From a virus (taxonomy: Duplodnaviria > Heunggongvirae > Uroviricota > Caudoviricetes): a stretch of DNA of 64,000 bases. Positions 1 through 64,000 of the stretch are shown here, one piece after another. How positions within the stretch are numbered: position 1 is the stretch's first letter; each line of letters opens with the position of its first letter. The position numbers were made by a program, and so were the translations under genes. The notes under the pieces are model-generated. The model did no database searches. It was not told where the DNA came from and worked only from the letters and a program-made list of their open reading frames with translations. The stretch covers positions 1 to 64,000 of the IMG/VR virus record IMGVR_UViG_3300010403_000021. One strand, written 5' to 3'.

Positions 1-9076: not shown

Positions 9077-9215
9077 ATCATTGGAAAATCTTGAATCAGA
9101 AGTAAGCAGAAAAGTAAAAGTATTAGCCAATACCACTGATCCTACTAAAATCAAACAGCTCAATAAAGAAATTGATGCTTTAAATGTAAAAATCAAAGCA
9201 ATGAGAGGGAAATAA
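9069..9215 (+). CDS. small coiled-coil protein (48 aa)
   Basis: ATG overlaps previous stop; not in track. Confidence 0.3.
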   Translation: MNKSLENLESEVSRKVKVLANTTDPTKIKQLNKEIDALNVKIKAMRGK

Positions 9216-9216
9216 A

Positions 9217-9375
9217 ATGGCTATTGGCGATAAAGCATGGTTGGAAAATGAAAAACGTAAACTTATCAATCAAAGAACTGTAGCAATTGTTGCAGGTAAA
9301 CGTTTGAAGGTTTATCGCCTTAACAATCAGATTGCCAAGATCGAACAGCAGATTAAAGACATGCGAGGAAATTAA
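9217..9375 (+). CDS. small coiled-coil protein (52 aa)
   Basis: abutting ORFs; ends ...MRGN like its neighbour ...MRGK (paralogues). Confidence 0.3.
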   Translation: MAIGDKAWLENEKRKLINQRTVAIVAGKRLKVYRLNNQIAKIEQQIKDMRGN

Positions 9376-9377
9376 AC

Positions 9378-10199
9378 ATGTCTAAAATACTAGTAATGGG
9401 CGATATTCATGGAAACTGGACTTGGACAAAAAAGATTATCGATGTAGCTGTTGCTGAAGACATCGATAAAATTATTCAAGTTGGTGACTTTGGAGTTTGG
9501 CCAGGTCCGGAAGGTAGAGAATATCTTTTGATTCTATCCAGATATCTAGTAAAGAAAAGCAAAAAGCTGGGTAGACAAGTTAATCTATATTTTCTGCCGG
9601 GAAATCACGAAGACTACAATCAAATCGATCAGTGGATGCTGAACATCAAACCAAATGAATATGGACACCGAGAGATCGAACCTAATCTTTTCTATACCGG
9701 TAAAGTAAATAGTTGGATTTGGGAAGGTAAAAAGTTCGGTGTGGTTGGTGGTGCAGTATCCATTGATAGACGTAGTCGTAAACTCAATGAATCATGGTGG
9801 CCGCAGGAGGTTCTTACTTCTGAAGAAATTCATCAGGCAAAAGAACTAGGCAAAGTCGATTATCTATTCACACATGATTGTCCAACACAACATCCATTCA
9901 ACTTTCTGATTGATCACCTTGACTCCACTATTCATCGTCAGTTCATGACTGACATTGCCAGAGTACTGAAGCCAGAAGCATGGTTCCACGGTCACTATCA
10001 TCACTATGCGGAGTATTTATTTCATCATGGTACCGGAGTGACCCCAGTTTATTCTCTGGATGCTGACGTACGTGCTACACACTCTCCAAGTCTTCAGCGT
10101 CATACGGTTGTGCTGGACGTAGAGACTGGTGTAGTATCCAGCATAGACAAGCAGTTCGAGTGGTTCGGTCAGAGATTCTATTTTGATAGGGAGCGTTAA
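9378..10199 (+). CDS. calcineurin-like metallophosphoesterase (lambda-PPase-type Ser/Thr phosphatase fold)
   Basis: GDIHGN, GDFG, GNHE motifs. Confidence 0.65.
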   Translation: MSKILVMGDIHGNWTWTKKIIDVAVAEDIDKIIQVGDFGVWPGPEGREYLLILSRYLVKKSKKLGRQVNLYFLPGNHEDYNQIDQWMLNIKPNEYGHREIEPNLFYTGKVNSWIWEGKKFGVVGGAVSIDRRSRKLNESWWPQEVLTSEEIHQAKELGKVDYLFTHDCPTQHPFNFLIDHLDSTIHRQFMTDIARVLKPEAWFHGHYHHYAEYLFHHGTGVTPVYSLDADVRATHSPSLQRHTVVLDVETGVVSSIDKQFEWFGQRFYFDRER

Positions 10200-10200
10200 G

Positions 10201-10938
10201 ATGATGCATTCCAGTCTTGGTATGCGTATGAAAGAATATGAAAAGAATCTGGCTACAGATAATGGTGTCAATATCATTCGTCTTGACGGAAAGGCTTTTC
10301 ATACATGGACCAAAAAGATTACTGGAAACAAGAATCCTTTTAGTTCAGTGATTCATGAATGTATGGTTACGGCAACAATAGAATTAGCCAAGGAAGTGCA
10401 AGGATTTAAGCTTGCATATACACAATCAGATGAAACTACGCTACTTATGGAAAATATTAATGAAAAAACTGAAGCGTGGTTCGGTGGCAAGACGCACAAA
10501 ATTACTAGTGTTGCCGCGTCTATTTTTACTTATGCTTTTAATAATCGTTTTAAGTATTACATTGGTACTTTTGGCTATCCAGATATTCCTGCCTACTTTG
10601 ATGCTCGTGTTCATTCTATTCCAGTAGAAGACGCACCGAATAATTTTGTATGGCGTCAGAAAGACTGGAATCGTAATTCAATTCAAATGCTTGGCCAGTA
10701 CTATCTTCCTCGTAATGAGATGCAAAATCTTTCTAACACTCAAGTTCTTGAGTATCTTAGAGAATTAAGAGATATTGATTGGAATGATCTTGATGATTGG
10801 AAGAAGTATGGGACTTTCATTGCTAAGAATCATCTAGATTCAGAATCATATGGTCCTTATGTTGCATTTTCAGATTATCTAGATTATAAAGATATCGCAA
10901 TTCATGCAGGCATTCACAATTATATTGATTGGGATTAA
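10201..10938 (+). CDS. Thg1-like protein (tRNA-His guanylyltransferase family 3'-5' nucleotidyl transferase)
   Basis: KEYEK..IIRLDGKAFH and AYTQSDETTLL match Thg1 N-terminal and catalytic SDE motifs; SD AGGGAG before ATG 10201. Confidence 0.75.
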   Translation: MMHSSLGMRMKEYEKNLATDNGVNIIRLDGKAFHTWTKKITGNKNPFSSVIHECMVTATIELAKEVQGFKLAYTQSDETTLLMENINEKTEAWFGGKTHKITSVAASIFTYAFNNRFKYYIGTFGYPDIPAYFDARVHSIPVEDAPNNFVWRQKDWNRNSIQMLGQYYLPRNEMQNLSNTQVLEYLRELRDIDWNDLDDWKKYGTFIAKNHLDSESYGPYVAFSDYLDYKDIAIHAGIHNYIDWD

Positions 10939-10941
10939 TAA

Positions 10942-12852
10942 ATGCTACCTACTAAAACAGATATTCATGTAAGTGGTGATTTGGGCGGGGAAAGAGTACA
11001 GATGCGCCTTGATGCTGATAGTACAGCGCATCTTATGTCACTATTGACAGATCTATATTCTGACCCGCTTCTAGCAGTAATCAGAGAATATAGTACAAAT
11101 GCGTGGGATTCTCATGTAGCTGCTGGTGTAAATAAGCCAATTGAGGTAACCACACCAAATTATTTAACATCAACATTCCGTGTTAAAGATTATGGTCTTG
11201 GTATGGATGCGAATGATATTCGTGAAATCTATTCAAGTTATGGTGCTTCTACCAAGCGATCAAGCAATGATCAGGTTGGTATGCTCGGTCTTGGTAGTAA
11301 GAGTGGTTTGACTTATACCGATCAGTTTAATGTCATTGGTATTAAGAATGGTGTCAAGACCAGTGTTGCCGTTTCACGTTCTGGTGATGGTGGCGGTGTC
11401 ATGGAAATCATCGATGCTTCTCCCACCAATGAACCTAATGGTGTTGAGATTATTATTCCTATTAAAAAGAACAGCAATATTTTGAGTAAAGCTGAACAGT
11501 TCTTCAGATTTTGGGAACCGGGCAGAGTTTTGCTTAATGGTAAAGAGCCGCACTATATCTGGGAAGATTCAACCAAGGTCGGTAGATTTTACATCATCAA
11601 TGATGTAACAGACTATGTTGTCATGGGTAATGTCGCTTATCCGGTAAAGAATGAGATTACCGGCCAAGAGGGTTATAATCGTGAACGTGCTGTCGTAAAA
11701 GTTGATATCGGTGATGTTACCTTTACTCCTTCACGTGAATCATTGCAGATGACTCTTACCACTAAGAAAATGCTTTCAAGTTTACGTGAGGAATTCGCAG
11801 CAGAAGTAGTCAAGGAAATTGAAGTAAAGCTTTCTGCCTGTAATACTTATAAAGAAGCCTATAAAATGTTCAAGTCTTTAAGAAGCATGAATACTTTTAC
11901 AAGGCACATGAATAATGCAACCTACAAGGGAGCAAAGTACATTGAGTCTTATAAATTTGATTGGCATGTCAGCGGATTTCATCGTGATCAAATCAGCGCG
12001 GTGGAAGCGAGAAATTCCAGTCTCGGTTATGGTCTTGATAATATAGTTATTATTCATGGCTTCGATTGTGCTAGATTGAATGCTCCACAGAAAAAGAAGA
12101 TCAAGCTATATCTTGAGGACAATGGTATTCTTACCGGACAAGCTGTAGTATTTGTTAATAGAGATAAGCCTGATTCAGTATGGTTCAGTGAATGTCATCA
12201 GGTTGAATGGAAGACAATCAAGGCTATCAAGCTGGAATCTGCGAGGGTGGTAAGAACACAAGATACTTGGGATGTTCTTTGTTCACGTGGTAATAGGGAT
12301 TACAATCAGACTGTAGATAATACAAAGAAGCTTATTTATGGTTCCGGCGCTGAAATCAATGCCGATGCTGATCCTATTCTTGACATTCTTATCAATAACG
12401 ATACTCAGTTTCTTTTGGTTGGTAAAAATCGTCAAGATAAGTTTGTCAAGGCTAATCCAAAAGCAGTATATTGGCTTGACGAGGCTAAGGCCAGAGTGCT
12501 ACACTATATTGATAACGTAGCAAAAGATGACGTTAAACTGATCGACCAAGATATGAATCACATTGATATTCTATCAAGACTGGATATGTCTAAAATTGAT
12601 GATCCGGAAGTTAGTAGTATTGTATTCAGTGGTTCAGTAAATTCTCAGCACGCGGCACAACAACGATACAGCAATTATCGTAGATTGGCATCAAGACTAA
12701 AAGTTCCGGGTATGCCAGAACGTGTGGGTCGTGGCAATACAGATCTACTTGATAATTATCCTATGCTTACTCAGCTTGGATATAATTGTAGGTATGTTCC
12801 GGAAGAGCACATCTATGCTTACATGAATGCCATTTATGATTTAGGTCTATAA
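10942..12852 (+). CDS. rIIA: rIIA-like GHKL (Bergerat-fold) ATPase
   Basis: REYSTNAWDS (ExxxNAxD), DYGLGMD (DxGxG), GMLGLGSKSG; immediately upstream of rIIB homologue. Confidence 0.65.
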   Translation: MLPTKTDIHVSGDLGGERVQMRLDADSTAHLMSLLTDLYSDPLLAVIREYSTNAWDSHVAAGVNKPIEVTTPNYLTSTFRVKDYGLGMDANDIREIYSSYGASTKRSSNDQVGMLGLGSKSGLTYTDQFNVIGIKNGVKTSVAVSRSGDGGGVMEIIDASPTNEPNGVEIIIPIKKNSNILSKAEQFFRFWEPGRVLLNGKEPHYIWEDSTKVGRFYIINDVTDYVVMGNVAYPVKNEITGQEGYNRERAVVKVDIGDVTFTPSRESLQMTLTTKKMLSSLREEFAAEVVKEIEVKLSACNTYKEAYKMFKSLRSMNTFTRHMNNATYKGAKYIESYKFDWHVSGFHRDQISAVEARNSSLGYGLDNIVIIHGFDCARLNAPQKKKIKLYLEDNGILTGQAVVFVNRDKPDSVWFSECHQVEWKTIKAIKLESARVVRTQDTWDVLCSRGNRDYNQTVDNTKKLIYGSGAEINADADPILDILINNDTQFLLVGKNRQDKFVKANPKAVYWLDEAKARVLHYIDNVAKDDVKLIDQDMNHIDILSRLDMSKIDDPEVSSIVFSGSVNSQHAAQQRYSNYRRLASRLKVPGMPERVGRGNTDLLDNYPMLTQLGYNCRYVPEEHIYAYMNAIYDLGL

Positions 12853-12880
12853 AATAAACCAACCCGAAAGGTAAATAAAC

Positions 12881-13729
12881 ATGTCAAGAGCAGTAAAATA
12901 TAATCTAGTATGTAATGAATCAGATAATATTACAGTTTTCGTGGACGGTGAAATGTATGTCGCGGATTCAGATCACAATCCTAACTTTTCAGAGATCGTA
13001 GAAAAAGTACTTGCTGATGATGTTTCAGTAGTAGAACTATTTGATCTAGAAAAGACAGTCAGTAAGAAGTTTGAAAGACTATCAGAGCGAGTTGTTGTTC
13101 GTAATGGCAATATCTACTTTGATGGATCACCTGTTAACGATGTTCTTGGTAAGCAAGTTCTAAGATTCGTTGAAGATGACGTAGAAGATTGGCAGCCTCT
13201 TGTTCTATTCTGGGAGAATCTAGCCCAGAATCCCAATGAGCATTCACGTGAACAACTTTACAGTTGGCTTAATGATCGTAAATTCCAGATTTCTAAGAAT
13301 GGTAACATTGTTGGATTTAAGGGTGTCAAGATTGTTAATGGTGAATATCGTTCAATTCACGCCGGTCCAGCAATTGTGGATGACGTCGAAATGAATGGAT
13401 ATATTCCTAATGCCATTGGTTCAGTAATTGAAATGCCTCGTGCAGATGTTCAATCTAATTCAGCCGTAGGTTGTTCAACTGGTCTACATGTTGGTACATA
13501 TGATTATGCCAAGGATTTTGCTCAAGGCGCGGTGCTAACTGTTTCAGTTAATCCTCGTGATGTTGTGTCAGTTCCCTCTGATTGCAATGCAGCCAAGCTT
13601 AGAGTATGTCGTTATCGTGTAGTTAATGCAACAGCGGTAGAATGGTCAAGTGCTGTCTCTGACGTTGAAGATGACGAGGATAATGAAGACTATTGGTATG
13701 AAGACACCAATGACTATTGGACTTCCTAA
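12881..13729 (+). CDS. rIIB: rIIB-like protein
   Basis: VIEMPRADV...CSTGLHV...VNPRDVVSVPSDCNAAKLRVCRYRVV closely parallels T4 rIIB C-terminal conserved block. Confidence 0.75.
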   Translation: MSRAVKYNLVCNESDNITVFVDGEMYVADSDHNPNFSEIVEKVLADDVSVVELFDLEKTVSKKFERLSERVVVRNGNIYFDGSPVNDVLGKQVLRFVEDDVEDWQPLVLFWENLAQNPNEHSREQLYSWLNDRKFQISKNGNIVGFKGVKIVNGEYRSIHAGPAIVDDVEMNGYIPNAIGSVIEMPRADVQSNSAVGCSTGLHVGTYDYAKDFAQGAVLTVSVNPRDVVSVPSDCNAAKLRVCRYRVVNATAVEWSSAVSDVEDDEDNEDYWYEDTNDYWTS

Positions 13730-13744
13730 TGCTATAATTGGTTT

Positions 13745-14254
13745 ATGATTAAAAACCCTAAACCTGGAGATTATGGATTAACGACTATTGGTGGCGTCCT
13801 AGGTTTCTTTGTGAGCCTAGGACAACATCTAGCCGGTGACTCAAGTAAATACACACATGCCTTCATTGTATTAGATGATAATACAGTCTTGGCAGCACAA
13901 CCCGGTGGTGCTAGAATAGATAAGCTTAGTGACTACACCAACCGTGCAATCTACTCAGGCATGGACTTGACAGACACACAGCGACAGGCTATAGTAGAGC
14001 AAGCAAGAGCGCTTGAAGGCACTCCATACAGTTTCTTGGATTATTTAGCAATTGCCTTGGCAAGATTTGGTATTAAGCCAAAATGGTTAACTAATTTTAT
14101 AGCCAATAAGAAACATATGATCTGTTCACAGCTTGTTGACGAAGTTTATCGACATGCTGGAATACAACTTTTTAATGATGGAAGATTACCTCAAGAAGTT
14201 ACACCAGGCGATTTATTATATATTTTAGCCGGGGAACAAGACTGGATTGAATAG
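13745..14254 (+). CDS. putative papain-fold (NlpC/P60- or YiiX-like) cysteine peptidase
   Basis: Cys...His pattern (MICSQLVDEVYRHAG); weak. Confidence 0.3.
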   Translation: MIKNPKPGDYGLTTIGGVLGFFVSLGQHLAGDSSKYTHAFIVLDDNTVLAAQPGGARIDKLSDYTNRAIYSGMDLTDTQRQAIVEQARALEGTPYSFLDYLAIALARFGIKPKWLTNFIANKKHMICSQLVDEVYRHAGIQLFNDGRLPQEVTPGDLLYILAGEQDWIE

Positions 14255-14420
14255 TGTCCTTTACACAGAAGTGTAGATATTGTAATGAAAAGCTAACTTC
14301 AGTTAGTAGAAATACTTTTAATATGACAATGAAAAATCATGTTATGAATAGATGTAAGAAAGCTACATCGGCTATTAAAAGAGTATGGATAGATCAATAA
14401 AATAAGCCCACTTGGGCTAT

Positions 14421-14494
14421 ACCCCGTTAGCTCATGCGGACAGAGCGACAGCCTTCTAAGCTGTAGGTAATTGGTTCAAATCCAATACGGGGTG
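14421..14494 (+). tRNA. tRNA-Arg (anticodon TCT)
   Basis: acceptor ACCCCGT/ACGGGGT, D-arm GCTC..GAGC, anticodon stem ACAGC/GCTGT loop CTTCTAA, T-arm ATTGGTTCAAATCCAAT. Confidence 0.7.
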
Positions 14495-14513
14495 CAAGTA
14501 GAATTCTAGATAT

Positions 14514-14560
14514 CTACGAGTCAATATGGCGGTTCGAATCCGTAAGGGAAACATATTGAT
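14514..14560 (+). other. 8-bp hairpin TCAATATG/CATATTGA whose loop contains a tRNA T-loop-like GGTTCGAATCC
   Basis: perfect inverted repeat; no acceptor/anticodon arms; sits between two tRNAs. Confidence 0.3.
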
Positions 14561-14635
14561 GCCAGAGTAAGCACTTTCCAGCGATGTTATGCGTAGTGAA
14601 CGTGTAATATATCGAGTGGCTGTGTTGCTCTTTAA

Positions 14636-14707
14636 CTGCCTATGTCCGAGTGGTTTAGGAAATCGTCTGCAAAACGATTCACGCCGGTTCAATTCCGGCT
14701 AGGCAGT
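14636..14707 (+). tRNA. tRNA-Cys (anticodon GCA)
   Basis: perfect acceptor CTGCCTA/TAGGCAG, anticodon stem ATCGT/ACGAT loop CTGCAAA, T-arm GCCGGTTCAATTCCGGC. Confidence 0.7.
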
Positions 14708-14722
14708 CTTTTGAGGTGAAGA

Positions 14723-15025
14723 ATGACAAGAGAACAAATACTAGCTGATATACTTACTATGATAGAAGCAATGCCAGATTATTATAGTCTATCAGCATTA
14801 CAAACTATGGCAGCTAATAAACAATATACAATATTACAACTGGCAGAACACCCGCTAGGTGAAGGTAAATTCAGACTGGATTATGTAGTAAACAAAGCTA
14901 GCACCCCGGATAGATTTATGGTACAGATATTCGCTGATGGTGTTGGTGGAGATTTCTTTAATACATATTCAGATATAACAGATGTTGTTATTGTAGAATA
15001 CAATAGTTCACAGTATGACGTATAA
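14723..15025 (+). CDS. hypothetical protein
   Basis: ORF with SD GAGGTGAAG. Confidence 0.4.
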   Translation: MTREQILADILTMIEAMPDYYSLSALQTMAANKQYTILQLAEHPLGEGKFRLDYVVNKASTPDRFMVQIFADGVGGDFFNTYSDITDVVIVEYNSSQYDV

Positions 15026-15159
15026 TATTTATATATAATACACTGTTCATGGAGTTAGCTTTCCGAAAGGATAGGTGATAACATGGACCCGATATTCTGG
15101 TTACTAATCATTCTGGTAATTCTAGCTATTATATTTGTTGCAAGACGAGTATAATAGAA

Positions 15160-15177
15160 GCTAGCCGAAAGGCTAGC
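15160..15177 (+). terminator. GCTAGCCGAAAGGCTAGC hairpin (second copy)
   Basis: identical to 8812-8829. Confidence 0.5.
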
Positions 15178-15180
15178 GAG

Positions 15181-15249
15181 GCCCTTTAGTTTAATAGCAA
15201 AACCACGGTGTTACATACCGTAGTAGAGGGGGCAGAACCTTCAAGGGCT
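15181..15249 (+). tRNA. putative tRNA-Val (anticodon TAC) with atypical T-loop (GGCAGAA, no TTCGA)
   Basis: acceptor GCCCTT/AAGGGC, perfect anticodon stem ACGGT/ACCGT loop GTTACAT; T-arm non-canonical. Confidence 0.35.
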
Positions 15250-15265
15250 ACTCATATTACTGAAA

Positions 15266-15487
15266 ATGAGGATAAAAATGTCATATCATTTAAGTAGTGA
15301 TGCTAAGAAGTTATGTTTGCTAAAGTTTACACTTGCAAATTTGGATTCAAAAGATCCAAATAAAGATGCAGTTGCTAAAGAATTAGCATACATGGAGAAA
15401 AAGGTTAGAAAGAGTGTCGGTCGAAAAGACTGGCCTTTATTAAAAGCGGCAATTGATGGTTACTACAGCATGACTTACAGAAAGTAG
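15266..15487 (+). CDS. hypothetical protein
   Basis: ORF. Confidence 0.35.
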   Translation: MRIKMSYHLSSDAKKLCLLKFTLANLDSKDPNKDAVAKELAYMEKKVRKSVGRKDWPLLKAAIDGYYSMTYRK

Positions 15488-15636
15488 TTTAAAATGAATA
15501 ATAGCTTTAGATTTGCAATCTTGGTTGGCCTACAAAGACTTCCAAACTTATACGAGGGTACTGTGTTTGGTGCTGAAAAGGCCAAACGGAGAGCCAAAGG
15601 CAAGCTAGCACGTAAGGCCCGTAGGCTAAACAGAGC

Positions 15637-15665
15637 TTGACAAGTCACCGGAGACTTGCTAGACT
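15637..15665 (+). promoter_or_regulatory. promoter copy 4: TTGACA-N17-TAGACT
   Basis: exact consensus. Confidence 0.5.
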
Positions 15666-15805
15666 ACTAACTACAAGGTGGACGAAAGCCACTAGGCCAC
15701 TGGCCTGGCAGGCCCGATGGGAAGTCTTAAATGGTGTGCAGCATTTATTAAACTGAAAGCTGCTGTATCCTCGGCACCAGCCTTGTTTCTAACTTAAGGA
15801 GAGAA

Positions 15806-15964
15806 ATGCGCGAGAGAAGAGAATGTTTTCTTTGTGGTGATGTTGGAACTGTAGCCAAGAGACAAGATGATCATACCGGTAAATGGTTTTGTGCATCTAA
15901 AAAGCCTGGCGACAAGAAAACCTGTCTAGCTATTGCTAGAGAAACCATGCAAAGAAAGAAATAA
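15806..15964 (+). CDS. small Zn-ribbon protein (52 aa, CxxC...C)
   Basis: strong SD TAAGGAGAG 6 nt upstream; not in track (<60 aa). Confidence 0.45.
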   Translation: MRERRECFLCGDVGTVAKRQDDHTGKWFCASKKPGDKKTCLAIARETMQRKK

Positions 15965-16124
15965 TAACTTAATGGTACTGTAGCCCAAAGAAAGAGGCGT
16001 GTAGCCTAAAGCTACATACAGTGTGAAAACTAGTCAGGTGTGAAATGACCTCACCAGTACCATTAGCAAGAGAAAATTGTATAATATAAATTGGCATGAT
16101 ATAATCATGCCAGGTGAATATAAT

Positions 16125-17231
16125 ATGGAAACAAGAGCTGAGCGCTTTGAACGAGATGTACCGGTAATCAATGAAATTATTGATGCTAGGATAGTAGAAT
16201 CCGGCGGTGGAGATGGTGCAGCATTAGCAGGGCCATCAGATTATCCAGGTACTGATACAACAAATAATACTGTTGGCGTATCAATTAAAGCAGCAAGATC
16301 TGATCATTCACATAGTGGTGCTTCATTAACTGACTTAACTAATGGATTGGCTACTAAGGCAAATACCAATCACACTCATGATGATAGATATTATACTGAA
16401 TCAGAAATAGATACAGCTTTAGCAGGCAAAGCCTCAAGCAGTCATACGCATACAATAGCCAATGTTACTGGATTGCAGACAGCAATCGACGGTAAGCAAG
16501 CGACCGACCAAGATCTAACAGATATAGCAGCTTTGACAGCATCAAATAATGATTTTCTACAGCGTAAATCAGGTGCATGGACTAATAGAACAATAGCACA
16601 GGTAAAAACAGATCTAGCTTATGCTACGGTAGCAACAAGTGGATCATTTGATGATTTAACAAATAAACCAGATCCTTCATTTATGGTAGAGAAGTATTAT
16701 CAAGATGAATATGGTATTTATAGTATAACTGGATCTCCAATACATTTTCTATCTTCATCACCTTGGGGAGCAACTGATCATAATATATCAGCATTATTTG
16801 TTCCCGCCGGGAAAGCAATAACAGCGGTACGTGTAGCTATTAGAGTATCAGCATCATTTTCTGCTACATCAGCAGCATCACAAGTTAAGATATATGATGT
16901 TACTGGTGCCCTGATTGGATCATCACCAGACGATAATACAATGGCTCTAGCAAGAGGTTGGAGTCTACAAACATTATCAACACCAATTGCATCATCTGGT
17001 TCAAATAGATATGTATTTGTTGGTGTTTCATTAGGTGGTTTTGCCGGTGCATCATTGGCTTGGCCTACGGGCATTTCAACTGATGTACCTGAGATTACAA
17101 GCGTTGGTTCATTTACTGGATTAAGAAGAGGTTTTTATGCCTCTAATGCGTCTGGTTTGCCTGGTTCATTTAATCCGGCGTCGTATGGAACGGCTACATC
17201 ATATCTACCGTTGCTTGGTCTTGTAGCTTGA
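16125..17231 (+). CDS. tail fibre protein (start uncertain; track ORF begins 16077 with TTG)
   Basis: repeated xHTHxxxYYTxSEIDT and S/T/G-rich repeats typical of phage fibres. Confidence 0.55.
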   Translation: METRAERFERDVPVINEIIDARIVESGGGDGAALAGPSDYPGTDTTNNTVGVSIKAARSDHSHSGASLTDLTNGLATKANTNHTHDDRYYTESEIDTALAGKASSSHTHTIANVTGLQTAIDGKQATDQDLTDIAALTASNNDFLQRKSGAWTNRTIAQVKTDLAYATVATSGSFDDLTNKPDPSFMVEKYYQDEYGIYSITGSPIHFLSSSPWGATDHNISALFVPAGKAITAVRVAIRVSASFSATSAASQVKIYDVTGALIGSSPDDNTMALARGWSLQTLSTPIASSGSNRYVFVGVSLGGFAGASLAWPTGISTDVPEITSVGSFTGLRRGFYASNASGLPGSFNPASYGTATSYLPLLGLVA

Positions 17232-17272
17232 CATGCAGGCTGATCTAGGCTAAGATCGTATCAACAACACAA

Positions 17273-17356
17273 GCCCCCTTGGCTGGAATGGCAGACGCGC
17301 TGCACTCAAAATGCAGTCCTCGAAAGAGGGTATCGGTTCGAATCCGATAGGGGGTA
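17273..17356 (+). tRNA. tRNA-Leu (anticodon CAA), type II
   Basis: acceptor GCCCCCT/AGGGGGT, anticodon stem CTGCA/TGCAG loop CTCAAAA, variable-arm hairpin CCTC-GAAA-GAGG, T-arm ATCGGTTCGAATCCGAT. Confidence 0.75.
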
Positions 17357-17369
17357 CGCTTTAAATAAT

Positions 17370-17451
17370 GCCCGTGTGGCTGGAATGGCAGACGCGCCGT
17401 GCTTAGAACGCGGTCCAGAAATGGGTGCAGGTTCGACTCCTGTCACGGGTA
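17370..17451 (+). tRNA. tRNA-Leu (anticodon TAG), type II
   Basis: acceptor GCCCGTG/CACGGGT (G1-U72), anticodon stem CCGTG/CGCGG loop CTTAGAA, variable arm, T-arm with TTCGACT. Confidence 0.7.
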
Positions 17452-17478
17452 CTTTATTAATAAAACATTGGAGTTAAT

Positions 17479-17676
17479 GTGAAATTATCACAATGTCTTG
17501 GTAAAAGAGTAAAGCATACAAGAAAGCCACCAAATAATCATATTATTGCTAACGGTGTTCTAGAAAGAACAAAACACGGTATATATGAGATTGCTCGTGA
17601 CGACGGTGGCTATTCTGCAATATTCAATGGTGATACATTGGAATGCAATGGCAAAAGTTTTATTGTTAAACAATGA
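17479..17676 (+). CDS. hypothetical protein
   Basis: ORF with SD GGAG. Confidence 0.35.
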   Translation: MKLSQCLGKRVKHTRKPPNNHIIANGVLERTKHGIYEIARDDGGYSAIFNGDTLECNGKSFIVKQ

Positions 17677-17695
17677 CAAACTTAGTTTGTTCATA

Positions 17696-17766
17696 CCTCT
17701 CGTAGCTCAATGGTAGAGCGTTGGGTTGTGATCCCAAATACGCGGGTTCGATTCTCGTCGGGGGGA
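17696..17766 (+). tRNA. tRNA-His (anticodon GTG); several G-U pairs in acceptor and T-stem
   Basis: D-arm TAGCTCAATGGTAGAGC, perfect anticodon stem TTGGG/CCCAA loop TTGTGAT; acceptor CCTCTCG/CGGGGGG with two G-U. Confidence 0.55.
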
Positions 17767-17802
17767 CTTTATAGGTTATCACGTAATCTCCGGAGGTTGA
17801 TA

Positions 17803-18006
17803 ATGAGTTGGTCAACAGGTGACAAATCAAATAGAAGTCTTAAAAAGACGGAAAAACATCCTTGCGATGTATGTGGTTTGTCTGTAGATCATTATATTGA
17901 TGGAACAATTAGTAAACACAAGGTCTTTCTTTATAAGAGACTAAAAAATGGTTCTTATCAGAAGACTAGTAATTGGGCTTATTGCGATAATAAGAAGTGG
18001 CGATAA
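17803..18006 (+). CDS. hypothetical protein (first ATG after tRNA-His in track ORF 17710)
   Basis: track ORF start overlaps tRNA. Confidence 0.35.
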   Translation: MSWSTGDKSNRSLKKTEKHPCDVCGLSVDHYIDGTISKHKVFLYKRLKNGSYQKTSNWAYCDNKKWR

Positions 18007-18305
18007 TGGCGTCGAAACAAAAATGTGCAAAGTGTGGCAAGAACGTCATGCATTATGATGACCGTTCAATAGAAGTACATAAACCACCTGGTAAGACATT
18101 TTATTGTGATAGAAAGACTTATTAATGAGCAGACCTGGATATGGAATTATTGTTTACTACAAGAATGGTAAGACTTTAAAGCAAATTGTAGCCAATAATC
18201 CACGTACTAGAAACAATGTTATTAAACTCTGGCTTAAGAAACCAGATGTTGATAAAGTAGAAAAATATACTGAAAAAGATTATTTACCATAAGCCGAAAG
18301 GCTAT

Positions 18306-18386
18306 GCTAGTGTTGAACAGGTGGTGTGTTCCGCAGACTGTAAATCTGCCGCTTCGGCATTGGGGGTTCGATTCCCTTCACTAGTA
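18306..18386 (+). tRNA. tRNA-Tyr (anticodon GTA), long variable arm
   Basis: acceptor GCTAGTG/CACTAGT (G1-U72), D-stem GAAC/GTTC, perfect anticodon stem GCAGA/TCTGC loop CTGTAAA, T-arm GGGGGTTCGATTCCCTT. Confidence 0.7.
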
Positions 18387-18492
18387 CTTAAATTTATTGA
18401 CTGATTAAGTTAGGACAATTGGCTTATGAGCTGGGTCAAAAGTCAGGGCTTAGGCTATATAAGGGCGAAATGCAGTCATTAATAGGCTCAAT

Positions 18493-18589
18493 GGAAGAAT
18501 GGCAACTGAGGGAATGTTGCACCCTGCCGGTAAGTCAGGGATTGATTGGACGCAATCATAAAACGTAGGTTCGAGTCCTCCTTCTTCCA
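18493..18589 (+). tRNA. type II tRNA-like gene (97 nt) with an apparent 9-nt anticodon loop CCGGTAAGT; isotype unassigned
   Basis: perfect acceptor GGAAGAA/TTCTTCC, D-stem GCAA/TTGC, anticodon stem CCCTG/CAGGG, variable-arm hairpin GATTG-GACG-CAATC, T-arm GTAGGTTCGAGTCCTCC. Confidence 0.4.
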
Positions 18590-18612
18590 CTTCATATAAT
18601 GAAAGGTATAAA

Positions 18613-18840
18613 ATGATTACTGTCAGAGAACTAATTGAACAGCTTCAGGTTCTACCGCCGGAAACAACAGTATGGGTTGCAACTGATAATGAAGGTAATG
18701 ATTACAGTGCTCTTCATCAGGTGGCAATGATGGATACATTTGAAACAGAAGAATACGACGATGTTATTGAAAAGTGGTACAAAGATGTATTCAAACGTCT
18801 AGGTGACGAAGAAGTCGTAATGCTTTGGCCGGTGAACTGA
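18613..18840 (+). CDS. hypothetical protein
   Basis: ORF. Confidence 0.35.
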   Translation: MITVRELIEQLQVLPPETTVWVATDNEGNDYSALHQVAMMDTFETEEYDDVIEKWYKDVFKRLGDEEVVMLWPVN

Positions 18841-19127
18841 TGCTTGATCCCAATGATAATATGATTTTTACGGTTGAAGATTTTCGAGGTATTACCGTAA
18901 AGATTGGTGATTTGATCGCTCGTGGTTTTGTTGTGGGTCGTAGTGCACATACCAGAATTGGTAAAGTATTACAGTTCAAGCGAATTCCGCAGGATTATGG
19001 GAAACCAAATTACTATGTCCAAGTTGATTGGATTATGGGAGAAGGATGGGGAATGCCAGCTAAACCAACACTTATTTTTGTACACCCATCAAAAAATAAT
19101 GATTTCTTTATCGTAGACCTACCTTGA
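18825..19127 (+). CDS. hypothetical protein
   Basis: ORF overlapping previous stop. Confidence 0.35.
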   Translation: MAGELMLDPNDNMIFTVEDFRGITVKIGDLIARGFVVGRSAHTRIGKVLQFKRIPQDYGKPNYYVQVDWIMGEGWGMPAKPTLIFVHPSKNNDFFIVDLP

Positions 19128-19131
19128 GGTA

Positions 19132-19641
19132 ATGATGACTGATTATATTGATATGTACTATAAGCCCAGCCCAGGTGATAAAACAACCAAACGTCAATAT
19201 GTTGAAGTGAGACGTAGTCGTGCTAGATATGGACTACACTATACTGATACATGGTCACTTGATCATTATTTAGCTATTGTCATTTCTAATTCATTGAAGA
19301 TGCTTGCTGAACATTCTATTTCTTTTCCCGGCGTTGAACCGTTTGAAGATCCTGACGATTGGGTATCAGCACTACTGTATCACTCTGAAAGCTTCAAACT
19401 TTATGCTGAACGTGGCAAGTTTGAGACTGAATCTCATGGTGATTATGAATGGCCTGAACATGATTGGGATGATTATTTTCGAGAAGAAGATGGTCATACA
19501 TATTGGAATCTTCCTGAAGATGAAGAAGAACCAATGCGTTTATGGTCTGAAAAATGCCGGGAGAATGAAGTAGTCACCAAAGAACGTATCGATGAATCCC
19601 TTGACTTTCTAAAAGAATGGTGGGAGGCACTATGGGACTAG
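19132..19641 (+). CDS. acidic hypothetical protein
   Basis: ORF, D/E/W-rich. Confidence 0.4.
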   Translation: MMTDYIDMYYKPSPGDKTTKRQYVEVRRSRARYGLHYTDTWSLDHYLAIVISNSLKMLAEHSISFPGVEPFEDPDDWVSALLYHSESFKLYAERGKFETESHGDYEWPEHDWDDYFREEDGHTYWNLPEDEEEPMRLWSEKCRENEVVTKERIDESLDFLKEWWEALWD

Positions 19642-19868
19642 ATCATACAAGATATATTGTCTTTCTTAAGAGTGCTATTTTTTATCAAAACGCTAATCCA
19701 GGCCAAAGAATTGGTCAAGCATACTATAACTGTTTTAGGATTATGTGGCCTGGATTTGAACGTGAAGTTGTGAACACAGAATTTGATTGTTTTAATGATG
19801 ATAATAAGCTACCAGGCTTCCTCACATGGGTACAAGCCAAGCTTGACATACTTGATGCTGGACTGTAG
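19617..19868 (+). CDS. hypothetical protein
   Basis: ORF. Confidence 0.35.
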   Translation: MVGGTMGLDHTRYIVFLKSAIFYQNANPGQRIGQAYYNCFRIMWPGFEREVVNTEFDCFNDDNKLPGFLTWVQAKLDILDAGL

Positions 19869-20002
19869 AATTAAGTCATCGCCAGGAGGTGACTTAAATG
19901 GTTCTTAAGCTAAAAGCTTTAGTTGCCAAGATTAAAGCTAATCTCCCATTGATTAAAATTCTTTGGCAAAATCGTAAACGTAAGTCGTAATAAATAGCCC
20001 GA

Positions 20003-20073
20003 AAGGGCCTTAGGAGCGAGCCAACGGATAGGCATTTTCTCTCCAAAAGAAAACGAAATACGGTTCGACTCCG
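20003..20073 (+). tRNA. tRNA-Trp (anticodon CCA)
   Basis: perfect acceptor AGGAGCG/CGCTCCT, perfect anticodon stem TTTCT/AGAAA loop CTCCAAA, T-arm TACGGTTCGACTCCGTA. Confidence 0.75.
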
Positions 20074-20111
20074 TACGCTCCTGCTCTAATAAAACAACAG
20101 AATGGGTTACA

Positions 20112-20363
20112 ATGAATAAGCGTCCACTTGCTGTTATTGGTGTCTGTGTCGCAGCTCTACTTATTGGTCTAATGCTTAGTGCATGTTCGGCAGTTGCACC
20201 TCGTTCAAGGGCTATGTGCGCGGTAGAAGAAGTAGAAACTGAAGTAAAGAATGGCGTAAGGCGTTTTGAAGTAGATTTCAAGAATGGTAAAGAGCAGGTC
20301 ATTAGTGAAATTCAATACAACGTATGGAAGCGCAATCTTCCTGCGACTCTACCATGTCCTTGA
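20112..20363 (+). CDS. putative lipoprotein (signal peptide + lipobox LSAC)
   Basis: MNKRPLAVIGVCVAALLIGLMLSAC. Confidence 0.4.
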   Translation: MNKRPLAVIGVCVAALLIGLMLSACSAVAPRSRAMCAVEEVETEVKNGVRRFEVDFKNGKEQVISEIQYNVWKRNLPATLPCP

Positions 20364-20388
20364 CAGTCAGATCGTCACATGCTAGACT
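20360..20388 (+). promoter_or_regulatory. promoter copy 5: TTGACA-N17-TAGACT, just upstream of tRNA-Ala/Pro
   Basis: exact consensus. Confidence 0.5.
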
Positions 20389-20413
20389 AGCTGTACCGCC
20401 CGAAAGGGTATTG

Positions 20414-20484
20414 GGGTTAAGGTGTTAAGGGTTGCACAATTCTTTTGCAAGGAATAGGATAGGGTTCGACTCCCTATAGCTCCA
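20414..20484 (+). tRNA. tRNA-Ala (anticodon TGC) with G3:U70
   Basis: acceptor GGGGTTA/TAGCTCC including the Ala identity G3-U70; anticodon loop TTTGCAA; T-arm TAGGGTTCGACTCCCTA. Confidence 0.65.
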
Positions 20485-20549
20485 CTTTAAGGTATTAGTC
20501 CTCATCTAATACATCGATTGGCTTACTGTTAGAGTAGACCTTTAAGCGT

Positions 20550-20620
20550 GAATCGAAATCTGGGTGTAGTGAAATGGTATAATGCTAGTTTTGGGAACTA
20601 GTGACGGGAGTTCGATTCTC
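20550..20620 (+). tRNA. tRNA-Pro (anticodon TGG)
   Basis: perfect anticodon stem CTAGT/ACTAG loop TTTGGGA, T-arm GGGAGTTCGATTCTCCC; acceptor with two wobbles, weak D-stem. Confidence 0.5.
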
Positions 20621-20649
20621 CCCATCCGGACTCACAAAAGGAGTTTATA

Positions 20650-20865
20650 ATGTTTGATAAACTTTTAGGTCGTAAGACGCGTTGGAACTGGGGTAAAAAC
20701 TCCAAAAATGAACTTCGACTAATTGAAAAACGTCAATTTATAAGAGACACATTTGAAGAGCTTGCTCAAGATAAAGACGAACAATTAGCCGATGAACAGG
20801 ATAGAATATATCAAGAATGGCTGTCTAATCACTGGGCATTCAAAATGTTAAATGATAGTAACTAG
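20650..20865 (+). CDS. hypothetical protein
   Basis: ORF with SD AAGGAG. Confidence 0.4.
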   Translation: MFDKLLGRKTRWNWGKNSKNELRLIEKRQFIRDTFEELAQDKDEQLADEQDRIYQEWLSNHWAFKMLNDSN

Positions 20866-20938
20866 CTGTAGGGAAGCTTGGTCATCCCACTACATTTGGA
20901 TTGTAGAAAGCGCAAGTTCGAATCTTGCCAGCTAGACG
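20865..20938 (+). tRNA. tRNA-Pro (anticodon TGG), second copy
   Basis: perfect acceptor CTAGCTG/CAGCTAG, D-stem GGGA/TCCC, anticodon stem CTACA/TGTAG loop TTTGGAT, T-arm GCAAGTTCGAATCTTGC. Confidence 0.6.
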
Positions 20939-21126
20939 TGTCAACCAAACATAAAGGTAATGGACCATTTGGTATAAAAATAGTATATCAAAATGGGGAT
21001 ATTGTGTATATGTGGAATAAAGATGAATCAAAAAGAGATTCTGAATATGCATATGCATTGAAATCGAAAGCTACTAGAGTAGCCGCCGGGGTGCAAAATC
21101 ATCAAGTGACAAAAGTAAACAGATAA
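20936..21126 (+). CDS. small protein with GNGPFGIKI motif (paralogue of 4380-4541); start uncertain (possible GTG overlapping tRNA end)
   Basis: shared G.G.FGIKI..Q motif; track ORF start lies inside tRNA. Confidence 0.3.
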
Positions 21127-21160
21127 AACTAATATATCCAATAGCAACCAAAGGACAGAA

Positions 21161-21343
21161 ATGGAAAACGTCAAGGCTTATGCAATCAAGGGAGCCATCT
21201 GGGTCGGCGTGATTGCATTAGGTTTATTAGTTTTTGTGGGGCAGCAAGAGGCGACAGATTTTCTTATGTGGGTAGTTACTACAATCAAGGAACTATTCAT
21301 TGGAATTAAGACAGTCATCATCAATGTAAAGAATGGTGTTTAG
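21161..21343 (+). CDS. small membrane protein (60 aa)
   Basis: two hydrophobic helices. Confidence 0.4.
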   Translation: MENVKAYAIKGAIWVGVIALGLLVFVGQQEATDFLMWVVTTIKELFIGIKTVIINVKNGV

Positions 21344-21385
21344 AATTGACATCCCTTGATCTAGGATGTAAAATAAAAGATCAAG

Positions 21386-21456
21386 GCTGGCTTAGTTTAG
21401 AGGTAAAATAATTGGCTTCCACCCAATAGTCAAGGGTTCAATTCCCTTAGCCCGCA
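21386..21456 (+). tRNA. tRNA-Gly (anticodon TCC)
   Basis: perfect anticodon stem ATTGG/CCAAT loop CTTCCAC, T-arm AAGGGTTCAATTCCCTT; acceptor 6/7 with one mismatch. Confidence 0.5.
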
Positions 21457-21493
21457 CTACCCTTGGTGTTCGTAATTGTCCACCTTGGGCCAA

Positions 21494-21564
21494 GCGAATA
21501 TGATGTAGTGGTAGCCTTTAACCTTGCCAAGGTTGGTGTGCGGGTTCGATTCCCGCTATTCGCT
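21494..21564 (+). tRNA. tRNA-Gly (anticodon GCC)
   Basis: perfect acceptor GCGAATA/TATTCGC, T-arm GCGGGTTCGATTCCCGC, anticodon loop TTGCCAA. Confidence 0.65.
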
Positions 21565-21580
21565 CATAAGGAGTTAAATA

Positions 21581-21799
21581 ATGCGTAAAACGCATAGGTT
21601 TGAATCAATAAAAAGTGCTATTTGTAAGAAGTGTAGAAGAAAAGATTTTATAGAAGAGAAATGCAAGGATGATGGATGCGTTTTTGTTCAGACTAGAAGT
21701 ATTCCATGTAAATGTGCAGAGAAACATCGTAGACAATTAATCAAGGATGCCAATAAGGCAGATAGCTACAAGAGGTCGACGTGGCGCGGTATGAAGTAA
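21581..21799 (+). CDS. Cys-rich (Zn-finger-like) small basic protein
   Basis: CKKC...C.DDGC...CKC pattern; SD AAGGAG. Confidence 0.4.
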   Translation: MRKTHRFESIKSAICKKCRRKDFIEEKCKDDGCVFVQTRSIPCKCAEKHRRQLIKDANKADSYKRSTWRGMK

Positions 21800-22023
21800 A
21801 GAAAAGATCAAATGAAGACTTTGTAAAAAGTAAATACAGAAATAAACCATATGCTGAACATTGTTTTGGTGTGTGGGATCGTGTTAATAACCATTGGATC
21901 ATTGGTTATGATTTCAGATCAAAATCGGCTTGTAATGCAATGTGTGACATTCTTAATTTAAGAGAGAGTTCTCTACGGCCGGGTAGAAAACGCGTAAATG
22001 GTAAAGGATCTGATTTTCAATGA
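21781..22023 (+). CDS. small protein, RYxVKKR...FGVWD family (paralogues at 23319 and 24067)
   Basis: shared RY.VK.R...FG(V/I)WD motif in three ORFs. Confidence 0.4.
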   Translation: MARYEVKKRSNEDFVKSKYRNKPYAEHCFGVWDRVNNHWIIGYDFRSKSACNAMCDILNLRESSLRPGRKRVNGKGSDFQ

Positions 22024-22175
22024 GACCATATCAAGTATTGCCTTGTCAGCTAGATAAGATAGCAATTTATAACTTCAAAAGTAAGAAATTTGTAACACCG
22101 CCGATTAGAAATACAGTCTCGAATAGAGAAATTCTTAGACAGCAATGTGATAAAATGAATAAAGCCTCTAAATGA
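22020..22175 (+). CDS. small hypothetical protein (51 aa)
   Basis: ATG overlaps previous stop; not in track. Confidence 0.3.
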   Translation: MRPYQVLPCQLDKIAIYNFKSKKFVTPPIRNTVSNREILRQQCDKMNKASK

Positions 22176-22181
22176 GGTCAA

Positions 22182-22250
22182 GGCGGAGGGATTGGTATCC
22201 AACTAAGATTCATATCCTTGGTTTTGTGAGTTCGACTCTCACCTTCGCTA
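22182..22250 (+). ncRNA. tRNA-like element (T-arm GTGAGTTCGACTCTCAC, acceptor-like GGCGGAG/CTTCGCT with two G-U); anticodon arm not canonical
   Basis: T-loop consensus and acceptor pairing present, D/anticodon arms could not be folded canonically. Confidence 0.3.
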
Positions 22251-22355
22251 CGTACGGTTTGCTAGGTTGACAGTAAAACCGCTGATTGATAAGCTTACAT
22301 CACTGCCCTAGGGCGGCAATCAAAATCCTAGCACTAAAACTACAATGGAGTTGAT

Positions 22356-22529
22356 ATGGATCAACGATCTAGAAATCGTATTCGTGAACATGGCTCACAT
22401 TGGATTGAAATAGAAGAAAGAAATAATGTATTGTGTCTTGGTGGTCCTGCTATTCTGATGAAATGCCAAGGCAAATGTAATTGGTTTGGTTGGATTAAAA
22501 CTGAGGCACTGAGGAGTACTAATGTCTAA
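22356..22529 (+). CDS. small Cys-containing hypothetical protein (57 aa)
   Basis: SD GGAG; not in track. Confidence 0.3.
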   Translation: MDQRSRNRIREHGSHWIEIEERNNVLCLGGPAILMKCQGKCNWFGWIKTEALRSTNV

Positions 22530-22725
22530 ATGGCATGAAAAGATTGCTAAAGAGCTTGGTTCTCATCATAGTGATACACAGGCTGTTGTTCGTTCAGGAA
22601 AACGCGGTGCGAAGAAACGTACTAATAGACTTGAACGTAGGATATCAAAGCTACAAGCAAGAGCTATGGAGTCTTTGACTGAAGAACGAAAGAAGCAAGC
22701 TTTTATGCTATTGGATGATATGTAA
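22522..22725 (+). CDS. small basic hypothetical protein
   Basis: ORF. Confidence 0.35.
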   Translation: MSKWHEKIAKELGSHHSDTQAVVRSGKRGAKKRTNRLERRISKLQARAMESLTEERKKQAFMLLDDM

Positions 22726-22865
22726 TGGCAAGAATGATTAATAGAATTCAATGCGCTAACAACGAATGCATCAAGCGTTGTGGTCATTGCTTTTCTTACA
22801 GAAACAAAAGAGTAAAGAGTGGTATTAGGTCACTCGAAAAGAAGCAATGGCTTAGAGAAATCTAA
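22725..22865 (+). CDS. small Cys-rich hypothetical protein (46 aa)
   Basis: abutting ATG; not in track. Confidence 0.25.
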   Translation: MARMINRIQCANNECIKRCGHCFSYRNKRVKSGIRSLEKKQWLREI

Positions 22866-22890
22866 GCTTTGGCCACTTAAATGTTAATGG

Positions 22891-23220
22891 ATGCATAGAA
22901 GACTGAAAATCTTCAAGTCAGGGATCGTTACCCTGGGGTGGCACGTGAAATATTATTTGTTTAATTATAGTCAAGGTGTTATAACCGGGATATATACTTC
23001 AAGTGAATTACCCTCAAATGTACCAGATTCAAACTGCTATCAAAAAGATTTTGATATAGAATTTAAATATTTTGATATGAACATTTTTAATGCATATGTT
23101 TGGCTAGGAAAAGATGGAACACCAAGCATTGTATGGGTAACAGAATATGAAATGAAAAGACGTGAAGCCGACAGAGATGAACGGTTGGCTAAACATAAAG
23201 ATAATGAAGATGCTTGGTAA
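22891..23220 (+). CDS. hypothetical protein
   Basis: ORF. Confidence 0.4.
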   Translation: MHRRLKIFKSGIVTLGWHVKYYLFNYSQGVITGIYTSSELPSNVPDSNCYQKDFDIEFKYFDMNIFNAYVWLGKDGTPSIVWVTEYEMKRREADRDERLAKHKDNEDAW

Positions 23221-23318
23221 GCTAGGCTGGTTTGGTCAATGCTCTTGTTGTAATGGTCCTAGATCAAAACATCAAATGAAACGTCTTGAGAAGCGTTTGT
23301 GGAAAAGAGAATATAATG

Positions 23319-23492
23319 TCAGATAATTTTTCAGGCAATCTTGCAATTGGTAAAGATCGTTATGTAGCAAGACCCCATGAAGACAAATGGGGAGTATATG
23401 ATAATGTAAATAAGTGTTTTACCAAAACTGGTCTTACAAAAGCTTCAGCTTTAGCAGAAGTAGATAGACTAAAGACCAGACATAGAAAATAG
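23319..23492 (+). CDS. small protein, RYV...WGVYD family paralogue
   Basis: internal ATG of track ORF 23286; family motif. Confidence 0.35.
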   Translation, partial: SDNFSGNLAIGKDRYVARPHEDKWGVYDNVNKCFTKTGLTKASALAEVDRLKTRHRK

Positions 23493-23498
23493 TTTTGG

Positions 23499-23572
23499 AG
23501 CGGGGTGGTGCAGTTTGGTAGCTCAGCGGGTTCATATCCCGAAGGTCGAAGGTTCAAATCCTTCCCCCGCTA
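23499..23572 (+). tRNA. tRNA-Met/Ile2 (anticodon CAT)
   Basis: perfect acceptor AGCGGGG/CCCCGCT, T-arm GAAGGTTCAAATCCTTC, anticodon loop TTCATAT. Confidence 0.6.
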
Positions 23573-23587
23573 TTTTAAGGAGTTAAA

Positions 23588-23875
23588 ATGCATAGACCAA
23601 TTTATCATAATGATCAGCCATATATGGCTAAAGCAGAAATATGTAAAGAATGTAGTCACGATGATGTTTTAGTTCCAGTAAGTTTTTGCCCGGAAGCAAT
23701 GAGATATCTAGAGGCTGATGAAAGACTAGATGATCTAATCGCTGCTTGGCACGCCGGTGCAGAACCAATGAAGCAATTACATGAGTATTTAGGTTGGACC
23801 ATACTGGAATATACATATTGGGTTGTGACTTCGGAACTTCCACAACATTTTATAGATGAACGATTTAAGGATTAA
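23588..23875 (+). CDS. hypothetical protein
   Basis: ORF with SD AAGGAG. Confidence 0.4.
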   Translation: MHRPIYHNDQPYMAKAEICKECSHDDVLVPVSFCPEAMRYLEADERLDDLIAAWHAGAEPMKQLHEYLGWTILEYTYWVVTSELPQHFIDERFKD

Positions 23876-24065
23876 AATGATTTATACAGTAGAGCTTCGT
23901 GATGTAAAAGATAAATCTCTAATTTATGCTGATGAACTAGAGACAGAAATTGCTCTGAATGAACAACAAATTGCTGACTTCGCTCACCGAGTGATCACGG
24001 ACTATGACCTTGACACACACGGGCCTGACGACTACACTGTAACTCTACGGCTTGATAAGGACTAA
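23856..24065 (+). CDS. hypothetical protein
   Basis: ORF. Confidence 0.35.
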   Translation: MNDLRIKMIYTVELRDVKDKSLIYADELETEIALNEQQIADFAHRVITDYDLDTHGPDDYTVTLRLDKD

Positions 24066-24066
24066 G

Positions 24067-24246
24067 ATGTCTGATAGATATATAGTCAAGCGCCGCAGTG
24101 GTAAAACAAATTCCGGCGGAAATATTTATGGCTTTGGTATCTGGGACAGTCATAAAAAGAAGTGGGCAGTTTCAGATGTTGTTTCCACTACAAGACAAGC
24201 ACAAGCCAAAGCCGATGATATGAATGAACTAGCTAGATATGTTTAG
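24067..24246 (+). CDS. small protein, RYIVKRR...FGIWD family paralogue
   Basis: internal ATG of track ORF 24052; family motif. Confidence 0.35.
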   Translation: MSDRYIVKRRSGKTNSGGNIYGFGIWDSHKKKWAVSDVVSTTRQAQAKADDMNELARYV

Positions 24247-24282
24247 CCCAAAATAGAAGAATTATAACGAGGGGATTTTATA

Positions 24283-24588
24283 ATGGGTTTGTTTAAGGAT
24301 AAGGCAGCAGCATCACTAACGTGGTCAGTGTCTAAGATCAAAGACAAGAGTATGCAGCAGTACTATAAGCAAAAGGGCAAAATCCGTAAGGGTGTATGTC
24401 CTGAATGTGGAAATCCTATTAGTAAGGATGGCTATATTCATGATAAGTGTATTAGGGCGGCTAAGAGTGCTGTTGCTAGTATGACTTCTTCGCATAATAT
24501 TCGTAACACAGTACACTGTCAAACTTGTGGTACTAATATCAATACTACGCATTCATGGAACCGCCCTAATTGCTGCAAGAACGAGTAA
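24283..24588 (+). CDS. Cys-rich Zn-finger-like protein
   Basis: CPECGNPI...CQTCGTNI. Confidence 0.4.
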   Translation: MGLFKDKAAASLTWSVSKIKDKSMQQYYKQKGKIRKGVCPECGNPISKDGYIHDKCIRAAKSAVASMTSSHNIRNTVHCQTCGTNINTTHSWNRPNCCKNE

Positions 24589-24611
24589 TTAATTTATAGT
24601 ATAATGGTTGT

Positions 24612-24760
24612 GGGTGACTGAAGTGGAACCCTCACATAAACTTATGGACCGATAAAAATTGTTTATCCTACACAACCTGCGGGTTATGGGTTCGAATCCC
24701 ATCTTGTAGCTCAAGTGGCAGAGCAGCAGTCAAAACAAACGATTTTAACCCACATGTCCA
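24612..24760 (+). other. degenerate tRNA-like region: canonical T-arm ATGGGTTCGAATCCCAT (24686-24702) and a D-arm-like TAGCTCAAGTGGCAGAGC (24707-24724) without completable cloverleaves
   Basis: motifs seen; acceptor/anticodon stems could not be paired; ORF-free. Confidence 0.25.
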
Positions 24761-24766
24761 TATTAA

Positions 24767-24838
24767 TGCCCAATGGTGTAACTGGCAGCACGACGGTCTC
24801 TGAAATCGTTAGTCCAGATTCGAATTCTGGTTGGGCAG
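24767..24838 (+). tRNA. tRNA-Gln (anticodon CTG)
   Basis: perfect acceptor TGCCCAA/TTGGGCA, anticodon stem ACGGT/ATCGT loop CTCTGAA, T-arm CCAGATTCGAATTCTGG. Confidence 0.65.
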
Positions 24839-24865
24839 CAAGTTTAATTATAGGATAAGATATAA

Positions 24866-25027
24866 TGAGCGAAAAAGAACTTCGTAAAATTAATAAAATT
24901 ATAGCTGCTATTAAAATTTCTTTACGTAATAGTAAGGATGAAGAAGCTAATAAAAGAAATAATAAAAGACTTGCTGAGCTTGAAGCTCAGAAGGCCAGGA
25001 TTATACAAAACCGACATCCTGATTAGC
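24866..25027 (+). CDS. small coiled-coil protein (53 aa)
   Basis: not in track. Confidence 0.25.
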
Positions 25028-25044
25028 TTAAAAATGGAGACTTT

Positions 25045-25338
25045 ATGAATAATAAACAAAGAGTTGAAAACATTGAATACAGAATAACACAGACGAAAAA
25101 GCTCTTAAACAGTAGCGATAAGAAATCAGAAGCATATAAGGCTGTTAAGAAAGATTTACAAGGACTTGATGCCAGTTTGAGGGTAGCAAAGAGTAGTCTA
25201 AAGAAAGAAATCGATAATCTTAAGAAAACAATCAAGTTGGTTAAAATGCAGTTGAGAACTAGTCCTCATCCAGAACTAAAGCTTAAATGTCAAAAAGAAA
25301 TTGAACGTCTTCAGAATCAATTGAACAAACTACAATAA
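25045..25338 (+). CDS. coiled-coil K/E-rich protein
   Basis: ORF. Confidence 0.4.
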   Translation: MNNKQRVENIEYRITQTKKLLNSSDKKSEAYKAVKKDLQGLDASLRVAKSSLKKEIDNLKKTIKLVKMQLRTSPHPELKLKCQKEIERLQNQLNKLQ

Positions 25339-25355
25339 TAGCCCGAAAGGGTTAA

Positions 25356-25428
25356 TTCCGGATGTACGTTGGCGTGCAACCCATACTTTGAATATGGGCC
25401 ATCAAAGGTTCGATTCCTTTTCCGGAAG
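25356..25428 (+). tRNA. tRNA-Gln (anticodon TTG)
   Basis: perfect acceptor TTCCGGA/TCCGGAA, 6-bp anticodon stem CCCATA/TATGGG loop CTTTGAA, T-arm AAAGGTTCGATTCCTTT. Confidence 0.65.
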
Positions 25429-25484
25429 CTTAATGGATTATTCATTAACACTATGTTATAATCTAACGTAGGTGAATATGAATA

Positions 25485-27158
25485 ATGGCAACTAAATACG
25501 AAAGATTTCTTAGATATCACGATATTGATATCCAGGCTATAGAACAAGCAACTATAGATCACGCAAATCTGGCCGGGTTGGAAGATGTCAATGCTGTAGG
25601 TGCTACAACAGGTCAAGTATTGACAAAGTTAATAGGTGGAACATATGGTTTCGCTACTCCTGCTGCTGGTGATGCTTATACTAAAGCAGAAACAGATGAT
25701 CTATTAGATCTTAAAGTTGATTCAACACTTTTAGGTGCTAATTCCGGTGTTGCTCAATTGGATTCCGGCGGCCAACTGCCATCGGCTCAATTAACAACAC
25801 ACAATCATGATACGCTTTACTATACAAAGTCACAGGTTGACACATCTTTAAGTGGTAAATCCAATACTGGACATACACACGCTATTTCAGATGTCACTGG
25901 TTTGACAACGGCATTAGCCGATAAACTTGATGATTCACAATTAGGTGCGGCAAGCGGTGTTGCCAGTCTTGATGGATCTGGTAAGATTCCTTTTGGTCAA
26001 ATACCAGTCGGTTCTACATCAAGCACTGTGACCGTAGGAAATGACTCTAGACTGTCAGATAGTCGTACCCCAACCGCTCACGCTAGCTCACATTTTACGG
26101 GCGGAGGCGACGCTCTTACGGCCGCTAATATAGGTGCTGTTGCTACATCAGCCGTAGCCGCTGCCAGTGGTGTTGCCAGTCTTGACGCCGGTACAAAGAT
26201 ACCAATTGCACAGGTTCCAACAGGAACATCAGGTTCAACAGTAGCATTAGGTAACCACACACATTCAATTTATCAGTTAACATCAGAAAAAGCAGCGGCA
26301 TCAGGTTATGCAAGCCTTGATTCTGGTGTAAAAGTTCCTATTGCACAATTACCTACAGGAACATCTTCAACAACTGTCGCCATTGGTAATGATTCACGTT
26401 TATCAGATGCCAGAACTCCAACAGCTCACGCATCATCACATTTATATACTGGCTCTGATGCCATTACTTTAACTGTTGCTGTTGCATCCGCTGCTGCAAG
26501 ACCAGTATCAGGTTTATACAATGGTTTTAGAATTTATAGAACAGATCGTAAATGGGTTGAAGTATATGATGGTTCATTATGGCGTGTTCAGGGTGTTGCT
26601 GTAGCTTCAGGTGCATCAGACTTGACAACTGCCGTTGACTCACCGTATGCTGGTCAACTAGCGTTTAGAACAGACGCCGGACAAGTCTATGAATATGATG
26701 GCTCTGTATGGTTGCCAGAGGGTCAAATTGCTGGTAGGATAGCAACTGGCGCAGGTTTTATTAACTCAGCCATCGCCGGTACAGAAACTAATATAGCCAA
26801 GATTGCCATAGAAAACTATCGTGTTACATCTGGTAGATTTTATGTACTTAATGTTAATATGTATGCAAACTTCTCAATTGTTGATGATTCATTCATAGTA
26901 AGAGTAAGAAAAGATACTGCTGTTTCCGGTACTATTGTTGCCGAATGGCCTTGGATTGTTGACGTAGCTGGTTATGATGATGCAAGATCATTCAGTCAGC
27001 CATATAAAGCAACAGCCAATGATACTGATGCTGATTATTATGTCAGCGTTCAAAGAGCAGCCGGTTCGGGAACATGTTCTGTTAATGGTGATAAGCGTAC
27101 ATCATTCTGGATTGATGATCGTGGTGCTGACACGGCAGTATGGTCTGAAGTCGCGTAG
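25485..27158 (+). CDS. tail fibre protein
   Basis: repeats HDTLYYTKSQVDT, GHTHAISDVTGL, multiple SGVASLD...KIP..Q(I/L)P repeats. Confidence 0.6.
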   Translation: MATKYERFLRYHDIDIQAIEQATIDHANLAGLEDVNAVGATTGQVLTKLIGGTYGFATPAAGDAYTKAETDDLLDLKVDSTLLGANSGVAQLDSGGQLPSAQLTTHNHDTLYYTKSQVDTSLSGKSNTGHTHAISDVTGLTTALADKLDDSQLGAASGVASLDGSGKIPFGQIPVGSTSSTVTVGNDSRLSDSRTPTAHASSHFTGGGDALTAANIGAVATSAVAAASGVASLDAGTKIPIAQVPTGTSGSTVALGNHTHSIYQLTSEKAAASGYASLDSGVKVPIAQLPTGTSSTTVAIGNDSRLSDARTPTAHASSHLYTGSDAITLTVAVASAAARPVSGLYNGFRIYRTDRKWVEVYDGSLWRVQGVAVASGASDLTTAVDSPYAGQLAFRTDAGQVYEYDGSVWLPEGQIAGRIATGAGFINSAIAGTETNIAKIAIENYRVTSGRFYVLNVNMYANFSIVDDSFIVRVRKDTAVSGTIVAEWPWIVDVAGYDDARSFSQPYKATANDTDADYYVSVQRAAGSGTCSVNGDKRTSFWIDDRGADTAVWSEVA

Positions 27159-27188
27159 TTGACATCGCTGCTAGCTACATGCTAGACT
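27159..27188 (+). promoter_or_regulatory. promoter copy 6: TTGACA-N18-TAGACT upstream of tRNA-Ile
   Basis: consensus with 18-nt spacer. Confidence 0.45.
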
Positions 27189-27199
27189 AGCAGCAACAA

Positions 27200-27271
27200 G
27201 CCTAGTTGGTCCAAGGGTTAAGACGGTTTTCTGATAAGAAACAAAAAGAGGTTCAACTCCTCTACTAGGTA
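27200..27271 (+). tRNA. tRNA-Ile (anticodon GAT)
   Basis: acceptor GCCTAGT/ACTAGGT (G1-U72), anticodon loop CTGATAA, T-arm AGAGGTTCAACTCCTCT. Confidence 0.65.
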
Positions 27272-27387
27272 CGATCTTTTCTTAACGTTGATAAAATGTT
27301 AAGAGGCTTTTAACAATGGCGAAAGTGTAGTCTAGAATGCATTTGATTGTTAACGGCTGGGGTTGGGAAAACTTCATTGATCGCCAA

Positions 27388-27459
27388 GCTCGGTTAGTTA
27401 AGAGGATATAATAACAGACTACGAATCTGTCGTCGGGGGTTCGATTCCCCCACTGAGCA
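27388..27459 (+). tRNA. tRNA-Arg (anticodon ACG)
   Basis: acceptor GCTCGGT/ACTGAGC, T-arm GGGGGTTCGATTCCCCC, anticodon loop CTACGAA. Confidence 0.65.
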
Positions 27460-27588
27460 CTTTATAATTGAAACAACCATCTTACGGTGGTTGTTTTTAC
27501 TTTAAGGAATATCTAGGTTTTTGCGAAAAGCGCGCAAAGATCCGCTGGATTAACTTTGGTTACCACATGATGAAGATTGGTAAATAAA

Positions 27589-27750
27589 ATGAATAAAAAT
27601 GAATGTTCCAAATACGGATGTAAGAACATACCAGAATATTTGGTATGTCCAACCAGATCCAAGAGAACAAAGAAACAAAATTGGCTTCCTTATTGTAAGC
27701 CACATGCAGAAGGATGGCAGCGTCAAGGCTTCACCATCGAAAAGTCTTGA
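27589..27750 (+). CDS. small Cys-rich protein (53 aa), paralogue of 27793-27966
   Basis: shared C..C...PYCK.HA motif. Confidence 0.35.
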   Translation: MNKNECSKYGCKNIPEYLVCPTRSKRTKKQNWLPYCKPHAEGWQRQGFTIEKS

Positions 27751-27774
27751 CATCAACCATTGAGCTTGATAGAG
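27746..27774 (+). promoter_or_regulatory. promoter variant: TTGACA-N17-TAGAGT
   Basis: near-consensus, followed by SD GGAGG and ATG 27793. Confidence 0.4.
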
Positions 27775-27792
27775 TCTCACCAGGAGGTAGTG

Positions 27793-27966
27793 ATGACAGC
27801 ACCTAAATGTACAAAAAGCAGTTGTAGCGCGAAATCTACACATATAATTGCTCCATTTACCACCGGTTATTATCCAACAGAAGAGTATTTTCCGTATTGT
27901 AAAAAGCACGCCAAAGAGCTACATATACGTGGATATAACATGTTGAAGGAGCCAAGATTCAAATGA
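27793..27966 (+). CDS. small Cys-rich protein, paralogue of 27589-27750
   Basis: SD CAGGAGG; internal ATG of track ORF 27760. Confidence 0.4.
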   Translation: MTAPKCTKSSCSAKSTHIIAPFTTGYYPTEEYFPYCKKHAKELHIRGYNMLKEPRFK

Positions 27967-28544
27967 GTTTTACCATTAAGAGTAAATATACTGACGAAGG
28001 CGCTATTTACAAGAATCTAAACATTTCTACAAAAGCGACTACTGGAGCAAAGGTAGTATCGTGTGTTATCACAGCGTTGGTAATTACACCAATTGTACTT
28101 GCTAGTATCTTCGGTCCTATTGCTTTTCTGTCATATATTGGCAGCATGATTATTAGCATAATCGTCATTGGTATTTCGGTTGAAATGGGCGTGGATAATT
28201 CAATAGAAGTACGTAAGCATGATGGTATGGCTGAATATTATGATACTTTGTCAAAATCTGTAGCTTTTACTCTTAAAGATCTCAGTGAGTATGAAGAAGA
28301 AATTAGAAATAGTGTAGACCCAAATACTTTATATAGTGAAGTACTAGAAAAGCTTACGAAATATCGTAATCTGGTTCAGCTTGGCAAGGGAACCGTAGCA
28401 GAAAAAGATCTAGGTCTCTATCATAAAAACATGAAATTACTATTGGAGACTTGTCGGAAGATTCGTCAGGATGACCTTTTGATTACAGATCAAGTGCTAT
28501 ATTCTACTTTGAATGGTCTGGGCGAACTACAAAAGGATAAATAA
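27963..28544 (+). CDS. membrane protein (2 TM) with C-terminal soluble domain
   Basis: hydrophobic helices VVSCVITALVITPIVLASIFGPIAFL / MIISIIVIGI. Confidence 0.45.
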   Translation: MSFTIKSKYTDEGAIYKNLNISTKATTGAKVVSCVITALVITPIVLASIFGPIAFLSYIGSMIISIIVIGISVEMGVDNSIEVRKHDGMAEYYDTLSKSVAFTLKDLSEYEEEIRNSVDPNTLYSEVLEKLTKYRNLVQLGKGTVAEKDLGLYHKNMKLLLETCRKIRQDDLLITDQVLYSTLNGLGELQKDK

Positions 28545-28855
28545 TGTTTTTTTGCGATTCATGTAGGGCTAAGAACAAATGGCCTGGAATTGTTGCTAAA
28601 TCTTATGGTAGATGTGAGGTATGCTTCCGACACACTTCATGCTATGATGTGCCCAGCAAATACTTACCAAAGGCCATTAAGCGGCAATGGTCTACACACG
28701 ATGTAGCGCTTTTGGCAAGTCAAATTGCAGAACTAGTAGAACAATATGATCTTAAAACAGAATTTCAGACAGCCAACTTAGCGGTTGATTTTGTATTCAG
28801 CCTGCTAGCATATAATGACAAAGAACATTACGATACGGATGTGATGGGAAACTAA
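28544..28855 (+). CDS. Zn-ribbon-containing hypothetical protein
   Basis: CDSC...CEVC. Confidence 0.4.
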   Translation: MFFCDSCRAKNKWPGIVAKSYGRCEVCFRHTSCYDVPSKYLPKAIKRQWSTHDVALLASQIAELVEQYDLKTEFQTANLAVDFVFSLLAYNDKEHYDTDVMGN

Positions 28856-29035
28856 TGGCAACGATCAAAGTTGATTATGATAAGAATACTGGTAATTATT
28901 TTGCTTATGCGGGAACCCACTACATTAAGGGTCCGGACTATGGTCCTGTTTGCCGAGAAGTAAATCGTTTGAAAATGACAGCTAAGCCTACTGCAAGAGC
29001 ACGTAAAGCTCATAAAGAAGCTACCGGAAACTAAA
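28856..29035 (+). CDS. small hypothetical protein (59 aa)
   Basis: ATG overlaps previous stop; not in track. Confidence 0.3.
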
Positions 29036-29047
29036 AAGGATAATAAG

Positions 29048-29272
29048 ATGCAGCTAGATAATCCAGTAATCATGAAACTTAAGGATAAGTACACCAAGGG
29101 TGGCAAGGGTCAGCTTGGTTTTAAGCCGCCCGCCGGTGGTGGAAATAGTACTAAGAAGCGTGCCAATAAGCATAAGGCTTCTGAAGCACAACGTAAGGCT
29201 ATTCTGCTGACTCAACGTAAGCGTGTTCTAGTACTCCAAGCCAATGGTAAGCTAGTAATGCGGGATGCATAA
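29048..29272 (+). CDS. basic K/G-rich small protein
   Basis: ORF with SD AAAGGA. Confidence 0.35.
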   Translation: MQLDNPVIMKLKDKYTKGGKGQLGFKPPAGGGNSTKKRANKHKASEAQRKAILLTQRKRVLVLQANGKLVMRDA

Positions 29273-29433
29273 TGCCATCAACAGATTTTAAATCAATCAA
29301 TCGGAAGTTCAAGAATGATTTAGTTAGATTTGCTAAATCACGAGGTATTAAGATTCATGTTGTCAAGCAACAGTCAGGCTTTGATGTAACGATTATGTGC
29401 GGCTCTGACGTACTTGGTACAACTGGATTCTGA
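29272..29433 (+). CDS. small hypothetical protein (53 aa)
   Basis: abutting ATG; not in track. Confidence 0.25.
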   Translation: MPSTDFKSINRKFKNDLVRFAKSRGIKIHVVKQQSGFDVTIMCGSDVLGTTGF

Positions 29434-29438
29434 AAGTA

Positions 29439-29506
29439 ATCCGTTTAGTATAATGGTATTGCACCGGTACCCATCGGTAATACGGGTTCGATTCCCGTAG
29501 CGGATT
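29439..29506 (+). tRNA. tRNA, anticodon ambiguous (loop region GTACCCAT; Gly-like ACC/CCC possible)
   Basis: acceptor ATCCGTT/AGCGGAT, T-arm ACGGGTTCGATTCCCGT; anticodon stem ACCG(G)/(T)CGGT gives a 6- or 8-nt loop. Confidence 0.45.
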
Positions 29507-29528
29507 ATTCAACAAGAGGAGTAATGTA

Positions 29529-29771
29529 ATGACTAGTTTTTCATCAATGTTTGAATCTGCTCTAATCAAATTAGTTGAAGATAGAACTGATGAATCAATT
29601 GCCAGGATTATGAAATTTGAGGAAAGTAGTTATACTGACGGATACTGTGAATCATGTTGGTACGAAGAAGCTTGTGTTGATATTAAATACGAGTTAACTG
29701 ATGGCAGTATCAAAGAGTTTACTTATATTGGTGAATTCAGTGATCTTATCAGAGAATTGACGGAGGAATGA
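29529..29771 (+). CDS. acidic hypothetical protein
   Basis: ORF with SD AGAGGAG. Confidence 0.4.
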   Translation: MTSFSSMFESALIKLVEDRTDESIARIMKFEESSYTDGYCESCWYEEACVDIKYELTDGSIKEFTYIGEFSDLIRELTEE

Positions 29772-30001
29772 TGACAGAAATTAGATTAGAAGGCTCTTTT
29801 GATGAAGATGGAACAACGTGGGGCCTTGATGTTTGGGAAGTAAATGGTAAGTTTCATGTGGTTGCCACTTCTGAAGACGAAGAGACAGGATACGGCGGTG
29901 CAGAATTGGATGCTGAACAAGTAAGTCTATTAGTAGCGGCCGGTCTTGAATATCTAGCAAAGTATCGACATGGCGAATACCAGACTGCTTCTAAAGACTA
30001 A
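29768..30001 (+). CDS. acidic hypothetical protein
   Basis: ORF overlapping previous stop. Confidence 0.4.
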   Translation: MMTEIRLEGSFDEDGTTWGLDVWEVNGKFHVVATSEDEETGYGGAELDAEQVSLLVAAGLEYLAKYRHGEYQTASKD

Positions 30002-30026
30002 TCACGGAGTATGATATACTGTCTCT

Positions 30027-30620
30027 ATGGAAGAGACATGGAAAGAATTTTATAAAGGATATTTTATATCTAATCTAGGCAGAGTCAGAAGAAATTACGG
30101 TCCTAGACTTAATAACGAAGGGTTTTGTTATTTAAAACCTTTTCTAACAAAAAGTAGAAAAGCCATGAGCTTTGTTATAAAGCCTAAACATGACCCTTTT
30201 AAGGCCTATCAGGTTCATAACTTAGTGTCTAAGTATTTTATGACTCCCCCTAAACGTGGGGAGTTTATTAGACATAAAGATGGCGATGCCCGAAATAATA
30301 GAGTAGATAATTTAGAATATTATAGAAGATCTAGAAAGCCTTATATCAGTAATGATGGTTATAGAAGAATTCATGATTTTGACCATCCCAATTCTGATTC
30401 AGAAGGATGGTTGGCTGAACATAGGTATGTTATGTCAAAATCCCTCAATAGACCATTGAGACCTAGTGAAAATGTCCACCATATTAATGGCATAAGATCC
30501 GATAATAGATTAGAGAATCTGGAATTATGGGTTTCTCATCAACCAAGAGGACAACGCCCAATTGATTTAGTTGAATGGGCTAAAGAAATCTTAGATATAT
30601 ATGGCGATGAAGTTGGCTAA
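30027..30620 (+). CDS. HNH homing endonuclease (NUMOD4-like N-terminus + HNH)
   Basis: YFISNLGRVRR NUMOD4-type motif; HHINGIRSDNRLENLELW..HQ HNH motif. Confidence 0.65.
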   Translation: MEETWKEFYKGYFISNLGRVRRNYGPRLNNEGFCYLKPFLTKSRKAMSFVIKPKHDPFKAYQVHNLVSKYFMTPPKRGEFIRHKDGDARNNRVDNLEYYRRSRKPYISNDGYRRIHDFDHPNSDSEGWLAEHRYVMSKSLNRPLRPSENVHHINGIRSDNRLENLELWVSHQPRGQRPIDLVEWAKEILDIYGDEVG

Positions 30621-31173
30621 CACAAGAGTTCTTTTAAAATGCCATCACGGCTCTCATCTTTATGGGCTTTCGACCCCAACATCCGACCTTGATTACTATG
30701 AGATATTTGAATATCCTTGGCAAAAATATAGACCAAGAAAACAAGTATCTCAGGTAATCAAGGACGATGTTGATTTAACTGAAACATCGTTGGATAGATT
30801 CCAAGACATGTGTTTTAAAGGTATCCCTCAATCATTGGAAGCATTATTTGCCGGTGAGCAACACTGGGTGAAATATCATACTTCATGGTATGATAAACGT
30901 GAATCAATTGAGAACAATCTTCATATTTATCATATGGATATTATTGAAACATATAAAAGAACAGCCTTGAACTTCTTTTTGAAAGATGATTTCAAAAAGA
31001 ATAGACATGCTTTCAGACTTATGCATAATATCAATGAATTCAAACAGTGTGGCAGATTTGACCCAACATTAAATATAAATACGCGCGAGTCCATTACTCG
31101 AACTGCCGTGTTGCCCCGACAACGGCGTGAAGAAATCTTTTTGGATCTCTTTTATAATACTTTCTATCAATAA
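30601..31173 (+). CDS. minimal nucleotidyltransferase (pol-beta superfamily) domain protein
   Basis: HGSHLYGLSTPTSDLDY = hG[GS]x9-13 D h D NTase signature. Confidence 0.5.
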   Translation: MAMKLANTRVLLKCHHGSHLYGLSTPTSDLDYYEIFEYPWQKYRPRKQVSQVIKDDVDLTETSLDRFQDMCFKGIPQSLEALFAGEQHWVKYHTSWYDKRESIENNLHIYHMDIIETYKRTALNFFLKDDFKKNRHAFRLMHNINEFKQCGRFDPTLNINTRESITRTAVLPRQRREEIFLDLFYNTFYQ

Positions 31174-31192
31174 ACAATCTTATGGGGATTTA

Positions 31193-32260
31193 ATGTATAT
31201 CAGCAATTTACTAGATGCGGAGCTACTTGGTAGTCACATCCGCAATGGATATGTCACGGCAAGGCGACACCCACATTTGCCGTTGACTATTCTTAACTAC
31301 ACGCCTAAAGCTCAGTATGAGCAAATGTGGGACGAAGTGACTACACGATGCCGTGGTCTCGTTGTTGATAATAAAGGTGAAATCGCGGCAAACTGTATGT
31401 ATAAGTTTTTTAACTATGGTGAGCCTAATGCCAAAGACATTGATTTATCAGGCCCGGTACAAGTTACCGACAAGCTTGATGGATCTATGGGCCTGGTAGC
31501 TTTTTATGAGGATGTTTTATTTACCGCAACTCGTGGTTCCTTTGAGTCCGAACAGGCTCAATTTGCCTACGATCATATTATGAAGACTCCAGGTTATGCT
31601 GATGCTTTTCATACTATTTGTGGTAATTCTGTTACCGCTGTCGTAGAGATCATCTATCCGGAAAACCGTATTGTGGTTGATTATGGTGAAATGCGCGATG
31701 TTGTTTTAATCGGTGCTATTGCCAACAATGAACTATCAAATGGTCGTCAATTATGGATTCCTGCGGATAAGTTTTATTCTTGGCCTGGTCCACGTGTTGA
31801 GAAGTTCAATGCAAAGACTTTTGAAGATGCTTTACGTATTCCTCCTAGAATCAATAAGGAAGGTATCGTAGTATACTTTGAAAACACCGGGGATAGACTA
31901 AAGTTAAAGCAGCAGGATTATCTAATTGCCCATAAGTTTGTGTCTAATTTAACACCAAAGAATGTATGGCAGCAATTACATGATGGCAATACTTTAGAGA
32001 ATTTGCTTGAAATGGCACCGGATGAATTTCACGATACAGTTAGAGAATATGTAGCAAGTATACAGAAGAGTTTTGACCATCTGTTAAGGTTGGTCAATAT
32101 TGAGTTTGATAAAATAGACAGATCATTAACTCCAGGCTATTCACGTAAGGACTTTGCGTTAGCAGTAGCAAAGAATCCTTACAGAGGTCATCTGTTCCAT
32201 GTGCTTGACCAACGTAGTGACTTGCTGGTAGAGTCTGTCTGGAAGGCCATCCAACCTTAA
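31193..32260 (+). CDS. rnlA: RNA ligase 1 (T4 RnlA-like tRNA repair ligase)
   Basis: CRGLVVD...KFFNYGE parallels T4 Rnl1 CRGIMFE...KFFNLNE; adenylation motif I TDKLDGS (KxDG). Confidence 0.7.
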   Translation: MYISNLLDAELLGSHIRNGYVTARRHPHLPLTILNYTPKAQYEQMWDEVTTRCRGLVVDNKGEIAANCMYKFFNYGEPNAKDIDLSGPVQVTDKLDGSMGLVAFYEDVLFTATRGSFESEQAQFAYDHIMKTPGYADAFHTICGNSVTAVVEIIYPENRIVVDYGEMRDVVLIGAIANNELSNGRQLWIPADKFYSWPGPRVEKFNAKTFEDALRIPPRINKEGIVVYFENTGDRLKLKQQDYLIAHKFVSNLTPKNVWQQLHDGNTLENLLEMAPDEFHDTVREYVASIQKSFDHLLRLVNIEFDKIDRSLTPGYSRKDFALAVAKNPYRGHLFHVLDQRSDLLVESVWKAIQP

Positions 32261-32269
32261 GGAAGTAAA

Positions 32270-32650
32270 ATGGTTTTAACCAGATTAACCGTTATAATTA
32301 TGATCGTACTAAGTATCTTCAATCCGTCATTATGGCTTTGGACGATTATTGCTTTAGTTATTGTAGAGCTTGACTGGATCTCAGTACGATCTTATTATAA
32401 GAATAAAGTTAAGATAGTAGAAAAACCAGTAGAAACTATTAAGTTTAAAGATTCTCCAATTCAGCAAAATAAAATTAATGAACTTGAAAGCAAGCTGGTC
32501 ATTTCTAAAACTTCGGTTGAAGGTCAGCTTGCTTATCAAACCAAAGAAATTAATAGATTAATCAAAGAAAACGCTAGCTTATCCATACTGGTCGAAAAGC
32601 AAGCTATTCAAATCGATGAACTAAAGGAACAAAATGTTTCCGATTCTTGA
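32270..32650 (+). CDS. membrane-anchored coiled-coil protein
   Basis: two N-terminal TM helices then coiled coil. Confidence 0.4.
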   Translation: MVLTRLTVIIMIVLSIFNPSLWLWTIIALVIVELDWISVRSYYKNKVKIVEKPVETIKFKDSPIQQNKINELESKLVISKTSVEGQLAYQTKEINRLIKENASLSILVEKQAIQIDELKEQNVSDS

Positions 32651-33581
32651 GATTTACCAGGGGCTACCCGCTTCTGGTAAGTCCACTCAAGCTAAGCTAG
32701 AAGTAGAAAAAGATCTAGGTAATACAATCAGAGTGAATCGTGATCTGATTCGTGTTATGCTTCATAACAATATCTTTGATCGTAAGCTAACTGAACCACG
32801 CACTATTGCCGCCAGAAATACCTTGATTCGTGATGGACTAAAGCGCGGCGTTCGTGTAATTTGCGACGATACCAATCTTGATCCAAGAGTTGTCAAGGAT
32901 CTTATCAATATTGCTGAATTCTTCGGGGCTGAGGTTCGTATTACTCAGTTTGATGTTGATGTAAACGAATGTATTCGACGTGACAAGGCAAGAGCAGATC
33001 TGCCGGGTGAAGTTTCGGTAGGTGAAAAGGTTATTCGTGGAATGGTGAAGAACTATTTCGTTGACGGAAAGTTTCCTGAAAAGGCTGCTGAAGTCAAGGG
33101 AATTAGTTTTGCACCAGCGGTTAAATCATATGATAATTGGCTAGCGGTAATTTTCGATATTGATGGAACACTGGCTGACCATAAGGGAATTCGTTCACCG
33201 TATGACTATACAAAGGTCATCAAGGACCGGCCACGAGTAGCTGTTATCAAGGCCCTTCGCATGTATGCAAAGGCTGGTTATAAAATTATTATTTGTTCCG
33301 GCCGGGAAGATTTCTGTCGGGAAGATACAATTAAGTGGCTTGATCACCACCTTAGTTCTGTTGATGGCAATGGTGATATTGTCAAGGTTTCATATGATCT
33401 ATACATGCGTCCAACTGGAGATAAGCGTCAGGATCGCATTATCAAGGGTGAAATCTTTGATAAGCATATTCGTGATCATTGGGACATTGAAATGGTTTAC
33501 GACGATCGTGATCAAGTTATTGGGCTTTGGCGTGACGAATTGAAGCTTGATACTTGTCAAGTTAATTGGGGTGATTTCTAA
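32634..33581 (+). CDS. pnkp: polynucleotide 5'-kinase/3'-phosphatase (T4 Pnkp-like)
   Basis: N-terminal Walker A GLPASGKST; C-terminal HAD motif I IFDIDGTLA; same domain order as T4 Pnkp. Confidence 0.75.
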   Translation: MFPILEIYQGLPASGKSTQAKLEVEKDLGNTIRVNRDLIRVMLHNNIFDRKLTEPRTIAARNTLIRDGLKRGVRVICDDTNLDPRVVKDLINIAEFFGAEVRITQFDVDVNECIRRDKARADLPGEVSVGEKVIRGMVKNYFVDGKFPEKAAEVKGISFAPAVKSYDNWLAVIFDIDGTLADHKGIRSPYDYTKVIKDRPRVAVIKALRMYAKAGYKIIICSGREDFCREDTIKWLDHHLSSVDGNGDIVKVSYDLYMRPTGDKRQDRIIKGEIFDKHIRDHWDIEMVYDDRDQVIGLWRDELKLDTCQVNWGDF

Positions 33582-33601
33582 TTACTCCATTAACAGATGA
33601 A

Positions 33602-33775
33602 ATGAAAGCCGATCTAGTTGCTTCTCTGGTTAGCATATTGCAAGATATGTACATCACAATAAGCATTGTTCACAAGAATGAAATCTTCCCAGAAGATGTA
33701 TCAAATAAGCTTATCGAAGAAGTCGAAAGTTTTACCAATAACATGTATGAACTACTAACAAAGGATATGAAATGA
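33602..33775 (+). CDS. small hypothetical protein (57 aa)
   Basis: not in track. Confidence 0.25.
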   Translation: MKADLVASLVSILQDMYITISIVHKNEIFPEDVSNKLIEEVESFTNNMYELLTKDMK

Positions 33776-34038
33776 CAAATGATGTAGATCTAGCAGACAG
33801 TCTTATTAATAATATCCTGGAAGGCATTACTCCAGAACAAAAGACAGTTCTTATTGCTAAAGGCCTGGGTAAGGTAGATAGTCTACTGAACGGAATTCGC
33901 ATTGTAGCGCAGACTCCAAATGTAATGTCTGAGGAAGGTCAAAAGCGTCTTCTTGTTGCCATTGCTGATTTTCGTTCGGAATCAGATGCTATTGCTGAAC
34001 TAGAGGCTAGCAGACTTATTGAGAAGCTTCTCTATTGA
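33772..34038 (+). CDS. hypothetical protein
   Basis: ORF. Confidence 0.4.
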   Translation: MTNDVDLADSLINNILEGITPEQKTVLIAKGLGKVDSLLNGIRIVAQTPNVMSEEGQKRLLVAIADFRSESDAIAELEASRLIEKLLY

Positions 34039-34068
34039 TTTATATGGCTCTGGTGATATACTAGAGTC

Positions 34069-34227
34069 ATGAACGAGTATGAAATAGAGATAAAAGCAAA
34101 ACTAAGAGTCTTTGCTTTTAGTCCATCGGATGCCAGCGATGCCGTTGAAGAAGCTATTAGAGAAGCTGAATCATTCGGGGCTGAAATCAAAGACCTTAGT
34201 TTTGTCTCTATCAATGAAATAATCTAG
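34069..34227 (+). CDS. small acidic protein (52 aa)
   Basis: not in track. Confidence 0.25.
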   Translation: MNEYEIEIKAKLRVFAFSPSDASDAVEEAIREAESFGAEIKDLSFVSINEII

Positions 34228-34241
34228 AGGAGTGGTTAATA

Positions 34242-34457
34242 ATGACAGTTACAGAAACCGTTGAAAGAGAAGAGTATGAATTAAACCTAATGCATAGGTG
34301 TGATCGATGTTCAGCTCAAGCTTTTGCCAGGGCGGTAAAGATTATTGATGATAAACCTCTAGAACTATTATTCTGTGGACATCATTTCAAAAAGACAGCA
34401 TATGAATTAGGTCTTAACGGTTGGGATGTTCAGAACAACACAGATAAAATTCAATAA
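34242..34457 (+). CDS. Zn-ribbon-like small protein
   Basis: CDRC...CGHH; SD GGAG. Confidence 0.4.
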   Translation: MTVTETVEREEYELNLMHRCDRCSAQAFARAVKIIDDKPLELLFCGHHFKKTAYELGLNGWDVQNNTDKIQ

Positions 34458-34470
34458 ACTGAGGAGTGTT

Positions 34471-34746
34471 ATGGATATCAGAGTTATGTGGGGTTATATC
34501 GATAAAGATAATACATCAAAAGGTTGGTTTATCAAGGTTTGTGATTCTCTGACCGGCGAACTTTGGGCAGAGAAACTTATGGATTCCACTTCAATGCTTA
34601 TTGAAGTTCGTGGCACTGATATCAATTATGTTCATTATATGATTGATAGGCTGCCAGAATTGGAAGATCTTTGTCGTCTTGAAAAGTATGATTATGAAAA
34701 AGGTATTGAAGAAATTCAGAACCTCTCACCTAGCGATTTTGGATAA
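34471..34746 (+). CDS. hypothetical protein (internal ATG of track ORF 34426)
   Basis: SD GAGGAG before ATG 34471. Confidence 0.4.
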   Translation: MDIRVMWGYIDKDNTSKGWFIKVCDSLTGELWAEKLMDSTSMLIEVRGTDINYVHYMIDRLPELEDLCRLEKYDYEKGIEEIQNLSPSDFG

Positions 34747-34750
34747 TTAA

Positions 34751-35335
34751 ATGGAACAATATACTCACGACCAGCGCAAAGCACTACGTGAAATCGACTG
34801 GACACGCAACGTACGCCCAGAGTTCAAAGGCTTGACTAACGACCAGATCAGGGCTAAGCTGGCACCGGTACGAAACAACCTAGTGTTTGCCTTTAATAAT
34901 GCTCTGAGAGATTTCAATTTCGGTGGCATTATTAGAGTGTCAAATGCTTTTGCGTGTAGATCAGTTATCTATTCAGGCTTTAGAAAATATGATCCACGTG
35001 GTGCAGTTGGTACTCTTAATTATGAAGATATTTATCATTTTCCTTCAATTGAAGACTTCAAGGCAATTATCATGAATTATCAAAACTTGGGTTATAGCTT
35101 TGTTGTAGCCGAATCAGACATGTATGATAAGTCAGTGCTTCTACCTCATTTTCGCTGGGATGATAAGACTGTTCTTATGCTAGGTGAGGAAGGTACTGGA
35201 GTACCTGAAGAGTTTATTGATATGGCTGATGTTGTTGTTACTATTCCTCAAGTAGGAAGTGTCAATAGCATGAACGTTGCCAGCACCGCCCATATTCTAG
35301 CCTATGATTATATGAAATCTACAGGAAGGTTCTAA
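34751..35335 (+). CDS. SpoU/TrmH-class (SPOUT) RNA 2'-O-methyltransferase
   Basis: LMLGEEGTGVPEEF and VVTIPQVGSVNSMNVASTAHILAYDY match SpoU motifs 2 and 3. Confidence 0.65.
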   Translation: MEQYTHDQRKALREIDWTRNVRPEFKGLTNDQIRAKLAPVRNNLVFAFNNALRDFNFGGIIRVSNAFACRSVIYSGFRKYDPRGAVGTLNYEDIYHFPSIEDFKAIIMNYQNLGYSFVVAESDMYDKSVLLPHFRWDDKTVLMLGEEGTGVPEEFIDMADVVVTIPQVGSVNSMNVASTAHILAYDYMKSTGRF

Positions 35336-35463
35336 TGTTTACGGTTGCTTTTGTTGTTAATTCCATTGCTTTCATTGGCTATCTCATGCTATGTTTCTAT
35401 GTCACTAGTGACAAGTTCTATAGCATGTTCATTGAATACTTGAGGCGTCATCGTGGACTATGA
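35335..35463 (+). CDS. small membrane peptide (42 aa)
   Basis: hydrophobic; not in track. Confidence 0.2.
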   Translation: MFTVAFVVNSIAFIGYLMLCFYVTSDKFYSMFIEYLRRHRGL

Positions 35464-35704
35464 AGATAAATTAGATATCATCGATAAAGATATCGCACCC
35501 AAGAATGCAGATGAACTATTTCTTGGAATGTATCTAGCGTTTTTTGTGGATTTTTATCGTGACGATCCAGACGTAGAAGTTATGCACGGCGGTGCTGAAA
35601 AAGTGCTAGAATACTGGCGCAATAAGTATCATGAAGAGATTATGACATTAGGTGGTAAATATGAAGAAAATAATGATGACCACGGGCAGCCGGGGTTGGG
35701 ATAG
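35453..35704 (+). CDS. hypothetical protein
   Basis: ORF. Confidence 0.35.
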   Translation: MDYEDKLDIIDKDIAPKNADELFLGMYLAFFVDFYRDDPDVEVMHGGAEKVLEYWRNKYHEEIMTLGGKYEENNDDHGQPGLG

Positions 35705-36107
35705 AAATAAAGAACAAGACTATAATCAAGTAACACGGGCTCTGATCATTGAAATCAAGAATCTAATCGATCTTGGTGTTACAGAAATTGAAGTATGGCA
35801 CGGTGATGCCAAAGGTTCTGATAAGATGACAGAAGAGTTCATCAATAAAATTGAACGTTCTCTCAAGGAACGTATGAACGTCATTATTAAAACTAAGGTA
35901 TTTCCACCGGATATCAATAAATACGGGTCTCCTGTGGCCTTCCATGTACGCAATCAGACTATGGTAGATGGGGCTGATGTCTGCGTAGCCTTCCTCAAGG
36001 CTGGTGAGGCCAACAAGGGCACATTGAGTACTATCAAGCGTGCTAGAGACACTGGCGTCAAAGTCGCTGTCTACGGTGCCAGAGAGCTTGACATCAGACG
36101 TAGCTGA
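35661..36107 (+). CDS. putative SLOG/DprA-LOG-like Rossmann-fold protein
   Basis: TGSRGW N-terminal and GADVCVAF...KGT..TI pattern; weak. Confidence 0.3.
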   Translation: MKKIMMTTGSRGWDRNKEQDYNQVTRALIIEIKNLIDLGVTEIEVWHGDAKGSDKMTEEFINKIERSLKERMNVIIKTKVFPPDINKYGSPVAFHVRNQTMVDGADVCVAFLKAGEANKGTLSTIKRARDTGVKVAVYGARELDIRRS

Positions 36108-36116
36108 CTGTAGGCT
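36088..36116 (+). promoter_or_regulatory. promoter copy: TTGACA-N17-TAGGCT (inside 3' end of upstream CDS)
   Basis: consensus; followed by 7-bp hairpin AGGTGCA...TGCACCT and ATG at predicted TSS. Confidence 0.45.
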
Positions 36117-36122
36117 AGGTGC

Positions 36123-36266
36123 ATGAACAAAGTGCACCTAGTTTTTACGGGCTTTACAGTCTTCGCGGCAGTGTTGAGTCCCTATGCTGCTCTATGGGTT
36201 ATTGGTTGTTGGTTGGTAGTTACTTATTTGGAGGGTAAATGTTCAATGAATTCAGGCAAGATCTAA
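36123..36266 (+). CDS. possible leaderless small hydrophobic peptide (47 aa); overlaps next gene out of frame
   Basis: ATG exactly +7 from -10; hydrophobic; speculative. Confidence 0.2.
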   Translation: MNKVHLVFTGFTVFAAVLSPYAALWVIGCWLVVTYLEGKCSMNSGKI

Positions 36267-36457
36267 TAGCAAACCAAAAGCATATCTGGATGGCTATTTT
36301 CACGGGTGCGTTTTTCTATGGTCATTTGTTTTTTGCATTGCTCACTTTCACTATACTGTATGTTTACCTTGATAGTAAGAATGTAGCTTTTGATTCTCCC
36401 ATGCTGGATCATCCAGACAATCTGATTAAAATTACACCTTTGGAAAGAGGATATTAA
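36239..36457 (+). CDS. small membrane protein
   Basis: strong SD GGAGGG; TM helices. Confidence 0.45.
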   Translation: MFNEFRQDLIANQKHIWMAIFTGAFFYGHLFFALLTFTILYVYLDSKNVAFDSPMLDHPDNLIKITPLERGY

Positions 36458-36684
36458 TGGTTGGCAATATTTTTATCGCACTGGTTGCTTCAGCACCGGT
36501 GACTTTTATTTTATCGTGGCTTACATCATTATTCACAGCATTTATGTTAATGTGGCTTGAAAGCACAGTCAATTTCTGGATGTATTTCGGATATTGGGAT
36601 AATGTTGCAATTCTAACAGCAGCTATGACTATTCTTTCTTACCCAGCAGTTTTTAGTAAGCTATTCGGTGAACTTGAGAACTAA
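36457..36684 (+). CDS. small membrane protein
   Basis: abutting ORF, TM helices. Confidence 0.4.
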   Translation: MVGNIFIALVASAPVTFILSWLTSLFTAFMLMWLESTVNFWMYFGYWDNVAILTAAMTILSYPAVFSKLFGELEN

Positions 36685-36751
36685 TAAAAGGAGTTGATTT
36701 TGATGATTAAAGGAGATCGTCTCTTCGCTTAGCAAGACCGAACGACGCTGG

Positions 36752-37084
36752 TTGGATATTGCAAAGAAGCTTGCTGAAACCTCCCAAGAGAATATGCGTC
36801 ACGGAGCTATTATTACTTTGGGAGGTTCGGTTCAGGCTATGGGAATCAATAAGCGTACCAATGATCCGTTCTTCAACAAGGATTCCCATTGGTTGTCAGA
36901 ACATGCTGAAATGGCTGCTTTGCGTCGTTGTACTCGAACTAAGGGTTCAACTATCTATGTGGCCCGTGTGAATAAGACCGGGGAAGAACGCATGAGCAGG
37001 CCTTGCGACAAGTGCATGAGTCTGCTACGCTCTGCTGGTGTGAAGAAAATTGTGTACACCGTTGATTCTACCCAATACCTTTAA
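36752..37084 (+). CDS. CDA-fold zinc deaminase (dCMP deaminase or TadA-like tRNA adenosine deaminase)
   Basis: HAEMAAL (H[AC]E) and PCDKC (PCxxC) zinc-binding motifs. Confidence 0.55.
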   Translation: MDIAKKLAETSQENMRHGAIITLGGSVQAMGINKRTNDPFFNKDSHWLSEHAEMAALRRCTRTKGSTIYVARVNKTGEERMSRPCDKCMSLLRSAGVKKIVYTVDSTQYL

Positions 37085-37092
37085 GGATTAAA

Positions 37093-37326
37093 ATGATTAA
37101 GTCATTTGTTACTATTAATTATGTGGCCGGAACGTCTGCTAGAGTGGCTACTCATGAGCTGCATCCTGCTGGATGTCTTACTGATGCTTTTAATTCATTT
37201 TGGAATTCATATTATGATTGTGGCAATTACTATAACTTTGCCACCTCAGATCCACTAAAGCCATCTCAGTTTATTTCGATCGCCAAGTCTACTATTGTTG
37301 ATATTATTATTGAGGAGATCCAGTGA
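37093..37326 (+). CDS. hypothetical protein
   Basis: ORF. Confidence 0.35.
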   Translation: MIKSFVTINYVAGTSARVATHELHPAGCLTDAFNSFWNSYYDCGNYYNFATSDPLKPSQFISIAKSTIVDIIIEEIQ

Positions 37327-38122
37327 CAACTAAGAAAAGACTATCAATCACTGACGGTATGAGAGTCACAGTCTTTTGGCTTTCTATGTTTTTAGTCTGT
37401 TTAATCTGTGTTGGTGTACTGACTTTTGTATTTAAGCTGGTGCTGTGGATTTCAATTATTCTTGGTCTGATTGTAGGCTTTGTGCTATTTATTTACGCCG
37501 GGCTGATTCTACTAATGAGTGGGCGATAATGGCTAAATTCATTGTTGCAATTGTTTGTTCGATCCTATTCTATCTTGCATACTTCTATCTACTTGGCTTT
37601 ATAGTGGTGGCAGCAGTAATACTAGGAATTGTATCAGGCTTTGCTCTAGTATATTTAGGAGTGTTTGCTCTTGACGAGTTTATTTAAGCGTATCGGAATC
37701 ACATTCGGTGTTATCGGTGTGTCCACCTTGACTGTCTGGCTACTTAATATGATTCTTCCACTATGGTTGTCAATTATCATTGGTGTGTTTGTCATTCCAG
37801 TAACTGTAGTAGTGGTTTTTACCATTGCTATGTGTGTCTCTTACCCTCTATTATTAATGTGGGGTCTTCTTCTATGGGGACTTTATTCAGAAGGGAATAG
37901 CAAGTGAATAAGATTAAGAGTTTCTTTAAGTCAGAAAGAGTCAAGAGCGAACTAAGTGCTTGGAGCTTGATGCTCTTTACCGGCGCTGTATTTGGTATTG
38001 GCGCATTCATTCTTGGTGCGCCTTGGTGGATCATTGTTCTTATTGCTCTATTTGGTGGTGTTGCATTCTGGACTGCAATTCTAGTTGCTTTCTTTATTTA
38101 TTGGGGAATCGTAGGCGACTGA
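37323..38122 (+). other. cluster of four overlapping small hydrophobic membrane-protein ORFs (37323-37529, 37445-37687, 37665-37907, 37904-38122)
   Basis: each 68-80 aa with 2 TM helices; partially different frames so not all may be real. Confidence 0.35.
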
Positions 38123-38123
38123 T

Positions 38124-38768
38124 ATGACATTTCTGTTCTTGGTATGTTCAGTCGCTTTTCTGATAGGGTTTATATCAGTGATTGTAGGTATTACACGTGA
38201 TACTATAAATAAAAAGAGTTTAGAGAATCACTGGAAGCAAGTAATGAAGCAGTCATTGGTGCAGTCTCATAGAACAATCATATTGCCCAATCACGAAAAT
38301 ACATTTGATCATGTAAAGCCGTTGCGTCAAAAGTCTCTTTCAATGAAAGAAGCTATTGAAAAGGCATTACCTAGTACTCCAATTGGATGTATGTGGTCTG
38401 TAAAACGAGTTAAGGTAGAATGGTGGGAGGGCTGGATGGAGGTACCTCTACCATACAAAACGACATTCGACGCCTCAAAGATTAATCAAATTGACTCAAA
38501 GAGAGAATGGGTTAGACGCACTCCCAAAGATAAGATATGGGAAGATCTTCCTAGTAAAGGTAAACAACGCAAGGATAATCTAGAGATTGAATTCATCACC
38601 CCCGATAGTTCATCTAAAATATTACTATCTATAGATAATAATATGTCAAGACAAGATATAATAGACTGTCTTGTAAGTGAAATCGAACACCAGTGTCCGG
38701 CATTAGTTAATGAATATATAAACAGTAATGATGATTGGGATGGTGTTTATATCAAGAATGGAGAATAA
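38124..38768 (+). CDS. membrane-anchored hypothetical protein
   Basis: N-terminal TM helix. Confidence 0.4.
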   Translation: MTFLFLVCSVAFLIGFISVIVGITRDTINKKSLENHWKQVMKQSLVQSHRTIILPNHENTFDHVKPLRQKSLSMKEAIEKALPSTPIGCMWSVKRVKVEWWEGWMEVPLPYKTTFDASKINQIDSKREWVRRTPKDKIWEDLPSKGKQRKDNLEIEFITPDSSSKILLSIDNNMSRQDIIDCLVSEIEHQCPALVNEYINSNDDWDGVYIKNGE

Positions 38769-39016
38769 TGATTAAAACAGATGGATCTATATTAACAGTA
38801 GAGATATGGCTTAAAAATGGACGCATTAAAGAAGTAAACTTCCTAGACGAAAATGAACAAGGCGAGAAAATAGGTTGGTCCGGATGGAGTGATATATTTA
38901 CCAGTATAATTTTAGCTGGAGATATATTACATATAGACGATCGCCACGACCACCCGCATATATTTGATGCAAACTCTATTCAGTATCTTACTATTAGGGA
39001 TTACTACATACTATGA
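38768..39016 (+). CDS. hypothetical protein (internal ATG with SD GGAG)
   Basis: ORF. Confidence 0.35.
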   Translation: MIKTDGSILTVEIWLKNGRIKEVNFLDENEQGEKIGWSGWSDIFTSIILAGDILHIDDRHDHPHIFDANSIQYLTIRDYYIL

Positions 39017-39324
39017 TTCCTACATTATTTGAACGTGGTAAAGATGGCTTTGTTGTTCCCCGCGTAAATCCTGATGCAGCATGGGTATTGGAAGAAACAA
39101 CGCTAGCGGTATCACCAGCTAATCATAAGATTCAGTTATCCGATATCCAAGTCCTTGATTTGCATGAGCTTGATGCGGTAGATGCTTTCAGATTGTTACG
39201 TGATGTGCTAGAGTGGCTACCAGAGAGTGTCATTTTCATCAGTCTAGGCGACGACACACGTTCTGCTAGACTAAGTCGTGAGGATTTTAATTATGGCGAT
39301 CCAACAGAACAAACCAGGCAATAA
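39013..39324 (+). CDS. hypothetical protein
   Basis: ORF. Confidence 0.4.
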   Translation: MIPTLFERGKDGFVVPRVNPDAAWVLEETTLAVSPANHKIQLSDIQVLDLHELDAVDAFRLLRDVLEWLPESVIFISLGDDTRSARLSREDFNYGDPTEQTRQ

Positions 39325-39547
39325 TTTCTTTGCTTTTAATAAGATTTGTATCACCAAGGAATATGGTTTTTATGGCGGGCAATGGCGTCATGGTTATTTC
39401 ATGCGTTATTGGCGTTATGGTCCAATCTTTAATGTGTATAAAACAAAAGGTCAGGCTCTGCGTAGTCTGAAGCATTGTGTCAAGATTAGAGAGCGTACTT
39501 ATACTCTGGCTGGAAAAAGAATTCATCTAAAGGCGGATTTTGTATGA
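39278..39547 (+). CDS. hypothetical basic protein
   Basis: ORF. Confidence 0.3.
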   Translation: MRILIMAIQQNKPGNNFFAFNKICITKEYGFYGGQWRHGYFMRYWRYGPIFNVYKTKGQALRSLKHCVKIRERTYTLAGKRIHLKADFV

Positions 39548-39711
39548 GGGCGAACAAACTAACTGAACCTACAAAGAAAAAGTGTGAATGTGGTGGAGAT
39601 TTACCAAACACCATGTTTGCACCGCCGTTGAAATCTATTACAACCAAAAAGGAAATTTGTCCGGATTGTAAATTGGCTGAGATTGTTGACGTGTATTTGA
39701 ATGGTTTATAA
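39544..39711 (+). CDS. small Zn-ribbon protein (55 aa)
   Basis: CECGG...CPDC; not in track. Confidence 0.3.
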   Translation: MRANKLTEPTKKKCECGGDLPNTMFAPPLKSITTKKEICPDCKLAEIVDVYLNGL

Positions 39712-40087
39712 GCATACACCTGGTCACGCAGTATGGAAGTTTGTCTTTGATGGAATCCCATACTATAGAAACAGCAATATATCTGCTGTTAAATATTTTT
39801 ACGATACAGATCATAAATCTTTTTCTATTTATGTAAGATTGAACGATGGATGGAAATGGGTTGTTGACCACAATCTATCTGATAGATGTCGTTGTGGTCG
39901 TCTTTATACAGACAGTTTTAACGGTAGAGAATTTAAGTGGCAAGACTCTTTGCTTAAACCAGCAAAAACAATAGAAGACTGTATTGCAATTTTTCAGACG
40001 CCTGTGTTATGTCAAATATGTCATTATACCAATGAATATAATGCTGGTAGATGGTGCCCTAAATGGGTCAAGGCTCAAATAAGTTGA
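39701..40087 (+). CDS. Cys-rich hypothetical protein
   Basis: ORF. Confidence 0.4.
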   Translation: MVYKHTPGHAVWKFVFDGIPYYRNSNISAVKYFYDTDHKSFSIYVRLNDGWKWVVDHNLSDRCRCGRLYTDSFNGREFKWQDSLLKPAKTIEDCIAIFQTPVLCQICHYTNEYNAGRWCPKWVKAQIS

Positions 40088-40135
40088 TTAATAAAAGCTG
40101 ACTGTGTTATAATTGCAGTCAGGAGGTTATGAAAA

Positions 40136-40315
40136 ATGGCAGGAGAAGAAACAGCAGCACAGCGTTTTACTCGCGACTGGGATTCAAGTCTTGATACTGA
40201 CCGTAAAGTTCGTGGTCTAGATAATCAGACAGAGGAACGTGCTAGCAGAATCTATGTAAACGCAGCAGACGGAACAACACCGGCTGATGACGATTTGGTC
40301 AATCCAAATCCTTGA
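40136..40315 (+). CDS. small acidic protein (59 aa)
   Basis: strong SD AGGAGG; not in track. Confidence 0.35.
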   Translation: MAGEETAAQRFTRDWDSSLDTDRKVRGLDNQTEERASRIYVNAADGTTPADDDLVNPNP

Positions 40316-40403
40316 TAACACAGTAGACTTATAAAATGAATAGGGTGCCTTTGGTGCCCTATTTGTTATTAATCATTGACAGATCAACAGTTAGGAAGAT
40401 ACA

Positions 40404-40610
40404 ATGAACCTTACATTGCAGCAAGCGGAAAAGTTTGTTGAATTATGCGACGATGCCGAATGGTTCGGTTGGGAAATTGGTTTGATCACTCGTACCCCTC
40501 AAGGCACTTATCGCAGATTCATTGCTGCTGAAAAGGGGTTTTATAGTGTCATCGGCAGAGAGTATGCAGATCTTTTTAAGATCGTTAGGAATCGATCCCG
40601 ACAATCTTAA
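40404..40610 (+). CDS. hypothetical protein
   Basis: ORF. Confidence 0.35.
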   Translation: MNLTLQQAEKFVELCDDAEWFGWEIGLITRTPQGTYRRFIAAEKGFYSVIGREYADLFKIVRNRSRQS

Positions 40611-40875
40611 ATGGCAAGATTTAGCATCATGCAAGAAGTTGAACACCAATCTATTCTTTGATGAATATGAATCTTCAACGGTAATAGCTAAACAAATAGA
40701 TTCCATCTGTGCATCATGTCCCGTTATTAAAGAATGTTATGACTTCGGTAAAAATAAAAGGGAGACTGGTGTATTTGGTGGATTCTATTTTATTAATGGT
40801 CAAGTAGATCGTAAACGTAATGAACATAAGACACAGGAAGTAATATTGGATTTGGCGGCGAGAATATATGATTAA
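40564..40875 (+). CDS. whiB: WhiB-like (Wbl) Fe-S transcription factor
   Basis: WQDLASC...FF...AK.IDSICASCPVIKEC (C-x27-C-x2-C-x5-C) and GVFGG turn (WhiB GVWGG). Confidence 0.7.
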   Translation: MQIFLRSLGIDPDNLKWQDLASCKKLNTNLFFDEYESSTVIAKQIDSICASCPVIKECYDFGKNKRETGVFGGFYFINGQVDRKRNEHKTQEVILDLAARIYD

Positions 40876-41125
40876 ATCATTTTATGATGATTATGCTGCT
40901 AAGATTATACGTGACGTTCCAGCACCTTATCCCGGCATTAAATTTGATGTTGTGGAATATCCAGATAAACCAGGAATTGTTATTTTAAGATTCTATGCAG
41001 ATAATCTATATAGTTTCAGTGATAATCAACTGGAATCAATAGCACCTTGGATGAATACTCTGCTCAATAAATTAAATGGTTCACCACTAATGTTGGCCAA
41101 ATATACCTGGGAGTGTGTAGAATGA
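40868..41125 (+). CDS. hypothetical protein
   Basis: ORF. Confidence 0.4.
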   Translation: MIKSFYDDYAAKIIRDVPAPYPGIKFDVVEYPDKPGIVILRFYADNLYSFSDNQLESIAPWMNTLLNKLNGSPLMLAKYTWECVE

Positions 41126-41283
41126 ATGAATTAGTGCATGTAAAAGAAGCGGGAGTCCTAGGCCTTGTGGTTCATTCATATCCTGATGGCGCGAAGCGTG
41201 TTTATTATCTATTAGATGGCTTGAGCTTCGAGACTGATTTGGATGAAGAAGATTTTGATGTAAAGATTGGTGAGATTAAGTGA
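41122..41283 (+). CDS. small acidic protein (53 aa)
   Basis: not in track. Confidence 0.25.
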   Translation: MNELVHVKEAGVLGLVVHSYPDGAKRVYYLLDGLSFETDLDEEDFDVKIGEIK

Positions 41284-41528
41284 TTGAATTCAGATGTCAG
41301 AGTTGTAACAAACCGAAAGAAACTTTGCTTAACGTTGAGTCCTCTCTAATCAGAGGCGTTAAGCTTGTCATGTGTAAAACATGTATTGATAACAAGTTTG
41401 AACCAAGGGCTTTTGTTATTATTTCCATTGATCAGTATGGAATGACAAAGACAGCAAAAAGGATTATTATGGAACGAAGATATTATGGTGAAACAATTGA
41501 AGCCACGGATATAATTGTTAACCTTTGA
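41280..41528 (+). CDS. Zn-ribbon-like small protein
   Basis: CQSC...CKTC. Confidence 0.4.
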   Translation: MIEFRCQSCNKPKETLLNVESSLIRGVKLVMCKTCIDNKFEPRAFVIISIDQYGMTKTAKRIIMERRYYGETIEATDIIVNL

Positions 41529-41559
41529 CAAATAAACCTGGCTAAATTACAATTAGCTA

Positions 41560-42003
41560 ATGAACAAAGTAAAGAAATTAGGTCAGAAGGTAGCTCAATA
41601 TAGTATCGATATGCTTTCTTCCATTCGTAAACATCCGATGGAAGCTATCGAACTAATTTCCGGCACCGGTCTTTTATTGTTCGCCATATATATCATAACA
41701 CCGCTGGAATGGTTGGGTATTACTTCACCAACATATAAACTTAGTTGGTTAAGAAGTTTATTCGGTATTCTCACAGCAGCTCCAGCGGTTAGATTGCTTT
41801 ATATTAGATTAACTTCATCTTCTGATGAATTTATCTACTATAGACAAAATAATCGTAGAAAAGCATTGTTTTGGATAAGCTTTGCTTGGTTTTATATGTT
41901 TTTCTTAAGGCTGCTTGCGGCAGCTTTTCTACCACCATTGTCTTTACTTTTCCTCCTGCTAAGTCTTATAACTATAGTATGTTATATAAGATTGGGAGGT
42001 TAA
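41560..42003 (+). CDS. multi-pass membrane protein
   Basis: several TM helices. Confidence 0.45.
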   Translation: MNKVKKLGQKVAQYSIDMLSSIRKHPMEAIELISGTGLLLFAIYIITPLEWLGITSPTYKLSWLRSLFGILTAAPAVRLLYIRLTSSSDEFIYYRQNNRRKALFWISFAWFYMFFLRLLAAAFLPPLSLLFLLLSLITIVCYIRLGG

Positions 42004-42004
42004 G

Positions 42005-42355
42005 ATGCTTAGTTCAACAATGGATATAATTATTGCCCTTTCGGCCGCTGGTGTGGGTGGTGGTATCATCAGGCTGATTGAGATTTGGCTAGGAAAGTCA
42101 AGAGCAAAGAATACACAAGATAGAGAGTTACGCGATGAGTTAAGAACAAACGCCATCGCGTTGCGTCTCGAAATAGATGCTTTAAAAGCAGAATTAAAAG
42201 AAACAGAAAAAATGCTGGATCATTGGCGTGAACAATATTGGGATATCTTCATGCGCTTTCGTGTATTTCAGCTTGAAGTTAGAGCCATTCTGATCAAGAA
42301 TGGTATCGATCCTGATGATGTATTATCTCAGGATTCCAAAAAAGAAATGGGGTAA
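42005..42355 (+). CDS. membrane-anchored coiled-coil protein
   Basis: TM helix + coiled coil. Confidence 0.4.
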   Translation: MLSSTMDIIIALSAAGVGGGIIRLIEIWLGKSRAKNTQDRELRDELRTNAIALRLEIDALKAELKETEKMLDHWREQYWDIFMRFRVFQLEVRAILIKNGIDPDDVLSQDSKKEMG

Positions 42356-42356
42356 A

Positions 42357-42515
42357 ATGCATAAGCATATTTATTCCGCCGGTTCGATTAGAGACGAAGT
42401 CATTCGTAGATATTGTGAATGTGGCCACGTTTTCGCTAAGCGTGGTCCTTTTTCAGCAATAGGTACATCCGATGACATACCCTATTATAAAGCAATGGCG
42501 GAAAGATACAAATGA
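42357..42515 (+). CDS. small hypothetical protein
   Basis: SD GGGG before ATG. Confidence 0.3.
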   Translation: MHKHIYSAGSIRDEVIRRYCECGHVFAKRGPFSAIGTSDDIPYYKAMAERYK

Positions 42516-42766
42516 GTCAAATAGACAATATATTCAATGTGCTGATTCAGAATAATCGCAAATGGAAAATCGACGGTAGAAATACAGAACCGACCTTTGA
42601 CGATGTAACCAGATTAGTAACACAGATGGAAGAAAGTATAAGTAATTTAGAAGGTAATGCCAGTATTCAATGTGGTGGTATTATGCTTATCAAAGATGGT
42701 AATCATATTGATGTTTATGTACATTTAGGAGAATTAAATGAAGATTCAAGTAATAGAACAGAATAA
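42512..42766 (+). CDS. hypothetical protein
   Basis: ORF. Confidence 0.4.
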   Translation: MSQIDNIFNVLIQNNRKWKIDGRNTEPTFDDVTRLVTQMEESISNLEGNASIQCGGIMLIKDGNHIDVYVHLGELNEDSSNRTE

Positions 42767-43007
42767 TTGTGGGTGGTGTACACGACTACACCCGCACATC
42801 GACAGGCTTGCCCAGGAGCTTGGCACTGTGGTAGAGTATGTCAACATCAGCAATGATTACGAACTATCTCAAAGCTGGATGATCAAGACTACACCTACTG
42901 TTTGCATTATGGACGATGAAATGGAAGGCGAACAGGCCAGATTCATTATTGGTCCAGATGGTATCCCCGGTATTATCAAGGGCGTTAAAGAGTATTTCAG
43001 TGAATGA
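42738..43007 (+). CDS. glutaredoxin/NrdH-like thiol-disulfide oxidoreductase
   Basis: CGWC active-site motif and TTPTV cis-Pro region. Confidence 0.45.
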   Translation: MKIQVIEQNNCGWCTRLHPHIDRLAQELGTVVEYVNISNDYELSQSWMIKTTPTVCIMDDEMEGEQARFIIGPDGIPGIIKGVKEYFSE

Positions 43008-43138
43008 TACTGGATTTATACCAGAAGATAACATTGCTGGTTTAGCCGCAGTACTTTCATCGGCTTGGCCGCCGGAATATAGAAAAGAAGCAGAAGAATC
43101 CATCAAAGATCTCATTCTAGAACAAGCAAAGGAATATC

Positions 43139-43366
43139 ATGAGTATTACTCTGACTTGCGGCGGATGCACTAACACTTGGAGCGGTTCAGGTAGATGTCA
43201 TTGTGCTGGATGTCACAGGACTTTCAGTGGTCGTGTGAGCTTCGGCGCTCACCGTGACCAGTACGGACCACGGGGCAGATGTCTAGACCCTGCTACGCTT
43301 GATCTAGAACTGTTTGACGGCTACTGGCGGCGTGCTGGTCAAGCCGAACAGTCAGAAGACGAATAA
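43139..43366 (+). CDS. Cys-rich small protein with locally elevated GC
   Basis: CGGC...CHCAGCH; codon composition unlike neighbours. Confidence 0.4.
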   Translation: MSITLTCGGCTNTWSGSGRCHCAGCHRTFSGRVSFGAHRDQYGPRGRCLDPATLDLELFDGYWRRAGQAEQSEDE

Positions 43367-43375
43367 CCAACAGGC

Positions 43376-43389
43376 CCCGAAAGGGGCTT
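43376..43389 (+). terminator. GCCCCGAAAGGGGC hairpin
   Basis: GAAA tetraloop stem after stop. Confidence 0.4.
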
Positions 43390-43415
43390 GACTGGTCTCT
43401 AGGGTGTGCTAGACT
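43388..43415 (+). promoter_or_regulatory. promoter copy: TTGACT-N16-TAGACT
   Basis: consensus; ATG 43422 is +7 from -10. Confidence 0.45.
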
Positions 43416-43421
43416 TCTAGC

Positions 43422-43613
43422 ATGTACGAAGGAGAGCAAGCAATGAATCGCCTCATTGCCCAATATGACGCCTTTAGGTGTGAATGCTGTCTCGATGTCA
43501 AGGACAATGACGAGAAAGCATCATGCGAATCAATGGATATTGATGTTTGTATCGATTGCCATAGATCAGAATGTCCTAATATTCGATTGTGTGAGATTGC
43601 GGAGAGATTTTAA
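43422..43613 (+). CDS. Cys-rich small protein, leaderless
   Basis: ORF start coincides with predicted TSS. Confidence 0.45.
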   Translation: MYEGEQAMNRLIAQYDAFRCECCLDVKDNDEKASCESMDIDVCIDCHRSECPNIRLCEIAERF

Positions 43614-43771
43614 TGGCTAAGCACAAACGTTCACCGCAACGCGCTAAGCGTAGCAATGAGCATCAGCGCTGGGTTGATGAACTACGTCGTTCAAATGCCG
43701 CCGGTACTCATGGAAGCACTCGATACAATCGTCGTGAAAAGTATAAGACCGATTATAGAAACGAGGATTAA
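43613..43771 (+). CDS. small basic protein (52 aa)
   Basis: ATG overlaps stop; not in track. Confidence 0.3.
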   Translation: MAKHKRSPQRAKRSNEHQRWVDELRRSNAAGTHGSTRYNRREKYKTDYRNED

Positions 43772-43772
43772 A

Positions 43773-43937
43773 ATGGATATGCAAGATATGATGGCCTTTG
43801 CTGAAGAACTTAGAGAAATCGTTTGGTCTATTAAATATTTGATGGAACCGGGTGATCTCGCAGGTAATTATAATTCTCAATGTGCAATTGATCGTATTAA
43901 GCAGAGTGAGTATTGGATTGATGAAGATGACTGCTGA
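43773..43937 (+). CDS. small acidic protein
   Basis: internal ATG of track ORF 43656. Confidence 0.3.
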   Translation: MDMQDMMAFAEELREIVWSIKYLMEPGDLAGNYNSQCAIDRIKQSEYWIDEDDC

Positions 43938-44112
43938 TATAATGTCAATTATTTATGATATTCTTACAGAAAGCGAATTGACTAAAGGTCAAGATTTTAT
44001 TTATCGTTTTGGATTTGATAGAAAAGATGGCTCCAAAGTACATATCACGGTTGAAGATGTAGGCGAACAGACTCTAGAGGTCTACACGCTGTCGTTGGTT
44101 CGGGTGGCTTGA
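43927..44112 (+). CDS. small hypothetical protein
   Basis: internal ATG of track ORF 43852. Confidence 0.3.
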   Translation: MTADIMSIIYDILTESELTKGQDFIYRFGFDRKDGSKVHITVEDVGEQTLEVYTLSLVRVA

Positions 44113-44137
44113 CCCGTAGATCCACTCATGCTAGGCT
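44109..44137 (+). promoter_or_regulatory. promoter variant: TTGACC-N17-TAGGCT
   Basis: near-consensus, followed by SD AAGGAG and ATG 44165. Confidence 0.4.
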
Positions 44138-44164
44138 AGTGTCACAACCAAAGGAGCTTACATC

Positions 44165-44413
44165 ATGGCTATTGACTTTGACACCACCCCGATTCCTTGC
44201 AAGCATTGTGAAAACGGACTCGTTCATAACAACTTCACCGGTAATCTTGATCTTTGTAAGAAATGTGATGGTGACGCTACAATCTTTGTTTGTCATTCAT
44301 TCACTACTACCAAGCCAACTACATGGATGGCTACTGAGTGTGATCAGTGCGCAGCCACCAAGTCTCAGCACATGATGGTTGGTCAGTATGAGGAGCTTGT
44401 CAAGGCTGAGTGA
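44165..44413 (+). CDS. Cys-rich small protein
   Basis: CKHC...CKKC...C..C. Confidence 0.45.
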   Translation: MAIDFDTTPIPCKHCENGLVHNNFTGNLDLCKKCDGDATIFVCHSFTTTKPTTWMATECDQCAATKSQHMMVGQYEELVKAE

Positions 44414-44461
44414 TAACGACAATACTAATATTAGCAGCATTATATATAATTATATGCTGGT

Positions 44462-44662
44462 ATGTGGAAGGAGGTAATGATGGCGGCTCTGAAAACTAAT
44501 AAAGGACAATATACTTTTGTCTGGTATGCCGATAATCCTTTTATTGAAGTATTCCGACCGGGTGATTCGGTAAGTACACCCTTTGAGGCCTTTGAGGCTA
44601 AAGTAAACTATAATCAATCAAGTTTTAAGAATCTCGTAAACTCTCATCCAGATTATAAGTGA
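44462..44662 (+). CDS. hypothetical protein
   Basis: SD GGAGG. Confidence 0.4.
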   Translation: MWKEVMMAALKTNKGQYTFVWYADNPFIEVFRPGDSVSTPFEAFEAKVNYNQSSFKNLVNSHPDYK

Positions 44663-44669
44663 GGTTATT

Positions 44670-45233
44670 ATGGCTGCTCCTATGAAAGAATATGTCTACG
44701 ATCCTACTCGTAGATTTCATAGAATTTATGATCACGATCTAGGTCTTGTGCTGATGATCAGTGGGTCTGTTCTTACAATTGTCATGACAATTGTTACCCT
44801 CGGAATGATCCTTGATGATCAAAACTATGCCGTTGGCATAACAACTGGACTTATTACCCTATTCGGAATCTTTATTGCTAGCCCCATGCTTCACTGTTCC
44901 GGCGACCGAGTTCGCGAAAAGCGTGCCGTATATAAGGAATATCTAGGCATGAATAAGAAAGATCGTCGTACTTACAGAAGTGACATCAGGCTTATTCATA
45001 AGGATGGACGTTGGACTGAATCTCTTGATTATAATGACATGATTAATCTTTTCAAATCCAAGTCTCTCGGTAATCCAGATAGTATTAATTCTCGACGAGC
45101 CAGCCTCAAGCAGGAATTGAAGGATCTTAAGGCAATTCAAGAACTTAACATAAAGGATCTCAAAGAAATGCAAGAACTTAAAATAACTGTTCAAAATGAG
45201 ATTGACAAAATTAACAAGACCTTTGATCTGTAA
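44670..45233 (+). CDS. membrane protein with C-terminal coiled coil
   Basis: 2 TM helices. Confidence 0.4.
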   Translation: MAAPMKEYVYDPTRRFHRIYDHDLGLVLMISGSVLTIVMTIVTLGMILDDQNYAVGITTGLITLFGIFIASPMLHCSGDRVREKRAVYKEYLGMNKKDRRTYRSDIRLIHKDGRWTESLDYNDMINLFKSKSLGNPDSINSRRASLKQELKDLKAIQELNIKDLKEMQELKITVQNEIDKINKTFDL

Positions 45234-45253
45234 ACTGTAAACTGTGAGGTTTA

Positions 45254-45751
45254 ATGAGTAACTCCAAGAATTCAATCAAAGGTTCAATGAAGGGCTGGCC
45301 ATTGTGGCGTGCTATGACCCGTTGGTTGATGAATAATGGTTTTGAAATATGTCAGCTTTGTGGCACAAGAGAAAATCTTAGTTTTGATCATATCATTCCA
45401 ATTTCACAAGGTGGGACTACGGTTCGTCATAATCTGGCGATTCTATGCAAGCCGTGTAATGAATCAAAAGCCAATACGTTCATGGAACTTGAGCCTATCC
45501 AATGGCCTAGGCCAAGTCTTGAACAGATCATGATTCAGGACTTGACACCAGGCGTTCATACGGTGTATGGTCGTGTTCTACAACAGCCCAGCGTACATGG
45601 TGTTTTCGCCGGGGAAAGAGTGTGGGAGTTTCCCACTGATCTTGATGGAATTATGACACGTATTCGTAAACGTACTAATTCAGACGGTATTGTTGTAAGG
45701 CCAGAAGATACAGTAATTCTTCTTCATCCAGAATTGGTAGGCGTAAAATGA
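45254..45751 (+). CDS. HNH endonuclease
   Basis: CQLCG...DHIIPISQGGTTVRHNLAILCKPCNESK. Confidence 0.6.
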   Translation: MSNSKNSIKGSMKGWPLWRAMTRWLMNNGFEICQLCGTRENLSFDHIIPISQGGTTVRHNLAILCKPCNESKANTFMELEPIQWPRPSLEQIMIQDLTPGVHTVYGRVLQQPSVHGVFAGERVWEFPTDLDGIMTRIRKRTNSDGIVVRPEDTVILLHPELVGVK

Positions 45752-46134
45752 AAGAGCGTGAATGGCTTGTTCAAAAGGGCTTGGCAATCCCCGGTGCACG
45801 TGGTAGATTCTCTTATGAGGCCAAAGCTGCCCTAGCCAAAGCTCGTGCAGATGGTATCGATATCGAATCACTGACATATACTCCAACTGAAGTCACACCG
45901 ATTAAACGTAAGACTGCTACAATTATCAAGAGTGTCATTCAGCGAACCGAAACTATTGCTTGGGCTTTGGATAAGGGCGCTAAGCCCGGTATGACTGATT
46001 TGATCATTGCTATCAGTTCTTGTGCTTCATGTAATAAATCAATTAGTCGTTGTACTCATGATAATCCCTTGCTGCCTTCATGGCTTGGCGGTGGTGAGGC
46101 TCTACTAGTCAAGCCTGAAAGGTCGAATAAGTAA
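45748..46134 (+). CDS. hypothetical protein
   Basis: ORF. Confidence 0.4.
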   Translation: MKEREWLVQKGLAIPGARGRFSYEAKAALAKARADGIDIESLTYTPTEVTPIKRKTATIIKSVIQRTETIAWALDKGAKPGMTDLIIAISSCASCNKSISRCTHDNPLLPSWLGGGEALLVKPERSNK

Positions 46135-47453
46135 TGTTCAGATCAATTGGTGTAGTGCTGGCATTGTTGGCTACTACACTAGTGCCAGTTAGTGCAAGCG
46201 CACAGAAAAATGTTACACCCAATATTACCATAAGTCGCGCGCAGCTTACTGCGGATGGTAAGCCCTTTACTCCGCGTGGAACGAATTATATTCGTCTAAC
46301 TTCTGATGGTGCTGCAACACCTTATTGGTATATCAGCACATTTGAGCCGGGCCTATATAATCCAACAGCAGTACGAAATATGCTAGGTCAACTTAGCTAT
46401 GATAAGTACAATACAGTTCGTACTTTTATTGATATTGGTAACGAACGAAATGATGGTCAAGGATCTGTACATGGTATGGGTCGTGGCATGTCCGACAACC
46501 GTCCGGTTAATCCGGAGTATATGGATAATGTCGCTGATTTCGTAAGAGCAGCAAAAGAACGTAATATCTATGTAATTCCAGTTCTTTATCGTTTTCCACA
46601 GAATTGTTATTATTACACTATTGTACAAAATGGTGGGGTATGTGGAACAAATGCTCTTACGGTTAATGTTGCTGGTCGTAATGCTCTGTATATTGATAAG
46701 GGGCATGTAAATGCCAAGGCTGAATATCTTAAGCAGTTCAGCAGTGCTCTTATCAGTCGTCTAGGCAGTAGTAATGGTATTTTTGGATATGCTTCTGATA
46801 ATGAAGGTTATTTTGAAGCTAATAAAGCACCGTTTGCCACCATGGCTGGCACTGTGGTAGGGTCTGACAACAGAACTTACTCAATGAGTGTACCGGCTGA
46901 ACGTCAAGCGGTGGCTGATAATTCATTTGCTAATTACACAACTAAGGTAAAAGCTGGCCTCAGAGCCGGTGATCCTAATGGTAAGCTTATTGTTGGTCTT
47001 TATTCTTTGTTTGCGGTAAATAAGACCAGCTTTGATGGTTTTGCCACTTATTGCTCGAATGATTGTAATCCGGCAATTGATTATAGGTATCCAGTACGTG
47101 GTAAGGTTGCTGATGTGGATATCATTGATGTTCACTTCTATCCGCGAAATGCCAATACTGGTTACACAGTTCAAAATGATTTCAATACGGTAGAATACAA
47201 GCAGTTTGTTAAGCCTTGGTTTGTTGGTGAAATGGGTGCTCATAGAAGTTTCTATGGCAACGATATTACTTCAGCAGCTTATGCAATGCGTGATGCACAA
47301 ACAGCAGCTTGTAAGCTAGGTTCCAAGGGTTCATTGTTCTGGACTTTTGATACTCAAGATAATGATGACCAACGGTATTTGTTCTCTTTGAGCGAATCCG
47401 GTGGTGCAATCAATGGTGTTCTAGCACCAATCGCTAATCCTACCTTTTGCTAA
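46134..47453 (+). CDS. secreted glycoside hydrolase, GH5-like (cellulase/mannanase fold)
   Basis: signal peptide; FIDIGNE (acid/base NE) and FVGEMG (nucleophile GE) spaced as in GH5. Confidence 0.45.
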   Translation: MFRSIGVVLALLATTLVPVSASAQKNVTPNITISRAQLTADGKPFTPRGTNYIRLTSDGAATPYWYISTFEPGLYNPTAVRNMLGQLSYDKYNTVRTFIDIGNERNDGQGSVHGMGRGMSDNRPVNPEYMDNVADFVRAAKERNIYVIPVLYRFPQNCYYYTIVQNGGVCGTNALTVNVAGRNALYIDKGHVNAKAEYLKQFSSALISRLGSSNGIFGYASDNEGYFEANKAPFATMAGTVVGSDNRTYSMSVPAERQAVADNSFANYTTKVKAGLRAGDPNGKLIVGLYSLFAVNKTSFDGFATYCSNDCNPAIDYRYPVRGKVADVDIIDVHFYPRNANTGYTVQNDFNTVEYKQFVKPWFVGEMGAHRSFYGNDITSAAYAMRDAQTAACKLGSKGSLFWTFDTQDNDDQRYLFSLSESGGAINGVLAPIANPTFC

Positions 47454-47475
47454 TCAACTAATCGGAGGGGTTTAC

Positions 47476-47700
47476 ATGTTTAATGTACTGGAGATTGAAA
47501 TGGCGCTTATCAAGAACGGTTTCACCAAGATCATTCAGGGCGTTGAGTTTGTTCTGATTGGTGACACGATGGAAGTTATCAAGGATTACGTTCTTGTTGA
47601 CACTATTGATTGCACTGAGGATGGACTTCCGACTGTAAACACCGAATACGATTTCGATATGACTGCCATGTGGTGGCTGTACGAATACAACATGATTTAA
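47476..47700 (+). CDS. hypothetical protein
   Basis: SD GGAGGGG. Confidence 0.4.
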   Translation: MFNVLEIEMALIKNGFTKIIQGVEFVLIGDTMEVIKDYVLVDTIDCTEDGLPTVNTEYDFDMTAMWWLYEYNMI

Positions 47701-47708
47701 GGATAAAA

Positions 47709-48308
47709 ATGGATCTATTCGAGGCCTGGCCCAAAACTGCACGTGGTTTTGGGCCAGCTCTTTACACAGAAAAGCTTGATGGCTCAAATGTGGCTGTTAT
47801 CTTTGAACGTCGTTATGGTACTGAAGCATTTGCCGATATGAATAACGTTGTCATTAAAGATACAAACACCGGTGAATTGTTTATTATTCATGTGGCAGCC
47901 CAGACACGTACTCAAATGGCCTTTATTGAAGATGATCAAGTTGGTATTGCACAATGGGTTGCAGATCGTAAGTATAGTTTGGTTCGCGATCTATATAATT
48001 TCAACCGTGGTGCTGATCTTGAACGTCATTATGGTGAGTATGTCAAGGGCAAAGGTCTCAAAGTTCCACATGTCTTTCTGTTCAATGCTTACCGTTGGCG
48101 TGAGGCTGAGTTTGCCACTGAGGGGCTATCGGTTGTGCCGGTACTCTATGAGGGCGAACACTCTTACGAACAGCTTACAGACACGCTGAGAGACCTTGAG
48201 CTTAACGGCTCACGAGTGCTTGACTCACCAGCGGAAGGCGTGATAGTCTTCCACAAGAACGACAAGACATCCAAAAAGTACTTCTGCCAAGGACAAGGAC
48301 GAAAATAA
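47709..48308 (+). CDS. putative nucleotidyltransferase/ligase-like protein with KxDG motif
   Basis: YTEKLDGSNVAV resembles ligase/capping-enzyme motif I; short (199 aa). Confidence 0.3.
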   Translation: MDLFEAWPKTARGFGPALYTEKLDGSNVAVIFERRYGTEAFADMNNVVIKDTNTGELFIIHVAAQTRTQMAFIEDDQVGIAQWVADRKYSLVRDLYNFNRGADLERHYGEYVKGKGLKVPHVFLFNAYRWREAEFATEGLSVVPVLYEGEHSYEQLTDTLRDLELNGSRVLDSPAEGVIVFHKNDKTSKKYFCQGQGRK

Positions 48309-48309
48309 T

Positions 48310-48570
48310 ATGAAGGTCTGTGATTTTTGCAATAGTTACTGCAATTCCGGAAACCTCAACAAGACTCAGTACAATTTTTACTACGGTGGCAATCTTGTAG
48401 GATCATCTTACCTTCGTGATCGGGAATTCACTAATAGTGAATTCATTGTCATTGGGGATGGTGTTTACAGAGTCGCCAGTGTGAAGGATATCAATGATGT
48501 TAGGGGCAGTAAGATTGCCATTGGTGTGATTCTGGATTGGTTGGGCCGCTATGAGAATCCTCAGTCATGA
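48310..48570 (+). CDS. hypothetical protein
   Basis: ORF. Confidence 0.35.
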   Translation: MKVCDFCNSYCNSGNLNKTQYNFYYGGNLVGSSYLRDREFTNSEFIVIGDGVYRVASVKDINDVRGSKIAIGVILDWLGRYENPQS

Positions 48571-48829
48571 CTTTAAAGTATCGGACAAACTGAGCACTTC
48601 TCTTTGTGCTCATACCGCCCGTGTTGGTGAAATCAAATTGGTGCTGATTGTCAGTTATGGTGAGCCATTTAGTTGTACCGCAGAACGTAGAATCTATAGC
48701 AAGAGTTATAAGTGGAGTGGTACAACTAAGCATCTAATGCAAAACATCAGAAAAATGGTATACAAAACACCTGAAACTGATGATCCAATTATTTTGGAAG
48801 CACTATCAGCATTAAGTGATGTATATTAA
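48551..48829 (+). CDS. hypothetical protein
   Basis: ORF. Confidence 0.3.
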   Translation: MRILSHDFKVSDKLSTSLCAHTARVGEIKLVLIVSYGEPFSCTAERRIYSKSYKWSGTTKHLMQNIRKMVYKTPETDDPIILEALSALSDVY

Positions 48830-48903
48830 TTTGCATAATATGTCTTTTCCACATAGAATATATCTAGCTCCTTAGATATATCTAGGAAAGGAGGAGACAG
48901 AAT

Positions 48904-49095
48904 ATGGCAACAACATCAATTAATGATGCCAATCTACAACCTGTGGAAACAGCAGAGGTTATCAATCTCAAAAGACGTGAAGTTTATGAAACAGCCGTTC
49001 GTGCTCAGACAATGGGTTTGAATGATGCTAACTTCACAGATAGAGATAGAGGTCTCTATGCGGATACTCACCGCTCACAGAGTGCTAATCTCTGA
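48904..49095 (+). CDS. hypothetical protein
   Basis: SD AGGAGGAG. Confidence 0.4.
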   Translation: MATTSINDANLQPVETAEVINLKRREVYETAVRAQTMGLNDANFTDRDRGLYADTHRSQSANL

Positions 49096-49114
49096 GTAAA
49101 ATAGTAATTGAGCT

Positions 49115-49140
49115 AAGGCCACCCTTAACGGGGTGGCCTT
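49115..49140 (+). terminator. 10-bp hairpin AAGGCCACCC-TTAACG-GGGTGGCCTT
   Basis: perfect inverted repeat after stop, followed by T-containing tract. Confidence 0.5.
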
Positions 49141-49153
49141 AGTGCTTTAAGAC

Positions 49154-49182
49154 TTGTGTTGATCTTGACGACATGCTAGGCT
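49154..49182 (+). promoter_or_regulatory. promoter variant: TTGTGT-N17-TAGGCT
   Basis: weaker -35; followed by SD GGAGG and ATG 49211. Confidence 0.3.
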
Positions 49183-49210
49183 AGCCGTACACACAACAGC
49201 GGAGGTTAAG

Positions 49211-49774
49211 ATGAGGGTTTATGTAGGTCTTGATGGTGGATGTAGTTGTTATGAAGTTAATGTAGTTGGTATTTCTATTGATCGTAATAGCGGCGGTGAA
49301 GAAGTTGACATCAGCCTAGCTGATCTTCTAGGAGTTACCTCAGAAACTAGCATTATTTCCATGATTGATGAGCTTATTACCAAGCATCAGTATTATGTTG
49401 AAGCTTCAGAAGATATTGTGAAGCGACTGGACCGTAGGATTAGTGAACTTAAGACAGAACTTAGTTATAAGGCTCAAGAGGCGCGGGTAGAAGCATCCAA
49501 GGATGAAAAGTTTAATAACTTCAGGGAAGCACTTAAGCTGGCGGATCGGCATACCATCGCATTGCAAAATGAAATTGATGAACTAAAGCGCCAACTTAAG
49601 GATTCTCAGCGGGGATATCGATTTGCTGGGTTCATGGATAAGCATAATCAACTCTGGACTCCAGTTGCAGGTCGTTATGGTCTATTTGAATTCCGCAGTG
49701 AAAAGCTCAGTGCTGCTGTATTGAAGAATAATGAAGAATACCTGGCAGTTCCCTATCATGAAGAGGTAAAGTGA
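49211..49774 (+). CDS. coiled-coil protein
   Basis: ORF. Confidence 0.4.
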   Translation: MRVYVGLDGGCSCYEVNVVGISIDRNSGGEEVDISLADLLGVTSETSIISMIDELITKHQYYVEASEDIVKRLDRRISELKTELSYKAQEARVEASKDEKFNNFREALKLADRHTIALQNEIDELKRQLKDSQRGYRFAGFMDKHNQLWTPVAGRYGLFEFRSEKLSAAVLKNNEEYLAVPYHEEVK

Positions 49775-49941
49775 ATCATAAACAACTATCAAACATTCTT
49801 TTTGGTTGTTCTGTCGGAGTTGGCCTAGAAGCAATTTATCAGATTGCACGACATGATTATCCAGATGTAATGGTGCTCGGTATTATCTCATGTGCCATTA
49901 TGTATGTTAGTTGGGTGATCTTCAAGCATAGGGAGCGATAA
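49771..49941 (+). CDS. small membrane protein (GTG start, 56 aa)
   Basis: speculative; not in track. Confidence 0.2.
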   Translation: MNHKQLSNILFGCSVGVGLEAIYQIARHDYPDVMVLGIISCAIMYVSWVIFKHRER

Positions 49942-50337
49942 ATGTATGAAGAAGAAGATGTTGTTGCTTTCGGTCTAGTGGCAGCAGTTGCGACTGTTCT
50001 TGTTGTTGGTGCATTGATTGCTACCGCATCGGATAGTCCAGAAAATGATTTTGCCACAATGTGTCAGAATTCGGATTACATTCGTGTTGATGACAGTGAA
50101 TGTGATCGTGGTGTCTCTGGTACTAGCATTATGTATATTTCAACCGGTTCTAATTACAACGCACCCGTTGTTGGATCAAAGATTGATCAAGGGCAGGTTA
50201 TTCGTAATCTACCTAATGGTAAAAGTTTTCAAAAGGGTGGTATTAGTGCCACAGGTGGTACAGTTAAAAGTAGTCCTGGAATTACGCGGGGTGGATTTGG
50301 TTCCACCGGCGGATCAAAAGGAAGTAGTTCATCATGA
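49942..50337 (+). CDS. membrane-anchored Gly/Ser-rich protein
   Basis: N-terminal TM, G-rich C-terminus. Confidence 0.4.
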   Translation: MYEEEDVVAFGLVAAVATVLVVGALIATASDSPENDFATMCQNSDYIRVDDSECDRGVSGTSIMYISTGSNYNAPVVGSKIDQGQVIRNLPNGKSFQKGGISATGGTVKSSPGITRGGFGSTGGSKGSSSS

Positions 50338-50573
50338 GCGATACATTTGAACATTATGATGCTCAAACACAAGCAGTTCTCACAAAGATGGCTAATGGAA
50401 TTCGACAGATCATTAGAATGAATGATCCAGAACTTTGTGCATTGGTCGCCTATATGGCCATGCATGATGCCTTGATTACACCTTATGTTGATGAAGAACA
50501 TAAAGGTGGTAATTTGATTGATTTGGTTATGACTCTAGCCGCCGAAAACCACCGATTGAAGAATAGGCTATGA
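50334..50573 (+). CDS. hypothetical protein
   Basis: ORF. Confidence 0.4.
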   Translation: MSDTFEHYDAQTQAVLTKMANGIRQIIRMNDPELCALVAYMAMHDALITPYVDEEHKGGNLIDLVMTLAAENHRLKNRL

Positions 50574-50776
50574 ATACTTGGAATAGAATGCATCGACTTA
50601 TTAAAATTGGTCTTATTCTCGATGGTATTAGTATGTTTGTGTTTATTATCGGGCTGGTACTTGGTGGATATTCTATTACCAATTTCATTGGGTTCGGTTT
50701 ACTTGGTGCTGCAATTGTCCTGATTGTAGCAGGAGCGATCAAAATGAGAAAGACTTACCATGAATATAATTCATAA
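50570..50776 (+). CDS. small membrane protein
   Basis: 2 TM helices. Confidence 0.4.
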   Translation: MNTWNRMHRLIKIGLILDGISMFVFIIGLVLGGYSITNFIGFGLLGAAIVLIVAGAIKMRKTYHEYNS

Positions 50777-50942
50777 TCTAAGCGATAGAGCATATCCACG
50801 CGTTATGGTATATTTCTTTGCCATGATGATCACTGTCAGTGCTTGGGCTAATCAAGGATGGACTACAGTAGTGTTCGGTGTACTGACTGTGGCCTGGTTC
50901 TGGATTTTAAGCTTGACTTACCTCGGTGAGAGTGTAGACTAG
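50760..50942 (+). CDS. small membrane protein
   Basis: 2 TM helices. Confidence 0.4.
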   Translation: MNIIHNLSDRAYPRVMVYFFAMMITVSAWANQGWTTVVFGVLTVAWFWILSLTYLGESVD

Positions 50943-50943
50943 C

Positions 50944-51204
50944 ATGAGAGCAGAGCGAGAAGAAGATATCGTCTGGCGTTCTCCACCACCAAAAGAACTA
51001 AAAGAAATTGATTTTTGGGCTATTGGTGTTGGTTATGCACTTCAAGAAAATAAAGGTAGATGGGGTATCGTCTATCATGGCAATGAGGCATATATTCATT
51101 ATATGGCATTGCATAGAAATAATAAACATGTGTGGTCTGAAATAGTCAATATCAGAGGTATTGACTACCTGTACTCAATTTATAGTATTGACGATCCTGG
51201 GTGA
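50944..51204 (+). CDS. hypothetical protein
   Basis: ORF. Confidence 0.4.
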   Translation: MRAEREEDIVWRSPPPKELKEIDFWAIGVGYALQENKGRWGIVYHGNEAYIHYMALHRNNKHVWSEIVNIRGIDYLYSIYSIDDPG

Positions 51205-51386
51205 ATATGAGAACTTTTATTGTAATTGGTTTGATTTTGACTCTTGGGGCCTGTGCTCATCCAGATGACAAAACACCGAAACAGATAAACATTCCCATTA
51301 TTCAGATGGATAAGCAAGTGGCCACGATTCCTAACATTCCAATTCAAACTCCGTCGGTAAAAATGCCAACAATTGTACAAAATTAG
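51201..51386 (+). CDS. putative small lipoprotein (lipobox LGAC)
   Basis: MRTFIVIGLILTLGAC. Confidence 0.4.
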   Translation: MNMRTFIVIGLILTLGACAHPDDKTPKQINIPIIQMDKQVATIPNIPIQTPSVKMPTIVQN

Positions 51387-51464
51387 CATTTTCCGAAAAA
51401 CCAGCATTTTCTAGCATTTTCGTAAACTAGCATTTTTACAGAAATCAGCATTTTACCAATAATT
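51385..51464. repeat. five direct copies of AGCATTTT spaced 10-18 nt (iteron-like array) followed by hairpin TTGCCCAC..GTGGGGCAA
   Basis: AGCATTTTCC / AGCATTTTCT / AGCATTTTCG / AGCATTTTTA / AGCATTTTAC read directly. Confidence 0.6.
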
Positions 51465-51525
51465 AGATTGCCCACTGGTGGGGCAAAATATTACCTATCA
51501 GTGGACTTTAAGAAAGTGAAGTATA

Positions 51526-51933
51526 ATGTCTATTATAGAAGATGAACATACTGATTTTGTAGACGCAATGCGCAGCATTGTTGAAGCGCATCCAGACGTG
51601 ATCTACAAGCCAATGAGGAATTTCTATTTCTATAGTGATGGTAGTCCTGCTTGTTTGTTTGGTCACATATTCTTTCAACTAGGCATTACTCTTGATGACA
51701 TTGCTTATGCAACCAGCAATAACGTTAAGCTTATTGATGAAAGTATGCGTCTTGATCCAAACAGCGCTCGAATTCGTTTCGTTCTCAAGAGTCTTGGTTA
51801 TACTGAAAACTTCTATTCCGTTGCTGAAGTTGCTCAGATCTACCAGGATGAAAAGAAGAAATGGTCAGAAGTTCTAGAGGAATTTCGACTTGGACTTGTT
51901 CAGCGTGGGATTGCCAATATGTATTGGAGGTGA
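51526..51933 (+). CDS. hypothetical protein
   Basis: ORF. Confidence 0.4.
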   Translation: MSIIEDEHTDFVDAMRSIVEAHPDVIYKPMRNFYFYSDGSPACLFGHIFFQLGITLDDIAYATSNNVKLIDESMRLDPNSARIRFVLKSLGYTENFYSVAEVAQIYQDEKKKWSEVLEEFRLGLVQRGIANMYWR

Positions 51934-51937
51934 TCAC

Positions 51938-52168
51938 ATGCTAACACAACCAGAAATGCGTCTTAGTGATGATGGAATGATAGCCCATAAAGTCTCTGAG
52001 GATGAAGAGGATATATCCGGGGAGCAAAGAAATTGGGTTATCGCCTATGTTCCTTTACCGGAACGACTCTATGACGCTTGGATAGGTTTTCCATTGTACG
52101 ATTATGAAGTTGAGGATTGGATGATTCTTCCCAACTTCCCCGCATTGGTTGATTGTATTGAAAGCTGA
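51938..52168 (+). CDS. acidic hypothetical protein
   Basis: internal ATG of track ORF 51890. Confidence 0.35.
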   Translation: MLTQPEMRLSDDGMIAHKVSEDEEDISGEQRNWVIAYVPLPERLYDAWIGFPLYDYEVEDWMILPNFPALVDCIES

Positions 52169-52177
52169 CATACTAGC

Positions 52178-52213
52178 ACCGGCCTTGATTTAAACATCAA
52201 TCAAGGCCGGTGC
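52178..52213 (+). terminator. 14-bp hairpin CACCGGCCTTGATT...AATCAAGGCCGGTG
   Basis: perfect inverted repeat after stop. Confidence 0.5.
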
Positions 52214-52234
52214 GGTATTAAAAGGAGATAATTA

Positions 52235-52411
52235 ATGGACGTCGTATTTATTGCCACTCACTCACGTGTTGAAATTATGGGATCACAAGCTCTTATTCAA
52301 AGATATGTTGATGCCATCAAGGGGCAACATGATCCTAGTTCTTACATGGAGAATTACTCACTAGCATCATCAAATAGTTCATATGATCCGATTATTTACT
52401 ACTGTAAATAA
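52235..52411 (+). CDS. small hypothetical protein (58 aa)
   Basis: strong SD AAAGGAG; not in track. Confidence 0.4.
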   Translation: MDVVFIATHSRVEIMGSQALIQRYVDAIKGQHDPSSYMENYSLASSNSSYDPIIYYCK

Positions 52412-52446
52412 TATTTAAATAATTATTTTGATGGTGGAATAAATAT

Positions 52447-52531
52447 ATATTGCTGTGATTTTTCATTTTCTTTCGTAATACTTATATAAATATATAATAT
52501 TGTGGCGATTTTTGGCTTTTCTTCGTAATGT
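52447..52531. repeat. imperfect direct repeat (~34 bp, ~80% identity) ATATTGCTGTGATTTTTCATTTTCTTTCGTAAT / ATATTGTGGCGATTTTTGGCTTTTCTTCGTAAT at the AT-rich/GC-rich junction
   Basis: aligned by eye; second copy abuts the composition switch. Confidence 0.5.
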
Positions 52532-52616
52532 CAATTCCATACAAAGGCTGGTCGCTGGCCACCACCGGGCACCGAGCACGCGCGCACGTGCAAATGATCA
52601 ACTTCGCGATTTGCAT

Positions 52617-53609
52617 ATGCTAAGAGATCAAACCGTGACCTTAGGGTTACCATTACGTGATCTAAAACATCGTTTTGTGGTTAGACTTGCGTTGCAAGCG
52701 CAGGCACACGGAGGAGATACGGACATGGTCAAGCTCTCGACTGTTCAGTTGGACCGGTTGCGGTTTCTGGGGTACTCGGAACGTGGCGCATTGGGTGGCA
52801 CCCGAAAGGCGACCATTGCCAAGCTCATGACGCTTGGTTTCATCCGTGACAACGGCAGGCTGTTCCGGTCATACGAGATCACTCCGGAAGGCATTGACCA
52901 CCTGCTGTCTGTTGTGCCGAACGCACCGATTCACACCAGCCACATGGGACCGGTTGTCATCGGTGCCTATGTGATCCACAACGGTCGGACTGGTGTCGTT
53001 CGCAAGATGCACGTCACTGAAAACAACACCATTTTTGGCGGAGTTGTCGGTGTTGAATTCGATGACTCTGTTATCAAGTGCGAAATGATTTCTTTCCGTG
53101 AATTGGAAACGACTGCGGCACGTTCAGCGGTTCACTTTCGCGAGGGTAGAGAAGGTCACGGGGATTCCCGTAGTTGGACCCGTTTGCTCAATGGCAAGCT
53201 GTACAGCTTCAACGTGGTGAACATGCCCAATGGTGAGGTGCGTTGGTTTGTTTCCATTTACAACGGTTACATTGGCGGGCCAAAATTCGCGTGTGCATGG
53301 TCGCGTGTTCGGCAGTGGACTTTCACTGCTGTTCAGCCCGTGCCTACCAAGTGGGTTGCCGAGCGCAACGGGCTGAACCTTTGGCGTGACGAGGATAAGG
53401 CAATGGCCTATCAGTCAACGCCAGTGTTTGACACTCGATTCGGTGCGTTGGGTGCATTGACTGCCATGCTCACCGATGAAATCAGCGGATGGAAGCGTAT
53501 GGGTAAGGACGCCACGCGCGATGAATTGATCTTGTCCGATGTCATCGGACATCCGAACCGTAACGAGTGGTCCGCTGGAAACGTTCAGTGGTCGATTCGC
53601 GGTTGGTGA
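52617..53609 (+). CDS. hypothetical protein, GC-rich (start uncertain; track ORF starts at TTG 52500 inside the repeat)
   Basis: long ORF with GC-rich codon usage. Confidence 0.45.
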   Translation: MLRDQTVTLGLPLRDLKHRFVVRLALQAQAHGGDTDMVKLSTVQLDRLRFLGYSERGALGGTRKATIAKLMTLGFIRDNGRLFRSYEITPEGIDHLLSVVPNAPIHTSHMGPVVIGAYVIHNGRTGVVRKMHVTENNTIFGGVVGVEFDDSVIKCEMISFRELETTAARSAVHFREGREGHGDSRSWTRLLNGKLYSFNVVNMPNGEVRWFVSIYNGYIGGPKFACAWSRVRQWTFTAVQPVPTKWVAERNGLNLWRDEDKAMAYQSTPVFDTRFGALGALTAMLTDEISGWKRMGKDATRDELILSDVIGHPNRNEWSAGNVQWSIRGW

Positions 53610-53631
53610 TCATTACATAGATAGACAATGG

Positions 53632-53658
53632 ATCTAAGCGGCCCCAACGTCAACGGCG
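53632..53658 (+). terminator. 10-bp hairpin GGCCCCAACG-TCAACGG-CGTTGGGGCC
   Basis: perfect inverted repeat 23 nt after stop. Confidence 0.5.
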
Positions 53659-53659
53659 T

Positions 53660-54850
53660 TGGGGCCTAGCTTTGCCTTAGAGCGTTTGCACATGCAAAAC
53701 AGGCTGCTATTCGCCCTCTAAGGCGTTGGGGTGGTCCTACCCATACAAAGACCCTAGGAAGCTATAAAAGTCGCTCTATGGCGAACATACAGGCCTTTAA
53801 GGGGCATTGTGGAGCACCTCGGCTCACACGCGTGCACAGGTGCATGATTGGACGTACTGATCAGTAACATGCGCACGCCATGTGCAGTAGCAAATCTGAC
53901 CAATTTCTAAGCCTGTGACCAGCGGAAACTCCGTCAGCGGCCTAACGCCGTTGGGGTGGTATGGATGTACCGGGGAAGGCTTTAAAGCGCTTAGCGTGGC
54001 TCTGAGAGGCCTTTACGGCGATATGGCCAGTCGACGCCTAGAGCATCAAATATGGTAACAACGCGGTAACTTATACATCAGTGGTCTATGCATCAAATGT
54101 TGATCAAGCTCTGACCTGCACAAACACCGTTAGCAAAAGAAAATCCTTGACTCAATGGGGGCCTGTGGTGCGTACTTGTGGAGCACCACGAACACCACAA
54201 CTCAAAACGCCAGACACGGGAACCCTTAGACGTCAAGGGTTTGAGAGCTAGTAGCAACACTACGTGTCACGGATACCGAGTTGACAGCCTAAACTGAATT
54301 TGCTACCTTTAAGGCCCCGCAAGGGGACGCACCACCCGCTAGCTCCCCAAAAGGGAACTTGGAAGCCTCACGACACGGCTTAGGGACGATTGAACTTTGA
54401 GAACTCAATAGCGAGCAAAGCCTAGTGAACAGGTGCGCTGATTACACGGACAGTCCCCGTGTACACCATTACCCTTGCGGGATGCAAGCGTGGCAGCAAT
54501 AGACCGAAGCGACTAGGGAGGCAATCCGACATATATTGTCCAAGCGTTCCGAGTATGCGAGTGCCGGACCAATCATGAGTCCCCCGCATAAATCCGCTTG
54601 GATAAAGATTATGAGGAATGTCTGACATAAGGTAAATCGCTTAGGGGCCGGTGATCCGCCCAATGCGCTTAAGACATATAGCGATTACCTGGCAGTATGG
54701 GATACCAGGTTTGGGGAATCAAATAAAGGTTTCCGGTGGTTCGATTCCACTCACTCTCACTAGCCCATTGGTGTATAAGCCTGACATTAAATCGGGAAAG
54801 CACAGTCATTCCCTAAAAAGGAGTGAGAGACCGGAATTAACCGGATGGGT
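53660..54850. other. ~1.2-kb GC-rich region without credible ORFs; contains repeated CGTTGGGG(TGG) motifs and a tRNA T-arm-like GGTGGTTCGATTCCACT (54735-54751)
   Basis: six-frame track shows only short or low-complexity ORFs; repeats at ~53649, 53722, 53947. Confidence 0.5.
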
Positions 54851-55015
54851 GTTAACTAAACGAAAAGAGAGTCAATTGCTCACCGTTGCTTTGCTGCTGA
54901 TTGTTCCGGTGATCGGTAAGGCTGTTTACGACACTCGCCTTACCGCAGACGAAAACGCGAACAATGACACCACCATTTTCGGTGAGTCGATTTACAACCC
55001 GGAAGGGTAATCGAA

Positions 55016-55249
55016 ATGAACTTTAGGCACATGGCCGATTTCATCGCTCACAACGGCACTGACGACGTTGACCTTTACCGCCGACACGTCAAGGCATGTG
55101 TCATTGCGGATGACAGCGGAGCGTTTCCGTTGTTTCCCGAATGGTTCGGCATCTACTACGCCGAAATGAACGTCGACTACGGTTTCAAGACGCGTCTTAT
55201 CCGGCGTCTCAAGTTCATCAAAGCTGCTTTCACGGGAAAGGTTGCCTGA
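55016..55249 (+). CDS. hypothetical protein
   Basis: ORF, GC-rich codon usage. Confidence 0.45.
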   Translation: MNFRHMADFIAHNGTDDVDLYRRHVKACVIADDSGAFPLFPEWFGIYYAEMNVDYGFKTRLIRRLKFIKAAFTGKVA

Positions 55250-55250
55250 C

Positions 55251-55520
55251 ATGCGCGTTGTCATTAAGGAATACAAGGGTCCGGGTGGGGAAATTCTGGA
55301 CTTGCTCAACGTGCTGGTGTTTCCGGATCGGGCAAACAACGTCGGTCGTATGGCCGATGTGCGGGGTGCGGACAACCGTAAGCCGCGTTCGTGGCAGATC
55401 ATGTGTGCAATCGGAGAGACGGAAACGTTCAACTCTACCGAAATGCTCTACATGGTTCGGAACGTTCACACCGGGCAGTGGACGATTGCGTTTCTGTCCG
55501 AACTCGGAAACCTCTACTAG
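55251..55520 (+). CDS. hypothetical protein
   Basis: ATG one nt after upstream TGA. Confidence 0.45.
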   Translation: MRVVIKEYKGPGGEILDLLNVLVFPDRANNVGRMADVRGADNRKPRSWQIMCAIGETETFNSTEMLYMVRNVHTGQWTIAFLSELGNLY

Positions 55521-55602
55521 CTAGGATTCCCTACGGTATTTATTGGTCCGTGCATTCGATTGCGAATAGGGAGCGCATTAACAATCGATGAAAGGTTGTC
55601 TA

Positions 55603-55872
55603 ATGACCATTCTCATGACTCCCGGTAAAACCCTTGACGAGTGCAAGGTCGAACAGATCAGCAAGACGCCTGCACTTCAGTGGGTCATTGACCACGTGGT
55701 GCACGGTGCAGTGGTGACCACTCACGGCATGTGCGGTTTGGTCGCTGCTGAACCGCGTACGGCCAGCAATGGCGCTTCGATGTTCCACTGCTACGGTTGC
55801 AACCTGACCCGCGTGGCAATGGAATTCCGTCCACAACCGTACAAGATCACCCGTTACGACTTTCTTTACTAG
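55603..55872 (+). CDS. hypothetical protein
   Basis: SD AAAGG. Confidence 0.4.
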   Translation: MTILMTPGKTLDECKVEQISKTPALQWVIDHVVHGAVVTTHGMCGLVAAEPRTASNGASMFHCYGCNLTRVAMEFRPQPYKITRYDFLY

Positions 55873-55880
55873 GGGTCACA

Positions 55881-56240
55881 ATGTACGAAGACGCGCATTT
55901 GGATGCCTCTTATGAGGATCGTTTCGCTGATGAGGTCTACTTTGGTAACGGACCTGATTGGGACCTACGCGATTTTGACGATTTTGATAACGACGAAAAC
56001 GAATGTGAGGGGCACGAAAGTCTGAACGGTGGCGACATGGGAGTTACCCGCTACTGTGACGGCTCTTGTGTGGTTTCAGCCGCTCCATTGCATTCGGATT
56101 CCACACAGATTCACCGCGCTGCCAATGGTCACACCATGAGCTATCGAGTCAAGCCCAATGGTGACCTCAGTCAGCATGATGCGACATGCGTTTACGATTG
56201 TCGTGCGTGTCAGAATGGTGATCAGCGTCCGGATTGGTAA
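55881..56240 (+). CDS. acidic Cys-rich hypothetical protein
   Basis: internal ATG of track ORF 55797. Confidence 0.4.
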   Translation: MYEDAHLDASYEDRFADEVYFGNGPDWDLRDFDDFDNDENECEGHESLNGGDMGVTRYCDGSCVVSAAPLHSDSTQIHRAANGHTMSYRVKPNGDLSQHDATCVYDCRACQNGDQRPDW

Positions 56241-56312
56241 AGCTTTTAATTCCCTCGGTTTAGCCGTGGCATTCAATTGCAAGGGAATTGTTTCCAATGA
56301 AAGGTGACAACA

Positions 56313-56690
56313 ATGGGAACTCCTAAGATCAATAGCACCGACGCCGCGTTCATTTACACTTTGGGCATGGTGGTCGGTGCTAACCCTGACAAGATCTACA
56401 CCATGCCCAATGAAATTGGGTGTGCCTACGTGCACCATGTCGACGGTGGTGGCCTGTGTGACGGCTGTCTGATCGGGACGGTACTCGTCAAGATGGGTGT
56501 GCCACGTGAGTGGTTCATTGAGGTAGACGCCAACACTGGCAAGGGTGCTGGTCTGGTGTTGGCGCAGTTCGGTTTCAGTCGTGAAATCGGCATCGCTGCT
56601 GATCGAGCGCAGAACGTGCAAGATGGCGGATCACCGTGGTGGCGAGCCGGTGAGGAATTCCTTTACACCTACGCTCAAATCAAGGCCTAG
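56313..56690 (+). CDS. hypothetical protein
   Basis: ORF. Confidence 0.45.
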   Translation: MGTPKINSTDAAFIYTLGMVVGANPDKIYTMPNEIGCAYVHHVDGGGLCDGCLIGTVLVKMGVPREWFIEVDANTGKGAGLVLAQFGFSREIGIAADRAQNVQDGGSPWWRAGEEFLYTYAQIKA

Positions 56691-56813
56691 CAACAAAGTC
56701 GGGCGCGACTTTAAACACGCCGGACGGATAATGGTTAATAGGGTTCATGGCCTATTCAAAGGTTCGATTCCTTTGGTCCGTACTCATGTAAAAGCTAAAT
56801 TGGAGGAAAGTAA

Positions 56814-57296
56814 ATGGCTCTTAGGTCCATTACCTCTTACATGTCAGGGGCTTTCAAGAGTCCTGGTGACCTTTTCAATGATGCTTTCGAATTCCTGGCA
56901 GATAAGGAATTCGATACGATGATCGGGACCGGTCTTTCCGGATCACTGATCATTCCGGTTTTGGCCAGGGAATTCGGTTCAGATTTCAATTGGGCCATCA
57001 TTCGCAAAGATCCTGGCAGCTCTCATGCCTCTACCGAATTGGAAGGGTATATCGGTAAGCGTTGGATTTTTGTAGATGATCTGATCGATTCCGGCGCAAC
57101 TTTGAAGCGTGTTAAGCAGGTGGTTGCTGATCGCTGCAAGGCTAATTCCTACTGGGACGGACATAAGACCGAATATGTGGGTACGTACCTTTACCACACA
57201 CGGCGTTGGTATCCCGCTGATCACCAGGTGGGCTATTACGTGAATTGCCGTTGTTTGACGTGTGATGCCTTAGAATCACGTCGTTACTCCTACTGA
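56814..57296 (+). CDS. type I phosphoribosyltransferase-domain protein
   Basis: RWIFVDDLIDSGATL PRPP-binding motif; GTGLSGSLIIPVLA flexible-loop region. Confidence 0.6.
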   Translation: MALRSITSYMSGAFKSPGDLFNDAFEFLADKEFDTMIGTGLSGSLIIPVLAREFGSDFNWAIIRKDPGSSHASTELEGYIGKRWIFVDDLIDSGATLKRVKQVVADRCKANSYWDGHKTEYVGTYLYHTRRWYPADHQVGYYVNCRCLTCDALESRRYSY

Positions 57297-57310
57297 ACAA
57301 AAAGTAAATA

Positions 57311-57423
57311 GAGGATATAGTTCAATTGGATTAGAATAACTAGCATAAGATACATCCCCACACATTGAATTGGGATGAATAGCTTATGTTAGATAGATGA
57401 GGGTTCGAGTCCCTCTATCCTCG
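57311..57423 (+). ncRNA. AT-rich extended tRNA-like gene (113 nt): perfect acceptor GAGGATA/TATCCTC, D-arm, T-arm GAGGGTTCGAGTCCCTC; anticodon position replaced by a 10-bp stem plus inner hairpin
   Basis: folded by eye; 10-bp helix CTAGCATAAG/CTTATGTTAG encloses ATCCC-13nt-GGGAT. Confidence 0.4.
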
Positions 57424-57879
57424 CTACCCTTAATGGGTATTGTTAAATAGTTCGGCTTCCCGCGCTTTTGCCCGGAAAACAAGTGTAAGCCCGAATGCGA
57501 ATAGCATTGGTCACTAGGTTGGCTACTACGGTCCCAATCGACACGGCTGTATGCGTGATTCGAGCCGTCAATTACCTTGCTCATGTGCATATACTCTATG
57601 ACGGTAAAGAGTTGGAAAGTGTGCACCGTAGGCGTTATCGATTGCGCGACAATATAAATGTCGGTGTGGAGACGCAAAGTCCAATGCGCTATCAATATGG
57701 TCATTGACCTGACAGTTAGCACTAGGGCGATACCACTTGAGTGGGAGTCAGAGAAACATAAGCAATTGATAAGCGACCTTTAGGAGATAATAAAAACAAG
57801 CGGCGGTTATATCATTATATTATGGTATCGCTAAGTGCGGGACAAATAAACAAAACCCGCTTTAACGAAAGGCGTAACA

Positions 57880-58107
57880 ATGGATCTTGCTAAAGTGCAA
57901 AAGCTAAATGCCGCTGCACATTCTCTTGATTCTTGGGTAGAGACGCTAGCGTTTTACGTTGAAAATCCTACGGCGGTTCCGAATAGAGCGGCTACCACGT
58001 TTGCAACACGTGAGGAATTCATTGAGCACATCGGTTGCATGATTGGACACTATCAAGACGAATTCAATGCCGCGTACAACGATATTCCGGAATGGGTGAG
58101 TAAATGA
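57880..58107 (+). CDS. hypothetical protein
   Basis: ORF. Confidence 0.45.
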   Translation: MDLAKVQKLNAAAHSLDSWVETLAFYVENPTAVPNRAATTFATREEFIEHIGCMIGHYQDEFNAAYNDIPEWVSK

Positions 58108-58589
58108 CTAAGCTGACTCCCGCTGCCAAGCGTTATGCGCTGGAATTGGTCAAGCGCCGGAAGATTCAAGATGAGCACGCAAATTGCGTTCAGCCTGGTT
58201 TTGTCGTCAGATACGGCGTGCGGCTCAATGACAATGATGAATTTGTCGAGCGTCCTTACAGCGTGCCAACGTATGAAACCGACCATCACAATAACTGCCA
58301 ACTGGCACGCATCATTCCCCGGAACTACTGCCGACACGGAAATTTTGTTGGCGACCCGTGGGGACCTGATTACATGTGCGGGTTTTGTGAGAATGGAGAC
58401 GATCTCTCACTGTATGAAATCGCATTGGACGATGCGAGAGAACATCAGCGGCGTCTCACCGAACACGTGGTTGAACGCGCACAAAAGGCAGTGCTAGAGG
58501 AACTAGTTTCGATCTATAAAGCCGATGCCAATATGGCCGAATGGATTGACCCTGATGTAATCGCAAAGTTGGTCCGCGCTGGTGACTGA
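58104..58589 (+). CDS. Cys/His-rich hypothetical protein
   Basis: ATGA overlap. Confidence 0.45.
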   Translation: MTKLTPAAKRYALELVKRRKIQDEHANCVQPGFVVRYGVRLNDNDEFVERPYSVPTYETDHHNNCQLARIIPRNYCRHGNFVGDPWGPDYMCGFCENGDDLSLYEIALDDAREHQRRLTEHVVERAQKAVLEELVSIYKADANMAEWIDPDVIAKLVRAGD

Positions 58590-58913
58590 CGTGTATGGCT
58601 TAAGGTGCCCTAGAGACTCCACACAGCCTCTAGACGCGCCTAGGGTGCACGTACCCTACCCGAGACCATTTGATCTTGTTACAGACGAAATGAGCGGCCA
58701 ATGTTCATCTTGATTGCGAACGTCGTGAGCAATGATGGAATCGTCGAAACAAAGGAATACGCGGACTTTCCTTTTGTTCCCGCCATGCACACTAACTTTT
58801 TGGTGCGCAACACGTTGATTGCCATTGATCGAGTTGATATCGATCCGATTGGTCTGGCCGGAACTCCCATTGTGACCATTAGTGGCAGGGTCACCCGATA
58901 GCAAAGGATTGTC

Positions 58914-59279
58914 ATGTATCTGTTGGTGATCACTGCTCCCGAGACTGGTCACACTAAGTCCATTCGGGTGGCTGACACGGAAAACATTCCCCTTTGGGCT
59001 GAATTCGATAAGGTTTGTGAGGCTGAAAAGGAATATCGAACGATCACCGTGTGGGATGTCGAAAAGAACGGCAGTCTCTATTCTTACACGGTGAATCGCC
59101 CCTCACGAACGCCTGAGCCCATCGATATGCAAAAGGTTGACGAGTGGGTTAAGGAATATCTGATGAACGAACGGGGTGAAATCAGTAAGATTCAAATGAT
59201 CAAGCTGACCCGTGAGCGATTCAACGGCCTGGGGCTTAGGGAAGCATTGGCCATTGTTCAGCCTTATTTCGTCTGTTAG
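58914..59279 (+). CDS. hypothetical protein (possible partner of downstream Fic)
   Basis: ORF; 8 nt upstream of fic start. Confidence 0.45.
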   Translation: MYLLVITAPETGHTKSIRVADTENIPLWAEFDKVCEAEKEYRTITVWDVEKNGSLYSYTVNRPSRTPEPIDMQKVDEWVKEYLMNERGEISKIQMIKLTRERFNGLGLREALAIVQPYFVC

Positions 59280-59287
59280 GGGAGATA

Positions 59288-59758
59288 ATGAATCTGGCAC
59301 GTGTTGCGGCCATCGCGGCAGATGAGGCAATCAGGCAAAAGGTTGGCATCAAGGGGTTCGCTGACTTGCTTAAGGCTTATGAGTTGGCGTCTCACATGTC
59401 CGCATATGGCACGTTGCAAGAATTGGACGTGTTGGCCATTGCTGCCCGTGTGAATGGCCTTGATCTGATTGACTACCGTCATACTCCAGTCACGTTTCCG
59501 AACATGACGGTTGCTCCGCATCACAGCATTATCCCAAACGCAATGCGTTCTATGTTCGCATTGGTCAAATTCATTGGGTCTAGCCATCCCGATGACGCAA
59601 ACGTTATTGACTCGACTGTAGACGGATGGATTAAGAACTTTCTTGACATTCATCCTTTCATTGATGGCAATGGCAGAACGGCATGGATTCTGCGAACGTG
59701 GTTGCTGAATCAGTGGGATTACCCATTCCCATTGCCCAATTACTACGGTGAGGCTTAA
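59288..59758 (+). CDS. Fic/Doc-family protein
   Basis: HPFIDGNGRTAWIL = Fic motif HPFx[DE]GNGR. Confidence 0.75.
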   Translation: MNLARVAAIAADEAIRQKVGIKGFADLLKAYELASHMSAYGTLQELDVLAIAARVNGLDLIDYRHTPVTFPNMTVAPHHSIIPNAMRSMFALVKFIGSSHPDDANVIDSTVDGWIKNFLDIHPFIDGNGRTAWILRTWLLNQWDYPFPLPNYYGEA

Positions 59759-59911
59759 ATGAATATCAACCCGCGTGCGTTGGTTCTGTTGTCAACCATG
59801 ATGTTCACTACGGCAATGTTCGCTTGGAAGCTTGCCGGACCATATTGGGTGACCATGCTCATTCTCACCATTGTTTACGGTCTGTTTCTTTCCCTGGTGA
59901 CTGTGAACTGA
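59759..59911 (+). CDS. small membrane protein (50 aa)
   Basis: ATG overlaps fic stop (TAAATGA); 2 TM; not in track. Confidence 0.35.
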   Translation: MNINPRALVLLSTMMFTTAMFAWKLAGPYWVTMLILTIVYGLFLSLVTVN

Positions 59912-60045
59912 TGACATGATTTATCGAATAGGGAGGCACATTCGAAAGTATTCACTAGTATATTTCCTTTTCTTTGTGCTTATTGCAATGTGCACTCTGA
60001 TTACGCTCAAGCAATATTCTATTCTTTCTACCTAAGGGGTTTCAA

Positions 60046-60210
60046 ATGTCGGTGCTCAACGTCACTGCCGGTAAGTTCATCACCGTTGCCGGTATCCGAC
60101 GCAAGGTGTTCGCGGTCTACCCCGTCAAGGGCGCCCGTTGGTTCCTGGTGAACGACGTCAACGGCAACCGCAAGCCCGTGATCTACAGCAACTCCCACGT
60201 TTTCGCCTGA
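60046..60210 (+). CDS. small hypothetical protein (54 aa)
   Basis: SD AAGGGG; followed by terminator hairpin. Confidence 0.4.
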   Translation: MSVLNVTAGKFITVAGIRRKVFAVYPVKGARWFLVNDVNGNRKPVIYSNSHVFA

Positions 60211-60239
60211 TAGTCGCTTTAAACCAAACCAATAGATAG

Positions 60240-60268
60240 GGGCACCGATCAAAACAAATCGGTGCCCC
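60240..60268 (+). terminator. 11-bp hairpin GGGGCACCGAT-CAAAACAA-ATCGGTGCCCC
   Basis: perfect inverted repeat. Confidence 0.5.
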
Positions 60269-60292
60269 CTTAACCCAAAAGGGGTAAAGAAA

Positions 60293-61009
60293 ATGACCGA
60301 TATCGTTAACACTGAGACTGCCACCGTTGTCAAGCCGCTTGTTTATGACAAGGATGCGCGCTCCGTGCGTATCGAGAATGCGGACGATTTCCGTGTGGCT
60401 GCGAAGTTCTTTGGCATTCCCGTTAAGGCTGCTGGTCGCCTGCCGTTCAAGGCCCTTGCTCAGCACGTTCTGCGGCTGAATTGGGCCATTGTGCCCACTG
60501 ACCTTTTCAACAATTCGGTTGCGCTGGGCGGCACGACTAGTGTTCCCAAGGATAAGAGCGTAGAGACCGTGTGGAACGTGAGCTACCGCAAGGTGCACGC
60601 CAACGGCGGAACGGGTCCGATTCAGACGGCTACGGTCACGCTGGCCGATGTCCGTAAGCACACGGGCGAAAAGGCAGGGCGAATTGGTCCCAAGCGCGTC
60701 ATGGTGGCGCTTGCTGCCAAGCTTGAGACGACGTTGGACAAGCTGACCACGGCGGGGCACACGTTCGCCAATGCGCAGTCTGAGGACATCACTACGGCCA
60801 TGCTGGCTGGCACGGTGAGCGAGGTAGACCAGACTCCCGTTCCGGTGGTTGAGGTCAAGTCCGATGAATCCGCCGATTCGACCGGATGCTTGGTTGGCGC
60901 GGTACTGGCCGAGGGTGAGCACGCTACCGACGAGCAGATCACTGCGGCCATCGCTGCTGGTGAGTCTGAGACTGACGACAGTGAGACCCGCGCTGCTGTT
61001 CTGGTCTGA
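60293..61009 (+). CDS. hypothetical protein with acidic C-terminus
   Basis: strong SD AAAGGGGTAAAG; preferred over antisense ORF 60158-60922. Confidence 0.5.
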   Translation: MTDIVNTETATVVKPLVYDKDARSVRIENADDFRVAAKFFGIPVKAAGRLPFKALAQHVLRLNWAIVPTDLFNNSVALGGTTSVPKDKSVETVWNVSYRKVHANGGTGPIQTATVTLADVRKHTGEKAGRIGPKRVMVALAAKLETTLDKLTTAGHTFANAQSEDITTAMLAGTVSEVDQTPVPVVEVKSDESADSTGCLVGAVLAEGEHATDEQITAAIAAGESETDDSETRAAVLV

Positions 61010-61115
61010 CGTCTGCTAGACCGTTTTAATTAGAGGTTAGTTAGCTTGGCATTAGTGCTGCGCGATGCGTACTAATGCCTTGCTAGATATCCGACTGATT
61101 AGCGGAGGTAATTCA

Positions 61116-61367
61116 ATGTTCATGGACATGCCGGTTTTTAGCATGGATAATTTCACACCCGAATCCTATTATGAACATGATGGAATTCGGGTGGAAATCG
61201 AAAAGGTCGGCGGGGGAACTATTGGTAGGAAGTATATCGGCAATTGGTTTTACCGGGTGATTGTGCATGGTGTATGGACGACTAGTGGTAGTGACTATGT
61301 CACCAATACAGCCAAGTCACATCACCAGGTGGCTTTTGATCTTTGGGAATACTTTACTAGGGAGTAA
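61116..61367 (+). CDS. hypothetical protein
   Basis: SD GGAGG before internal ATG. Confidence 0.4.
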   Translation: MFMDMPVFSMDNFTPESYYEHDGIRVEIEKVGGGTIGRKYIGNWFYRVIVHGVWTTSGSDYVTNTAKSHHQVAFDLWEYFTRE

Positions 61368-61368
61368 A

Positions 61369-61638
61369 ATGCATAACGGATATTACTTTCACTTTTACAA
61401 TGGTGAAACGGATATTAGCGGTAGTATTCATGCGGAAGGTGATGCCGATTGTGCAATCATTTGGCATGAAATTGATGGTCACATCATGTCTTTTATTCCC
61501 GCCGGTTTTGGTTGGTGGCAAGCCGATGACATTACCGAATCATTCGGTTACGGCTATGACCACTGGCGAAACCAGGAATTCGATTCAATGGAATCAGCCC
61601 TGGCGGCTATTATTGAAGCCGCTTTGATGTGCGTTTAG
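61369..61638 (+). CDS. hypothetical protein
   Basis: ORF. Confidence 0.4.
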   Translation: MHNGYYFHFYNGETDISGSIHAEGDADCAIIWHEIDGHIMSFIPAGFGWWQADDITESFGYGYDHWRNQEFDSMESALAAIIEAALMCV

Positions 61639-61646
61639 GGGATTGA

Positions 61647-61973
61647 ATGACCACTAAAGTCAAGGTGGAAAAGCGCACGCTTAAGCCCGGTGATTTGATC
61701 ACGCTTGAGTTTGCCTTTCACTCACTGATGAAAGCAAAGGTGATTGGTAAGGGTTGTCAGTATTTTGATGAGCGTAGAGATAGTGTGCGTGTTGTCATGA
61801 CTGCTGGTTACCCTGATTATTGGAAGGGTCGCATTATTGAGGTGCCGCGCTCTACCATTCGATTCCGTGATTTGGTGAATGAAAGGCGTATGCGTGCCGT
61901 TGCGTGGCCTTTCAATTGTGAATGGGATACTGAACCCGTTTCATGCGGTATCAGCGACGGCTATTACGATTAG
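61647..61973 (+). CDS. hypothetical protein
   Basis: ORF. Confidence 0.45.
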   Translation: MTTKVKVEKRTLKPGDLITLEFAFHSLMKAKVIGKGCQYFDERRDSVRVVMTAGYPDYWKGRIIEVPRSTIRFRDLVNERRMRAVAWPFNCEWDTEPVSCGISDGYYD

Positions 61974-61981
61974 GGGATTCA

Positions 61982-62230
61982 ATGCTTGACATTGCTGAAA
62001 TTGAAAAGCTTTTGGAACCGGTTGGCGATAAGCCGTATCAGCGGTTTGTGTGGGATTACATTGGTAACGAAACGCGTACCGTTGTTTATGATATGCATCA
62101 TGGGGGAAGGGAAGTAGCAACCTTTCTCAATGGCATCGCTGCGCAAATGGTGTGTAGTGATTGGAACGCCAGGCATGACAACGGTGAACGGCTTTACACC
62201 TTGGGTACCGGTGTGGATGGGGAGGACTAG
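61982..62230 (+). CDS. hypothetical protein
   Basis: ORF. Confidence 0.4.
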   Translation: MLDIAEIEKLLEPVGDKPYQRFVWDYIGNETRTVVYDMHHGGREVATFLNGIAAQMVCSDWNARHDNGERLYTLGTGVDGED

Positions 62231-62664
62231 TGCACATTTTCGGCGTCGGCGCTCAAACGGCCCGTGAGCAACTGATTCGGGTTGGTAATGCCCACTATGA
62301 CCGGAACCTGTACGTCAAGGCAGCGACCAGTCTGGACACCCGCAACGGTGAACGGTGCCGTATCACGTTGGGTGTTCATAGCTCACGTGCCAAGGGTGCC
62401 AGGCGTGCGGCTAGTGGTCGGTTGTGCGCTGCGCCATGCTGGCACGCCCATTACGATGTCATGTACGCCATTTTGAAGACCAACCCAGATGCGCGTATTA
62501 CCACTAGCCGTATTGGTGACATTGTTTACAACGGGTTGAGTGATTTCCTGTTGAGTGCACCCAATACCGCATATATCAATGTGGGCAATTACATGCAAAT
62601 TGCTTATCTGTGTGAATGCGACCATGACAACTGGGTATCGGCAATTGGACTGGTGAACGCATGA
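62230..62664 (+). CDS. hypothetical protein (GTG start)
   Basis: SD GGAGGA before GTG. Confidence 0.4.
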   Translation: MHIFGVGAQTAREQLIRVGNAHYDRNLYVKAATSLDTRNGERCRITLGVHSSRAKGARRAASGRLCAAPCWHAHYDVMYAILKTNPDARITTSRIGDIVYNGLSDFLLSAPNTAYINVGNYMQIAYLCECDHDNWVSAIGLVNA

Positions 62665-63038
62665 ATTCCAAGCAACTCGGTAAGTGGTTGGCCTGCAATA
62701 TCGCTTTTCAGGATGACCACTTGCAACACTTGGGTAGTCAAGGGCTTGATCGGGCTGACATCTCAACGATTCTGCGCGCGTTGGTGGATGGTAACTATAT
62801 CAATCCCGAAAGCTACGATCATTGGGACCTGGATAAGGTTCTAAAGGATATGAATGTGGTGTGCTGGGCTGATCGCGAGAGCTACGCACGCAATTTCGCC
62901 GATGTCGACGATGAATTCAATCCTTTCCATATGCCCAGTTGGGTGGAAATTGATTGGAAGTCGAGTGCCGACAATCTTTTGCAAGACATTCCGGTAATCG
63001 AATTGGGCGACCAATTTGTAACCTTTTACGAGGGGTGA
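62661..63038 (+). CDS. hypothetical protein
   Basis: ORF. Confidence 0.45.
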   Translation: MNSKQLGKWLACNIAFQDDHLQHLGSQGLDRADISTILRALVDGNYINPESYDHWDLDKVLKDMNVVCWADRESYARNFADVDDEFNPFHMPSWVEIDWKSSADNLLQDIPVIELGDQFVTFYEG

Positions 63039-63040
63039 CA

Positions 63041-63154
63041 ATGTGCACCTATTGTGTTCACTGTAGTTGCATCATTGAATTTTACCGGGGGCTTTGGTGG
63101 GATGTTACTGACGATTTCATGTGTCCCAATGGTGAAAACGAACATAAGCCTTAA
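63041..63154 (+). CDS. tiny Cys-rich protein (37 aa)
   Basis: CTYCVHCSC...C. Confidence 0.25.
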   Translation: MCTYCVHCSCIIEFYRGLWWDVTDDFMCPNGENEHKP

Positions 63155-63162
63155 GGATCAAT

Positions 63163-63558
63163 ATGAACCTGACGCGTGAATCAATCGGTGATGCTTTGGA
63201 CGTCTATGCTAAGCATCATGGCTCTACGGTCTATGAAATGCCGGGGTCAGAGTGCAAGTATGTCGAATGGGATTTTGACACTTGCACTTTGGTTGGTGGT
63301 TGTCTCTACGGGCATGTCATGACGGATCTAGGGATGTCTCTGGAGACGCTGGCAGACAACTGGGAAGGCAAAGAAATTAATGCCATTCTCAAGTCATACG
63401 GTGTCGATGACGCACGACTGATCAATGCAGCCTTGTGCAGTCAAAGGGTGCAAGACACGTGCGAATTGAGTTGGGCACATGCCGTACAGACGTTTCACGC
63501 AATTCTAGAACTCGGTACGCGTGACATCGATGCAAATGCCATCTATGGCAATGATTGA
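63163..63558 (+). CDS. hypothetical protein
   Basis: ORF. Confidence 0.45.
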   Translation: MNLTRESIGDALDVYAKHHGSTVYEMPGSECKYVEWDFDTCTLVGGCLYGHVMTDLGMSLETLADNWEGKEINAILKSYGVDDARLINAALCSQRVQDTCELSWAHAVQTFHAILELGTRDIDANAIYGND

Positions 63559-63579
63559 GTAGTTAGCGCGTATGCATCA

Positions 63580-63651
63580 CATTTAGCGCCGGTAAACGCC
63601 AAAAACGCTAAAAGTGCCGGGTAGATAAATGTGATGCATAGGCATAAACAC
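63580..63651. repeat. 15-bp perfect inverted repeat TATGCATCACATTTA ... TAAATGTGATGCATA separated by ~42 nt, at the right edge of the GC-rich island
   Basis: read directly; composition returns to AT-rich downstream. Confidence 0.55.
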
Positions 63652-63674
63652 TCAAACTTAAGGGGATAAATGCA

Positions 63675-63833
63675 ATGCTGGATGTTATCTATCTATTGGT
63701 GGGTTGGTGTTTTGTATCCATTTCCACAGTTGGCGTAGTAGCACTACCCGTAGGTTTTATTTGCTGTGTCATCAGTGATGCCAAACAAGCAAGGGGTAAT
63801 AATGCGAGCAGTAAGCATCGAATCATTTATTGA
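63675..63833 (+). CDS. small membrane protein (52 aa)
   Basis: not in track. Confidence 0.25.
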   Translation: MLDVIYLLVGWCFVSISTVGVVALPVGFICCVISDAKQARGNNASSKHRIIY

Positions 63834-63987
63834 GATTAAGTATGGTGATCCAATCAAGGATTACAATGGAAATAAATGGATTTTCGCCGGGGTGAGTGGA
63901 AAAGAGGTAGTAGTTCTAAAGAAAGGTAGTGATGTATTGCAAGTAATGTATCCAAGTATCTTTGATTTGATGCTGCTGGAGGTTTAA
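63802..63987 (+). CDS. hypothetical protein
   Basis: SD AAGGGG before ATG. Confidence 0.35.
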   Translation: MRAVSIESFIEIKYGDPIKDYNGNKWIFAGVSGKEVVVLKKGSDVLQVMYPSIFDLMLLEV

Positions 63988-64000
63988 TAATAGTCTGCCT

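Follow-up and report, generated by a model that had tools for sequence, protein, structure and literature searches.

A bacterial-type Thg1-like protein encoded among RNA-repair and tRNA genes of an uncultured phage, with a probable role in the repair of tRNA 5' ends

The gene at 10201-10938 of the window, by which we mean the whole 64,000-nucleotide stretch of phage DNA that was analysed, encodes a genuine member of the Thg1/TLP family of 3'-5' nucleotidyl-transfer enzymes. Its most likely role is to repair or mature tRNA 5' ends in a general, templated manner, as one part of a phage kit for RNA repair; we consider this role probable, and infer for it both the substrate and the benefit. Ranked behind it come, in descending order, the dedicated addition of a -1 nucleotide to the phage's own tRNA-His, which is unlikely, and action on other RNAs, which is more doubtful still.

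The gene is laid out as follows:

10201 to 10938, plus strand: TLP gene (Thg1-like protein), 245 aa, or 244 aa if translation starts at the ATG at 10204.

The ATG at 10204 is the start used in an identical database protein (P0001), the stop codon occupies 10936-10938, and a ribosome-binding site (GGGAG) is found 7-10 nt 5' of the start, with 2 nt between the stop of the preceding gene and the TLP start. An earlier reading made from the sequence only had assigned the product to the Thg1/TLP family on the motifs KEYEK..RLDGKAFH and AYTQSDETT, and had proposed a search with the Pfam Thg1 profile as the check. Both motifs are present in the translation, as MKEYEK...IIRLDGKAFH and LAYTQSDETT, and the profile (PF04446) is matched at 87.2 bits against a curated cut-off of 29.2 bits (E 1.1e-24; profile positions 3-130 of 130), which bears the assignment out. 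The protein also matches PHROG 4717, 'tRNA-His guanylyltransferase', with an E value of 2e-65. The Pfam search gave no match of the TLP to the Thg1 C-terminal domain (PF14413), and an NCBIfam search with the TLP returned no match.

Within the family, the affinities of the protein are with the bacterial enzymes. Its best solved relative by sequence is the TLP of Bacillus thuringiensis (BtTLP, 4KGK; 122 bits, E 2.4e-34, residues 5-212), while human Thg1 is matched at 31.5 bits (E ~1e-6); the E value obtained with the Methanosarcina TLP is also only ~1e-6. In human Thg1, D29, D76 and E77 are the two-metal catalytic carboxylates and S75 is the adjacent activation serine. These residues (D29, S75, D76 and E77) align to D29, S76, D77 and E78 of the window TLP, and all four are the same in every sequence of an alignment of 20 homologues that are 39-82% identical to it. 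The motif region reads WRQKDWNRNSIQM in the window TLP, WRQQDASKNSISM in BtTLP and WRQADCHINNL in human Thg1, and the Thg1-specific HINNLYN-type region is absent from the window TLP. We conclude that the gene encodes an intact bacterial-type TLP and not a eukaryotic-type Thg1.

An AlphaFold (AF2) model of the TLP, built on the homologue alignment, reached a pLDDT of 92.2 and a pTM of 0.90. Foldseek searches with this model returned Thg1/TLP structures as all of the top 32 PDB matches, with BtTLP first (TM 0.78-0.83), and the first match after these had an E value of about 8e-3. As modelled, the TLP has the same polymerase-palm-like fold as the solved Thg1/TLP structures. Related palm folds also occur in cyclic-nucleotide and GGDEF/Cas10-like signalling, and such a role was considered and rejected, as those structures match the model weakly (E of at least 0.015 in Foldseek). 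The TLP is predicted to be an active 3'-5' nucleotidyl-transfer enzyme, and templated addition together with a preference for 5'-truncated tRNAs may be expected of it by analogy with BtTLP and MaTLP.

Several neighbouring genes have a bearing on what such an enzyme could do in the phage:

489 to 29507, plus strand: 26 tRNA or tRNA-like genes among small ORFs, 25 found by ARAGORN and 1 more by Rfam at 489-559.
5180 to 6784, plus strand: gene for a Ro60 (TROVE + vWA) RNA-binding protein (Pfam TROVE and vWA_Ro60).
9378 to 10199, plus strand: gene for a calcineurin-like metallophosphoesterase (Pfam Metallophos, E 2e-14; PHROG 1649), ending 2 nt before the TLP gene.
10942 to 13729, plus strand: rIIA-like and rIIB-like genes (PHROG 612 and 609), directly 3' of the TLP gene.
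17696 to 17766, plus strand: tRNA-His(GUG), found by ARAGORN (Rfam tRNA, 63.6 bits, model positions 1-71).
31127 to 32260, plus strand: gene for a T4 Rnl1-type RNA ligase (Pfam RNA_lig_T4_1, E 5.6e-15; PHROG 562, E 1e-64).
32634 to 33581, plus strand: gene for a polynucleotide kinase-phosphatase, Pnkp (Pfam HAD_PNKP, E 1.8e-46, and an AAA_33 kinase domain; PHROG 505, E 1e-81).

The TLP is predicted to be translationally coupled to, or co-transcribed with, the metallophosphoesterase, for which a sequence search found no solved relative and which is a possible end-processing partner of the TLP. The metallophosphoesterase gene lies directly 5' of the TLP gene in most related contigs, usually with the genes for Ro60 and a Band-7 protein upstream as well, and TLP, rIIA and rIIB follow one another in this order in every related contig fetched, with tRNA genes scattered on both sides of the TLP block. 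The rIIA and rIIB genes were used to anchor synteny; we do not claim that they are functionally linked to the TLP. A metallophosphoesterase gene is also found directly 5' of the TLP gene in three distant contexts (L052, L095 and L098), where the proteins are 27% identical. As raw counts, taken without a background control, a phosphoesterase homologue occurs within 10 kb in 14 of 80 IMG/VR TLP loci (4 with window-type and 11 with Weasels2-type queries, 1 being shared), and Rnl1 and Pnkp occur within that distance in 5 of the 80 each. In the window, Rnl1 and Pnkp are located 20 kb 3' of the TLP. The sequence-only reading had listed both as companions of the TLP, and the Pfam and PHROG matches at 31127-32260 and 32634-33581 agree with it, so that the pair of enzymes that makes up the healing-and-sealing kit of T4 is encoded in the window.

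The phage itself belongs to an uncultured family. A protein identical to the TLP is encoded by a metagenomic contig of 139,461 bp, contigs of 131-140 kb encode homologues that are 43-82% identical to it, and the G+C content of the window is 41%. A megablast search with 9300-13000 found no match among GenBank phages, and the phage appears to have no cultured close relative. At the protein level, the nearest relatives of rIIA are from Streptomyces phages (38-39%) and those of the TLP from phages of Rhodococcus, Bacillus and Mycobacterium (38-42%), and the tRNA-His is closest to those of cluster M mycobacteriophages. A scan of bacterial genomes returned relatives of 44% identity or less throughout, mainly in Paenibacillus, actinobacteria and MAGs. 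The initial framing of the phage as one among other jumbo or T4-like phages has to be given up: at ~139 kb, and with rIIA, TLP and tRNA-His nearest to those of actinobacteriophages, it is by these affinities neither T4-like nor jumbo.

A role in RNA end repair is pointed to by the gene context, namely the metallophosphoesterase, Ro60, Rnl1 and Pnkp in the window and the neighbours of the TLP in Rhodococcus phage Weasels2. A comparative review also puts the Thg1 of jumbo phages among RNA-repair genes (2021; PMC7824862). 5'-end activation and templated 3'-5' addition are established for the Thg1/TLP family (PMC3061083, PMC4820378), and the phage enzyme would likewise activate the 5'-monophosphate of a tRNA with ATP or GTP and would then add nucleotides in the 3'-5' direction, with the acceptor stem's 3' strand as Watson-Crick template. 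Missing 5' nucleotides could in this way be restored on phage and/or host tRNAs that had been nicked or trimmed in the 5' strand of the acceptor stem, which would complement the healing and sealing of anticodon-loop breaks by Pnkp and Rnl1. As a side reaction, or a secondary one, the same enzyme may also give the phage tRNA-His a templated -1 nucleotide. BtTLP prefers 5'-truncated tRNAs by 5-160-fold, also acts on non-His tRNAs and is template-dependent (PMC3061083). The proposal that the phage repairs both 5' and 3'/anticodon damage to tRNAs thus survives in part: the repair theme is our best reading, with Pnkp and Rnl1 present, and the link between G-1 and the tRNA-His is not supported. No host nuclease or defence system is known to us that strips nucleotides from the 5' strand of the acceptor stem, which is the main weakness of the repair reading, and the damage to be repaired is for this reason hypothetical.

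The phage tRNA-His, 6.8 kb 3' of the TLP gene, is a possible substrate in a more specialized role. Its acceptor stem consists of C1-G72, C2-G71, U3.G70, C4-G69, U5.G68, C6-G67 and G7-C66, with A73 as the discriminator and only C74 of CCA encoded; CCA is encoded by none of the 26 tRNA genes of the array. It has a eukaryote-like A73 in place of the bacterial G-1:C73 pair, and the observation that it lacks an encoded G-1 was correct, since the base at -1 is A and the boundaries are agreed by ARAGORN and Rfam. One alternative to general repair is that, after RNase P has cut at C1, the TLP is dedicated to adding G-1 or a templated U-1 to this tRNA. We consider such dedicated maturation unlikely; its outcome would be an acceptor stem of 8 bp together with the -1 phosphate that HisRS requires. 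It is favoured by the position of the tRNA-His at 6.8 kb from the TLP gene, by the missing G-1 and the A73, and by three relatives (L003, L005 and L179) that also carry a non-canonical tRNA-His near the TLP. BtTLP, moreover, is able to extend A73 tRNA-His by a -1 nucleotide and rescues a yeast thg1 deletion (PMC3061083, PMC6471195), the rescue proceeding through U-1 (PMC6471195). Yet the addition of G-1 opposite A73 is the worst reaction of BtTLP, with a kcat/KM of 108 M-1 s-1 compared with 5500 M-1 s-1 for C73 (PMC3061083). When both GTP and UTP are offered opposite A73, BtTLP favours U-1 about 40-fold over G-1 (PMC3061083). A73 would therefore be the least favourable discriminator for the addition of G-1 by a TLP-type enzyme, because BtTLP is templated and takes U over G at A73.

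The comparison of relatives weakens the coupling between the TLP and the tRNA-His further, as far as TLP-centred flanks, rather than whole genomes, allow it to be judged. Four of the 10 distinct TLP-bearing family members, the window included, carry a tRNA-His in the flanks that were fetched. The base at -1 and the discriminator are a and A73 in the window and in L003, g and A73 in L005, and a and U73 in L179, and the bacterial G-1:C73 arrangement is found in none of L003, L005 and L179. In the other six (L004, L007, L008, L009, L180 and L181), the fetched flanks contain no tRNA-His, and for a close relative this holds over the whole equivalent tRNA region, which argues against dedicated maturation. 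Two overlapping loci of IMGVR_UViG_3300005334_000001, equivalent to 0-41 kb of the window, contain ~25 tRNAs and no tRNA-His or tRNA-Tyr. A 'tRNA-Pyl(CUA)' in the His slot of L008 was considered as a homologue of the tRNA-His and rejected as not homologous. In these TLP-centred flanks, TLP and G-1-less tRNA-His do not regularly occur together across the related genomes. The four family members, window included, with a non-canonical tRNA-His near the TLP do count against a purely general repair.

Outside the family, the two genes also occur apart. Mycobacteriophage Bongo has a tRNA-His of near-identical type (cata, followed by CCTCTTG...CAGGGGG-A-C; a at -1, C1-G72, A73, C74), but its 35-80 kb region gave no match to the TLP even at an E value of 10, and it carries RtcB instead. 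A tRNA-His without G-1, with t at -1 and C73-CCA, is found in RB18 (T4-like), Aeromonas avDM12 and Streptomyces phage Blueeyedbeauty, and the groups to which these phages belong appear to be almost absent from the TLP-bearing records, which again speaks against a dedicated enzyme. An E. coli-like tRNA-His occurs in 152 Escherichia and 134 Klebsiella phage records, and neither genus appears in the listed ten organism names of the 158 GenBank records with a TLP (the last one listed having four records). Many TLP phages, conversely, have few or no tRNAs near the gene. No tRNA gene was found around the TLP in 40 kb of Bacillus phage Bcp1 or in 50 kb of Vibrio phage P018-4, and a prophage of M. phlei with a TLP carries only the tRNAs Asn, Gln and Trp (PMC4860684). 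The survey of 80 IMG/VR TLP loci for a nearby tRNA-His was uninformative outside the family, most loci having no tRNA within 10 kb. The suggestion of the sequence-only reading that a Thg1 enzyme supplies G-1 to the phage tRNA-His is thus not upheld, given the TLP type of the enzyme, the patchy co-occurrence in relatives, the Bongo tRNA-His for which no TLP was found and the G-1-less tRNA-His elsewhere. We regard it as quite unlikely that the TLP of this phage family gives the tRNA-His a Watson-Crick-templated -1 nucleotide (U-1:A73 or A-1:U73) and so makes it chargeable. If true, such templated addition would be a virus-encoded, template-dependent counterpart of the Thg1-dependent tRNA-His maturation of eukaryotes, and the phage tRNA-His would be the first physiological client of a bacterial-type TLP.

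The 5'-editing of encoded acceptor-stem mismatches occurs in amoebozoan mitochondria, and the TLP could likewise act on another class of RNA, either by a 5'-editing-like correction of mismatched phage tRNAs or on tRNA-like partners of the Y-RNA type that belong with Ro60; on balance we find this very unlikely. It draws on the tRNA-Gly(UCC) at 21386-21456, whose acceptor mismatch U3xC70 is kept in two relatives while the pairs 6:67 and 7:66 covary, and on the synteny of Ro60 with the TLP across most of the phage family. The TLP3 of Dictyostelium, in addition, repairs 5'-edited mitochondrial tRNAs (PMC6471195). However, a search for mismatches at acceptor positions 1-3 found this tRNA-Gly(UCC) as the single mismatched tRNA among 122 tRNAs of the family, and no candidate nuclease for trimming the 5' end is known. 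No Y-RNA family was detected near Ro60 with Rfam, either at the gathering threshold or at E values up to 1, which weighs against the Ro60 variant. An apparent A1xC72 mismatch in the tRNA-Ala of L003 and L008 proved, on alignment with the window copy, to be an ARAGORN start-site artefact. The weakest alternative, an inactive or repurposed remnant of the Thg1 fold with no nucleotidyl-transfer role on tRNA, has nothing specific in its favour and is hardly credible for a protein whose catalytic and nucleotide-binding residues are all invariant in homologues down to 39% identity, whose full-length fold is predicted with confidence and whose gene is kept at a syntenic position in every relative examined.

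Thg1 genes are not new to phages. Relatives of the TLP were found by tblastn in 158 GenBank phage records, most of those listed being annotated as 'tRNA-His guanylyltransferase', and 415 IMG/VR contigs encode a relative. The Thg1 gene of Bacillus phage Bc431v3 was pointed out in 2013 (PMC3601020). Both the phage genes and their assignment to RNA repair are therefore already published, and the window TLP is a divergent addition from an uncultured phage family. Searches of the literature turned up neither a biochemical nor a genetic study of a phage TLP. Since 2010, the physiological role of the bacterial-type TLPs has been an open question (PMC3061083, PMC6471195); in vitro, they resemble enzymes that repair tRNA 5' ends, but a natural damaged substrate is not known. 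Phage TLPs could offer a practical system for finding this substrate, and any host nuclease that makes it, because their copies adjoin recognized RNA-repair genes (here Ro60, the phosphoesterase, Rnl1 and Pnkp). The locus contributes to this an uncultured phage family that is well conserved and has a tidy operon and a non-canonical tRNA-His; as a kind of system it is not new.

Among the known systems, BtTLP (PDB 4KGK/4KGM) is the closest, being the best match in both sequence and structure, with the same catalytic carboxylates, a WRQxDxxxNSI motif and a length of ~245 aa. The window TLP differs from it in being only ~31-33% identical in the Foldseek structural alignments, in having a short extra C-terminal segment (residues ~213-245) beyond the sequence alignment, and in being phage-encoded within an RNA-repair and tRNA island. 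With the eukaryotic Thg1 that performs non-templated G-1 addition on A73 tRNA-His, the window TLP shares superfamily and chemistry, and the phage tRNA-His, having A73 and lacking an encoded G-1, is like the substrate of the eukaryotic enzyme. In contrast to that system, the window TLP has neither the HINNLYN-type motif nor a match to the Thg1 C-terminal domain, scores 31 bits against human Thg1, and is not co-inherited with the tRNA-His among related phages. The Pnkp/Rnl1 pathway of T4 is comparable in that both of its enzymes are encoded in the window and in following the same logic of a phage counter-measure against tRNA damage. Pnkp and Rnl1 heal and seal internal breaks, whereas the TLP would rebuild missing 5'-terminal nucleotides, and T4 itself is not known to have a TLP. 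The phage genes of PHROG 4717 (Rhodococcus phage Weasels2 gp185 and Bacillus phages Bc431v3 gp143 and Bcp1 gp164) are 38-42% identical to the window TLP and come, like it, from large tRNA-bearing phages; in Weasels2, the closest GenBank relative, RtcB, a 2'-5' RNA ligase and a phosphoesterase are encoded near the TLP. The window TLP nevertheless stands apart from the GenBank phage TLPs, being less than 45% identical to any of them and without a megablast match, and the Ro60/Metallophos-TLP-rIIA-rIIB arrangement in which it is found is specific to the uncultured ~130-140-kb phage family.

The gene for the bacterial-type Thg1-like protein (TLP) may have had a different history from its neighbours. 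When the window is compared with the related phage IMGVR_UViG_3300005334_000001 (overlapping loci L008 and L173), identity reaches 98% for the T4 Rnl1-type RNA ligase and 97% for the metallophosphoesterase, but only 73% for the TLP. Such divergence in a gene adjoining a nearly unchanged metallophosphoesterase gene suggests that the TLP gene is mosaic between these two phages or has recently recombined. In three distantly related contexts (loci L052, L095 and L098; 27% identity to the window protein), the TLP gene is likewise directly preceded by a metallophosphoesterase gene, on the same strand and about 1 kb away, and this arrangement suggests a recurrent two-gene module.

The tRNA genes of this phage family (122 in total, from window positions 489-29507 and the seven related loci L003, L004, L005, L007, L008, L009 and L173) share a pattern at their 3' ends. 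CCA is encoded in none of the 122, but 114 carry a C directly 3' of the discriminator, followed by non-C bases, which suggests that the lone conserved C74 serves as a processing signal, read by RNase P or during 3' trimming, or is needed for CCA addition. At the top of the acceptor stem, where a Watson-Crick pair is normal in bacterial-type tRNAs and G.U is believed to be unusual, the 1:72 pair is a G.U wobble in 29/122 family tRNAs, including five in the window (Lys-CUU at 4192, Leu-CAA at 17273, Leu-UAG at 17370, Tyr at 18306 and Ile at 27200). The acceptor stem of tRNA-Gly(UCC) contains a U3xC70 mismatch that is kept in three phages (window 21386-21456, L004 19784-19855 and L173 1360-1431), whereas pairs 6:67 and 7:66 covary; the discriminator in these phages is A or G instead of the usual U73. 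This tRNA could be a substrate for 5' editing or a tRNA of altered identity.

Three further tRNA-like genes of the window depart from the usual form:
489-559, tRNA-like gene detected by Rfam only (40.6 bits)
18493-18590, second tRNA-Tyr, 98 nt, whose extra arm is very long and whose anticodon stem is imperfect
29438-29507, 70-nt tRNA with a 6-nt anticodon loop, unassigned by ARAGORN

L008, from a relative without tRNA-His, has a weak tRNA-like gene (17048-17120) with a CUA (amber-reading) anticodon in the slot after tRNA-Leu(UAG); it was rejected as a counterpart of tRNA-His, being not homologous.

Y RNAs with tRNA-like modules usually adjoin the Ro60 genes of bacteria and mycobacteriophages. 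Upstream of the window's Ro60/TROVE gene (5180-6784), within the region 3107-6784, are four tRNA-like genes, namely three tRNA-Lys and a tRNA-Leu-UAG (5005-5076), together with non-coding gaps of about 750 nt. No Y RNA near this Ro60 gene was matched in Rfam, even at E up to 1.

tRNA-His genes without an encoded G-1, the extra 5' G of tRNA-His, are also present in phages whose groups seldom, if ever, have a TLP:
Mycobacterium phage Bongo (L088, 58081-58152), -1 = A, A73, acceptor stem nearly identical to that of the window copy
RB18 (L175), -1 = T, C73, CCA encoded
Aeromonas phage avDM12 (L176), -1 = T, C73, CCA encoded
Streptomyces phage Blueeyedbeauty (L089), -1 = T, C73, CCA encoded

Follow-up and report, generated by a model that had tools for sequence, protein, structure and literature searches.

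A phage operon encoding an RlaP-family nucleotidyltransferase, an Rnl1-family RNA ligase and a T4-type Pnkp, with a probable role in tRNA repair

Bacteriophage T4 repairs tRNA with PseT, a polynucleotide kinase/phosphatase (Pnkp), and RnlA, an RNA ligase of the Rnl1 family, countering the anticodon nuclease PrrC. The RlaP family is said to have been named by Burroughs and Aravind in 2016 for its association with RNA ligases, to which earlier comparative genomics had reportedly tied it. Two Pseudomonas enzymes, PfRlaP and PaRlaP, were characterised in a 2025 preprint by Carruthers, Fatma and Huang: 1–2 NMP are added, only to an RNA 3'-OH, and broken tRNA serves as substrate (PMC12776372). The enzymes showed little NTP specificity and preferred a 3' end within the nicked anticodon loop, which in a nicked tRNA mimic was used over the acceptor 3' end; when a tRNA missing one nucleotide of the loop was treated prior to ligation, its aminoacylation was partly restored (PMC12776372). 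Both are encoded in RtcB-RtcA operons, where the ligase requires a 3'-phosphate (PMC12776372). The 3'-OH product of RlaP is suited to 5'-phosphate ligases, Rnl1 among them.

The window (the whole stretch of DNA analysed, 64,000 nucleotides) derives from an uncultivated, ~138-kb phage. It holds genes of the RlaP, Rnl1 and Pnkp families whose catalytic residues are intact and whose co-location is conserved. Read from its sequence, the locus is probably a phage operon for mending tRNAs, and possibly other translation RNAs, cut by host defence ribonucleases. The features discussed below are as follows.

29438–29507, + strand: conserved tRNA-like gene, anticodon arm 3 nt short (ARAGORN, Rfam)
29970–30008, + strand: remnant 5' end of RlaP from before the insertion (alignment to L002, L003 and L004, which lack the HNH gene; translation)
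30009–30642, + strand: 634-bp mobile insertion, missing from L002 and five other relatives
30027–30620, + strand: HNH homing-type endonuclease, 197 aa, two HNH_3-like modules (PF13392)
30601–31173, + strand: RlaP-family nucleotidyltransferase (NTase), 190 aa (PF10127, phrog_388, NrdC.11 match)
31193–32260, + strand: Rnl1-family RNA ligase, 355 aa (PF09511, phrog_562, T4 Rnl1 match)
32270–32650, + strand: accessory protein, 126 aa, encoded between ligase and Pnkp where gene content varies
32634–33581, + strand: bifunctional polynucleotide 5'-kinase/3'-phosphatase of T4 PseT type, 315 aa (PF25109, PF13671)
34751–35335, + strand: SpoU/TrmH-type RNA 2'-O-methyltransferase (PF00588, E 2.3e-22)

The five open reading frames of the original prediction, with their motifs, were confirmed in place. 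Pfam profiles assigned none of them to an unrelated family: the ligase fell to Rnl1 and the kinase carried its phosphatase domain, with E-values far beyond chance for sequence-based family matches. Searched at the nucleotide level in a set of 50,697 phage records, the 3.5-kb region gave no match. Scanning 28.5–35.5 kb for promoters and terminators gave results no better than shuffled sequence, so co-transcription is taken only from tight spacing and gene overlaps.

The NTase matched PF10127 with 36.6 bits (cut-off 23; E 5.2e-9), phrog_388 with E 2.3e-22 and, in BLASTP, T4 NrdC.11 with E 6e-10, the latter homology being that of the N-terminal domain. The Pfam match spans only profile positions 17–172 of 249; this is a short form of RlaP without the C-terminal third of the profile. 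Residues H16 G17 S18, D29, D31 and D58 were invariant in 18 homologues, and PF10127 was the precomputed assignment for most of 85 homologues. At E ≤ 1e-3 this short-form group is large, counting 3295 cluster representatives; its best matches are mostly of 145–200 aa. By sequence, the NTase belongs to RlaP and is not an unexplained add-on. The original view that it is foreign to the T4 system did not hold, for T4 encodes the RlaP NrdC.11, ~80 kb from rnlA/pseT, whereas in the window all three genes lie in one operon. The proposed nucleotidylation or tailing step came close to the published RlaP activity of adding 1–2 NMP to an RNA 3'-OH. That the NTase might instead be a CCA-adding enzyme, or the MNT-type antitoxin of a HEPN/MNT pair, had been suggested by a generic Pol-beta hGS...DxD motif only and is now scarcely credible: PF10127 was the sole Pfam family at E ≤ 0.01, with no match to class I/II tRNA nucleotidyltransferase families (e.g. 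PF01743) in Pfam at that threshold or in NCBIfam. NTP_transf_2, PolyA_pol and HEPN/MNT families were likewise absent at E ≤ 0.01 from the NTase and ten neighbouring ORFs, PADLOC returned no defence-system match for the NTase, and the genes flanking it encode an HNH endonuclease and an RNA ligase.

An AF2 model of the NTase (pLDDT 90.4) consisted of an NTase core and a four-helix C-terminal part, and its viral fold neighbours were phage nucleotidyltransferases with TM-scores up to 0.75–0.84. Foldseek against a PDB copy without the PfRlaP structure returned generic two-domain NTases, the best being HalB of the Hailong system (E 4e-5, TM ~0.5), followed by kanamycin nucleotidyltransferase. A HalB-like enzyme making a small oligonucleotide signal or decoy against host defence, placed beside a ligase incidentally, would account for this neighbour and is highly improbable, as identity to HalB is only ~10% at that modest TM-score. 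Neither the NTase sequence nor its family profile gave a meaningful match to chains of the same PDB copy, its sequence falls in PF10127, PADLOC did not match it and its position beside ligase and Pnkp is conserved. The characterised Pseudomonas RlaPs, too, showed no detectable sequence similarity to a solved chain of this PDB copy.

The ligase ORF as listed opens at GTG 31127; the start is likely ATG 31193, because relatives and the PHROG match begin there. The protein matched PF09511 with E 5.6e-15 (56.2 bits, cut-off 28.3), phrog_562 with E 1.3e-64 (residues 24–376) and T4 Rnl1 in the PDB (2c5u/5tt6) with E 2.4e-14 (residues 49–338). The motifs KLDGS, EIIYPENRIV and KLK were present. Among the T4 Rnl1 essential residues checked, which included the lysine nucleophile of KxDG, R54, K75, F77, E159, E227, G228, K240 and K242, 11 of 12 were identical and the conservative K119R was the sole change. 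The Rnl1-specific C-terminal helical domain is present, the phmmer alignment reaching query residue 338 of 355 and T4 Rnl1 residue 342 of 375. NCBIfam TIGR02308 scored 60.1 bits, under its equivalog cut-off of 242; by sequence, the ligase is classed as a divergent Rnl1 family member and not as a close T4 orthologue.

In Pnkp, the motifs GLPASGKST and DIDGT were found as originally read, and both domains gave strong profile matches: the C-terminal HAD domain matched PF25109 (HAD_PNKP) with E 1.8e-46 over profile positions 3–143 of 143, and the kinase domain AAA_33 (PF13671) with E 1.1e-17. The whole protein matched phrog_505 (E 1.1e-81) and, in the PDB, 4xrp (Pnkp1, E 5.5e-36) and 1ltq (T4 PNK, E 3.5e-30). 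Global alignment to T4 PseT showed 13 of 13 essential residues identical, namely K15, S16, D35, R38 and R126 (T4 numbering) of the N-terminal P-loop 5'-kinase, and D165, D167, R176, R213, D254, D277 and D278 along with DxDGT in the 3'-phosphatase. It is a full-length T4-type kinase/HAD-phosphatase by sequence, with predicted activity on RNA ends. With the catalytic residues of both proteins intact, the reading of Pnkp and Rnl1 as a T4-type heal-and-seal pair is supported.

A repair pathway can be proposed by analogy, its substrates, the sequence of its steps and the filling of gaps being taken from the genetics and biochemistry of T4 and the biochemistry of Pseudomonas RlaP. Cleavage by a host anticodon nuclease would leave a 5'-OH on one fragment and a 2',3'-cyclic phosphate or 3'-phosphate on the other. 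Both ends would be healed by Pnkp, the HAD phosphatase yielding a 3'-OH and the P-loop kinase a 5'-phosphate. If a nucleotide had been excised, as by an RloC-type nuclease, RlaP would extend the 5' fragment by 1–2 NMP at its healed 3'-OH, and Rnl1 would then join 3'-OH to 5'-P within the loop.

Linkage was followed in 11 related metagenomic contexts, whose RlaP is 39–98% identical to that of the window. RlaP, an RNA ligase and Pnkp occurred in this order within ~3.5 kb in 10 of the 11, and in 10 of the 11 the distance from RlaP to the ligase that follows it was at most ~1.3 kb; in the window RlaP adjoins Rnl1. Two contexts, L009 and L018, carried a PF09414 ligase in the Rnl1 slot, with RlaP and Pnkp unmoved. 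One distant RlaP homologue had no ligase or Pnkp nearby. The conserved order is confined to one phage lineage, and inherited synteny may be a partial cause. This group of uncultivated ~135–140-kb, tRNA-rich phages probably infects Actinomycetota, since relatives carry WhiB and DUF732 genes and the closest cultured relatives are actinophages.

The short-form RlaP might act on acceptor 3' ends, supplying C75 and A76 of the phage tRNAs, and leave loop repair to Pnkp and Rnl1 alone. N73-C74 is encoded in 22 of 24 tRNA genes of the window and C75 in none, 47 of 49 tRNA genes of relatives including the Streptomyces phages Tomas and Wofford likewise stop at C74, and in Streptomyces phages a short RlaP lies within the tRNA array, far from the ligase. 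This role is nevertheless unlikely. To our knowledge, hosts with tRNA genes lacking CCA must have a CCA-adding enzyme of their own; the NTase matched no family of such enzymes, and in 10 of the 11 contexts RlaP sits beside the genes for a ligase and Pnkp. The Pseudomonas enzymes discriminate little among NTPs and favour the 3' end in the loop over that of the acceptor (PMC12776372). Gap filling by RlaP ahead of sealing is the preferred reading.

Neither the HNH gene nor the small membrane ORF belongs to the repair mechanism; both are insertions of a selfish or accessory kind. The HNH protein matched PF13392 (HNH_3) with E 2e-15 (56.6 bits, cut-off 24.8) over two stretches, phrog_959 and phrog_20891 with E ~1e-26, and the PADLOC 'homing endonuclease' profile with E 8.8e-9. 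Of the originally named NUMOD4-HNH architecture, the HNH homing type stood, on PF13392 and on presence and absence among relatives, whereas NUMOD4 is a hint only (17 bits, under the cut-off of 23.4). The gene is considered mobile because it is missing from a relative with ~96% identical adjacent RlaP-Rnl1 DNA; it is classed as a homing-type endonuclease by sequence and predicted to cleave the HNH-free allele. The 634-bp insertion comprises a 17-nt spacer, the HNH ORF and recoded RlaP codons 1–17 (MAMKLANTRVLLKCHHG), and it interrupts the original gene after codon 13, splitting the catalytic hGS motif precisely at the junction of its G and S codons (HG/S). Upstream of it, the remnant at 29970–30008 encodes MANTRLLLKTNHG, followed by V-stop, and overlaps in a different frame the 3' end of a 77-aa ORF (29768–30001). 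The insertion is strain-specific, being absent from L002, L003, L004, L005, L008 and L017; HNH-free L002 is ~91% identical to the window upstream and ~96% downstream of it, in the RlaP-Rnl1 DNA.

The HNH ORF overlaps the present RlaP start by 20 nt, and in T4 the HNH gene mobD overlaps the start of NrdC.11 by 17 nt. Comparison of the window's HNH with T4 MobD and with the HNH that precedes RlaP in L009 gave no sequence relation. Spread of one element was accordingly rejected as cause of the recurrent HNH-before-RlaP layout.

The protein encoded at 32270–32650 has a hydrophobic stretch in its first ~35 residues (Kyte–Doolittle about 1.9–2.0) and a hydrophilic tail, which fits the membrane ORF predicted between Rnl1 and Pnkp. 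No family match was found in Pfam, PHROG, NCBIfam or PADLOC. The ORF is absent from L002, L003 and L017, and L004 has a homologue of 59% identity; elsewhere its slot is filled by DUF732 or other small ORFs.

Around the cassette, the window carries no fewer than 25 tRNA genes and also encodes a Ro60/TROVE protein, a Thg1-like enzyme and the TrmH-like methylase, matching the described RNA-repair toolkit of large phages (PMC7824862). The best solved relatives of the methyltransferase were TARBP1 and TrmH Gm18 methyltransferases. In nearly all relatives examined, a SpoU/TrmH-type gene holds the syntenic place 3' of Pnkp (L003, L004, L005, L008, L009, L017 and L018), and none was observed in the most distant one; we infer that it may belong to the repair module. 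In an Rfam search for a Y RNA beside the Ro60 gene, only a below-threshold tRNA-Sec-like match was obtained (7648–7741), with a fold no more stable than that of shuffles. None of the window's tRNA genes encodes CCA.

Just upstream of the repair operon lies the tRNA-like gene, whose functional link to the cassette is conjectural. ARAGORN called it 'tRNA-???' with a 2-nt anticodon; against the Rfam tRNA model it scored 44.5 bits, with a loop of 4 nt where the model has 7. Its body is tRNA-Val-like, C74 is missing, and the loop differs between near-identical phages. Covariation over four sequences was not significant (117 of 500 shuffles did as well), and exact-pattern scans of IMG/VR and JGI metagenomes for further copies gave only one contig, already known. 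That the RNA is a dedicated component of the phage RNA-repair/anti-defence toolkit, not a decaying tRNA gene, is a long shot. If true, the RNA might serve as a decoy, drawing off defence enzymes that target tRNA, or might work together with the Ro60 protein of the phage; in the most radical version, cutting, RlaP fill-in and Rnl1 ligation would convert it to a decoding tRNA.

Among cultured phages, the closest carriers of all three proteins (33–40% identity) are Streptomyces cluster-BE-like phages (Stanwilliamsviridae; e.g. Tomas and Wofford), which are ~130 kb in size, have large tRNA arrays and show no nucleotide-level similarity to the window. They encode Rnl1, three small ORFs and then Pnkp; unlike in the window, their short RlaP lies inside the tRNA array, ~28–30 kb from Rnl1-Pnkp. 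Among solved structures, Pnkp1 of the bacterial Pnkp1-Rnl-Hen1 complex (PDB 4xrp) gave the best match to the window's Pnkp; this complex is likewise a heal-and-seal system with a separate ligase. The window has no Hen1; it has the TrmH-like SpoU methylase 1.2 kb downstream, for which a repair role is conjecture.

With T4, the window shares the Pnkp and Rnl1 families and, K119R excepted, their essential residues, at identities of only 31% (Rnl1) and 37% (Pnkp). The order in T4, rnlA-alc-pseT.3-pseT.2-pseT.1-pseT, corresponds to that of the window (ligase, small membrane gene or genes, kinase-phosphatase), as the comparison proposed with the original prediction showed, and in both a deaminase follows further downstream. 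RlaP measures 336 aa in T4 and 190 aa in the window. With the RlaP family at large (PF10127), the window's protein shares the Pol-beta NTase type, three conserved acidic residues and a ligase neighbour in an RNA-repair operon.

The combination of RlaP, Rnl1 and Pnkp has been described before, and the locus is a clean further example, not a new system; it extends such cassettes to the group of uncultivated, tRNA-rich phages. Where PfRlaP and PaRlaP are partnered with RtcB-RtcA, the partner here is a 5'-phosphate ligase with Pnkp, chemically compatible with the RlaP product. In this compact natural operon, the published RlaP chemistry, a less simple fit in the RtcB operons studied so far, fits directly, and a set of three small proteins with intact active sites would lend itself well to reconstitution of a heal-fill-seal pathway for tRNAs from which a nuclease such as RloC has excised a nucleotide.

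Five consecutive open reading frames (ORFs) on the + strand fill 30027-33581 of the window, as had been predicted, and the core interpretation as a T4-type tRNA repair cassette proved right. These ORFs and a neighbouring tRNA-like gene were annotated as follows (L002 is an HNH-free relative; L003 and L004 are further compared phage loci):

29438-29507, + strand, tRNA-like gene, two-base anticodon by ARAGORN (L002 6892-6961; L003 6711-6780; L004 6702-6771)
30027-30620, + strand, HNH endonuclease (PF13392, E 2e-15)
30601-31173, + strand, nucleotidyltransferase (NTase; PF10127 RlaP, 36.6 bits at a cut-off of 23 bits; phrog_388, E 2e-22)
from a likely start at ATG 31193, + strand, RNA ligase Rnl1 (PF09511; phrog_562, E 1e-64)
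32270-32650, + strand, small ORF of 126 aa with hydrophobic N-terminus
32634-33581, + strand, Pnkp (HAD_PNKP, E 1.8e-46; AAA_33)

For the ligase, ATG 31193 is the likely start rather than GTG 31127, which gives a 47-nt overlap with the NTase. Pnkp was aligned end to end with the solved structures of Pnkp1 (4xrp, E 5.5e-36) and T4 PNK (1ltq, E 3.5e-30), and the alignment of the ligase with T4 Rnl1 structures spanned nearly the whole length. Both proteins were globally aligned to the T4 proteins from NC_000866, and the residue mapping was computed. At the essential T4 positions, which we take to be those defined in mutational studies of the Shuman laboratory, Pnkp was identical throughout (13/13: K15, S16, D35, R38, D85, R126, D165, D167, R176, R213, D254, D277, D278) and Rnl1 at 11 of 12 (R54, K75, F77, K99, D101, G102, E159, E227, G228, K240, K242), the sole changed position being K119, an arginine in the window. 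Profiles, T4 structures and essential residues thus bear out the predicted T4-type pair, and healing and sealing by Pnkp and Rnl1 is very likely.

Across 18 homologues, with identities down to 31%, the NTase residues H16-G17-S18, D29, D31 and D58 do not vary. PF10127 is RlaP, the "RNA ligase-associating Pol-beta", a name which later papers quote as derived from gene-neighbourhood analysis in a 2016 study. Two Pseudomonas RlaPs were reported in a 2025 preprint by Carruthers, Fatma and Huang (PMC12776372) to add 1-2 NMPs to an RNA 3'-OH with little base preference, to be inactive on DNA and on 3'-phosphorylated ends, to prefer Mn2+, and to act preferentially on the 3' end within a nicked anticodon loop. 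When a tRNA lacked one loop nucleotide, RlaP treatment ahead of ligation partly restored aminoacylation, and it was proposed that RlaP counteracts nucleotide-excising nucleases such as RloC; the same authors noted that T4 NrdC.11 belongs to RlaP (PMC12776372). The N-terminal domains of the window protein and NrdC.11 are homologous (32% over 94 residues, E 6e-10). The place of the NTase beside Pnkp and Rnl1, flagged as unusual in the original prediction, is an already described association.

The window RlaP covers positions 17-172 of the 249 in the PF10127 profile, and its AF2 model (pLDDT 90.4) predicts an NTase core and a helical C-terminal part. When 1.84 billion representatives were searched with a profile, 3295 relatives were matched at E <= 1e-3, the best matches being mostly 145-200 aa; the short form is therefore a group with many members rather than a truncated protein. 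The nearest predicted viral structures were phage "nucleotidyltransferases", e.g. of Rhodococcus phage Trina (TM 0.75/0.84); among solved structures only the generic two-domain NTases HalB and KNTase were matched, at TM ~0.5, and the HalB-like reading lacks support. No support was found for the MNT-type antitoxin or the CCA-adding enzyme that had been offered as alternatives.

The best-supported order of action is heal, fill and seal, in which Pnkp would heal the RNA ends, RlaP would fill in where a nucleotide is missing, and Rnl1 would seal; the fill step is assigned by analogy with distant RlaPs that have been studied biochemically. In the main rival reading, the short RlaP would work on tRNA 3' ends. 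Discriminator and C74 are encoded by 22 of the 24 tRNA genes in the window (3107-27460) and by 47 of 49 in relatives (comparison of L001-L009 and L015, cultured Streptomyces phages included), C75-A76 never, and the phage tRNAs therefore need two nucleotides added at the 3' end; the characterised RlaPs, however, do not select for particular bases and act less readily on the acceptor end.

RlaP, RNA ligase and Pnkp follow one another within ~3.5 kb in every relative whose RlaP is 39-98% identical to that of the window (L002, L003, L004, L005/L006, L008, L009, L017, L018 and one contig without DNA). In L009 and L018 a PF09414 ligase was found in place of Rnl1, with RlaP and Pnkp unmoved, which argues for the ligase position as a functional slot rather than mere inherited order. 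No ligase was found near the more distant RlaP homologue of L016. The syntenic 3' neighbours of the operon across the lineage are DUF7455, a TrmH-like SpoU methylase (34751-35335), a YAcAr-like protein and a CDA-fold deaminase. This deaminase (36752-37084, + strand, 110 aa; PF00383, E 2.6e-10) keeps its place in most of the relatives compared; a PDB sequence search with it gave no match. The window phage encodes tRNA-Arg(ACG) at 27388-27460, a tRNA that requires A34-to-I editing, and the CDA-fold protein may be a TadA-like enzyme rather than a dCMP deaminase.

The endonuclease had been predicted as NUMOD4-HNH; the HNH part was confirmed, the NUMOD4 match lay under the Pfam cut-off. Alignment with L002 (~96% identical over RlaP-Rnl1) identifies 634 bp of the window, 30009-30642, as inserted. 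HNH-free genomes start RlaP with ATG GCG AAT ACC AGA CTG CTT CTA AAG ACT AAT CAC GGA / TCA CAT (slash, insertion point; L002-type sequence CTAAAGACTAATCACGGATCACATCTTTATGG), this start overlapping the 3' end of a preceding 77-aa ORF. In the window, 13 original RlaP codons are left upstream of the insert as a stump (MANTRLLLKTNHGV-stop), and the insert brings the HNH ORF, which shares its final 20 nt with a replacement RlaP start that encodes MAMKLANTRVLLKCHHG. About one third of positions in this replacement are changed relative to the old copy, and the old gene resumes exactly at the hGS serine codon. A break within the best-conserved target codons, together with a recoded flank, is the trace expected of a homing endonuclease with target-site immunity, whose cleavage here is putative. 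In T4 the HNH gene mobD runs 17 nt into the 5' end of nrdC.11 (NC_000866 55435-57208), the overlap in the window (30027-31173) being 20 nt, and PF01844 HNH genes overlap the RlaP start by 59-71 nt in L009 (7643-8549) and L018 (5631-6534). Since the HNH proteins of T4 (MobD), the window and L009/L018 showed no sequence relationship when compared, this suggests that the conserved RlaP 5' end is a recurrent homing target.

A family search with the 126-aa ORF gave no match. It is missing from L002, L003 and L017, has a 59% identical copy in L004, and different small genes fill the slot elsewhere; a duplicated AAGGAAnnAAAATG ribosome-site/start motif flanks it. Like the HNH segment, it is an insertion.

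The tRNA-like gene scored 44.5 bits with the Rfam tRNA model, with a 4-nt loop against 7 in the model; its anticodon arm falls 3 nt short of the normal length (5-bp stem and 6-nt loop, or 6 bp and tetraloop), and it is without C74, unlike the true tRNA genes. L002, L003 and L004 carry it at the corresponding position, whereas L005, L008 and L009 lack it. The gene body is almost invariant and the flanking DNA 70-92% identical among genomes: against L003, 71/72 positions are identical (flanks 76%), and against L004 6/78 aligned positions differ (flanks 70%); four of these changes lie in stems, and all four preserve pairing. The loops in the four genomes are TACCCA, TAGACA, TAAATG and TACCCA; covariation was not significant, four sequences being too few. 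Among the loci compared, the nearest match was tRNA-Val(GAC) of Streptomyces phage Wofford. The gene is selected as an RNA, but one unable to decode in the normal way. Among the tRNA genes, the second call for tRNA-Tyr(GUA) (18493-18590) is 98 nt long, the first copy (18306-18387) only 82 nt, which suggests an insertion or intron-like extension in the second.

Other RNA-related genes were noted in the window. A Ro60/TROVE and vWA protein is encoded at 5180-6784 (+ strand; PF05731, E 2e-32; PF25045, E 7e-53). Just 5' of it lies a 72-nt 'tRNA-Leu(UAG)' without long variable arm and without C74 (5005-5076), and 3' of it a weak tRNA-Sec-like match (7648-7741, 25.7 bits); either RNA could be a candidate Y-RNA-type partner of Ro60. 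Candidates for further RNA-end repair are a calcineurin-like metallophosphoesterase (9378-10199, + strand) and the following Thg1-like 3'-5' nucleotidyltransferase (10183-10938, + strand; PF04446, E 1.2e-24); the pair precedes the operon by 20 kb and adjoins rIIA/rIIB homologues (10942-13729).

Nearly all ORFs of the window are on the + strand. Its G+C content is ~38-40% up to 52 kb and ~48-51% from 52000 to 64000, where small + strand ORFs go on and a 113-nt tRNA-like Rfam match lies without an ARAGORN call (57311-57423). A nucleotide search of the operon region against phage records gave no match. The ligase of L002 (IMG/VR, 137,582 bp) is 98% identical to that of the window, and NTase homologues are mostly on contigs of 125-140 kb. 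The window thus derives from an uncultivated phage of ~138 kb. Among cultured phages, the three repair proteins all have their nearest relatives in large actinophages, chiefly Streptomyces Stanwilliamsviridae (33-40% identity); WhiB and DUF732 genes are present in one distant relative. The host is likely actinobacterial.

In T4, nrdC.11 (55.4-56.4 kb) lies ~80 kb from rnlA and pseT (134-137 kb) and encodes 336 aa, whereas the 190-aa RlaP of the window is encoded in one operon with Rnl1 and Pnkp. In the Streptomyces phages, a short RlaP lies inside a tRNA array ~30 kb from Rnl1-Pnkp, whereas that of the window adjoins Rnl1.

What the first reader, a model, noticed from the sequence alone, without database searches (positions are those of the whole stretch)
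52447..63651. 11-kb GC-rich island inside an AT-rich phage genome, bounded by a direct repeat on the left and a 15-bp inverted repeat on the right
Composition jumps from ~37% to ~56% GC within ~40 bp at 52.5 kb and returns to AT-rich at ~63.6 kb. The left edge carries two imperfect copies of a ~34-bp sequence (52447-52480 and 52497-52531). The right edge carries a perfect 15-bp inverted repeat (63580-63594 and 63637-63651). The island is all + strand and holds a Fic/Doc protein, a PRTase, an AT-rich tRNA-like gene and a 1.2-kb non-coding block, with no integrase or transposase. This is consistent with a horizontally acquired cassette, possibly from a high-GC actinophage, or an unusual mobile element. 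An assembly chimera must be excluded.
Basis: seen in the sequence. Interest (0 to 1): 0.75.

Follow-up and report, generated by a model that had tools for sequence, protein, structure and literature searches.

The report
Conserved GC-rich end module of actinophage
The 11-kb GC-rich stretch is real, but it is not a recent foreign insert or an assembly error: it is an old, conserved part of this family of large tRNA-rich phages of actinobacteria, matching the GC-rich genome-end block (the long terminal repeat in some members) already noted in their cultured Streptomyces relatives.

Summary
It is not a chimera. Both edges lie inside single contigs, and three other phage lineages at 70-92% nucleotide identity carry a GC-rich block between the same flanks. 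The backbone is a distant, low-GC relative of the Stanwilliamsviridae (cluster BE) Streptomyces phages. Those phages also have one GC-rich block at the same map position. In Riptide that block is exactly the 10.7-kb direct terminal repeat, and a 2021 paper noted the same for other BE phages. One island gene has a homolog inside Beuffert's block. The shift is mostly at synonymous sites (GC3 0.31 to 0.54, with A-ending codons halved). It is stable across lineages despite heavy synonymous divergence, so it is maintained, not decaying. Inside, gene cassettes (PRTase plus a tRNA-like gene, Fic and others) come and go between lineages. Both edge elements are conserved: a tandem-repeat region plus leader on the left, and a hairpin with compensatory changes on the right. 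The 1.27-kb gene-free block holds a probable ~0.75-kb structured RNA with no Rfam match. Whether the block is duplicated in virion DNA cannot be told without reads. Verdict: new member of a known kind, moderate interest.

The parts
51526..51933 (+). phrog_572-family gene in the AT-rich backbone, about 600 bp upstream of the island. It is a paralog of two island genes.
   Evidence: Pairwise BLASTP E = 3e-5 to 6e-8. phrog_572 E = 9.5e-10. The same three positions are occupied in relative L005.
52439..52535 (+). Left-edge control region: two tandem ~47-50-nt AT-rich units with an invariant core, G.GA.TTTT...TTCGTAA.
   Evidence: It is conserved as 2-3 units in all four lineages and occurs nowhere else in the window.
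52536..52724 (+). Highly conserved GC-rich leader running up to the start codon of gene 1.
   Evidence: It has long invariant runs across four lineages, while the neighbouring coding DNA is ~72% identical. The consensus fold has 5 pairs with double changes.
52725..53609 (+). Gene 1 (294 aa, no family match). Its position is conserved and its sequence is highly divergent (32-35% aa identity between lineages).
53680..54420 (+). Core of a probable large structured non-coding RNA.
   Evidence: Stops in all six frames. The + strand fold has z = -5.2, the - strand z = -1.7. Invariant runs of up to ~50 nt across four lineages. 142 pairs, of which 16 have double changes, against 5.9 +/- 1.8 in shuffles and 0-5 in slid controls. 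No Rfam family at E <= 1.
54644..54775 (+). 5'-truncated remnant of a tRNA-like gene (T-arm at 54738-54748). The gene is intact in the relatives.
   Evidence: ARAGORN calls tRNA-Thr(cgt) at L019 4715-4800 and an aberrant tRNA at L005 5145-5229.
54876..55010 (+). Small conserved hydrophobic peptide gene (44 aa, ...IGKAVYDTR...).
   Evidence: The reading frame is conserved in all four lineages, while the upstream part of the long ORF is broken by stops in the relatives.
55016..55872 (+). Three small conserved genes (77, 92 and 94 aa) of unknown function.
   Evidence: 87-96% aa identity to L003. No family match.
55881..56240 (+). Variable cassette (119 aa). The mosaic breakpoint and the contig junction (55893-55909) lie at its start.
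   Evidence: L005 has a different 1.6-kb cassette here. The ENA and Logan contigs end and start here with 13 and 17 nt of overlap.
56304..56690 (+). phrog_572-family paralog, mid-island.
56725..56785 (+). Cryptic tRNA-like element lacking a D-arm (T-arm at 56761-56771). The PRTase cassette is inserted exactly at its 3' end.
56786..57423 (+). Indel cassette: PRTase gene (56814-57296) plus a tRNA-like gene (57311-57423) whose anticodon arm is a 16-bp extended hairpin. The cassette is absent from relative L005.
57880..59279 (+). Small genes of unknown function (75, 161, 66 and 121 aa), partly replaced or absent in the relatives.
59288..59758 (+). Small Fic-domain protein (motif HPFIDGNGRTAW). In L005 only the last 20 codons remain.
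60293..61009 (+). The most GC-rich gene (238 aa, GC 0.60, GC3 0.69). It is present in all four lineages with the same GC3.
61065..63038 (+). Small genes of unknown function, including 62230-62664 (144 aa). That gene has homologs in Beuffert's GC-rich block and inside the terminal repeat of Arthrobacter phages.
63163..63558 (+). phrog_572-family paralog, the last gene of the island.
63568..63643 (+). Right-edge hairpin: conserved base and internal region, with a distal stem that differs in every lineage but is always complementary.
   Evidence: z = -5.8 and -6.2. Compensatory changes in four lineages, including a compensated 2-nt insertion.

Best explanation
The island is this phage lineage's conserved terminal accessory module. 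It is the counterpart of the GC-rich block at the end of the long rightward arm in Stanwilliamsviridae (cluster BE) Streptomyces phages, which in the BE1-type phages is the ~11-kb direct terminal repeat.

SHOWN:
- It is one co-oriented block. It starts at a conserved tandem-repeat region plus leader and ends at a conserved hairpin.
- It holds small genes (Fic, PRTase, three phrog_572 paralogs and many ORFans), a large structured RNA and tRNA-like elements.
- Its cassettes are exchanged rapidly, while its borders and its composition are kept.
- The GC excess is a codon-level property that is maintained over long evolutionary time.

INFERRED (mechanism): these are genes expressed at the very start of infection of a high-GC actinobacterial host, before the phage's own tRNAs accumulate. 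Many of those tRNAs read A-ending codons. Selection therefore keeps the block's codons host-like, above all by avoiding A-ending codons. New cassettes are tolerated only if they are GC-rich, or they come from GC-richer actinophages.

NOT SETTLED: whether the block is physically duplicated at both ends of the virion DNA in this phage.
For: RELATEDNESS. rIIA is 39% identical to cluster BE phages. There are collinear homologs of Ro-like, rIIA/B, phosphoesterase, RNA ligase, PNK, WhiB, thioredoxin and Lsr2-like genes in Beuffert and Riptide. The same leftward ThyX block follows the island, as it does after the terminal repeats of Beuffert and Riptide.

SAME FEATURE IN RELATIVES. Beuffert's only sustained GC outlier is 123.4-129.1 kb, at 0.546 against 0.474, and it ends at the 812-bp terminal repeat. 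Riptide's 10,690-bp terminal repeat has GC 0.51-0.60 against ~0.48-0.49 elsewhere. PMC8612146 reports 54.4% against 47.0% for the BE terminal repeat, comparing Coruscant with Mildred21. PMC5764925 documents 10.7-11.5-kb repeats.

SHARED GENE. Island gene 62230-62664 matches Beuffert gene 269, which lies inside that block (E = 2.8e-11). The same family also lies in the 20.5-kb terminal repeat of Arthrobacter phage Racecar.

ANTIQUITY. Four lineages carry the block between the same flanks.

MAINTAINED, CODON-LEVEL COMPOSITION.
- GC3 is 0.31 against 0.54 in the window, 0.48 against 0.63 in Beuffert and 0.53 against 0.68 in Riptide.
- A at four-fold sites is halved in every case.
- Island spacers rise only from 0.395 to 0.44.
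- Orthologs keep the same GC3 although their four-fold identity has fallen to 0.44-0.56.

PHAGE tRNAs. Codons whose use falls in the island include AGA, CTA, AAA, CCA, GCA and GGA, all of which are read by phage-encoded tRNAs.

UNIT STRUCTURE. All genes are on the + strand. The edge elements are conserved and show covariation.

PRECEDENT. Phage tRNAs have been proposed to serve late genes (PMC12482277).
Against: - No expression data exist, so 'early' is an inference from position and from analogy with T5 and SPO1 (own knowledge).
- No sigma-70-type or actinobacterial-type promoter conserved in two phages was found at the left edge.
- The host is unknown. It is inferred to be an actinobacterium only from the WhiB and Lsr2 homologs and from the relatives.
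- Only 1 of 22 island proteins has a detectable homolog in the cultured relatives' blocks.
- In Riptide the block's genes face the other way.
- The Lsr2-like gene that sits in the BE1 terminal repeat lies outside the island here, at 45748-46134.
- Racecar's terminal repeat has no GC offset.
- The overall fraction of codons that are Watson-Crick cognate to the window's tRNAs is the same in backbone and island, 0.320 against 0.314.
- The stronger loss of A than of T at four-fold sites is clear in the window and Riptide but weak in Beuffert.
- Structured RNAs and the leader inside the island are also GC-rich (0.52-0.53), so not all of the excess is codon usage.
Confidence: 0.62

Rival explanations
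1. Recent horizontal acquisition of the whole 11-kb block from a high-GC actinophage or bacterium, or an unusual mobile element that inserted between the repeats. The 'block transfer' suggested for BE phages in PMC8612146 is the ancient version of the same idea.
For: Both compositional borders are sharp. The PRTase's closest deposited homologs are in Mycobacterium and Gordonia phages at ~40% identity. Most island proteins have no homolog in the cultured relatives. Cassette-level gain and loss is visible.
Against: The block is present between the same flanks in four lineages, and a GC-rich block occupies the same map position in phages with only 39% identical rIIA. GC3 is identical among orthologs despite near-saturated synonymous divergence, so there is no sign of amelioration. 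There is no recombinase. The direct repeat is not split between the two edges. A gene family (phrog_572) spans the border. An ancient single transfer would have equilibrated long ago unless something maintains the composition (inference).
Confidence: 0.1
2. The block has the same identity (a conserved terminal module, possibly the terminal repeat), but its GC excess comes from recombination rather than from selection on translation. Terminal repeats and hyperplastic regions recombine in every cycle, and GC-biased gene conversion would raise GC there.
For: The island is a recombination hot spot: seven or more replaced or missing segments in 11 kb between two close lineages, and four-fold identity to L019 of 0.56 against 0.85 in the flanks. 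In Riptide the GC-rich block is exactly the terminal repeat. In Beuffert, A and T at four-fold sites fall almost equally. Spacers and RNA elements in the island are somewhat GC-enriched too.
Against: Spacers rise by only 4.5 points against 23 points at third codon positions. In the window and in Riptide, A-ending codons fall about twice as much as T-ending ones, which a strand-symmetric conversion bias does not predict. Beuffert's GC block lies outside its 812-bp repeat. Racecar's 20.5-kb repeat has no GC excess.
Confidence: 0.2
3. Assembly chimera: two unrelated genomes were joined at the GC steps.
For: The window does span a junction between two contigs of ENA assembly ERZ27256657, and likewise between two Logan contigs. 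The overlaps are only 13 and 17 nt.
Against: That junction is at 55.9 kb, inside the island, not at either GC step. The left step is internal to contig k141_5334993 and to Logan contig _11918641. The right step is internal to k141_4323171. A 139,461-bp contig that equals the two ENA contigs minus 13 nt exists in another source. An ORF reads intact across the junction. Three other lineages, from different samples, have both sides in the same order on single contigs.
Confidence: 0.02

Closest known systems
GC-rich ~11-kb direct terminal repeat of cluster BE1 Streptomyces phages (Riptide, Mildred21, Coruscant; family Stanwilliamsviridae)
   Same: Size: 10.7 kb in Riptide against 11.0 kb here. The GC excess over the rest of the genome is +7 to +10 points there and +11 here, mostly at third codon positions with A3 halved. 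The position is the same: between the end of the tRNA/rIIA/RNA-ligase arm and the leftward ThyX block. Both consist of many small genes of unknown function next to a gene-free stretch of more than 1 kb. The backbones are homologous.
   Different: Duplication at both genome ends is documented there by read coverage and cannot be tested here. The gene orientation is opposite. No protein homolog with E < 1e-4 is shared with Riptide's repeat. The Lsr2-like gene is inside the repeat there and outside the island here. The backbone GC is 49-50% there and 39% here.
GC-rich right-end block of cluster BE2 phage Beuffert (123.4-129.1 kb)
   Same: It has the same orientation as the preceding arm. It starts after a ~0.9-kb stretch with no annotated gene. 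A few small rightward genes follow it, and then the leftward block. It shares one gene family with the island (gene 269 and 62230-62664). It is the only sustained GC outlier in that genome.
   Different: It is only ~5.8 kb long. It lies outside the terminal repeat, which is 812 bp and starts where the GC block ends. nhmmer finds no counterpart of the structured RNA, the leader or the hairpin.
Terminal-repeat host-takeover / pre-early modules of T5 (10.1 kb) and SPO1 (13.2 kb)
   Same: These are blocks of about 10-13 kb of small, co-oriented, mostly unknown genes at the genome end of large lytic phages. The sizes are cited in PMC5764925. That they act first in infection is established knowledge recalled from memory, not tested here.
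   Different: There is no sequence homology. No early promoters were identified here. A GC offset is not a known feature of those modules. Terminal duplication is untested here.
Large ornate phage-associated RNAs next to tRNA genes (GOLLD, ROOL)
   Same: A non-coding RNA of ~0.75 kb with strand-specific stability and covariation, in a phage, immediately followed by a tRNA-like gene.
   Different: There is no match to any Rfam family at E <= 1, including those two. It is known from only four closely related genomes. Nothing is known of its expression.

Membership tests
GC-rich terminal block of Stanwilliamsviridae-like (cluster BE) actinophages | Backbone homologous and collinear with cluster BE phages | tested here: met
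   rIIA is 39% and rIIB 59% identical. There are collinear matches to Ro-like, phosphoesterase, RNA ligase, PNK, WhiB, thioredoxin and Lsr2-like genes, and the ThyX block follows.
GC-rich terminal block of Stanwilliamsviridae-like (cluster BE) actinophages | A single block of 6-11 kb with GC well above the rest of the genome, at the end of the rightward arm | tested here: met
   Window 0.503 against 0.393. Beuffert 0.546 against 0.474. Riptide repeat 0.51-0.60 against ~0.49. Also seen in L005, L019 and L020.
GC-rich terminal block of Stanwilliamsviridae-like (cluster BE) actinophages | The block is duplicated at both ends of virion DNA (direct terminal repeat, 2x read coverage, defined ends) | not testable with these tools
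   Only collapsed assemblies are available. Three full-length contigs break at different map positions, so the map is circular and some terminal redundancy must exist. Which segment is duplicated is unknown.
GC-rich terminal block of Stanwilliamsviridae-like (cluster BE) actinophages | Gene content shared with the block of cultured members | tested here: inconclusive
   Only 1 of 22 proteins matches: 62230-62664 against Beuffert gene 269, E = 2.8e-11. None matches Riptide's repeat convincingly. Turnover is high even between close lineages.
Integrative genomic island / mobile element | Encodes an integrase, transposase or other recombinase | tested here: not met
   None found among 20 island proteins in Pfam or PHROGs.
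Integrative genomic island / mobile element | Direct repeats, one at each end (att-like) | tested here: not met
   Both repeat units are at the left edge. No copy occurs at the right edge or within 2 kb beyond it.
Integrative genomic island / mobile element | Presence/absence polymorphism among close relatives (an empty site) | tested here: not met
   All four lineages carry the block. Only internal cassettes are polymorphic.
T5/SPO1-type terminal host-takeover module | Small co-oriented genes of mostly unknown function in a ~10-kb terminal block | tested here: met
   There are 22-23 + strand ORFs of 44-294 aa; 17 have no family match.
T5/SPO1-type terminal host-takeover module | Strong early promoters; expression first in infection | tested here: inconclusive
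   The promoter scans give nothing above chance and nothing conserved in two phages. Expression cannot be tested here.
tRNA (element 57311-57423) | Cloverleaf with a 7-nt anticodon loop | tested here: not met
   The acceptor, D and T arms score 43.9 bits in Rfam. However, 47 nt replace the 9 model positions of the anticodon loop and form a 16-bp extended hairpin. ARAGORN does not call it.
Fic/Doc (59288-59758) | Fic domain with motif HxFx(D/E)GNGRxxR | tested here: inconclusive
   The Pfam Fic score of 31.6 bits is above the cut-off of 24. The motif reads HPFIDGNGRTAW, so the last arginine is replaced by tryptophan (read directly).
GOLLD / ROOL or any other Rfam RNA (53680-54420) | Match to the family covariance model | tested here: not met
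   No Rfam match at E <= 1 in 52300-64000 apart from the tRNA-like gene.

The most novel reading that the evidence does not exclude
The GC-rich block is a selection-maintained 'host-codon' module. In very AT-shifted, tRNA-rich phages of high-GC actinobacteria, the first genes expressed must be read with the host's tRNA pool (and might also escape Lsr2-type silencing of AT-rich DNA). The genome end is therefore held 7-11 GC points above the rest for the whole history of the family, whatever genes it carries. In addition, the block encodes a previously undescribed ~0.75-kb structured RNA followed by a tRNA-like gene, and it is closed by a hairpin whose distal stem is lineage-specific.
Probability: 0.3. 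Interest if true: 0.65.

Novelty: new member of a known kind. Interest (0 to 1): 0.45.

Why it matters
This turns an apparent foreign island into a family trait. The same GC-rich end block occurs in uncultured 39%-GC phages and in cultured 48-50%-GC Streptomyces phages, with almost no shared genes. That pattern argues against the published 'block transfer' idea and for a force that keeps this part of the genome GC-rich.

If that force is translation by the host tRNA pool before phage tRNAs are available, the block would mark immediate-early genes by sequence alone in a large group of actinophages. It would also give a testable reason why these phages carry 25-48 tRNAs.

The block is also a compact place to look for host-takeover or anti-defence genes (Fic, PRTase, many ORFans), and it contains a candidate new large phage RNA.

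For genome scanning, the practical lesson is that a sharp GC island in a phage contig can be a collapsed or conserved terminal module rather than horizontal transfer or misassembly.

Tried and rejected
- Megablast of 20 kb against deposited phages: no match.
- Concatenated tblastn of all island proteins: only the PRTase hit.
- Stop-codon recoding as an explanation for the gene-free block: rejected, because all three stop codons are frequent in all six frames.
- tmRNA, group I/II intron, GOLLD or ROOL in the gene-free block: no Rfam hit at E <= 1 and no ARAGORN tmRNA.
- Within-genome blastp for paralogs at database-level E-values: missed the phrog_572 family, which an HMM then recovered.
- Promoters at the left edge: nothing above chance and nothing conserved.
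- A copy of the left-edge repeat at the right edge: none.
- A hairpin like the right-edge one at Beuffert's terminal-repeat boundary, and comparable motifs at Riptide's true repeat boundaries: nothing comparable.
- Homologs of the RNA, leader or hairpin in Beuffert, Riptide or Racecar by nhmmer: none.
- More carriers of the RNA: an exact 23-mer found only the known relative in viral contigs and nothing in genome contigs. A 24-mer found the same relative only.
- The metagenome scan with the 92-aa island protein returned only the known relative.
- Closing the circle of the window's own genome: the first protein is not conserved in the relative. The macro-domain gene upstream in the relative has more than 1000 homologs, and no copy could be assigned to the window phage. 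I abandoned this.
- YrlA-type Y RNA as the identity of the tRNA-like gene at 57311-57423: considered and set aside from memory of the YrlA topology (ends in the Ro-binding stem, not in the acceptor stem). Not tested.
- Racecar as a further example of a GC-rich terminal repeat: rejected, because its repeat has the same GC as the rest of the genome.
- Structure prediction of island proteins: not attempted, because homologs are too few for a useful alignment and the result would not change the verdict.

Full report
1. WHAT IS IN THE SEQUENCE

The window is a stretch of a large phage genome, transcribed rightward throughout. It has 25 tRNA genes in the first 30 kb and genes for a Ro-like protein, rIIA/rIIB, RNA ligase and polynucleotide kinase.

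GC is 0.393 over 1-52480, 0.503 over 52531-63560 and 0.392 over 63600-64000. The island is therefore real, but it is 39% to 50%, not 37% to 56%. The left step is abrupt: 0.26, then 0.48, then 0.51-0.58 in successive 200-nt windows. The window ends too soon to judge the right step. A contig that continues past the window stays at 0.32-0.44 for the next 3.7 kb. Gene by gene, GC3 is 0.31 +/- 0.07 before the island and 0.53 +/- 0.07 inside it (p = 5e-11).

The left-edge direct repeat is at the stated place: two tandem units at 52439-52485 and 52486-52535. The right-edge inverted repeat exists about 10 nt to the left of the stated coordinates, with perfect 15-nt arms at 63571-63585 and 63626-63640. 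The stated contents are also there:
- a Fic protein;
- a PRTase;
- an oversized tRNA-like gene that Rfam finds and ARAGORN does not;
- a gene-free block, 53610-54875;
- no recombinase.

2. NOT A CHIMERA

In ENA assembly ERZ27256657 the window corresponds to two contigs. Contig k141_5334993 is window 1-55905, and k141_4323171 starts at 55893. Two Logan contigs of SRR6185436 end at 55909 and start at 55893. This junction is inside the island. Both GC steps lie well inside single contigs. A 139,461-bp contig, exactly the two ENA contigs minus the 13-nt overlap, is on record in another source, and an ORF reads through the junction.

More decisively, three other lineages from other samples carry a GC-rich block between the same homologous flanks, each on a single contig: the 137.6-kb IMG/VR contig (L003/L005/L008), the 138.6-kb Logan contig (L019) and a 23.8-kb Logan contig (L020).

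Why two assemblers with k = 141 and k = 31 both stop and start at the same bases, with overlaps shorter than k-1, remains unexplained. The spot coincides with a mosaic breakpoint at a gene boundary: the relative diverges at 55883. It could be a strain junction or a physical DNA end.

3. WHAT THE PHAGE IS

There is no close DNA relative among deposited phages. The proteins point to the Stanwilliamsviridae, the cluster BE Streptomyces phages. rIIA is 39% and rIIB 59% identical, and the Ro-like protein, phosphoesterase, RNA ligase, PNK, a WhiB-family factor, thioredoxin and an Lsr2-like protein occur in the same order. WhiB and Lsr2 are actinobacterial hallmarks (PMC8612146), so the host is very probably an actinobacterium. 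After the island come a few small rightward genes and then a leftward block with ThyX. That is exactly what follows the terminal repeat in Beuffert and Riptide.

4. THE SAME FEATURE IN THE CULTURED RELATIVES

In Beuffert, 1-kb GC values average 0.477 +/- 0.024. The only sustained outlier is 123.4-129.1 kb, at 0.546. It lies at the right end of the same arm, begins after a ~0.9-kb stretch with no annotated gene, and ends where the 812-bp terminal repeat begins.

In Riptide, positions 1-10,690 are identical to 121,453-132,142. This direct terminal repeat is the GC-rich block, at 0.51-0.60 against about 0.48-0.49.

The literature had already seen this. PMC5764925 defines 10.7-11.5-kb terminal repeats in BE1 phages from two-fold read coverage. 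PMC8612146 reports 54.4% GC in the repeat against 47.0% elsewhere and proposes a block transfer.

Island gene 62230-62664 has a homolog inside Beuffert's block (E = 2.8e-11). It also has homologs, two per record, inside the 20.5-kb terminal repeat of Arthrobacter phages Racecar, Mimi and Talia1610. Racecar's repeat, however, has no GC offset.

The island is therefore the local version of a family feature.

5. COMPOSITION IS MAINTAINED AND IS CODON-LEVEL

The excess sits at third codon positions:

| Phage | GC3, rest of genome | GC3, GC-rich block |
|---|---|---|
| Window | 0.31 | 0.54 |
| Beuffert | 0.48 | 0.63 |
| Riptide | 0.53 | 0.68 |

GC1 and GC2 shift much less. At four-fold sites, A is halved in every block: 0.33 to 0.17, 0.28 to 0.14, 0.24 to 0.13, and 0.37 to 0.19 in L005. 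T falls by 22-48%. In the window, AGA, ACA, TTA, ATA, GTA, CTA, AAA and CCA drop two- to six-fold, while T-ending codons drop little.

True spacers in the island have GC 0.44, against 0.395 for backbone spacers.

Orthologs in the four lineages keep the same GC3. Gene 60293-61009, for example, has 0.69, 0.71, 0.70 and 0.69, although four-fold identity has dropped to 0.72, 0.56 and 0.44. The island also diverges faster than its flanks, which stand at 0.81, 0.85 and 0.57.

A one-off import would have drifted toward the backbone over such distances. This is inference. Something keeps the block GC-rich.

6. ANATOMY

The block opens with 2-3 tandem units that share an invariant core in all four lineages. 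A ~170-nt leader follows, with long invariant runs.

Gene 1 keeps its place but is only 32-35% identical between lineages.

The gene-free block has a core, about 53,680-54,420, with these properties:
- invariant runs of up to ~50 nt across the four lineages;
- a + strand fold far more stable than shuffled sequence (z = -5.2), while the - strand is not (z = -1.7);
- a consensus fold with 16 doubly changed pairs, against 5.9 +/- 1.8 in shuffles and 0-5 in slid controls.

The fold was derived from the same four sequences, so this support is suggestive only. No Rfam family matches.

After the core comes a tRNA-like gene that is intact in the relatives and 5'-truncated in the window. A 44-aa hydrophobic peptide gene follows, conserved in all four lineages.

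Between the window and its closest relative, at least seven segments are replaced or missing. The PRTase plus tRNA-like cassette sits exactly at the 3' end of another cryptic tRNA-like element, and the relative shows the empty arrangement. Of Fic, the relative keeps only the last 20 codons.

A gene family (phrog_572) has one copy just outside the island, one in the middle and one as the last gene, in both phages.

The block closes with a hairpin that is very stable (z about -6). Its base and internal region are nearly invariant. Its distal 8-10 bp differ in each lineage and are always complementary, including a compensated 2-nt insertion.

7. MOST LIKELY EXPLANATION, AND WHAT IS STILL OPEN

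Shown: the block is old, bounded by conserved elements, co-oriented, hypervariable in content and constant in composition. It corresponds in position to the GC-rich terminal block of the cultured relatives.

Inferred: it is the module that acts first in infection, as in the terminal repeats of T5 and SPO1 (own knowledge; the sizes are cited in PMC5764925). Its codons are kept compatible with a high-GC host's tRNA pool because the phage's tRNAs, many of which read A-ending codons, are not yet there. Precedent for a stage-specific role of phage tRNAs is in PMC12482277.

Rivals for the cause of the GC excess are GC-biased gene conversion in a recombination-hot region and steady influx of cassettes from GC-richer actinophages. 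The small rise in spacers and the stronger loss of A than of T speak for codon selection. Beuffert's nearly equal loss of A and T, and the GC-rich RNA elements, speak against it being the only cause.

Not settled: whether the block is duplicated in virion DNA. Three full-length contigs of 139.5, 137.6 and 138.6 kb break at different map positions. The assembly map is therefore circular, and some terminal redundancy must exist. Riptide suggests that the redundancy is the whole block. Beuffert suggests that it is a short segment just to the block's right.

8. VERDICT

But the block as a whole is neither recent, nor mobile, nor an artefact.

It is a new member of a known, though only briefly described, kind. 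Added value comes from the evidence that the composition is maintained, from the covarying edge elements and from a candidate new large RNA.

Noticed in passing
window 55893-55909: Two assemblers (MEGAHIT at k = 141, Logan at k = 31) both start the downstream contig at exactly 55893 and end the upstream one at 55905 and 55909. The overlaps of 13 and 17 nt are shorter than k-1. The spot is 12 nt inside gene 55881-56240 and coincides with a mosaic breakpoint in the relative. It may be a strain junction or a physical DNA end.
   Followed up: partly
window 5180-6784 and 7720-7730: A Ro60/TROVE plus vWA protein gene, with an uncalled tRNA T-arm motif about 1 kb downstream. This could be a Y-RNA-like (tRNA-mimicking) partner RNA.
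   Followed up: no
window 422, 1370, 7720, 14531, 24689, 54738, 56761: The T-arm motif GGTTCGANTCC occurs 21 times, all on the + strand (0.05 expected by chance). Seven copies lie outside any tRNA called by ARAGORN or Rfam, so the genome is sprinkled with cryptic or decayed tRNA-like elements.
   Followed up: partly
window 57311-57423: A tRNA-like gene with normal acceptor, D and T arms, but with the anticodon arm replaced by a 16-bp hairpin with a 13-nt loop (fold z = -5.2). It is part of a cassette that is absent from the nearest relative.
   Followed up: partly
window 10204-10938, 31127-32260, 32634-33581, 47670-48308: A Thg1-like protein, two RNA ligases and a polynucleotide kinase. Together they look like a tRNA repair and maintenance kit alongside the tRNA array.
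   Followed up: no
window 18493-18590 and 29438-29507: Odd ARAGORN calls: a 98-nt tRNA-Tyr, and a tRNA with a 2-nt 'anticodon' that Rfam also scores as a tRNA (44.5 bits).
   Followed up: no
L021 9573-15117 (about window 65.5-71 kb, beyond the window): The leftward block after the island encodes a HAD_SAK_2 protein, an Rv2179c-like exonuclease, an Acb5-family protein (Pfam PF26761) and ThyX.
   Followed up: no
window 54876-55010: A 44-aa hydrophobic peptide gene (TTG start, ...IGKAVYDTR...) is conserved in all four lineages at the end of the gene-free block. The 119-aa ORF listed at 54651-55010 is spurious upstream of it.
   Followed up: yes
window 16077-17231 and 25485-27158: Two paralogous proteins (32% identity, E = 5e-12) with tail-fibre-like repeat matches sit in the middle of the tRNA region, far from any structural module visible in the window.
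   Followed up: no
one search hit list (proteins P0007, P0010, P0041, P0062, P0072, P0087): Many metagenomic contigs of 132-139 kb carry a related macro-domain gene, so phages of this size class and kind form a sizeable uncultured group.
   Followed up: no
L019 3008-3735 and L020 4906-5180: Two of the relatives have extra sequence, apparently a small gene, between gene 1 and the structured RNA, followed by a hairpin plus T-run. The window has only a hairpin there (53641-53668).
   Followed up: no

Follow-up and report, generated by a model that had tools for sequence, protein, structure and literature searches.

A conserved non-coding block in a clade of large tRNA-rich phages that probably encodes a structured RNA of about 1 kb

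Positions 53680-54698 of a phage sequence, analysed here as a window of 64 kb (the whole stretch of DNA under study, 64,000 nucleotides), probably encode on the plus strand a functional, structured non-coding RNA of about 1 kb. The block does not code for protein, purifying selection acts on it to a degree similar to that seen in the neighbouring genes, and its potential for base pairing is conserved, with compensatory changes. The RNA is most likely carried by a rare clade of large tRNA-rich phages, being known in four related phages, and the best reading, by analogy, is a new class of large phage-encoded structured RNA comparable to GOLLD and ROOL. The block and its surroundings comprise the following features (L003 and L004 are contigs of two related, uncultured phages).

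52725-53609, plus strand: upstream gene encoding 294-369 aa (according to which start codon is used), whose location with respect to the RNA is the same in every relative
53640-53666, plus strand: terminator-like hairpin GGCCCCAACG-tcaacgg-CGTTGGGGCC, downstream of the upstream gene, forming the 5' boundary of the conserved block
53657-53664, 53724-53731 and 53949-53956, plus strand: copies of CGTTGGGG; one further copy, on the minus strand, is the other arm of the hairpin
53680-54698, plus strand: conserved non-coding block of ~1,020 nt, the proposed large structured RNA
54109-54151, plus strand: longest nearly invariant block, CTGACCTGCACAAACACCGTTAGCAAAAGAAAATCCTTGAC (alignment columns 474-516), with one variable position across the window, L003 and L004
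54699-54759, plus strand: tRNA-like remnant, reduced to GGGA, the T-arm and the 3' acceptor strand (CACUCUC plus A)
54876-55010, plus strand: conserved gene for a membrane peptide of 44 aa (start codon TTG), which bounds the non-coding region on its downstream side

That more than 1 kb here lacks a convincing ORF on either strand, as pointed out in a preliminary description of this DNA, was borne out by the distribution of stop codons. TAA, TAG and TGA are all present in the six frames of 53610-54875 and each occur several times per frame within 53610-54860, the longest ORF inside the region has 68 aa, and the plus-strand gap of 1,041 bp is the longest in the 64-kb window without an ORF of at least 60 aa. 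Because all three stops interrupt every frame between 53610 and 54860, coding is excluded even with a reassigned stop, and stop-codon reassignment was ruled out. None of the nine small ORFs of the region stays open in both L003 and L004. An ORF of 115/119 aa starting at 54651/54663 was rejected as an over-extension of the 44-aa gene backwards through the T-arm; the 44-aa gene itself retains a VIGK[AG]VYDTR motif in L003 and L004.

The region lies, as previously described, in a GC-rich island (51.6% G+C vs 39.3% in window positions 1-52000). A G+C step from 39% to 49% at ~52 kb (window 52000-64000) is shared by L003 and L004 and is thus an ancestral feature and not a recent insertion; this genome arm, 52000-64000, holds many small genes and structured RNAs. 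On the 5' side, the hairpin that follows the upstream gene has arms of 10 bp (53640-53649 and 53657-53666) around a 7-nt loop, so that the terminator hairpin reported at 53632-53658 is present, with its actual span at 53640-53666, and conservation begins directly past it, at ~53680. In L003 and L004 this place is occupied by another G+C hairpin, with a T-run behind it on the plus strand only. No sigma-70 promoter was recognised on the plus strand inside the region. The upstream protein had no match in Pfam, PHROG or PADLOC, and its homologues on L003 and L004 (P0002, P0003) are 35% identical to it. This protein is a three-part mosaic with a winged-helix-like N-terminus, a middle domain of ~70 aa (residues 130-203) that recurs in ~100 proteins without annotation or other relationship to one another, and, in common with the relatives, a C-terminal domain that ends in WSIRGW. 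In L004, ~400 extra gene-free bases (11195-11640) lie upstream of the RNA, between two terminator-like hairpin copies.

All convincing genes and all 25 ARAGORN tRNAs of the window are on the plus strand, and among its proteins there are a Ro60/TROVE protein (5180-6784), an RIIA-like protein and two RNA ligases. Identity to proteins of Streptomyces BE-cluster phages (Stanwilliamsviridae; 'Ro-like' in the case of Ro60) is 39% for the RIIA protein and 55-58% for Ro60, and the phage is therefore a distant relative of the 130-kb tRNA-rich BE-cluster actinophages. Its lineage probably infects actinobacteria. No DNA-level similarity to GenBank phages was detected by megablast or by blastn even at E <= 5, with 50,697 phage genomes covered by BLAST. 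Two metagenomic contigs (L001, L002) are 100% identical to the window. L003 and L004, contigs of ~138.6 kb that were found through the upstream protein, both have a gene-free gap at the same place, and the non-coding region aligns with these gaps over its whole length (77% identity with L003, 72% with L004). Relatedness extends over the whole of the three genomes, many genes being 70-90% identical, and the region therefore does not exceed its neighbours in conservation; many ordinary intergenic spacers of these genomes do not align.

One partial homologue, L080, was recovered by an exact 19-mer scan of IMG/VR with GCAAAAGAAAATCCTTGAC, the sole homologue among the 22 loci obtained; most of the other loci have a conserved, apparently coding flank in common with one another, and none of them is related to the RNA. 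L080 is 91% identical to the window over 53511-54326, its upstream protein being just 35% identical. The L080 contig (IMGVR_UViG_3300005334_000001) tracks the RNA up to TTGAGAACTCAATAG (~window 54412; L080 9918-10004) and then passes into unrelated sequence, the 137.6-kb contig, or the stored locus, ending 86 nt past this departure, which may reflect an insertion, substitution of the 3' half or a break in the assembly. Searches of IMG/VR with the upstream protein or the GH5 protein gave no further homologue, and six of the seven DNA blocks used in exact-block scans of the same database gave nothing or chance matches. The 50 loci obtained in 18-mer scans of JGI metagenomes and GTDB genomes were all chance matches by nhmmer; since the 18-mer differs from L080 by a substitution, close variants escaped these scans. 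In a collection of 5.8 billion proteins only four phages of the clade are known, the fourth of which (L055) lacks the RNA region, and a six-frame pseudo-protein query for spurious ORF calls inside homologous RNA regions gave no match there. Two independent assemblies of the window phage, ENA k141_5334993 and Logan SRR6185436_11918641, end within 4 bases of each other at window ~55905-55909, which suggests a repeat or a population-variable junction.

The way in which the block is conserved differs from that of a protein-coding gene. It is 72-77% identical to L003 11274-12194 and L004 11646-12812, and in the three-way alignment of the window, L003 and L004 its 61% of invariant columns equals the value for the GH5-like gene. 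Variable columns are distributed over the three codon phases as 134/129/122 in the block vs 121/98/288 in the GH5-like gene, that is, without a 3-base periodicity, and indel lengths (1, 2, 4, 10, 12 and 14 among them) do not follow multiples of three. The longest invariant runs of the block (26, 23, 21, 19 and 19) exceed those of the GH5-like gene (17, 14, 12, 11 and 10). Three phages have retained the block as one unit, with a better conserved 3' part and, in L004, a variable middle segment.

Consensus folding of the same three sequences points to a conserved RNA structure. The RNAalifold core, which comprises alignment columns 44-1067 (window 53680-54698), has an energy of -212.9 kcal/mol vs -166±7 in null alignments whose columns were shuffled within conservation classes (z ~ -6.3). 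The fold contains 33 compensatory pairs, vs 16.8±3.9 in re-folded shuffles (maximum 25 in 60 runs), a comparison in which n = 3 and in which the structure is derived from the sequences that it is tested on. In a separate count, 36 compensatory pairs were obtained vs 14.9±2.8 with shuffled partners (36 was reached in none of 500 runs) and 2-8 with slid partners, and standard pairs made up 92% of the cells vs 35-43% with slid partners. The predicted elements are listed below, the domains being those of the consensus fold.

53716-54043, plus strand: predicted domain 1, helix-closed
54053-54290, plus strand: predicted domain 2, helix-closed
54299-54419, plus strand: predicted domain 3, helix-closed
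54421-54517, plus strand: predicted domain 4, helix-closed
54519-54623, plus strand: predicted domain 5, a long irregular hairpin (helices 34-36)
54630-54690, plus strand: predicted domain 6, a three-way junction at the 3' end (helices 37-39)
53818-53839, plus strand: hairpin with three compensatory pairs
54213-54218/54263-54268, plus strand: helix 20, closing a sub-domain, with four compensatory pairs
54315-54326, plus strand: CCCC-GCAA-GGGG hairpin (helix 24), whose loop is GUAA in L003, still GNRA
54443-54463, plus strand: best-supported hairpin (helix 32), with four compensatory pairs in its 7-bp stem and a loop, ACAGUCC, that is invariant
54645-54661, plus strand: hairpin in the 3' junction domain with two compensatory pairs

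Several of the hairpins combine two to four compensatory pairs with zero broken cells. In domain 54519-54623, helices 35 and 36 are paired in all cells and include three compensatory pairs, and in the helix at 54213-54268 L080 differs at two of the compensatory pairs yet stays paired. It is therefore likely that a conserved RNA structure exists, and a handful of hairpins is solid, whereas the modelled global fold, especially in the 5' 400 nt, is provisional. With L080 held out, a weak test, 12 changed pairs were kept and 10 broken (6-10 kept and 11-17 broken in slid controls), for which reason parts of the 5' fold are probably wrong. The covariation has low power because it comes from three full sequences and one partial sequence, all of a single phage clade, and with only four sequences in existence the detailed fold is tentative.

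On the reverse strand the figures are equally good (z -7.1, 40 compensatory pairs), and only 74 of the 271 predicted pairs are common to the folds of both strands. The plus strand is favoured because it carries all genes and tRNAs, the tRNA-like element next to the block and the upstream terminator with its T-run, and because domain 54519-54623, folded as a single sequence, scores better on it (z -5.5 vs -2.8 on the minus strand). We infer that the RNA is transcribed with the rest of this all-plus-strand region; its strand, ends and processing, and any function, are likewise inferred.

On the 3' side of the block lies the T-arm that had been recognised in the preliminary description: the sequence GGTGGTTCGATTCCACT is exactly at 54735-54751 and is preceded, as stated there, by an ACCTGG/CCAGGT hairpin (54687-54692 and 54705-54710). 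In the element to which it belongs (54699-54759) the D arm and the anticodon arm are deleted, the cloverleaf no longer folds, and neither ARAGORN nor the Rfam tRNA model detects a tRNA. It aligns to full cloverleaves in L003 (12190-12266) and L004 (12626-12711), which reach 53.2 and 47.1 bits on the Rfam tRNA model, and is therefore a tRNA-like remnant and not a piece of a tmRNA. In both relatives the conserved block ends in ...GCAGUAU and the cloverleaf starts at the next base. The acceptor and T stems of the two cloverleaves differ by compensatory changes, indicating that the fold is maintained. Their anticodon arms are aberrant, with a 7-bp stem and a 5-nt (or 9-nt) loop in L003, and an 8-bp stem capped by a tetraloop, together with an extra arm, in L004; judging by these sequences, the cloverleaves cannot decode. 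An ordinary tRNA was accordingly rejected, as the 5-bp anticodon stem and 7-nt loop are absent in L003 and L004 and the arm is deleted in the window.

We postulate that the RNA would lie between the terminator of the upstream gene and the tRNA-like element, in a genome rich in tRNA and RNA-repair genes. Since the cloverleaf of L003 and L004 abuts the last base of the RNA, RNase P cutting at the 5' end of the cloverleaf would release, and so create, the 3' end of the RNA. In the window phage the same cloverleaf has decayed to its T-arm, and because it is lost there the tRNA-like element cannot be required to make the RNA. By analogy with GOLLD and ROOL, it may be a self-folding, trans-acting RNA made during infection; it could form an RNA-only assembly like these two, or could serve the tRNA/RNA-repair programme of the phage (Ro60, RNA ligases).

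Other tRNA-like elements occur in the same genome. A 113-nt element at 57311-57423, missed by ARAGORN, scores 43.9 bits on the Rfam tRNA model and has a long hairpin of 10+6 bp in place of the anticodon arm. It opens a second conserved non-coding module (window 57311-57800), in which the ~350 nt after it are conserved, with an identity of 80-86% to gaps that lack genes in L003 and L004 and with apparent compensatory changes; apart from the tRNA, the module matched no Rfam family. Odd tRNA calls were also obtained at 29438-29507, 18493-18590 and 489-559: one has a two-base 'anticodon (cc)', one is a 98-nt tRNA-Tyr, and one is called by Rfam only, with 40.6 bits. It is a tentative proposal, which we would put forward with some reserve, that the phage carries an undescribed class of ornate RNA of ~1 kb, unrelated in sequence to GOLLD, ROOL and OLE and coupled to a tRNA mimic, with a second, smaller tRNA-mimic RNA 3 kb downstream.

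A function of this region at the level of DNA, as a replication origin, a packaging site or a terminal-repeat boundary, is very unlikely. The local repetition of CGTTGGGG would suit such an element: its four copies in the 64-kb window all fall within 53642-53956, against a chance expectation of 0.79, and four copies were reached in none of 100 shuffles. The three plus-strand copies on which the preliminary description had based its repeats are thus real, although the positions given for them (53649, 53722 and 53947) deviate by 2-8 nt. All copies are peculiar to the window and are not conserved in L003 or L004, and the region contains neither conserved iterons nor a DnaA box at <= 1 mismatch. 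Its G+C content (51.6%) is above that of the surroundings, it has no A+T-rich stretch, and compensatory changes in hairpins point to RNA over protein-binding DNA. On these grounds the origin or packaging region that had also been suggested is not supported. Two further observations could be taken in favour of a DNA element, namely that the IMG/VR contig L080 ends inside the conserved block and that Sham, a related, cultured Streptomyces phage of the BE cluster, has an unannotated gap of 1.39 kb rich in DnaA-box-like repeats within its terminal-repeat region, but the Sham gap is not homologous to the region. That gap (Sham 123290-124680; L056 38291-39681) is full of TGTGGATAA, which is DnaA-box-like, and of GTTGAA and TTGTAGCAA repeats, and therefore resembles an origin or promoter cluster; as iteron-rich, ori-like DNA without similarity to the region it was rejected as a counterpart of the RNA.

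At the level of RNA, the block might instead be a cis-acting structured leader of the downstream small-gene operon, or a string of smaller RNAs or regulatory hairpins. The absence of a terminator between it and the 44-aa gene, the prediction of six independent consecutive domains in place of one globally closed fold, and the apparent retention of just the first three domains in L080 are all compatible with this reading. We nevertheless regard it as unlikely, given that 1 kb is far above known lengths of bacterial or phage leaders, that the block is kept as a unit in three phages, and that in L003 and L004 a cloverleaf, a classic processing site, separates it from the downstream genes. It is less probable still that the block is a functionless relic, made of decayed genes or spacer, and aligns merely through the close kinship of the phages. 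The adjoining tRNA-like gene is visibly decaying in the window, and the region is not more conserved than neighbouring genes of often 70-90% identity; against this, other intergenic spacers of the same genomes fail to align, invariant runs exceed those of coding genes of equal overall identity, and both fold energy and compensatory pairs lie above the shuffled nulls. A strongly diverged representative of one of the known large RNA families, above all GOLLD, that escapes the Rfam models would share with the block its phage origin, a tRNA-rich genome, a length of >800 nt, the link to a tRNA-like sequence, a better conserved 3' part and, in L004, a variable middle segment. No match to GOLLD, ROOL, OLE or HEARO was found, however, at E <= 10 in the 1.5-kb interval or at E <= 1 in L003 and L004, which makes such membership highly improbable.

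A structured RNA of its own kind remains our preferred reading, and its comparison with known families is consistent with this. The Infernal scan proposed earlier, run against Rfam 15, gave no family other than tRNA at the gathering threshold in the window, at E <= 10 in 53550-55050 or at E <= 1 in L003 and L004; the sole trace, at 11.6 bits (gathering score 70), was the T-arm against the cyanobacterial tmRNA model. The large non-coding RNA foreseen in the preliminary description is thus supported by conservation without a coding signal, fold stability and covariation, whereas the classes named for it (tmRNA, ribozyme, intron) are not. Neither a ribozyme nor a remnant of a group I intron is indicated, since group I/II introns, RNase P RNA and known ribozymes gave no Rfam match at E <= 10, and an intron was further rejected because the flanks form neither a split gene nor a split tRNA. 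A bacterial Y RNA (YrlA) was likewise rejected, as there was no Rfam match and Ro60 is ~48 kb away; the YrlA/Y RNA models also gave no match near the Ro60 gene. At 7648-7741, ~0.9 kb downstream of Ro60, there is a weak tRNA-Sec-like match of 25.7 bits, which could be a tRNA-like Y RNA candidate.

To our knowledge, few bacterial or phage non-coding RNA classes exceed 500 nt, these being rRNA, RNase P, group II introns, OLE, GOLLD, ROOL and HEARO. In recent cryo-EM work OLE reportedly appeared as an RNA-only dimer, and GOLLD and ROOL as RNA-only cages. If the present reading is true, a further, unrelated 1-kb class of phage RNA becomes available as an object of structural and functional study, the practical caveat being that there are four sequences only. 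It would also strengthen the recurring association of giant phage RNAs with tRNA arrays, and would mean that such RNAs are still hidden in rare uncultured phage lineages missed by family-based scans.

Among known systems, tmRNA shares with the region a T-arm of the GGUUCGAUUCC type, and BE-cluster phages, relatives of the window phage, encode a tmRNA (PMC5764925). The region differs from tmRNA in lacking an ARAGORN call, a tag reading frame (the preliminary description had also seen none) and an acceptor stem with a distal 5' strand; tmRNA, whether standard or permuted into two pieces, was rejected since, besides the absence of that frame and of a complementary 5' strand, CACUCUC has a C at position 70 and there is no G3-U70. 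The MALAT1-mascRNA pair is an example of a tRNA-like 3' processing module. A similar arrangement is seen in L003 and L004, where the long RNA passes directly, after its last base, into a cloverleaf whose acceptor, D and T arms are intact but whose anticodon loop is unusable; it differs from modules of the MALAT1-mascRNA type in its bacterial phage context and in that the module is decayed, hence dispensable, in the window phage. ROOL, which we take to be shorter than the present RNA, resembles it as a large structured RNA of phages and prophages found near tRNA islands with no known protein partner, and differs in that its Rfam covariance model is not matched by the window RNA, L003 or L004. 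GOLLD and ROOL are both phage-encoded and located near tRNA islands, and GOLLD, in which tRNAs are sometimes included, has a 3' region that is conserved (PMC12286853). GOLLD (RF01998) differs from the present RNA, which is confined to four phages of one clade, in having no covariance-model match at E <= 10 and no sequence blocks in common with it. The likeness to GOLLD lies in location and architecture: both are phage-encoded, in tRNA-rich genomes (25 tRNAs in the window), both exceed 800 nt (~1,020 nt for the block) and are physically linked to a tRNA or tRNA-like sequence, and in both a better conserved 3' part is combined with a more variable internal segment.
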